53,657 nucleotides of DNA from contig JAWQFM010000003.1 in NCBI GenBank assembly GCA_033442325.1, forward strand, positions 2,743,421 to 2,797,077, written 5' to 3'. A model generated the notes under the pieces. It was given only the letters and a program-made list of their open reading frames with translations. It was not told where the DNA came from and did not search any database. Positions 1 to 53,657 of this stretch are shown piece after piece. The DNA is from Salpingoeca rosetta (Eukaryota > Protista > Choanoflagellata). Position numbers and translations under genes: made by a program. How positions within the stretch are numbered: position 1 is the first letter of the stretch; the number at the start of each line of letters is the position of its first letter.

Positions 1-10
1 TACGTACACG

Positions 11-94
<84 letters not shown>

Positions 95-189
95 AGGAGG
101 GGGAGCGAGAAGCCTGATGGTGACGGTGACTGGTGGTGTTTGCGAGACAGGCAACACCCACGACAAACAACACACTTGTTGGCTGTTAC

Positions 190-259
190 CTGGGTGTGTG
201 AGGAGGAGGATGATGGTGAGGAACACACCAGCCGGTGCCCACCGCAACAAGAGCTGCAT
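190..259 (-). CDS. Probable first coding exon (signal peptide) of a gene continuing off the left edge
   Basis: ATG at 259 reads MQLLLRWAPAGVFLTIILLLTHP, a hydrophobic signal-peptide-like stretch, followed by the donor CAG|GTAAC at 190/189. No homology evidence. Confidence 0.4.
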
Positions 260-707
260 AGCGGTGTCGTGTGTGCGTGCGTGCGTGTGCGTGCGTGCGT
301 TCCTTGAGGCGAGTTGCGTGCTTGGTGTCACCCCCGTCTGCACAGGTGGGGAACAAACAGCCTCTTGCTTCTTGTGTGAGACACAAACACGAATGCAAAA
401 AAACGGTGACATGAAGAATGCGGTGTTGGTGCGGCTGCTCTCAGGCTCTCCTCCTCTTGTGTTGTATTCTGTTTTTATTCTTCTGTGCATGCTGCGCGTC
501 GCTGTCGAGCTTGTGGCTGCGCAAGGCAGAAGGATGGTCGCGTGCATCCAAAACTAGCTCGCACTCTCTGTTGCTGGGCAGAGGCATACTTCTCACTCAA
601 TAATTGTCAAACACTTCAACAAGCAGTTGCTGCTCATGTATCAGTTCCTTTATGAATGTTTTATTATTGACATGAATGTATGTAGTTCTCATCAATCAAA
701 CAAGGTC

Positions 708-1155
708 TCAACCATCATCACCATCTGCTGGCTGAGCTGCTTCTTGCTTCTGCGCGTGCTTCGGATGGCTGCGCGTGACGGTGTACACAGGCAGGTCGAG
801 GTCCAGCAACCCGTGGAACAAAATCGTCCCACACTTCTCCTGCCAAGCGAAAGCGACAAAGCAAGCAACGAAAAACAAAAATAAAAAGCAACGTGAATGT
901 CAGAGCACACGTGCATGCGTACTGTACACCGTGCACCGTGCGCACCGAACGCACGCTCCCACATCCCTTGTGTCCTCTTCAACCAAACGCACCACTGCAA
1001 ACTTGAGCGCCGCTGGTGCGACGGCTGCAGACATAGCACGAAGCTCCTTCAGGGATGGCCTTGGTGCATCATGGCTGCACCACGGCATCGCACATCCGAG
1101 TCAGCAGCATACAAGGCAGACAAACAAGCATTCAAGCACGAAAGCGTGCCCAGGG

Positions 1156-1186
<31 letters not shown>

Positions 1187-2054
1187 TGGTGCATGAAGAG
1201 AGGAGGCGCGGGTGCTTTCAGGCCAGCAAAGTAAAGCACCGCAGCGCATCCTCCACATCCGCCCCCCCCCCTTAACTGGCTCTGTCTTGCCTGCAGGCAA
1301 CACAAGCACAGAGCGCCCTCTTCCTATATCTTTACCTGATGGGAACGACGACAAACTTTGGGACACCAACATTCCCGCGCTTGAAGCGCTTGCTCGCGGT
1401 GTACACGTTGAAGGCGTGTGCAAAGTAGTCTGGCAGGTCATCCTTGTACACCACTTCTTCCTTGTCCAAGTCAGCCTGTGAAGGCACCGTGTGCATGTGT
1501 GCGGCGTGCGTGTGAGTGCATGGGCATGAGAGAGAGCGTGCGTGCGTGCGTGCGTGTGTGTATGTATGTATGTATGTATGTATGTATGTATGTATGTATG
1601 TATGTATGTATGTATGTATGTATGTATGTATGTATGTATGTATGTATGTATGTATGTATGTTTGTTTGTATGCGTGTATGTATATATGTGTGGGTGTATG
1701 TATGCGAGTGCACACGGGCAATGCGTGGATGCGTGGGCGAAGGGATGAGCGGAGTGTGGTGGGGAGCACACATTCGGCACTGTTAGCTCAGTGCGCCGCC
1801 GCACCTGCGTGTGTTCTGGTGGAATTAGGCGTTCCTGCTTGATGACGCGCTGTCGTCGCAGCATCTCGGCTGAAGACACAACGAATGGCGCATTAGAGCC
1901 AGAAGTGTACAGGCGGCGGGGAACGTGAACTGAGGGAGGGGGGGGGGCGGTGCTGCTGGCAGAAAAATTGGGAAGGAATACGGAGGGGAGAGCGTACGAA
2001 CCCGGCCACACGTGCAAGGACACCAGAGCAGGAACACACAAACACACAAACACA

Positions 2055-2105
<51 letters not shown>

Positions 2106-2509
2106 CACGAAAACCCGTGTGTTCAAAAACGTCCGCGTGATGCTTGAGCTCTGCCGCCTCTCAAGTCAGACCGGAGACACACAGGCCTTAAGCCGAAAAG
2201 ACTGTTATAAAAGCTAGAACAATCCGCCGGTGTGATGCGGCTTTAGAGGAAGATTGCCTTTTCGCGCTTAGATCATTACCACTACGGGTGGGCTCGCGGA
2301 GACCCCAACGCCTACAGATGGCATACCGATGGTTAAAAACGCGGCAGAACGGGGCTAGCAGTGCTGGTTGCCATTCTGCTTTCGGGCGCGGTCAAATGAG
2401 CCTCATGACATATCGCTTTACCTTGATCGTTTAGACCTCGTATGCCACCTCGCCCTCCATATTCCTGTGTCCTAACGAGTTTCAATTCATCACAACACAA
2501 CAACACAAC

Positions 2510-2560
<51 letters not shown>

Positions 2561-4805
2561 GAAAGTCGAGGCCGTCGACGGTGTGTGCGAGCGGGGGCGG
2601 GCTGGACCAGTGGGGCGACACGGCGGCTGCAACAGGCGACACAACCTGCTCAAGGTGCGGCGGGAAGGGGAAGACCGTTGACATGTGACGGGACGATCAA
2701 GCCAAATCGAAAGCAGCGATGCACACGCACACGCACACGCACACACACACACACACACACAGGCACAAAAAATATACCCATCCCCTCTTCCACACGCACA
2801 CACTCACACACGCATGCACAGCTGGCTGACCTTGTCGACAAGGGAGAGAACAAAGCTAGCGGCGCGCCCAACAAGCGATTGGGCCTGCTCAGTTGTTTGG
2901 TGCTGGCTCTGGCCATTCGCACTTGCATCCTCATCACCATCACCGCCATGCTCCAACCGCTGTGTGTCCTCACCACCCTCGCCACGCCGCCCAGTCACCC
3001 CATCACCACTGCCTGGCTGCTGCCTCTGTTGCCCGCGCGTGTGCAGAGGGGACTGCAGGGCCCGCATCTGCGCGTTGCAGTGGCTGCGACGCAGGACGAT
3101 GTACCCAAGCCGCTTCAAGTGCGCATACACCTGTGGCAGTGACAACGGCGGTCGTGGGTGTTGTAACGGTGGCAGCGGACGTGGTAGTCATAGCGTGAGT
3201 GCGTGTGCCTGTGTGTGCGTCTGCGTGAGTGCGAGTGCATGTGCGTGTGGGTGTGTGCGTGTGCATGTGTGTGTGCATGTGTGGGTATATGCTGTACTGG
3301 GGGTGTTGACATGCAAGTAGGGCCGCGGAGAGCAATCCCAATGAACTCACGATATATGCGCGCAGGCTGCTGGAGGTGGAGAGGCACAGCGCCATGGCCT
3401 TTCAAGGGAAAAAAAACGATTGGAATGGGTAGTTAACCACAGCACACGCATTTGTTAACCAACCACAGCAACCGTCAATCACACTTCAACGCCTGCTTGG
3501 AACACTCTCCTTCGCACTCATGTGCACCCATATTATGTGCGCACACACCTCTTGAAAGGATAGAGGTGCGTCGTTGTGGTACATTTCCAGGACACCCTGG
3601 AGGAGAGAAGGCACAGGCACAAGGCCGTGAGCGCGCGCGCGCACACACACACTCACACACACACACACGTCTGCTTGACAGCAAGAGGCACGCAATGTGA
3701 ATGCTCAATCTCCACGACCACAGCAAGCAAGGGCATGGCTTGTGATAGCGCTCACCCTGTCCACAAGGAAAAGCGCCTCCTCCGGATACAGCATGTCGCT
3801 GCGGTACTCGCGGTGAAACTGGCCCATCGTCTGTGGGTGTGTTCCCTGAGCGCGGAGCATAGGAACATCAGCGCCACTGGCGTGAGCAAAGCCCAGTCAC
3901 AGGTTATAGTATGGGGGAGGGGCAGCAGCATGGCACAAGCATCAACACGAACCTTGGCCAAGATGACCTGCGCCAAGCCACACTCTGGACGCCAGACTGC
4001 CATGGACATGCGTTTTCTGGCTCAGAAACAAGGAAGCAGGACAAGCACGCGTGCATGCGTGAGTTGTGTCATGTGCGTGTGCGCGTGCACGTGCGTGTGT
4101 GTTTGCTTTGTTGGGTTGAGTGTGCGAGTGTTGTATGTTACGTTGTGTGCGTGTGCGCGTGCGTGTGCGTGTGTGTGTGTTTGTGCGTGTGCATGTGCGT
4201 GTGTGCGAGTGTGCGAGTGTTGTGGATGTGTGCGTATCTGCATGTATGTGTGTGTGTGCGCGCTTACAGTTTGAGCACGCGTTCACACTTGTGCAAGAGG
4301 GTGAACTCGCGCATGGTGGCGTCGAGCCTGTATTCCTGGGTGGAATCCATGGGATCTGGCTGGAAGTCCTTTGGCCCATACCGTGCCTTCTTCGGCTTGA
4401 TCTCTTGTCCTTCATAGCTGCCATCCCCAACAACAAAGCCGACAGCGTCAATAGTCACCCATGCACCAAACACACAAACACACATACACAAAGATTTCAT
4501 ACACAAACGCACACGCACACATCCACAAAGATTTCATACACAAACACACACAAACGCACACACACACACACACATCCACACACAATCACATAGACACAAA
4601 CAAGCTTGCACCCCCCCCACACACACACCCATGTATCCAGCACGCACTGTGGAATGCCGGGGATGATGGTGGGGGTGGTGGTGCTTGGGTGTGGCGAGCC
4701 ATGGCCAGTCTCCCGTTGCGTACTCTGCTCGTCCCCATGGACACTACTGGCCTGCGTGTGCGAGCGCTTGCCCTTCTGCGTGCGCTTTTGCTGCTTCCGG
4801 CCCAT
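708..4805 (-). CDS. TSEN54: tRNA-splicing endonuclease subunit Sen54 (multi-exon; first exon approximate)
   Basis: Exon peptides in the correct order match TSEN54 motifs: GPKDFQPD...ERV (~4270-4415), AVWRPECGLAQV (~3955-4005), MLYPEEALFLVDR (~3755-3800), VYAHLKRLGYIVLR (~3085-3130), FNVYTASKRFKRGNVGVPKFVVV (~1340-1420), PRPSLKELRAMS...LKFAVV (~990-1070). The last exon reads EKCGTILFHGLLDLDLP...DGDDG* with its stop at 708-710. Confidence 0.85.
1561..1660. repeat. (TATG)n tetranucleotide microsatellite in a TSEN54 intron
   Basis: Perfect TATG array seen directly. Confidence 0.95.
2118..2494. other. Intronic insert of atypical composition (candidate solo LTR, small element or ncRNA)
   Basis: High-complexity non-coding stretch between two CA microsatellites. 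It has TGT...ACA ends, TATAAAA at 2206-2212 and a hairpin at 2344-2379. Confidence 0.3.
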
Positions 4806-5163
4806 AGTCGCGGTCCACTGCACGTTACAAAGGCAAAATTGCCTTGTTCCTTGAAGATGTTGCGCCCCAAGCGCAAATTTGCCTTTGAGGACTACCGACC
4901 AACTCGCCACTCAACAAACCAAACCTGCAAACCAAACCCACCCACAACAACACAATAACTACGGTTGGAGGTGGGCGTTGTGGGCGCGTTCGTCGCAGCA
5001 GAGAGGGAGGCATCACAGCGGGCAGCAGCAGCAGCAGCAGCAGTGGGCAGCAGCGGGCAGCAGCGGGCAGCAGCAGCATCCAATCCATCCAACTGCCGGG
5101 TGGCCGTGTGATCCGGCTGGTTGTCGCGCACAGCAACTGTGAAAACACACGGCGACAGCCACC

Positions 5164-18434
<13,271 letters not shown>

Positions 18435-18551
18435 CAGGAGGACGACCTTCGGCTGGTGGAACATGCTTTCTAATGGAACCCTTCGTTTTCGTTGCATTGC
18501 CCTGTTGATGATGGGTTGTCTTTTTCACTTGGTTGCTGCGTTTCGCCCATT

Positions 18552-18640
<89 letters not shown>

Positions 18641-19021
18641 CGTGTTTGTGTGTGTGCGTGATGGGTTGTGCGAGAGGGTGTGGTCTGTGGAAGTGTGTGT
18701 CTGCGGTGTGTGGTGTGAGAAAGAGAGATTAGCTGCCGTGCTCCTGTTACTTGCTGCTTGTCTTGAAGGAGTGACACACCATCAGTTATGTTGTTACAGC
18801 ACCCATCATGGTGATGGGAGTGAATGCACGTGAACATGGAACAAAGAAAGAACAAGCAAACGAGCAAAGAACAAGCAACGTGTCACAACATCACCAATCG
18901 CTGCATGAGACATTGTGCATCATTTCATCGTTTCTGGAGGAGGAGGAAACGGCACACACCACGAAGCAACACAAGCAAGCAAGCAACACAAGCAAGCAAG
19001 CAAGCAAGCAAGCAACTGGCG

Positions 19022-21766
19022 ATGATGACTGGACGACTTGCACTGCAAGGGGTGCTGCGGCAGCGGCTCCTGACACTGCTCGCGATGGTGGCGGTGGTGG
19101 CGGGAGGCCATGCGGTGTGCGCGGATGCAACAATTGTGTTCCCGACACAGGATGGCATTGTTGTGCCTCTGGACGAGCACAACGTCGAGCTGGCGGCAGT
19201 GAAGCCTGGCTGGCTGCGCCTGTCAGTGTTCTCCTCAAACGCCCGCGATGGCGGCCGCGTGCCAACACCAATGGTGAGCGTGGGCCACAACGACACGCCC
19301 GCGTTCTCCTGGTGGCAGGACGACGGCTACGTCATCTTCAGAACAGCGGACGGGCGCCTGGTGCTGGCAGAGAACGGCACAACGTGGGCGCTGCAAGGCC
19401 CCGACAACACCACGATCATGTTGTCCAAGAAGCTGTTGTCCAAGCCGTCCCCAAGCAGCAGCGATCTCCTCTTGCATGTCAACCGCAGCAGCGACGCACA
19501 CGTGTACGGTTGCGGGCGCCTGACCAACACCACCAAAGTGCTGCCGCTGAACTGCTCGCGCGGCCTGCCGCTTGTGTCCGAGTTTGGGTTCCTCTCCTCC
19601 TTTGCCTGGAGCACCGACGGCTTTGCCATGTTTGGGGTTGTGCCAGACAACGACGCGCGGTCGCAGCCATTCCTCAATCTCTCCTGGGCACAAGCCACGG
19701 AGGAGTTTCTCTGGCAGTTCTCGGCGCACCACCCGCGCTTGGACTTGTACCTGGCACCAGCGCCCACCCTGCGCGACGCAGTTGTGCTGCTCTGGAACCT
19801 GACGGGCGCGCCGGGGCTGCTCCCCAGCTACTCGCTCTCCTTCCTCGCTTCAAGGTCTGGCTGGGAGGAGCCGCCGTCCATCAGCAAAGCCGTGGACGAG
19901 TTCTCCTCCGGCCACTTCCCGCTCTCGGCGGTTGTGGCAGACTACGAGTGGTTCTCCCCAGAGTCCGACGCGCAGCTGCCGCCCGAGGGCGCAGCCAACT
20001 TCTCCGACTTTGGCCTCAACCCGGCCGTGCTTCCCGGCGGGCCCAAATTCCTGCAGCAGCTGCGCAGCCAGGGCGTGCACTTCGGCGGCGTGCGGTGGCC
20101 GCGCCTGGGGAACACGGCGCTGCTGCGGGAGGCGGGCTCCCTCGGCTGCCTGTTTCACGAGCCACCGCGGCACCTGCGCTTCAATGACAAGGCGTGCAGG
20201 GAGTGGTACACACGCCAGCTGCAGGCAGACACGCAAGCCGGCGTGTCCTTCTTTTGGAACACGGGAGGGGACTCGGCTTATTACACGTACATGTACTGGG
20301 CGCGGGCTCAGACCAACGCGTTCAAGGATCACATCCCACCCACAACGACCACAACAACAACAACGACAACCACCACAACTACGAGTACGACAACGACCAC
20401 AACGTCAACCACAACAACAAGCACAACAACAACATCAACTACCACTACCACAACGTCAACAACCACAACCACAACCACGAGAAGAACAAGCACAACAAGC
20501 ACAACGAGCACAACAAGCACATCATCATCATCATCATCGACCACGGTGCGGCTTCATCCACAGTTTCACAATAAGACCGCTCAAGCTGAATCGCCCATCG
20601 TGCAATGGCGGGCCTTGCGCACGCGTGCTGGAGAGGGTCAACCCGAGCCCTCTTCTGCCTCGTGCAACGGCACTCATCGGCGACCCTTCAGCCTGAGCAA
20701 CGCGTTTACGCCCGGCATTCAGTCCCTGGGCAACGTGGCCACCACGGGCCGCATTGGCTCGTCATGGGACGACTTGGAGGCAGCGGCAGGAGACATTGTG
20801 GCCTACCTGATGGCGGGAACAGCGTTTGTCTCCGTGGACATTGGCGGCAACTCGCAGGGCACCGTGCCCGATACGCTGCTGGTGCGCTGGTATCAGCTTG
20901 GGTTGTTCACGACCGTGCCCCGGTCAAGTTCGGCACGCACGTCCAGCCCACATTTCCCCTTTGATGCGCAAACGCCGCCAGCGGTGGACGCGATTCGGGC
21001 GGCGATGCGCCTGCGCCAGAGGCTGATGCCGACCATCTACGCCGCCATGGTGTGGCAGCACGTGCTGTTGGAGCCAATGCTTCGCCCGCTGTTGTTTGAG
21101 TTCCCCAACGACGCGGAGGCGGCGCAGACGGCCACGCAATGGCTGCTTGGGTCTGGGCTGATGGTGGCGCCCGTGCTGTCGTCGTCGGACCAAGTGCAGG
21201 TGTACCTGCCTGTCGGCCTGTGGTTCCCGTTCACGCAGACACCAACGTCATCGCCGACCCAGGGCATTGCCGGGCCCACCCACCACGACGTTGTGGCGGA
21301 GCTGGCTGACATCCCGCTGATGGTGCGGGCGGGAACGCTGCTTGCGCTACAGGACGTTGGCAGCTCGCCGTCGCCGCCCGGCTTGCTCACCATCTACGTG
21401 TATGCCGGGCGAAACGCGTCTATTGCAGTAGTGGAGGATGATGGCAAGCACTACTGCGGATCTGGGCGCGTGACGACATTTTCGTGGAATGACGACACGC
21501 TCGTGTTGTCGTGGACACGCACAGCCGCTTCCAGTGGTGGTGGTGGTGGTGGTGGTGGTCGAGTTGGTGATGGTGATGTTACGGGCGAAGCGGAGGCGAA
21601 TTCGGTTTTGTTTCCTGCTGCGTCGCCAGGGTACATTGTGGTGCAGGCCGTGTTATGGCAGAATGGCACTGCACCTATCCAGTCGCATGCGCGGAACATT
21701 GGCCTGTCGGGGTTCCTTGATTTCGCAACCCTGATGTCACCCAACAGCCACAAACGCACACTGTAG
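19022..21766 (+). CDS. Secreted glycoside hydrolase family 31-like protein, intronless, probably catalytically inactive
   Basis: Single ORF with a signal peptide (LLTLLAMVAVVAGGHAVCA). GH31 motifs: LTGAPGLLPSYSLSFLASRSGW, FPLSAVVADYEW, VDIGG, LLVRWYQLGLF, PMLRPLLFEFPND, QWLLGSGLMVAPV, VYLPVGLWF, IPLMVRAGTLL, EDDG. Confidence 0.85.
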   Translation: MMTGRLALQGVLRQRLLTLLAMVAVVAGGHAVCADATIVFPTQDGIVVPLDEHNVELAAVKPGWLRLSVFSSNARDGGRVPTPMVSVGHNDTPAFSWWQDDGYVIFRTADGRLVLAENGTTWALQGPDNTTIMLSKKLLSKPSPSSSDLLLHVNRSSDAHVYGCGRLTNTTKVLPLNCSRGLPLVSEFGFLSSFAWSTDGFAMFGVVPDNDARSQPFLNLSWAQATEEFLWQFSAHHPRLDLYLAPAPTLRDAVVLLWNLTGAPGLLPSYSLSFLASRSGWEEPPSISKAVDEFSSGHFPLSAVVADYEWFSPESDAQLPPEGAANFSDFGLNPAVLPGGPKFLQQLRSQGVHFGGVRWPRLGNTALLREAGSLGCLFHEPPRHLRFNDKACREWYTRQLQADTQAGVSFFWNTGGDSAYYTYMYWARAQTNAFKDHIPPTTTTTTTTTTTTTTSTTTTTTSTTTTSTTTTSTTTTTTSTTTTTTTRRTSTTSTTSTTSTSSSSSSTTVRLHPQFHNKTAQAESPIVQWRALRTRAGEGQPEPSSASCNGTHRRPFSLSNAFTPGIQSLGNVATTGRIGSSWDDLEAAAGDIVAYLMAGTAFVSVDIGGNSQGTVPDTLLVRWYQLGLFTTVPRSSSARTSSPHFPFDAQTPPAVDAIRAAMRLRQRLMPTIYAAMVWQHVLLEPMLRPLLFEFPNDAEAAQTATQWLLGSGLMVAPVLSSSDQVQVYLPVGLWFPFTQTPTSSPTQGIAGPTHHDVVAELADIPLMVRAGTLLALQDVGSSPSPPGLLTIYVYAGRNASIAVVEDDGKHYCGSGRVTTFSWNDDTLVLSWTRTAASSGGGGGGGGRVGDGDVTGEAEANSVLFPAASPGYIVVQAVLWQNGTAPIQSHARNIGLSGFLDFATLMSPNSHKRTL
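20342..20545 (+). repeat. Coding Thr/Ser-rich low-complexity (ACN-codon) tract inside the GH31 protein
   Basis: Translates to about 65 aa of almost pure T/S. Confidence 0.9.
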
Positions 21767-22134
21767 AAACGTTGACTTTGCATGGAGTGCGTGGAACGTG
21801 TGGAGTTTTGCGTGCAGTGTAGTATGAGAGTGTTGTGAGTATATCGAGTGTGCATCGAGTGTGTTGTCGTGTGTGCACTCTCATGTTGAGTGTGCACTGT
21901 CATGTTCATGTTGATGTGAGTGTTGATGTGAGTGTGCGATGTGAGGTGTTGTGCGACCCACAACGCAACGCAGAGATTCAGCACCTGTAAGCGACACCAT
22001 AAATTGAATGAAGAAATGTGTTGACAGCTTTCACTGCATTTCTACACACGAGCCACCAGCCAGTGGAAGAAGCAAAAGCAAGCCAAACCAACCAAGCCAA
22101 GCAAGCCAAGCACAAGAGCATCAACACCACCACC

Positions 22135-22579
22135 ATGTCTTCCTCCTTGCAGACGCTGCTTCGCTCGCTCGGCGAGGCCAGGCTTCGTCAAGTGCCAAGC
22201 TGGGCGATGCAGAACATCAACAAGGAGCGCCTGACCACTATCCTGTCCGAAGCAGCAACATCTTACGGCCGCAAGTACTTCAACAAGGGCAAGGGCGCGC
22301 CCGTCGCTCATGTCATGATTGCGCTCGGCCTCATCGGTTACGCCATCGAGTACCCCCATCTCAAGGGTGCGTTCCCTCCATATGTGTGTTCGTGTTCGTG
22401 TTCGTGTTCGTGTACGTGTACATGTACGTGTACGTGCATGCATGTGCATGTACCTGTGAATGTACCTGTGAATGTACCTGTGAATGTACGCAAGTGTATG
22501 TGTGTGTGTGTGTGCGCGCGCGCGCGCGGTGTTCGAGGTTGGTGCCCGTTGGGGTTTCTCGAGATGCGTCGCTGCAGTT

Positions 22580-22631
<52 letters not shown>

Positions 22632-22844
22632 GCAGTGGACAGTGCTGTGATGGGTGAACGGGTTTGAACCACGTACACACCTTCATGCACGTGTGGCATG
22701 GGGCGTTCACGATGCCAGTTGGAGGCTGCTTGAGGGTGGGGGTGTTGACGTTCCCCAGTTTGCAAGAACTAACGTGCGTGTAATGGTTTGTGTTGTGCTT
22801 GGACGGTTTTTTTAGAGAGCCAACGCCAGAGGAAATACCACTAG
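22135..22844 (+). CDS. ATP5MF: Mitochondrial ATP synthase subunit f (2 exons: 22135-22366, 22816-22844)
   Basis: Reads LGEARLRQVPSW...YGRKYFNKGKGAPVAHVMIALGLIGYAIEYPHLK, spliced to ESQRQRKYH*. This matches the subunit f pattern, including the conserved RKYH C-terminus. Confidence 0.9.
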
Positions 22845-23321
22845 GCAGGAGAAGGGACCATGCGGATGTGATGTCGCGGTGTTTTTTTTACGTTCACTCG
22901 GTGCCTCGCCCTACCGTGGAGAAGACGTGACACAGCCTGTTGCCCGCTCTATTGTGCACGTAGCGGCGCGGTTATGCGCCCAGTGCGCGCGTGCTTGGAT
23001 GTGTACGTGTGTTTGTGAGGGTGCGGGCGTGCTTGTCACTTTGCCGTGCTTTCACAGTGGCTGTCTCTTTGTGTTAAGTGGCTTTTTCGTGTTGTGTGCT
23101 GATGCTCACTGTTCCGTTCGTTGGCGGTCGGTGATTGTGTGTTAGACGTTGTCAGTCGTTTATGTGACCATTACAATACATGCTCGTCAAAGTTGTGCAG
23201 GGAAGAGGCTGCTATCGAGCCAGCAATAGTGTTTGCGATCGCGAGTGTGTCTGCGAGTGCCAGTGTGAGTGCAAGGTTGTGCCACAGTGGACACAAGCGT
23301 TTGCGTTCACATCAAACTGTG

Positions 23322-28828
<5,507 letters not shown>

Positions 28829-29076
28829 CTCCAAAACCTGCCTAACACGATTTTGACCCACCTGCGGCCCTGCCTGCCTTTTTTTCTGGGCATCACCACC
28901 TTCTTTTTGCCAGTGCTTGCAAGCAACATACCTCCCGCCACCTCTGCTGCGTGTTGTGTTTGTGGGATGTTTGCGTTTGTTTGTTGGCAGCAGCGAGGTT
29001 CGAGACACTTTTCTCCCGCTTTTGGCTTCTTCGCAGTGCACAACAAGCAAGCAAAAGGCAGCGAGAAGAACCACGC

Positions 29077-29107
<31 letters not shown>

Positions 29108-29807
29108 GACCACCCAACACCAGCAGCCACCAAGACGCGTTCTTGCGCGTGGGTTGTGTTGTGGGTGTGAGCCACACTGACCAGCACAGAGGGTTCTGCC
29201 TCTCGGCTTTCCTGTGTGCTCCCTTTTTTGACCTACCACCACACACGCTCACTTCTTTGTGTGTGCTCGTGTGTGTGTGTGTGTGATTGCCTTCTCACTG
29301 CAATCACAACAACAGCACGCGTCGTTGACGTTGTTGTTGACTGCTTGTTGTGGTTCCTCACACTTTGCTGAACTAACTCAGCGTTCCATTCCAACCTTTT
29401 GTCTCTTGTTGCGTGCATGTTTGCACGTTGTTCATTCACCAATCCACTCTCGTGCGACAAGCGTTGGCTGTTTCTTCCCTTCGTCCATCAACTTACCAAA
29501 GGGGAGCCACGCGCTGGGGGGTTTGCTCATCTGTACCCCTTCAGCTTCCCCCCCCCTTTCTCTTCTTGACTTGGGGTGGTTCATCTCCCCTTGACTTTAT
29601 TCTGACGCTGCGGCCCGACCGTCGGACAGCAGACACATGAAGTGCATCATGCCGATGCACACCCTTGACTCTTTTTCCCCGGTCTCAACAAGGTTCGTCA
29701 ACAGCACGACGACGTCGCGATCGATCGCACACACAACACAAAAGCACGATACACCCCTACTTCCCTCCCTCCTTCTGCACTGCTTCCCTTCCTCCTCGTG
29801 TTTAGTG

Positions 29808-29981
<174 letters not shown>

Positions 29982-30120
29982 GCACGCACGCACACACACA
30001 CAATAGATCACCACATTCTCTTTGCCCTCCCCGCCCCCCTTCTACCCAAACCTGACTTGCTCACAGCCATTTCTCACGCCCCCACCCACCCACATTTTTC
30101 GACCACACCTTGCGTGCAGC

Positions 30121-33100
30121 ATGAGCCGGAACATCCGACAGCGACGCGGTGCACGCGCACTCGTCGCTTCTCTTCTTCTTCTTCTACTTCTGACTCTCAC
30201 AGCCAGCTCAAGCCTGGCTGTTGCCCAGCCCTGCATGAACTCCGACGAGCCGGCATCGGGTCAGGCAGGCACACGTGTGACAATTTATGGAAGCAACCTG
30301 CTCGGTCAGGTTGGCACGGCCATCACCTCCGTTCGGCTCGCAGGTGTCCCTGCGGAAATCGTCGAAGGAACATCCCAGTCCCAGGTCGTCGTCATCGCGG
30401 CCGAAGGCACAGCCGGCGAGGGCGACGTCGTCCTCGAGGCAAACACGGGTGCAACCGCAGTCAGCCCAAACGCCTGGCAGTACATCAACCCTGGGCGCAT
30501 CGACAGCGTGGGCCCGGCCTCGGGACAAGTCGGCACCTTGGTCACCATCCGCGGCTACGAGCTCCTCGGCGGGGGCGATTCGCCGATAAACGTGACCTTG
30601 GGCGGCAAGCAGGCGACGGTCGTGTTGTACAACAGCACGCACCTCGTCGCGCGCGCCCCAGCCCGTGACCCGGGCCTGTCCCACGTCACCATTCGCAGCA
30701 ACACTGGTGCAGTGGTCACCGCGAACGATGCCTTCACGTATCTCAACCAGAGCAGCATCGCCGGCGTCAATCCAAACACGGGCCAGCTCGGAACCGTCGT
30801 TACCATCCTCGGCACGCGCTTGTTCGGCGGCGGCTCAGCTGTTGCAGAGGTGCAACTAGCTGGAACCTCCGCAGCCATTCTCCGTGCTACCGACACCGAG
30901 ATTGTGGTAGTCGCTCCAGACCATGGACCGGAGACCGGCGACGTGCTGGTTACAGCTGACACTGGGGCGACGACGACGAGCACGGGTGGCTTCACGTTTG
31001 CGGAGCGCGGCGCTGTGGCGACGGTGAGCCCGACAAGTGGCCAGCACGGAACGCTGGTGACGATTCGTGGCGACAGGCTTCGTGGCAGCGGCAGCGCGGT
31101 TGTCAACGTGACGCTGGCTGGACGCACAGCCACGGTGTTGGAGGAGAACAGCACGACGGTGATTGTGGCGGCTGGTGCAGGCGCCGAGACAGCTGTGGCT
31201 GGCGACGTTGTGCTGACTGCGGACACGGGTGCGGAGGTGACGCGTAGCGGCGTGTTTTCGTACGTCGCCGCTGGGGAGATCACCGACGTGACGCCCGCGT
31301 CTGGCGGCGCCGGGACGCGAGTGACGGTGCTCGGGCGTGACCTGTGTGGCGGTGGCAGCAGCGTGGTGCGCGTGCTGCTTGCTGGCTTTGAGGCCGATGT
31401 TGTGAGCGGCGGGTGTGCGCGCGTTGAGGCGACTGCGCGTGACTTTGGCATGGTGCTTTCTGGGCCGGTGCTGCTGATTTCGGACACTGGCGCGATGGTT
31501 GAGTCCAGCGGGGACGCGTGGACATACCTTGCTGAAGGGCGGATCACGTCTGTGTCGCCGAGCGCGGGGCAGGACGGCACTGAGGTGCACATCCGCGGCG
31601 AGCTGCTGCTGGGTGGCGGCACGAGTGCTTCTCGCGTGACGCTGGCTGGCGTGGCGGCGTTTGTGCTGACATCGAATGAGACGGACGTTGTGGTGCGCGC
31701 GTTCCCCGGGACGAGCAGCGGCGACGTTGTGATTGTTGGGGACACTGGCGTGAGCGTGCGGCTGACGAATGCATGGACCTACAGCGTGATTGAGAGCGTT
31801 GAGCCTGCATTTGGGCAGCGCGGCACGGTTGTGACGCTGAGCGGGCGCGCCTTGCTTGGCGGCGAGGGCGACGTGTCACGGGTGCTCCTTGGCAGCGTGG
31901 AAGTGAGCGCGATCCTGCGGAACAGCAGCGACGAGGTTGTTGTTGTTGCTGGCGACCGGACTGTGTTTGCTGACGCGGTTGGGCACGTTGAGATTGAGCT
32001 TGCGAGCGGACGGCAGGTTGTTCTTCGGGATGCTTGGACGTACCGGCGTGCGGGCTCGATTGCGAGCGTTGTGCCTGCGTCTGGGCACTTTGGAACGGTG
32101 GTGCGCATTGGCGGCAGCCGGCTGCTTGGCCATGGGCAGTCGCTGGTTGGTGCAACGCTGGCTGGCGTGGCTGCTGAAGTTGTGTCTGCGAGCAACACGG
32201 ACGTTGTGCTGGTGGCGAATGCAAGCAGCAGCGCACGCTCTGGCAACGTTGTTCTCATTGCGGACACTGGTGCGACGGTTGTTCTTGAGGACGGCACGAG
32301 CGGGCTTGCGGAGTGGACGTACGTGGCGCCCGGCGTGATCAGCGAGGTTGAGCCGAGCTTTGGGCAGGTTGACACGCGCGTGACGGTGCGCGGGAGCGGC
32401 CTGCGCGGCGGCGCGGCGAGCACGGCACGAGTTGTGCTGGCTGGCGTTGAGGCGACGCAGGTTGTGTCTGACAGCGACAGCGAGATTGTTGTTGTTGCTG
32501 GGGCGATTGCGGGCGGCGTTTCGCGGGCCAACGGCAGCGTGCGCGTGTTTGGCAGCACGGGTGCTGAGGTGTCTGGGAGCGGCCTGTTTTCGTATGTTGC
32601 GCGGGGCGTGATCAGCGATGTTGAGCCGAGCAGTGGGCACGGCGGGACGCTTGTGACGATCCGGGGCGAGCGGCTTGATGGCAGCGGCGGCAGCGTTGCT
32701 CGGGTGCGGCTTGCTGGGGTGTGGACGAGCGTGATCTTGCGGCAGAACAGCAGCGAGGTAGTTGTTGCAGCGGAGGCGAGCAGCGGCGCTGTTGCGGGCG
32801 GCGATGTGCTTCTTGAGTCTGCGAGCGGGGCGACGGTGGAGGCGGCTGGGCGGTTCAGCTATGTTGCGCCGGGCGTTGTTTCTGCCGTTGAGCCTGGGAG
32901 CGGAAGCGCGGGCACTGTGGTGACGGTGCGCGGGAGCGGGCTGCTGGGCGGCGGCGGTGCAGCTGCGGCTGTGCGCCTGAGTGGCGTGGAGGCGCAGCAG
33001 GTGCTGTGGTCGAACGAGAGCGTTGTTGTGGCTGTTGCCGGTGCCGGCAGCAATGTGACGGGCGACGTTGAGATTACGGCAGACACTGGTGCTGTGGTGC

Positions 33101-36100
33101 GCGGGCTTGCGTCGAGCGGGCGCGGGTTCACGTACGTTGTGGCTGGCGTGATCGAGGCTGTGCAGCCGAGTTCTGGCCGCGTTGGCACGGTGGTGACGCT
33201 GTCTGGGAATGGCCTGCTTGGTGGCGGTAGCGCTGCTGGGCAGGTGAGCCTGGGCGGGGTGCCGTGTGAGGTGCTGACCTCGGGCGCACTTGAGGTGGTT
33301 GTGCGCGTTGGTGCTGGCGGCGTTGGCGGCGCTGTGGGCGATGCTGTGGTTGTGGCTGACACGGGCGCTGAGGTTCGCAAGGCAGCTGCGTGGACGCAAG
33401 TTGACGCGGGCGCGATTGACAGTGTGACGCCCGGGTCTGGACAGGCTGGGACGCTTGTGAATGTGACTGGGCGTGTGCTGCTGGGCGGCGGGAGCCGGAT
33501 TGTTGAGGTTATTCTCGGCGGGACGGCTGCGTCTGCTGTCGTGGACGGGGACCAGGAGACGTTTGTGACTGTTGTTGCGAACAGAAGCGCGAGCGCCGGC
33601 GACGGCCGCGTGGTTGTTCGCGCAGACACTGGCGCAGAGGTGTCGCTGGACGCTGCATGGAACTACACGGACGTTCCCACGGTTGAGAGCACGTATCCTT
33701 CAAGTGCCGCGGCGGGCTCCCGCATCATGTTTGTCATCAGCCACCTCATTCAGCCTGGCGATTCCTTGGCTGTGGTGACTGTTGCTGGGCAATCAGCCGC
33801 CTTCTCCGCCATCAACGCGACGCACGTATTTGTGACGCTTCCAAGCTCCAGCGCTGTCGGCGACACCACCGTGCAGTTTACGTCTGCGCGCGGAACACTG
33901 CTCGCCGCCACCGTCACGGTGTCTCCATCGCCTTTCGTGTCATCAATCACACCAAACACCGGTCAGCTTGGCACGGTTGTGTCTTTGGCTGGCAGCGACT
34001 TGCTTGGTGGAGCCGACGATGTGCAAGCTGTGCTCTTTGGCACCACACCAGCTGTCGTCCAATCGGCAGCCGACACACTCATTGTGGTTGAGGCGCCTTT
34101 TTCCGCCTCCAATACAACCGTCGACGTTGTCATCGTCACCGGGCTTGGCGCCGCCTTTGTGCAGAGTGACGCCTTTGCTTACCTGCGCCCGGCTTCTGTG
34201 GCCAGCGTCATTCCATCGTCTGGCCAGGTTGGGACCATCGTTTCCATTGACGGCTCTGGCTTCAACGACACGGCCTCTGCTGTGGAGCGCGTGTTGCTCG
34301 GCGACACACCGGCAACGCTGCTGGCTGCGTCTGACACGAGCATTGTGTTCCGGGTCACCAACGTGTCCCACGAGCTGCTGGACGTGACGCTGGTAACCGG
34401 CACGGGCGTACGTCATGTGCTTGCGTCCTCGTTCCGCGCATACTCGCCTGGCGTGATTGCAGACGTGACGCCGTCTTCCGGGCGCGAAGGAACAGAGGTT
34501 GTCGTGTACGGCACACATCTGCGCGCGCACAGCCCTGCTGTGACCAACGTCTCGTTTGGCTCGTACCCCGCTCGCATTGTGCGGGAGACTGACTACTTTG
34601 TGAGCGTTGTCCTGACTCAGGCTCCAGCGACGAGCGAGCTCGTCGACGTTTCGCTGACGACCACCTTTGGCGCTGTGACAACCAAGCGCGACGCCTTTAT
34701 GTTTGTGCCGCGCGGCAATGTGACCGCCGTATCCCCTTCGTCTGGTGTTGGCGGCACGCGCGTGGTCATCCAGGGCAGCAACCTGCTCGGTGGCGGCACA
34801 CGCATCATCTCTGTGACCCTTGCCGGCGTTGACGCCACGCTGGTGCACTACAACAACACGGTGATTGAAGTCGTGGCTCGCGCGGGCGACCCAGGCCTTG
34901 GAGATGTCATCATCTCCAGCAACACGGGCAGCGTCACCGTCCTGGACAACGCATGGGCGTATGTTCCCGTGGGTGAGATTCACGCCGTGCTCCCCGCACA
35001 GGGCCAGGCCTATGCGCGCGTGACTGTCGTGGGCCTGGGGCTGTTTTCTGGGGCGCCTGGCCTCGAGCGTGTTCGCCTGGCTGGCGAGGACGTGTTGCGC
35101 ATCGTGTCGGCGAGCGACTCGAAGGTGGTGGTCATTGCCCCCGCCGTTCCGGCGGCGACAACGGGCAACGTGGAGCTTGTTTCCACCACCGGTGCCAAGG
35201 TTACGCGGACAGCGGGGTTTTCGTTTGTGGACCCTGCCAACGTTACGGCCGTGACCCCATCCTCTGGTCAATTGGGCACGCGCGTCACGCTCGCAGGATC
35301 AGACCTCCTGTGCGGTGACTCTGCCCTTGCGTCTGTCCGCATCGGCGGGCAGGAAACGGCCATTCTGTACGCGTCATCCGAACAGGTGATTGCTCGCGTG
35401 AACACGACACTCGAGCCCGGCATGTACCAGCTCACCGTGACTGCCGCCTCTGGCGCTAACTACACTGCTGCGCCACACCAGTTTGAAGTGCTTGCGCAGG
35501 GCGCCATCGACGCCGTGCAGCCAGCCGCTGCACAAGCTGATGCCTTTGTCACCATCCGTGGGCGTGGCTTGTTTGGTGGGGCTGCGTCGCTTGCAACCGT
35601 GTCCTTGGGCTCGCCCGCCGTCACCGCCACAATCGTGAGCCAGTCGAGCTCCGTGGTGGTGGTGCAAGTGCCCCGCGTGCCGTATGCCGCCGGCGCCGCT
35701 CCAATCACGCTCACGGCCGCTTCAGGTGCGCTTGTGTCCAACGCCACCGCGTTTGAGCTGCTCGAGCCCGGCGTCATCACCAGCGTCGCCCCTTCCTCTG
35801 GGCAGGAAGGCACATTGGTGACCATCGCCGGCGAGCGCCTGCTGGCTGGCAGTGATTCCCTTGATGTCGTGTACATCGCCAACACATCTGCAGTGCAAGT
35901 GCTGCTTGCCACTGACACCCGCGTGGTTGCGCGCGCCGCTGCTGGCCCGCTGGTTGTGGACGACGTCGTGCTGGTTGGCGCTGCTGGGGGCCGCGTGGTC
36001 GCTCCTGACGCATGGCACCGCCTGGCTGCAGGGCAGATTGCCACTGTCACTCCAACGATTGGGCAAGAAGGCACGTTTGTCAATGTGACTGGAACGAACC

Positions 36101-39100
36101 TGCTTGCTCACAGCGATGGTCTTGCCAGCGCTTCCCTTGCCGGTACGCCTGCAGACGTCATCGCCGCGACGCCCCAGCTCGTGCAGTTGCGCGCACGCGT
36201 GTCATCCCCGCGCACGGGCCCCGTGGTTCTTCAGGCCAGCTCAGGCGCAGTCGTCGATAGCCGTGGCGTTGCCAACTTCACCAGCGCACAGGCTGGACGC
36301 ATCGATACGGTCGCCCCGGCCGTGGGGCGCGCCGGCACGTTTGTGACGCTTGTCGGCACCAACCTGCTCGGCCACGCCGCCTCGCTGTCCTCTTGCGTTG
36401 TTGCAGAGGACGCGCTGGCGGCCATCGTGGATGCCAACAACACGCGCGTCGTTGTGCGCCTGCCAGAGGGGCCTGCGCCTGGGCTCGTGAACATCACGCT
36501 GCAGGCGACTTCTGGTGCCCTCGTGCATCGTGCGCATGCGTTTGAATATGTTGGCGAGGGTGCCATCTCCACCGTGCTCCCGGCATCTGGTCAGAAGGGC
36601 ACCCGCGTCACCATTCGTGGCACCGCTCTGCTTGGCGCAGGCGATCACGCAACGTCCATCACCCTCGCTGGCGCAGTCACTACGAGGGTGTTGTCTTCCA
36701 ACGACACCACCATCGTTGTTGAGGCGCCCGCCGGTGCAGCCCAGGGTTTGGGCGCCGTCTCCGTTGAGGCAAACACCGGCGCTGTGGTGTCCCAGGAGGA
36801 TGCCTTTGCCTTCATCGAGCCGGGCCAAATCACTCTCTTCTCCCCGAGCTCTGGTCAGTATGGAACGTGGGTCAACATCACGGGCCAAAACCTCCTTGGC
36901 GGCGGCTCCACTGCCGCAGATGTGCTCTTTGGCGGCTTCTCTGCGGATGAAGTGGCGTTTGCCTCCCCCTTCATGGTCCGTGCGCGAATCGGGCAGCAAG
37001 TGCCGTCGCCGGGGCCAATCAACGTGACCATTGTTGCCGACACGGGTGCGCGGGTGACGAGTGAGGGCGCCTTTACCGTGACCTCCTCCAGCACGATCGC
37101 GTCCGTGAGCCCCGCTCTGGGCCAGCGCGGCACACGGGTGACCATCAGTGGTCAGAACCTGTTTGGCGCAGGCCCTGCCCGCATCGCAGCCGTACACCTG
37201 GCTTCCGTGTCCGCAGTGGTCCTGAACGGCTCCAGTGACACGCAAGTGATCGTTCAGGCGCAGGCCAGCCCCGTGGCCGTTGCAAACGCCACGGTGACAG
37301 TGGAGGCAGCCAGCGGCGCCTTGACTGTGGCGCCAGCGTCCTGGTCATACATTGCCCCGGGCGCCATTGCCAGCGTCACGCCAGCCATGGGACAGGCGGG
37401 AACGCGCGTCACCATCACCGGCACTAACCTGCTTGGTGGTGCGCCTGCGCTTGCGCTCGTGTCCATCGCAGGCTCCCCTGCGCAAGTTGTGAGCCAGAGC
37501 AACACGCGCGTGGTTGTCAGGGCCGGCGCCGCCGCCCCTGGCTTGGGCGACGTTGTGCTTGAGGCCTTGTCCGGAACGCTCGTGGAGCAAACAAGCGCCT
37601 TCACGTACACCAACATGAGCGAGATCACGTCTGTGTCGCCCTCTGTGGGTCAGGAAGGTACCTTGGTCACCATCCGGGGCACCCGCCTGCGTGGCGGCGC
37701 GAACCGCGTGGCCAACGTGACACTGGCTGGTGTTCTGGCCACCACCCTCTCTGAGGATGACACCACCGTCGTTGTTCGGGCCAGCTTCTCCTTCAGCGCC
37801 ATGTCTGGCCCCGTTGTTGTCATGTCGGACTCTGGCGCTCGCACACAGGCGCCGCAGCCGTTCTCGTACCTCGAGCCCCCATCGGTGGTCTCCATCGCCC
37901 CAAGCACGGGCCAGGAGGGCACGCGCCTCACCATCACAGGCCTTCGCCTGCACAATGGCGGAAGCGCGGTGGTGTCCGCTTCCCTCGGCGCGTTCAACGC
38001 CTCTGTTGTTTCGTCCAACGACACGGAAGTGGTCATTCGCGCCGGCGCTGGTCCTTCAACGCAGACGGCTGTGGACATTGTGCTGCAGTCTGACACGGGG
38101 TCCATCACTCGCGGTGCTACGCCATGGACGTTTTCTCCTCCTGGCAGCATCGCCATTGTCGATCCAACCACTGGGCAGCAAGGCGCGCTTGTGCGCATCA
38201 CAGGCACCAACCTGTGCGGCGGCGGCTCATCCATCGCTCGCGTGCGTCTCGCCAACGTCGAGGCCGAGATCCTGTCCCAGACGTCGTGCGGCCTGCTGGA
38301 GGTGCGGGCCGGTGCATACGGTGCACCGGTCACGGGCTCCATCGAGTTGGAATCTGACACGGGGGCCCTGGTCACCAAAGCCGATGCCTGGACATACGTC
38401 ACCTCGGGCTTCATCTCCAGTGTCACGCCTGCTGCCGGTCAGAGCGGGGAGCTGGTCAGCATCCTGGGCAGCAACCTCTTTGGTGGCGCAAGCACAGCCT
38501 CGCAGGTCACTTTTGGTGGTGTCCCTGCCACCATCGTCAGCAATGGCAACACATCGCGCATCGTCGTTCAGATCAACGCTGGCCCGCAAAGCGGACAGCC
38601 GAACCTGGGCGATGTTGTCATCACGGGCACCTCGGGCGTGGTGATCCGGGCCGTCGATGCCTTCACCTACTCCACGGTTGACCGCGTATTCCCCAGCAGT
38701 GGCCAGGGCGGCACGCGCGTGACCATCAGCGGCGTTGCGCTGCTTGGTGACAACACGCAGCTTGAGCGCGTCGAGCTTGCAGGCATCTCTGCCGCCAGCA
38801 TCATCTCCTTCAACAGCACTCAGGTCGTGTGCGTGGCCCGCGCCGCCGGTGTGTCCCAAGCGCAGCCCGGGCAGGTTGTGCTGGTTGCCACCACACAGGA
38901 AATTACCAGCACAGGCACAGCGGACTGGACATACCAGCCACCCGGCGCAATCGCATCCGTGAACCCAGCGCGCGGTCAGCGCGGCACGCTCATCACCGTT
39001 CGCGGCTCCACACTGCTTGGCTACGGCGAAAGGCTGGTGCAGGTGACGGTGGCCAACGTTACCGCAACCCGCATCATCAACGCTACCAACTCGGTGGCTG

Positions 39101-42100
39101 TCGTGGAGGCCGGGCTAAGAACTGCGGGCGCCACCGGCAACGTTGTTTTGGTCGCCGACACAGGCGCAACCATCACCGCCCTTGCGGCCTTCACATACGC
39201 AGACGCGCCCGTGCTGGCCGCTGTGTCCCCTTCCTCCGGCCAGCTCGGAACCCACGTCACGGTCACGGGCCAGAACCTGCTCATGGGCTCTGATAGCCTG
39301 AGGTCGGTCTCCATCGCAAACGAATCGGCAACCATTCTCTCGCAGAACGACACACACGTTGTGGTGCGCGCGCCACGCTCCTCACCGAAAACAGGCCTCG
39401 TGCGGCTTGTGTCCTCCGAGTTTGCTTCCGTGACTGGCCTCTCCTTTACGTTCCTTGAGGAGGGCGTGGTCAACACCGTATCCCCTAGCTCTGGACAGGG
39501 CGGCACGCGCGTCACCCTCACCGGTGAGCGTATGTTTGGCGGTGCCTCGGGTATCGCTGCGGTTGAGCTGGCTGGCGTTCCTGTCCAGGAGATTGTGTCC
39601 AGCAACACCACACACGCTGTGGTCATCGCCAGCGATGCAAGCGCAGTCGCACCAGCCGCTGTCACCGTCATTGCCAACTCGGGCGCGCTCGTGACATCGG
39701 CGGACCCTGGCGCGTGGCAGTACTTGACCCCTGGCGCAATCACGAGCGTCGACCCGGACATGGGCCAGGTTGGCACACGCATCACCATCACCGGCCAACG
39801 TCTTCTTGGGGGCGGCACCTCCATCGCTTCCGTTCGTCTCGGCACTGCCGGTGCTCGGGTTGTGAGCGGCAGCTCCACGACCGTTGTTGCCGTCGTGCCA
39901 AGCGGCGCTGCAGGCGTGCGCGACGTTCACGTCGTTGCCAACACGCTTGCAACGACGACGCTCTGGACAGGCTTCACGTTCCTGGAGGAGGGCGTCATCG
40001 ACAGCTTGCAGCCAAGCTCAGGTCGACTGGGCACCCGCGTGACCATTCACGGCTTGCGCCTTCTCGGTGGCAGTGATGCACTGCAGCAGATCCTGTTTGG
40101 AACGGTCCCTGCGACGATCATCGACTTCAACACAACCACCGTGGAGGCTTTTGCCCCAGCCATGGCCGCGGGTACCAGCAATGTTACCCTCGTTAGCGAC
40201 ACAGGTGCCGTCGTGCGTTCTGTGGACGGAGCTTGGACACAGGTCGACGCCGGCCAAATCCTCTCTGTTGAGCCAGCGGCGGGCATTCCGACAGCCTTGG
40301 TCACCATTCGTGGCCAGGACCTGCTTGGCATCGGTACCATTGCGCAACAGGTCACACTTGGTGGCTCTCTGGCCGAAGTTCAACAGTCAAACGCAACTGT
40401 GGTGATCGTGAGAGCCGGCGTTCGCCCGGCGGTGCCAGACTCAGCGGTCACCGTTGTTGCTGACACCGGCGACACGGTGTCGGCTGACAGCGTGTGGACC
40501 TTCCATCCTCTGCCGAACATCACGAGTGTTGCGCCTGCCAATGGACAACAAGGGACGCGCGTAACCATTACGGGAAGTGACCTCATCACAGGTGGCGTGC
40601 GTGTGGCCTCAGTGCAGTTGGCAGGCGTCACCGTGTCAGAAGTGCTGTCGCAATCGCCTGATTCGCTTGTTGTCATCGCTGGGCCATCATCCACCAGCGT
40701 GAGCGGCGCGGCGACTATCACCCTCACTTCCGGCGCGTCGTTTGCCAGCTCACAATCCTTTGAGTACTTGGCACCGGCCGACATCAGCAGCGTGAGCCCA
40801 GGCTCTGGAACGCTGGGGACGGTCATTACGGTGTCCGGCTCCCACCTTCTGGGGGGCGGCACGACTGTCGTCGCTGCTCGTATTGGTGATGATGCTGCTG
40901 AACGCGTTCTCTTCGCCAATGACTCGCGCGTTGTGTTCAAGGCCGGCAATGCAGACACGCCGTCAGCCAACAGAACTGTTTTGTTGACTGCAGATACAGG
41001 CGCGTTCGTTTCCGTGAGCAGTGCCTTCTCTTACATCACGCCTGCAAGCGTTTTGTCCGTCTCACCCAGCTCCGGAACACAGGGCACCAGGGTCACCATC
41101 TCTGGGCAGCGCCTCTTCAGCGATGGCTCATACCTCACAGAGGTGCTACTCGCGGGTGTTCGCGCCCAAATCCTCAACATGACTGAGGTACAAGTTGTTG
41201 TGGCATGTGGCTTTGCAAACCAAACCAGTGGGCCCGTGGTCCTCGTCAGCAACACCGGTGGCAGGATTGAACAAGCTCAATTTTCCATCATCAAGCCGCC
41301 CGTGCTCCTGGCAGCCAGCCCAGACAGTGGGCAGGAGGGCACCCACGTGATCCTGTACGGCGAGCGCCTTCGTGCCGGTGGCAACGCCATCACGCAGGTC
41401 ACCCTAAACGGTGTCGCCGCCACGATTGTGGATGAAACAAACGTGTTCGTTCGCGTGATTGCACAGGATGGCCCGGTGGGGCGCGGCCCGATTCACCTCA
41501 CCGCAAACACCGGGGGCGTCGTGCAGTCAACCGTGGCTTGGGAGTACTTGACAAAAGCGGTGATCGATACTGTCGCTCCAAGCAGTGGACAGCTAGGGAC
41601 TCTTGTTACGATACAGGGCAGCAACCTGCTCGGCGGCGGCACGGAGGTAATTCGTGTCATCCTCGCAGGCACCGATGCCACCATCTTGTCTCAAAACAAC
41701 ACGCACATCGTCGTGCGAACAAGCCGTGGCACAGGCTTGCCCACTCAAGGAGATGTCGTCGTCATCAGTGACGAACTCTCTCGAGTAGTTGCTGAAGACG
41801 CCTTTGCATACATCGCTCCTGGAGATGTCGATGGTGTGATGCCAAGCCAAGGCAGCTTTGGGACGCGCGTCACGATCGTGGGCACGAACCTGCTTGGCGG
41901 AGGGTCGTCGGTGTCACTGGTGGAGCTTGCTGGCGTTGAGGCACAGGTTGAGTCTGCGACAGCGGGGCAAGTTGTGGTCATTGCACAGGCATCGAACGCC
42001 ACGAGCGTTGGAGATGTTGTGCTGCACTCTGACACTGGTGCTGTCGTCGTCCAGTATGACGCCTGGCAGTACGTGACACCTGGCCGCATTCTGACAGTAA

Positions 42101-45100
42101 CGCCGATGTCTGGACAGGGTGGCACGTACGTTGACATTGTGGGCACAGGGCTCTTGAGCGGCTCGCGCGATGCCGGTGCGGTCCACCTCAGCGGTGTGGC
42201 TGCTGTTGTTCTGAGCGCAAACGACACGCACGTGCGTGCGCGTGCTGGCGAGGGCGTGCCTGGACTCGGGGACGTGGTTGTGACGTCTGCGGATGGCGCG
42301 CCTGTTGTGGCTGCGGATGCGTGGACGTACACTGCAGCTGGCAACATCTCGGGCATTGCCCCTGTGAGCGGTCAGGAGGGCACTCACGTCACCATCCGCG
42401 GCGTTGCGCTGCGCGGTGCTGGGGCACTTGTGCACCGTGTGCTGCTTGGAGACAGTGAGGCTGACGTGTTGTTTGAGAATGACACGCTGGTGGTTGTTCG
42501 CGCTGGCCATGGGGCTGCAGGCGTTGTGCATGTCGTGCTTGAGTCGTCATCTGGCGCGCTTGTTTCGGCGGACAACGCCTTCACATACCTTGAGCGCGGC
42601 GAAGTTGCAGCTGTGTCACCGACATCTGGGCAGCTTGGCACGCTTGTGACCATCACTGGAGCGCGGTTGCTTGGTGGCGGATCGTCGATCCGCACCGCGA
42701 CGCTCTCCGGTGTGAGTACGGAGGTGGTGGGCGCCACAGCTTCAACGGTAGTTGTGCGTGTGACATCGTCATTTGCCAGTATGACCACGGGCGATGTGAT
42801 GCTTGTGTCCGACACGTACGCGGTTGTTCGTGGCAGCGGCTTGTGGACAGGGCTTCCTGACGGAACAATTGCCGACGTTGCACCCAGCGCTGGCGTTGTG
42901 GGCACGCTTGTGACTGTGCGCGGTGCCAACTTGCTTGGGTACGCCGCTGGCCTGGATGAGGTGACGCTTGCTGGTGTGAATGCAACGATTGTGTCGGCGA
43001 ATGCTAGCGTTGTCGTCGTGGCTGCTGGATCATCGCTGTCTGCTGTGACGGGCGGTGTGGTACTGGTGGCAACGAGTGGTGCAACCGTTTCGGCGAGCGG
43101 AGCGTGGAGCTACGTGGCGCCAGGCCAGATCACTCGCGTGCGCCCTGCGTCTGGCCAGGTGGGCACGCGGGTCACGATTGAAGGAACTGGCCTTCGGGCG
43201 GCGGCGTCTGCAGTGGCGACAGTGCTGCTCGGTGACCTCACGTCTACTGTGCTGACCTCAAACGACACGACTGTGGTGGCGGTGTGCCCTGATGGCCCTG
43301 CCTCCGGCGTTCCCGAGCGCGTGAAGGTTGTGGGAGTGAGTGGCGGTTTTACGCTGGCGGAGTCACAGTTCACGTTCCTGGAGAAGGGTGTGATCGCAGA
43401 CGTATCACCAGAAATTGGCCAGGTTGGCACGCGCCTTGTTGTGAGTGGCGAGCGCCTACTTGGTGGTGGTGCGCGTGTGACGCGCGCCGAAATCGGCGGC
43501 GCTGTGGCTGAGATTGAAAGTAGCAATGCCACGACGGTGGTGCTGGTTGCGGGCGCTTCGAGTGCTGGTGCAGCCGACGTTGTGCTTGTGGCCGACACTG
43601 GTGCAACTGTTCGCCTCGACGCAGGCTTCACGTACCTCGAAGAAGGCGTCATTGAGCAGATCAGCCCACGTGGCGGCCAGGAGGGCACGCTTGTGACGAT
43701 TGAGGGTGAACGGCTGCTGGGAGGCGGCGCTGCGCTTTCGCGAGTGCTGCTGGCAGGACAGCCGGTGCTGCATGTTATGTCTGCGAGTGATACGCTCGTG
43801 GTGGTGCGTGCAGGTGCCGGAATGCCGGGCACAGGTGATGTGATTGTTGAGTCGACGAGTGGCTCCCGGGTGACGCTTCCAGGTGGGTGGATGTACTTTG
43901 TGCCCAGCAGCATTGCGGACGTGCAGCCGTCGTCCGGCCAAGTCGGGACTGTGGTTGACATCTCTGGTAGCAACCTGCTTGGTGTGGCCAACGGGACTGC
44001 TGTTGCACAGGTGTGGCTTGACGGCACGGCTGTCAGCTCTATTCTGATTGGCGATCGCCAGGACCTCGTGCGTGTGGTTGCAGCAAGGAACACGAGCATG
44101 GGTGTTTTGGGCAGCGTCGTCGTGGAAGCCGACAGCGGCGCGCTGGCCTCGGTTGATGGCCGATGGACGTACTTGCTGGAGGGCGTGATTTTGGGCGTTG
44201 TCCCCGCATACGGCCAGGTTGGTACCCGGGTGACTATCTCTGGTGCGCGGCTGCTTGGCGGTGGCAACACGGCTGTCAACGTGACGCTTGATGGCACACC
44301 CGCAAGCGTGCTGTCATGGGGACCAGAGCAAGTTGTGGTGCGGGCCGAGCGCAACAGCAGTGCTGAGGTTGGTGGAATGGTGTCAGTTGTCAGTGATACT
44401 GGTGCCATTGTGTCTGGGGCTTCCCTGTTTGCGTACCGGACGGAGGGCCACATTGATCAAGTGGAGCCGTCCACTGGACAGGCGGGCACGATTGTGACCA
44501 TCACCGGCCTGCGTCTGCGCGGGCACGGTGTTGTGGTTGACCGTGTGTTGCTTGGAGGCGCTGAAGCTGGCGTGTTGAGCGAAAGCGATACAGCTGTTGT
44601 TGTGCGCGTGCCAGATGCTTCTGCGGGCGTCGTTGATGTTGTGATCGTTGCTGACACTGGGGCGACGACGACGAGCACGGGTGGCTTCACGTTTGCGGAG
44701 CGCGGCGTTGTGGCGACGGTGAGCCCGACAAGTGGCCAGCACGGAACGCTGGTGACGATTCGTGGCGACAGGCTTCGTGGCAGCGGCAGCGCGGTTGTCA
44801 ACGTGACGCTGGCTGGACGCACAGCCACGGTGTTGGAGGAGAACAGCACGACGGTGATTGTGGCGGCTGGTGCAGGCGCCGAGACAGCTGTGGCTGGCGA
44901 CGTTGTGCTGACTGCGGACACGGGTGCGGAGGTGACGCGTAGCGGCGTGTTTTCGTACGTCGCCGCTGGGGAGATCACCGACGTGACGCCCGCGTCTGGC
45001 GGCGCCGGGACGCGAGTGACGGTGCTCGGGCGTGACCTGTGTGGCGGTGGCAGCAGCGTGGTGCGCGTGCTGCTTGCTGGCTTTGAGGCCGATGTTGTGA

Positions 45101-48100
45101 GCGGCGGGTGTGCGCGCGTTGAGGCGACTGCGCGTGACTTTGGCATGGTGCTTTCTGGGCCGGTGCTGCTGATTTCGGACACTGGCGCGATGGTTGAGTC
45201 CAGCGGGGACGCGTGGACATACCTTGCTGAAGGGCGGATCACGTCTGTGTCGCCGAGCGCGGGGCAGGACGGCACTGAGGTGCACATCCGCGGCGAGCTG
45301 CTGCTGGGTGGCGGCACGAGTGCTTCTCGCGTGACGCTGGCTGGCGTGGCGGCGTTTGTGCTGACATCGAATGAGACGGACGTTGTGGTGCGCGCGTTCC
45401 CCGGGACGAGCAGCGGCGACGTTGTGATTGTTGGGGACACTGGCGTGAGCGTGCGGCTGACGAATGCATGGACCTACAGCGTGATTGAGAGCGTTGAGCC
45501 TGCATTTGGGCAGCGCGGCACGGTTGTGACGCTGAGCGGGCGCGCCTTGCTTGGCGGCGAGGGCGACGTGTCACGGGTGCTCCTTGGCAGCGTGGAAGTG
45601 AGCGCGATCCTGCGGAACAGCAGCGACGAGGTTGTTGTTGTTGCTGGCGACCGGACTGTGTTTGCTGACGCGGTTGGGCACGTTGAGATTGAGCTTGCGA
45701 GCGGACGGCAGGTTGTTCTTCGGGATGCTTGGACGTACCGGCGTGCGGGCTCGATTGCGAGCGTTGTGCCTGCGTCTGGGCACTTTGGAACGGTGGTGCG
45801 CATTGGCGGCAGCCGGCTGCTTGGCCATGGGCAGTCGCTGGTTGGTGCAACGCTGGCTGGCGTGGCTGCTGAAGTTGTGTCTGCGAGCAACACGGACGTT
45901 GTGCTGGTGGCGAATGCAAGCAGCAGCGCACGCTCTGGCAACGTTGTTCTCATTGCGGACACTGGTGCGACGGTTGTTCTTGAGGACGGCACGAGCGGGC
46001 TTGCGGAGTGGACGTACGTGGCGCCCGGCGTGATCAGCGAGGTTGAGCCGAGCTTTGGGCAGGTTGACACGCGCGTGACGGTGCGCGGGAGCGGCCTGCG
46101 CGGCGGCGCGGCGAGCACGGCACGAGTTGTGCTGGCTGGCGTTGAGGCGACGCAGGTTGTGTCTGACAGCGACAGCGAGATTGTTGTTGTTGCTGGGGCG
46201 ATTGCGGGCGGCGTTTCGCGGGCCAACGGCAGCGTGCGCGTGTTTGGCAGCACGGGTGCTGAGGTGTCTGGGAGCGGCCTGTTTTCGTATGTTGCGCGGG
46301 GCGTGATCAGCGATGTTGAGCCGAGCAGTGGGCACGGCGGGACGCTTGTGACGATCCGGGGCGAGCGGCTTGATGGCAGCGGCGGCAGCGTTGCTCGGGT
46401 GCGGCTTGCTGGGGTGTGGACGAGCGTGATCTTGCGGCAGAACAGCAGCGAGGTAGTTGTTGCAGCGGAGGCGAGCAGCGGCGCTGTTGCGGGCGGCGAT
46501 GTGCTTCTTGAGTCTGCGAGCGGGGCGACGGTGGAGGCGGCTGGGCGGTTCAGCTATGTTGCGCCGGGCGTTGTTTCTGCCGTTGAGCCTGGGAGCGGAA
46601 GCGCGGGCACTGTGGTGACGGTGCGCGGGAGCGGGCTGCTGGGCGGCGGCGGTGCAGCTGCGGCTGTGCGCCTGAGTGGCGTGGAGGCGCAGCAGGTGCT
46701 GTGGTCGAACGAGAGCGTTGTTGTGGCTGTTGCCGGTGCCGGCAGCAATGTGACGGGCGACGTTGAGATTACGGCAGACACTGGTGCTGTGGTGCGCGGG
46801 CTTGCGTCGAGCGGGCGCGGGTTCACGTACGTTGTGGCTGGCGTGATCGAGGCTGTGCAGCCGAGTTCTGGCCGCGTTGGCACGGTGGTGACGCTGTCTG
46901 GGAATGGCCTGCTTGGTGGCGGTAGCGCTGCTGGGCAGGTGAGCCTGGGCGGGGTGCCGTGTGAGGTGCTGACCTCGGGCGCACTTGAGGTGGTTGTGCG
47001 CGTTGGTGCTGGCGGCGTTGGCGGCGCTGTGGGCGATGCTGTGGTTGTGGCTGACACGGGCGCTGAGGTTCGCAAGGCAGCTGCGTGGACGCAAGTTGAC
47101 GCGGGCGCGATTGACAGTGTGACGCCCGGGTCTGGACAGGCTGGGACGCTTGTGAATGTGACTGGGCGTGTGCTGCTGGGCGGGCGGGAGCCGGATTGTT
47201 GAGGTTATTCTCGGCGGGACGGCTGCGTCTGCTGTCGTGGACGGGGACCAGGAGACGTTTGTGACTGTTGTTGCGAACAGAAGCGCGAGCGCCGGCGACG
47301 GCCGCGTGGTTGTTCGCGCAGACACTGGCGCAGAGGTGTCGCTGGACGCTGCATGGAACTACACGGACGTTCCCGTGATCACAGACGTTACACCCAGCTC
47401 TGGCCAGCAAGGCACTGTTGTGACTGTGAGTGGCAACAACCTCCTTGGTGGCGGATCTCAGGTTGTGTCTGGCAGCTTGAGTGGCGTCGCTGTGAGCGAA
47501 GTACTGAGCTCTTCGGACACGCGGGTGGTCGTGGTTGCATCTGCATTGAACACGAGCTCCACGGGTGGAGTTGTGCTGTCTGCTGATAGTGGTGCGACGG
47601 TTACATTGAGCCAGGCGTGGACGTACTTGGAGCCTGCCGTCATTACAGGCGTGGAGCCCAGCTCTGGCCTCCTTGGCACACTGGTCACCATCTCTGGAAC
47701 TGGCCTTTTGGGCGGCGGCAATAGGACGGCGACTGCTTGGTTTGGAGCGACGGAAGCCGAGAGCGTCGAGGCGTCATCCGACAGTGTCGTTGTTGTGCGT
47801 GTGGGCCCAAGTGCACCTAGCCTCGTTCAGGTGCGGCTGCAATCTGACAGTGGTGCTTGGGTGCGCTTGGAAGATGCGTTCCAAGTGCTTCCAGCTGGAG
47901 TCGTTGAGGCTGTGTCGCCGGCTTACGGCCAGGCAGGTACACGCGTGACGATCACTGGGCACACATTGCTGGCTGACGGCGTGAATCTCACACAAGTGCG
48001 CCTGGCTGGCGTGGAAGCTGAGATCGAGTCAGCAAACGCAACGCAAGTTGTTGTTGTTGCCGCGCATGCATCTGCTGGTGTTGGCGATGTCGTGCTTGTA

Positions 48101-49277
48101 GCTGACACGCTTGGTCGTGTTGAGGCTGCTGGTGCGTGGGAGTACCGCCGACGCGGACAGATCTCGTCCATCACACCCACTTCTGGTCATGAGGGCACTG
48201 AAGTGCTGATTTTGGGCCAGGATCTGCTGGGTCACGGTGAGGACCTGGTTCAAGTGCGCCTGGGTGGAGTTGTGGCACGTCTTCTTGACCGTAACAACTT
48301 CTTTGCGCGTGTTGTTGCGGGTCGTGGCTCCCCGGCCGGACCAGTTGACGTGCGGCTCACCGCGGACACGGGCGCTGTCGTGGAGCAAGCTGACTTGTGG
48401 ACGTACGTTGCACAGGCTGTGATTAGTTCTGTGACGCCTTTGACAGGGCAGGCTGGTACCTTGGTGACGATTCGTGGCAGCAACCTCTTGGCTGGTGCTG
48501 CGTCTGTGTCTGAGGTTCGCCTTGCCGGCGTCTCAGCCACCATCGTATCCTTCAACGAGTCAGTGGTGATTGCACGTGCTGCTCAGCCACCTGCGTCTGC
48601 TCCTGCTGGTGGAATCAACGTCACAACGTCTTCGGGTGCGTTTTATGGCGGTCCTGCCGGAGTAGTCTGGACTTACATGGATGCTGGTGACATTAACATT
48701 GTCATGCCAAGCCGAGGCAGCTTTGGGACGCGCGTCACGATCGTGGGCACGAACCTGCTTGGCGGAGGGTCGTCGGTGTCACTGGTGGAGCTTGCTGGCG
48801 TTGAGGCACAGGTTGAGTCTGCGACAGCGGGGCAAGTTGTGGTCATTGCACAGGCATCGAACGCCACGAGCGTTGGAGATGTTGTGCTGCACTCTGACAC
48901 TGGTGCTGTCGTCGTCCAGTATGACGCCTGGCAGTACGTGACACCTGGCCGCATTCTGACAGTAACGCCGATGTCTGGACAGGGTGGCACGTACGTTGAC
49001 ATTGTGGGCACAGGGCTCTTGAGCGGCTCGCGCGATGCCGGTGCGGTCCACCTCAGCGGTGTGGCTGCTGTTGTTCTGAGCGCAAACGACACGCACGTGC
49101 GTGCGCGTGCTGGCGAGGGCGTGCCTGGACTCGGGGACGTGGTTGTGACGTCTGCGGATGGCGCGCCTGTTGTGGCTGCGGATGCGTGGACGTACACTGC
49201 AGCTGGCAACATCTCGGGCATTGCCCCTGTGAGCGGTCAGGAGGGCACTCACGTCACCATCCGCGGCGTTGCGCTGC
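30121..49277 (+). CDS. Giant secreted or cell-surface IPT/TIG-repeat protein (>6,300 aa, single exon, 3' end lost in a gap; one +1 frameshift at ~47183)
   Basis: ATG at 30121 followed by a signal peptide (LVASLLLLLLLTLTASSSLAVA). Then roughly 70-75 tandem ~85-aa repeats with consensus I-x-x-V-x-P-x-x-G-Q-x-G-T-x-V-T-I-x-G-x-x-L-L-G-G...V-x-L-A-G...D-T-G-A...W/F-T-Y, typical of IPT/TIG domains. The repeats continue in ORF 47168-49423 up to the gap. Confidence 0.9.
30955..33678 (+). repeat. Internal duplication A, copy 1 (~2.72 kb)
   Basis: Near-identical to 44650-47374. The offset of 13,695 is confirmed by identical alternative-frame ORFs. Confidence 0.95.
41839..42412 (+). repeat. Internal duplication B, copy 1
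   Basis: Near-identical to 48704-49277 (offset 6,865). Confidence 0.95.
44650..47374 (+). repeat. Internal duplication A, copy 2
   Basis: Differences noticed from copy 1: GCT>GTT (A>V) near 44708 and one extra G at 47182-47184. Confidence 0.95.
48704..49277 (+). repeat. Internal duplication B, copy 2 (truncated by the gap)
   Basis: MPS(Q/R)GSFGTRVTIVGTNLL...HVTIRGVAL is repeated at nucleotide level up to the N run. Confidence 0.95.
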
Positions 49278-49377
49278 NNNNNNNNNNNNNNNNNNNNNNN
49301 NNNNNNNNNNNNNNNNNNNNNNNNNNNNNNNNNNNNNNNNNNNNNNNNNNNNNNNNNNNNNNNNNNNNNNNNNNNNN
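49278..49377. other. Assembly gap (100 N, true size probably unknown), hides the C-terminus of the IPT protein
   Basis: Exactly 100 N. Confidence 1.
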
Positions 49378-49589
49378 ATTGGACCTCTCATGCCCAGCAA
49401 TAAACAGCATCGGACAACCTTGATTGTGTATTTCTGCTGCCTCAAACTATCACGCAGTGCCCATCCCGTCTTCAGCACACACACACAGACACACACAGAC
49501 ACACACAGTTACACAGACACACATCCACACAGACACGCACGGTTACACAGACACATACACACACAGTTACACAGACACACAGGCACAAC

Positions 49590-50017
49590 TCAAGCCATTG
49601 TGGATTTGCTGAAGAGGTCAACTGTGATTGCGGAGAGAAAGGCGGGAATGGAGTGGAAACGGTGCAGATTCGCAAGAATGCGCTCATCCAGCGATGCGGA
49701 GAATTGCGTTTCAAGGAGTTGCAGCCCTTGCGGAGACGAAGCAAAGAGGAGATAGTCATCGGCGGACTCCGCGTACATCGAGTGCAGCCGGTACCTTGAG
49801 GCTTGTACCACGTCAATCTGGTAGCCCAGCAGCTCGTAGCACGCTTCGCGGAACTCGCGCACGTTGTTGTTGAACACCTGAGTTGATCGTCAGGAAACCC
49901 GTGCGCACGCATGGCGGAAACGGAGGGGTGCAGTCAGCTGTGCTACGCGCGAGCAAAATGGCAAAGGCGAAGTCACATTGCAGAGATGCCAAAGCGATCA
50001 CGCACACACACACACAC

Positions 50018-50091
<74 letters not shown>

Positions 50092-50518
50092 GCACATGCT
50101 GACCTCTTTGAGGCGCTTGAGGCGAATATCGCGCTGTTCCACTTCGCGCTCGAGCTCTTTCACGCGATCCTGCAGTTTTGGATCCACAACAGACCCTTTC
50201 AACACACACACACACACACACACATATGAGTGTGTGGGAACAGTGGAGCAACATGAACAGGTATGGAATGGACAGCCTGCAAGTTGCATGGAATGAGCCC
50301 CGTCACCCTTGCTCCGTGAGACCAACAAGGCACCTGCTGTCGATGCTGCACCCTTTGCGAGCTGTTCACGCAGGTGGTCGCGCTCCTGCTTCAACCGCGA
50401 GATCTCCGTCTTGCGCGCTTCCTCCGCCCTATGAGCAAAGCGCCGGTGTTGCCGTCACTGGTGAGCAACTCGTTATTGCATGGGGGGGGGGGGCTTGGTG
50501 CGCGCGCGTGTATTGTTG

Positions 50519-50550
<32 letters not shown>

Positions 50551-50553
50551 CTG

Positions 50554-50595
<42 letters not shown>

Positions 50596-53179
50596 GGAAG
50601 GGTTCTGCAGCATCGCACGTGCAACGGAGCAAAAACACATCCGCCACAGATGCTCCGAGCAGTTTTACCATGCGATGGGGTTTGACTTGAGGTGCAGGAT
50701 TTTCGTACGGCGCGGATCAACAGTTTCTCCGGCTGCTGTTGCTGCTGTTTGGAGGTTAATCTCAGTGCACATGAGAGTTGGTCCCGAGGTAGCAGGCAGG
50801 TGCAAGGCAAGCGCCAAGCAGGGCAGCCATGCACGCAGAGCAAAGCATCAATTGGGGGTCTCTCACGTTCGTCAGCATCCGTGTTCATTGCGCTGTCGCG
50901 CTCGCGTTTCAGGCGCTCAAGCTCCTTCTCGCGCTCCTGCGGATGTGTGGTGCGATGCCCGGGAAGACGAACAGTAGGGGGGGGGGGGGAGAAGGGGTGG
51001 CGGTGGAAGTGGAGGCGGAGGCAGAGGAGCGGAGAATGAGCATGGCCACATCAGCGCAGAAGATGCATGCAAGGGCTCGAGCAGGAAAAAAAAAAAAAAA
51101 CACAAGACCGTGAGCAGCGAGACGCACCGCCAGGGTTCCCTGCAGTCGCAGCATCTCCGCTTCGAGCTTCTTGTGGTGCTCCTACAAACCAACGTGGGAC
51201 ACAAATAAGCGTGATTACCAAGGCGCGCCCACTCACACACACACACATGCACACACACACGTGCACACACACACACACACGCACACATGCACACACACAC
51301 ACACGCACACATGCACACACACACGCACACAGACAGTTGGGGCCAAACGTGCATGACGTGCAAAAGGACAGAAGGCTGTTTATTGCAGCAGCATATTGAG
51401 AGGAACTGACCTGGTACTCCTTGAGGTGCTTTGACACCTTCTGCTCCGCGGTGGCCTTGGAAAAGCTCTCTTGGTGTTCCACCATCTTCATGCTCAGGTC
51501 CTGCACCTTGTCTCGCTCAGACCGCAGGTACTGGCACTGCCGCTCCAGCGCCGCTGCCCGGCTCTCAAGCGCAGACACCGAAGCCTGCGCACATGGACAA
51601 GCAGGGCATGGTGGTGTGTGTTGTGGGGGTGTGGGAGTGGGTGGTGGGAAACGGAGAGGAAATATGTTTGCGCAAGCGGCTCAAGGCAGTAACTTCTCTG
51701 AGGCGCGGTCATCGACTTACACACAACAGCAACACCAACAACACCTTCATCTCCGATTCCTTTGTATGCGCCTGTTCCAGCTGCGCGTGTGCACTCGATA
51801 GCTTCTGCTGCAGCGCCTTGGACTCAAGTTCAAACTGTTGTGCGCGGTTGCGACACACTGAAAACACATCACACACGCACATGCAACAACGTGCAGGATA
51901 CATGGCATGAGCTGGGCACGAGTGCAGGCACGGCACAGGTCAAGCATCGTGATTGCATGCAAAGATTACATGTTCAACAGGGACGTACGCAGGAGGTCGG
52001 ATTGCATGGTGCGGAGCGACTCCAGGACTTGATCTTCGCTCACGTCATCCGAAAACAGGAAACGCCTGTATCACACACACATGTTGATAAACAGCACGGA
52101 AGAGTGAGTGCATGGTGCCATCGGGGCGTCATCAGCAAGAGCATGATCATTATCATCTTGTTGCCGTGCTGACCTGACAAACGGGGCGATCTTGCGCCAT
52201 GTCGTGTGAAACGCCTTCAGGTCGTCGTAGTCGTGTGTTTGCGTTTCGAGATTGGCCAGCTGCTCCGTCTTGCGTTGCAGCTGCTTCTGCGCACTTGCCA
52301 GCTTTTCTTTGTACAGCGCAGCACTCTCGCGTCCCTTGACATCCCGAACGCGCATGCACATGGGTGTGAGCGATTGCGTATGGGTATGTGAATGTGCGTG
52401 AATGTGTGTGTGTGTGTGTGTGACGCGGTGTAAACACAGGCCCTGGTCTCAAAGCCGCCACCGCCACACAACACAGGAGCACACATGCAATCATGTTCAC
52501 ATGGGCGCACCTGCTTGAGCTGCCTGACTTCATCCTGCAGTCTGCGGATGGTGCGCAGGTGCTGTCCAGAGTGGTGCTTCTCGGCGTCTTCCTTCTCCTC
52601 CACCGCCACCGCCAGCCGGCGCTCAAGCTCCTTGATCCGCTGCTCCTGTCGCTGCTGTTCACCTACGGCATCCTTCGACACCAGCGCCGGCGATAAGGAC
52701 GACGAGGACGATGACGATGTTGCTGTCGCCTGTGCTGGTGACACGCCCGCCCCAGCACGTTGCTCCTCAATCGTGCGCAGCTTGGAGCGCAGTCGCTTCA
52801 CGGTTGCGGCTGTTGTCTTGAGCTCGCCCTCCAGCTCAAGCTCCCGCCGCTTGTGCTTGTGCGACTCCGCCAGTCGCTGCTGATCCTTGGCCGTCACCTC
52901 CGCCTCCTTCTTCGCCAGCGCTTCACGCGCACTCTGCATCTGCGCATGCAGGTCCTTCATTCTGCAAACGTGCACGGATGAGGGTGGTAGTCAGTCAACA
53001 AGCAATATGGCATGGTACAAGCACATGCGCGACATGACCACCTGGGGAGGGGCAGGCACCACGACAGCAGTAGCAAAAGCAAAGCCACACCGCGGGTCTG
53101 TCTCTGTGCATGCATGCATGTGTTTGTTTGTTTGTTTGTTTTTTGTTTGTTTGTTTGTTTGTTTGTTTGTGTGTGTGTG

Positions 53180-53248
<69 letters not shown>

Positions 53249-53503
53249 CTCGGCCTCAGCCTCAGCCGCGCGCGCGCTCACTCTCTCACTCTCTGCCTGT
53301 CTGTGTCTCTCTGAGCGCGGTGCACGTGGGTGAGCGCTGAACCTTGTGTGATGCTGCTGTTCGGCCTTTGTGAGGGATTCCAGAGTGTCCTTGAGCTCCT
53401 TGTCCAAGCGCTCCACTTGCTCCAGCAAGAAGTCGCGCTGCCGTTCCACGCCAGCGAGCCGCGACGAGAACTCGCTGCTGTCTACAGAAATATCGACGGC
53501 CAT
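49590..53503 (-). CDS. MAD1: Mitotic spindle assembly checkpoint protein MAD1 (multi-exon; 5' end uncertain)
   Basis: Coiled-coil exons. Mad2-interacting motif RTKILHLKSNP (~50675-50710) and RLK motif IRLKRLKEV. The C-terminal domain reads FREACYELLGYQID...YRLHSMYAE...LLETQF...SIPAFLSAITVDLF. Confidence 0.93.
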
Positions 53504-53657
53504 GCATAAGAAGGTGGCGGGGGGGGGCGTGATGCGAGCGGATGAGGTGCAGTGCAGTCACAACCACATGCTTTGCAGTGCAACAGAGAGGACAAACTTG
53601 ACCGCGACGGGCGCTCGCGCGCGCACACATGCGCAGGCACACACACACACACACACA

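What the first reader, a model, noticed from the sequence alone, without database searches (positions are those of the whole stretch)
30121..49277. Giant single-exon IPT/TIG-array surface protein (>6,300 aa)
At least 19 kb of uninterrupted coding sequence encodes a signal peptide plus roughly 70-75 tandem IPT/TIG repeats with no other recognisable domain. Established: plexin/MET carry about 4-6 such domains and fibrocystin-L about 14, so this array is far longer. It is rich in N-x-S/T sequons at a recurring repeat position (NSTH, NETD, NDTH, NATQ) and nearly Cys-free. Inference: a filament some hundreds of nm long acting in adhesion, prey capture, collar or theca structure, or self-recognition (Dictyostelium Tgr proteins are TIG-based).
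Basis: partly seen in the sequence, partly recalled or inferred. Interest (0 to 1): 0.75.

Follow-up and report, generated by a model that had tools for sequence, protein, structure and literature searches.

The report
Giant secreted IPT/TIG-repeat protein, choanoflagellate
This is a real but already annotated and unstudied Salpingoeca rosetta gene (PTSG_12890) for a protein of more than 6,386 residues: a signal peptide followed by 72 plexin-type IPT/TIG domains, probably a long sugar-coated extracellular filament made by solitary and thecate cells.

Summary
From ATG 30121 to the N gap at 49278 there is a signal peptide, then 72 complete and one cut IPT/TIG repeats of about 88 aa, back to back. 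No other domain is present. There are 89 N-x-S/T sequons (about 30 expected) and 14 Cys.

It is not uninterrupted. An extra G at 47182 shifts the frame, inside a 2.7-kb block that is otherwise identical to 30955-33678. A second identical block runs into the gap. The C-terminus is missing from the assembly.

The gene is already public as PTSG_12890 (hypothetical, partial). It has giant paralogues in the same genome and relatives in three other choanoflagellates. Sponges have membrane receptors with 23-26 repeats of the same type.

Published RNA-seq tables show expression in thecate and swimming cells and almost none in colonies. Relatives end without a membrane anchor, in a conserved Cys-bearing cap.

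A published call of bacterial origin rests on a metagenome-bin contig that is one open frame from end to end. I think that call is unsafe.

The array has a 26-domain super-period shared across the family.

This scan had already found sibling genes in this genome (s1-436060, s1-443135) and the duplication in this same stretch (s1-440703). I rate it a new member of a known kind, of moderate interest.

The parts
30121..30234 (+). Start codon, signal peptide (about aa 1-35, A-V-A cleavage motif) and a lone Cys at aa 38, just before the first domain
   Evidence: This is the only strongly hydrophobic window in the protein. The start matches the public model P0001.
30235..47184 (+). IPT/TIG repeats R1 to the first part of R65, in frame 1, back to back, 80-93 aa each
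   Evidence: Repeat HMM. Pfam PF01833 only. PDB profile hits to plexin-A1, CGTase domain D, Sec5 and MET IPT domains.
47182..47202 (+). Frame break: an extra G at 47182 (GGGCGGGCGGG here, GGGCGGCGGG in the twin copy at 33487) leads to a stop at 47200-47202
   Evidence: The assembly is a 454/Sanger hybrid, so a run-length miscall is plausible but not shown.
47186..49277 (+). Rest of R65 to the first 22 residues of R73, in frame 2, open up to the gap
   Evidence: Pfam TIG E = 6.5e-52.
30955..33678 (+). Block A (end of R3 to R13), first copy of a 2.7-kb near-identical duplication
   Evidence: blastn self-comparison gives 99.93% over 2,725 bp. The only differences are C/T at 31013/44708 and the G indel.
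44650..47374 (+). Block A' (end of R55 to R65), second copy, 52 repeats downstream, in frame and in repeat register; carries the frameshift
41835..42412 (+). Block B (R45-R46), first copy of the second near-identical duplication
   Evidence: 99.65% over 578 bp.
48700..49277 (+). Block B' (R71-R73), second copy, exactly 26 repeats downstream; runs into the gap
49278..49377 (.). 100-N assembly gap hiding the rest of the array, the C-terminus and most of the 3' UTR
   Evidence: No other contig of the assembly continues the sequence, and the family's C-terminal cap is not found for this gene.
38536..38571 (+). 36-nt stretch removed as an 'intron' in the public model. It encodes VSNGNTSRIVVQ, a normal part of repeat R32, so it is most likely coding.
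   Evidence: R32 is full length only with this stretch included.
47130..47190 (+). 61-nt GT..AG 'intron' in the public model that steps over the frameshift. It deletes a core strand of R65 that is intact in the twin R13.
   Evidence: The exact bounds are my reading of the sequence.

Best explanation
What is shown:
- This is the S. rosetta gene PTSG_12890. It is one long intron-free exon encoding a signal peptide, a lone cysteine, and at least 72 IPT/TIG domains joined without linkers.
- It is heavily supplied with N-glycosylation sequons, and no transmembrane segment is visible.
- It belongs to a choanoflagellate family of giant TIG-only proteins. The family's arrays are built from a 26-domain module.
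- Family members with a known end finish in a conserved cap (W-x-Y-D-x-P-S-N-I-T-x-V-C-V) with no membrane anchor.
- It is transcribed in thecate and solitary swimming cells and nearly silent in rosette and chain colonies.

What is inferred:
- The protein is secreted and N-glycosylated, and folds into a stiff string of beta-sandwich beads about 0.3 micrometre long.
- The single cysteines at its two ends link it by disulfides, either end to end or to a partner.
- This would form fibrils of the theca, the attachment material or the coat of solitary cells.
- The frameshift at 47182 is more likely a sequencing error than a real truncation.
For: Domain content, tiling and sequons.

Fold: AF2 pLDDT 97.3, pTM 0.88; Foldseek top hits are plexin A1 IPT3-6 and MET. 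The PDB profile search gives plexin-A1 at E = 1.9e-12.

Identity and family:
- P0001 is 100% identical (PTSG_12890).
- PTSG_03923 is 37% identical, MONBRDRAFT_29861 36%, and environmental kin 41-42%.
- S. infusionum and S. helianthica transcripts also belong to the family.

C-terminus:
- The cap occurs only at the extreme C-termini of six relatives and of PTSG_12887.
- PTSG_03923 ends ...AVVSAECV, followed by non-coding (TG)n.

N-terminal Cys: also present just after the signal peptide in M. brevicollis and the sponge relatives.

Expression (Fairclough 2013 supplement, PMC4054682):
- FPKM: ThA1 2.8, ThM 3.2, ThAM 6.1, SwM 2.3, CCM 0, RCA1 0.01, RCA2 0.28, RCAM 0.20.
- The same pattern holds for PTSG_12887 and PTSG_03923.

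26-domain period.

Frameshift: the twin copy is intact, and the assembly is partly 454.
Against: - The C-terminus of this gene is unseen, so an anchor cannot be excluded.
- Sponge relatives, and the contig behind P0020, carry a Cys-rich region after the TIG array; the sponge proteins also have a TM segment.
- Expression is low (FPKM 2-6), and the swimmer sample came from the same culture as thecate cells.
- No protein-level, localisation or glycosylation data exist.
- Disulfide linking through terminal cysteines is pure inference.
- The order and copy number of the near-identical blocks may be wrong in the assembly.
- The frameshift could be real.
- The signal peptide was judged by eye.
Confidence: 0.6

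Rival explanations
1. It is a membrane-anchored receptor or adhesin. After the TIG array the missing C-terminus would hold a Cys-rich furin-like region, a transmembrane helix and a cytoplasmic tail, as in the sponge relatives.
For: - Sponge proteins (Halichondria, Oscarella, Corticium) have a signal peptide, 23-26 TIG repeats of the same type (53-60 bits per repeat against the PTSG_12890 repeat HMM), about 50 Cys in the post-TIG region, one TM segment and a Pro-rich tail.
- P0020, a close environmental relative, ends in furin-like Cys-rich repeats.
- The gene's own end is hidden in the gap.
Against: - The TIG-only relatives whose true ends are known have no such region. These are PTSG_12887, PTSG_03923, M. 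brevicollis 29861, S. infusionum and S. helianthica.
- The MAD1 stop lies only about 215 sequenced bases after the gap, so the whole anchor region would have to sit inside the gap.
Confidence: 0.2
2. It is a gene acquired from bacteria by horizontal transfer, a bacterial-type TIG adhesin, as listed by Matriano et al. 2021.
For: - PTSG_12890, PTSG_12887 and PTSG_03923 are scored 'FOREIGN' (Alien Index about 235-258). Their best hit is PHR02316.1 'Sulfitobacter sp.' at 35-39% identity.
- The gene is intron-free in a genome with 7.5 introns per gene and a median exon of 117 bp.
Against: - That best hit (P0020), and a second hit labelled bacterial (P0022, a 'Planctomycetes' MAG), each lie on a 7.1-7.7-kb metagenome-bin contig. 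Each contig is one open frame from end to end with no neighbouring gene.
- Their repeats score 76-80 bits against the choanoflagellate repeat HMM, the same as true choanoflagellate proteins.
- They also share the 26-domain register, with z = 6-7.
- P0020 ends in furin-like Cys-rich repeats like the sponge proteins.
- Bacterial proteins that carry other bacterial domains score only 18-25 bits per repeat, less than the sponge proteins at 53-63.
- One narrow pattern scan of bacterial species genomes found only isolated TIG domains.
Confidence: 0.06
3. What is seen is partly an assembly product or a broken gene. Either the frameshift is real and the protein ends at 47202 (5,693 aa), or near-identical 26-domain modules were collapsed, mis-ordered or mis-joined, so the true gene differs in length or is more than one gene.
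For: - There are two blocks at 99.7-99.9% identity and no repeat pairs between 60% and 90% identity.
- The second block ends at the gap, 4.3 kb from the scaffold end.
- The public model needed two tiny 'introns' to stay open.
- A sibling contig was read earlier as collapsed copies of a 26-domain unit.
Against: - All four flanks of block A/A' are different sequences, and both junctions are in frame and in repeat register. Two copies must therefore exist.
- The frame downstream of the shift stays open for 697 codons to the gap.
- The twin copy lacks the extra G.
- Paired 4-kb, 10-kb and 40-kb Sanger clones were used in the assembly.
- The gene is transcribed.
Confidence: 0.14

Closest known systems
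Choanoflagellate giant TIG-only proteins: S. rosetta PTSG_03923 and PTSG_12887, M. brevicollis MONBRDRAFT_29861, and S. infusionum and S. helianthica transcripts (all uncharacterised)
   Same: - Same repeat type, 60-80 bits per repeat.
- Arrays of 11-64 repeats with no linkers and no other domain.
- A Cys after the signal peptide where the true N-terminus is known.
- The two S. rosetta paralogues share the thecate/swimmer expression pattern.
- The 26-domain register is shared with M. brevicollis (z = 6.3), more weakly with PTSG_03923 and S. infusionum, and was not tested for PTSG_12887 or S. helianthica.
   Different: - Only 36-42% identical.
- This one is the longest in the S. rosetta assembly.
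- It carries two near-identical internal blocks and a frameshift.
- Its C-terminal cap cannot be seen.
Sponge 'mucin-19-like'/uncharacterised TIG receptors (Oscarella XP_065838203.1, Halichondria XP_064405099.1, Corticium XP_062511394.1)
   Same: - Signal peptide followed closely by a Cys.
- 23-26 repeats of the same TIG subtype, at 28-33% identity.
- The repeat number equals the choanoflagellate module size.
   Different: - The sponge proteins have one module only, followed by a Cys-rich furin-like/GF_recep_IV region, a TM helix and a Pro-rich tail.
- Position-by-position register with PTSG_12890 is not significant, z = 2.3-3.2.
Plexin and MET IPT domains
   Same: Best sequence-profile and fold matches among solved structures.
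   Different: - No sema, PSI, TM or cytoplasmic domains are seen.
- Plexin and MET have 4-6 IPT domains against 72 or more here.
- The automated 'semaphorin receptor' GO term is unfounded.
Fibrocystin / PKHD1L1
   Same: Large extracellular proteins with many IPT/TIG domains. By general knowledge, PKHD1L1 coats microvillus-derived stereocilia.
   Different: No PA14, G8 or parallel beta-helix domains are found by Pfam in the visible 6,386 aa.
Bacterial giant TIG/Ig-like repeat proteins (for example P0009, P0011-P0015)
   Same: Thousands of residues of tandem TIG domains.
   Different: - Only 18-25 bits per repeat against this repeat HMM.
- They are combined with FG-GAP, VCBS, FlgD or other bacterial domains.

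Membership tests
IPT/TIG domain (Pfam PF01833) | Match to the family HMM above the gathering score | tested here: met
   436, 484, 386 and 174 bits against a cut-off of 20.9. 57 individual stretches pass.
IPT/TIG domain (Pfam PF01833) | Ig-like beta-sandwich fold like the plexin/MET IPT domains | tested here: met
   AF2 pLDDT 97.3, all-beta. Foldseek top hits are plexin A1 IPT3-6 (E = 1e-11) and MET.
Choanoflagellate giant TIG-only secreted family | Signal peptide, early lone Cys, then TIG repeats only, with no linkers | tested here: met
Choanoflagellate giant TIG-only secreted family | 26-domain super-period in register with other members | tested here: met
   Mean identity at lag 26 is 0.405 against 0.369 at other lags (p = 1.8e-5). 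Register z is 6.3-7.4 at period 26 only, against P0005, P0002, P0003 and P0020.
Choanoflagellate giant TIG-only secreted family | C-terminal cap W-x-Y-D-x-P-S-N-I-T-x-V-C-V, no TM | not testable with these tools
   The 3' end lies in the gap. The cap is absent from the visible 6,386 aa and from other contigs.
Plexin / semaphorin receptor (automated GO term) | Sema domain, PSI domains, TM and cytoplasmic GAP domain | tested here: not met
   Pfam finds TIG only in the visible part, and there is no TM-like window.
Aspartic peptidase (automated GO term) | Pepsin-like or retropepsin fold | tested here: not met
   No peptidase family is found in Pfam. The D-T-G-A motif is a conserved loop of the TIG repeat.
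Fibrocystin/PKHD1L1 | PA14, G8 and parallel beta-helix domains beside the TIG arrays | tested here: not met
   None found in the visible part.
Sponge TIG-furin-like-TM receptors | Cys-rich furin-like/GF_recep_IV region, TM helix and Pro-rich tail after the TIG array | not testable with these tools
   That region would lie in the gap. The shared repeat subtype was shown.
Bacterial TIG adhesins (HGT origin) | Closest relatives sit in bacterial genomes among bacterial genes | tested here: not met
   The two hits labelled bacterial are ORF-only MAG contigs. Bacterial proteins with other bacterial domains are more distant than the sponge proteins. The scan of bacterial genomes was narrow.

The most novel reading that the evidence does not exclude
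A 26-domain IPT/TIG module is an ancient unit shared by choanoflagellates and sponges. Sponges keep one module on a membrane receptor. Choanoflagellates multiplied it in register into secreted arrays of 60-80 domains. These arrays join through a single cysteine at each end into disulfide-linked fibrils that build the theca or coat of solitary cells and are switched off when cells form colonies.
Probability: 0.15. Interest if true: 0.6.

Novelty: new member of a known kind. Interest (0 to 1): 0.4.

Why it matters
Choanoflagellates are the sister group of animals, and their secreted and surface proteins are studied for clues to how cell adhesion and matrix arose.

- This family of giant TIG-only proteins is expressed in solitary and thecate cells but not in colonies, and it has clear sponge relatives. 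It offers candidates for the unknown protein parts of the theca or cell coat.
- It corrects three things in public annotation: a likely false bacterial-origin call, false protease and semaphorin-receptor GO terms, and two artificial introns.
- It is not a new kind of molecule, and siblings in the same genome were already reported by this scan.

Tried and rejected
- Full-text search for PTSG_12890, PTSG_03923 and MONBRDRAFT_29861 found no paper. The gene appears only in supplementary tables.
- A search of the whole assembly for a continuation of the 3' end found only the gene itself, block B and 79% matches in the C10 paralogue.
- A search for the family's C-terminal cap found only PTSG_12887. 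The second hit, on C36, proved to be a chance match beside a (TG)n run.
With three close repeats it used one narrow peptide pattern and found four bacterial loci holding isolated TIG domains (0-34 bits). This is too narrow to prove absence.
- The 3,987-aa open frame on C26 looked like a possible anchored paralogue, but it does not match the repeat HMM at all. It has a PA14-like start and an SH2-like tail, so it is a different family.
- A positional register between the sponge repeats and this array was tested and is not significant.
- The flanks of environmental contigs L023 and L024 gave no taxonomic clue.
- The stored captions of the Fairclough supplement files seem shifted by one, so I relied only on the column headers inside the sheets.
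- No coordinates of the AF2 model were available, so the rise per domain and the curvature of the rod could not be measured.
- The large all-against-all protein search was not used, as the word search answered the question.
Full report
**Where and what.** The window is the last 53.7 kb of scaffold C3 of a 55.45-Mb assembly. That size matches the published Salpingoeca rosetta genome (55.44 Mb). The word search returns a 100% identical public protein, 'hypothetical protein PTSG_12890, partial [Salpingoeca rosetta]', 6,350 aa (P0001). So the feature is real, but it is already annotated.

**Checking the observation.**
- ATG 30121 follows a (CA)n run and a pyrimidine-rich stretch. It opens a frame that runs to a stop at 47200-47202.
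- A second frame (+1) is open from 47168 and runs to the 100-N gap at 49278.
- Reading the break with an X gives 6,386 residues.
- A repeat HMM built from the protein tiles residues 39-6386 with 72 complete repeats and a 73rd cut by the gap. The repeats are 80-93 aa long, with no linkers apart from 5 aa and 1 aa at two junctions.
- Pfam finds only PF01833 (TIG) in all four pieces.
- A profile of 60 repeats hits plexin-A1 IPT (E = 1.9e-12), CGTase domain D, Sec5 and MET among solved structures.
- An AF2 model of repeats 2-4, using the other repeat triplets as its alignment, has pLDDT 97.3 and pTM 0.88 and is all-beta. Its best fold matches are plexin A1 IPT3-6 and MET.
- The first 35 residues hold the only strongly hydrophobic window and end in A-V-A. 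I read this as a cleaved signal peptide, by eye.
- There are 89 sequons against 29.9 +/- 4.8 in shuffles. 29 of them lie at one column of the repeat.
- Cys and Lys are 14 residues each out of 6,386.

- The coding sequence is not uninterrupted. A blastn self-comparison shows just two strong internal matches:
  - 30955-33678 equals 44650-47374 (2.7 kb, 99.93%).
  - 41835-42412 equals 48700-49277 (578 bp, 99.65%), and this second copy runs into the gap.
- Within the 2.7-kb pair the only differences are a C/T and one extra G at 47182 in a GGGCGGGCGGG context. That G causes the frameshift.
- The twin copy is intact, and the assembly is a 454/Sanger hybrid. I therefore think a run-length miscall is more likely than a real truncation, but I cannot show it.
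- The public model keeps the frame open with a 61-nt GT..AG 'intron' across the shift. It also removes 36 nt at 38536-38571. Both deletions cut normal parts of a TIG domain, so I take them as annotation patches.
- All other repeat pairs are 15-60% identical (median 37%), with nothing between 60% and 90%.
- Both junctions of the large duplicate are in frame and in repeat register, and all four flanks differ. So two copies do exist, though their order and number could be wrong.

**A 26-domain super-period.**
- The two identical blocks lie 52 and exactly 26 repeats apart. An earlier scan note on a sibling contig mentioned a 26-domain unit, so I tested it here.
- With identical pairs left out, mean identity at lag 26 is 0.405 against 0.369 at other lags (Mann-Whitney p = 1.8e-5).
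- Lags 52 and 26 are also the top lags in M. brevicollis MONBRDRAFT_29861 and in the environmental relative P0002.
- I compared the repeats of relatives with this array modulo a period of 20 to 32. Only period 26 stands out, with z = 6.3-7.4 for P0005, P0002, P0003 and P0020, 6.1 for P0022 and 4.4 for S. infusionum. PTSG_03923 reaches 4.7 at period 26, but periods 28 and 29 score as high or higher there. Elsewhere other periods mostly reach 4 or less, with single values up to 4.5.
- The array is thus about 2.8 copies of an old 26-domain module. The recent identical blocks are in-register exchanges between modules, or unresolved copies of them.

**Family.**
- The genome holds several giant open frames full of TIG hits. 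They include PTSG_03923 on C10 (5,300-aa open frame) and PTSG_12887, which lies 32 kb upstream of the window.
- Relatives at 36-42% identity include MONBRDRAFT_29861 (5,763 aa, 64 repeats), environmental proteins of up to 6,354 aa, and complete transcripts of S. infusionum (2,821 aa) and S. helianthica (989 aa).
- Six database relatives, plus PTSG_12887, end in the same cap, W-x-Y-D-x-P-S-N-I-T-x-V-C-V. The motif occurs nowhere else in any of the 134 proteins scanned.
- PTSG_03923 ends ...AVVSAECV and is followed by (TG)n and non-coding DNA.
- None of these has a hydrophobic tail.
- The N-terminus carries a Cys two or three residues after the predicted cleavage site in PTSG_12890, M. brevicollis and the sponge proteins.
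- An earlier follow-up on PTSG_03923 reached the same 'lone cysteine at each end' reading. I reached it independently, and it remains an inference.

**Sponge relatives.**
- A large set of 2,400-3,100-aa proteins at 28-33% identity carries TIG together with GF_recep_IV and, in many of them, Furin-like domains.
- Cluster members name Halichondria panicea, Oscarella lobularis ('mucin-19-like') and Corticium candelabrum.
- Each has a signal peptide, an early Cys, and 23-26 repeats scoring 53-60 bits against my repeat HMM. About 50 Cys follow in the post-TIG region, then one TM-like segment and a Pro-rich tail.
- The repeat count equals the choanoflagellate module size. The position-by-position register is not significant, so I leave that link as a hypothesis.

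**The published bacterial-origin call.**
- Matriano et al. 2021 list PTSG_12890, PTSG_12887 and PTSG_03923 as foreign, with best hit PHR02316.1 'Sulfitobacter sp.'.
- That protein is P0020. A similar hit, P0022, is labelled 'Planctomycetes bacterium'.
- Each lies on a 7.1-7.7-kb metagenome-bin contig that is a single open frame from first to last base, with no neighbouring gene.
- Their repeats score 76-80 bits, like true choanoflagellate proteins. They share the 26-domain register. P0020 ends in furin-like Cys-rich repeats, as the sponge proteins do.
- Bacterial proteins that also carry FG-GAP, VCBS or FlgD domains score 18-25 bits per repeat, well below the sponge proteins.
- I conclude that the two 'donors' are most likely mis-binned eukaryotic contigs and that descent within Choanozoa fits better.
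- The absence of introns (median exon 117 bp and 7.5 introns per gene in this genome) is striking, but it is shared by the whole family and is not evidence of transfer by itself.

**Expression.**
- The supplementary tables of Fairclough et al. 2013 give for PTSG_12890, in FPKM: ThA1 2.8, ThM 3.2, ThAM 6.1, SwM 2.3, CCM 0, RCA1 0.01, RCA2 0.28, RCAM 0.20.
- The read counts are 291, 253, 488 and 189 against 1, 26, 20 and 0.
- PTSG_12887 and PTSG_03923 behave the same way.
- So the gene is transcribed, at a low level, in thecate and solitary swimming cells, and it is nearly off in rosettes and chains.

**The 3' end.**
- After the gap only about 215 sequenced bases remain before the stop of a convergent MAD1 gene. 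Its last exon is at 49593-49877 on the minus strand (PF05557, E = 9e-35).
- No other contig continues the gene.
- The end, and any anchor, is therefore unknown.

**Reading.**
- Best supported: a secreted, N-glycosylated, stiff beaded filament of 72 or more IPT domains. At about 4 nm per Ig-like domain (general knowledge) this is about 0.3 micrometre long. It would be made by solitary and thecate cells.
- Possibly it is linked through its terminal cysteines into fibrils of the theca, the attachment material or the coat.
- Rivals are a membrane receptor of the sponge type, a real truncation or mis-assembly, and bacterial origin.

**Verdict.** This is a new, unstudied member of a known kind of protein. 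It is already in the databases, and siblings were already seen by this scan (s1-436060, s1-443135; the duplication as s1-440703).

Noticed in passing
window 30235-49277, and relatives P0005, P0002, P0003, P0020, P0022: The TIG array has a 26-domain super-period, shared in register with relatives including M. brevicollis. Sponge relatives have 23-26 repeats in total.
   Followed up: yes
L019 (NVUC01000185.1, 'Sulfitobacter sp.' MAG) and L020 (NYYZ01000016.1, 'Planctomycetes' MAG): Both contigs are one open TIG frame from end to end. L019 starts and ends with the same Cys-rich peptide, as if a repeated unit had been closed on itself. They look like mis-binned eukaryotic DNA, and L019 is the basis of a published HGT call.
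   Followed up: partly
window 38536-38571 and 47130-47190: The public gene model removes these two short stretches as introns of 36 and 61 nt. Both lie inside normal TIG domains and look like patches to keep the frame open.
   Followed up: partly
window 30121-49277 (annotation): Automated GO terms for this gene ('aspartic-type endopeptidase activity', 'semaphorin receptor activity') have no domain support. The first comes from the D-T-G-A loop motif repeated in the TIG domains.
   Followed up: yes
window 49593-53657, minus strand: A convergent multi-exon coiled-coil gene. Its last exon (49593-49877) is the C-terminal domain of the mitotic checkpoint protein MAD1 (PF05557, E = 9e-35). Its introns are full of (CA)n/(TG)n runs.
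   Followed up: partly
G000:C26:811877-823837, minus strand (outside the window): A 3,987-aa open frame with a PA14-like start, Pfam TIG hits, one TM-like segment near residue 3553 and an SH2-like cytoplasmic tail. It belongs to a different TIG family from the one studied here.
   Followed up: no
G000:C10:1900316-1907637 against C10:1790-1798 kb (outside the window): The end of scaffold C10 repeats part of the PTSG_03923 gene in inverted orientation, with identical HMM scores. This is probably an assembly duplicate.
   Followed up: no
window 30121-49277: Lysine is almost absent (14 of 6,386 residues, 0.22%) while arginine is 4.8%. One environmental relative (P0024) shows the reverse (K 7.4%, R 1.1%), so this may be mostly base composition.
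   Followed up: partly
window 29806-30003, 49470-49580, 50000-50090: Long (CA)n microsatellites flank the gene. (TG)n runs also follow the stop of the paralogue PTSG_03923.
   Followed up: no
window 33682-33921 (repeat R14): One degenerate repeat (14.8 bits against 56-96 for the rest) sits right after the end of duplicated block A. Its partner 52 repeats downstream (R66), after block A', is a normal repeat.
   Followed up: no
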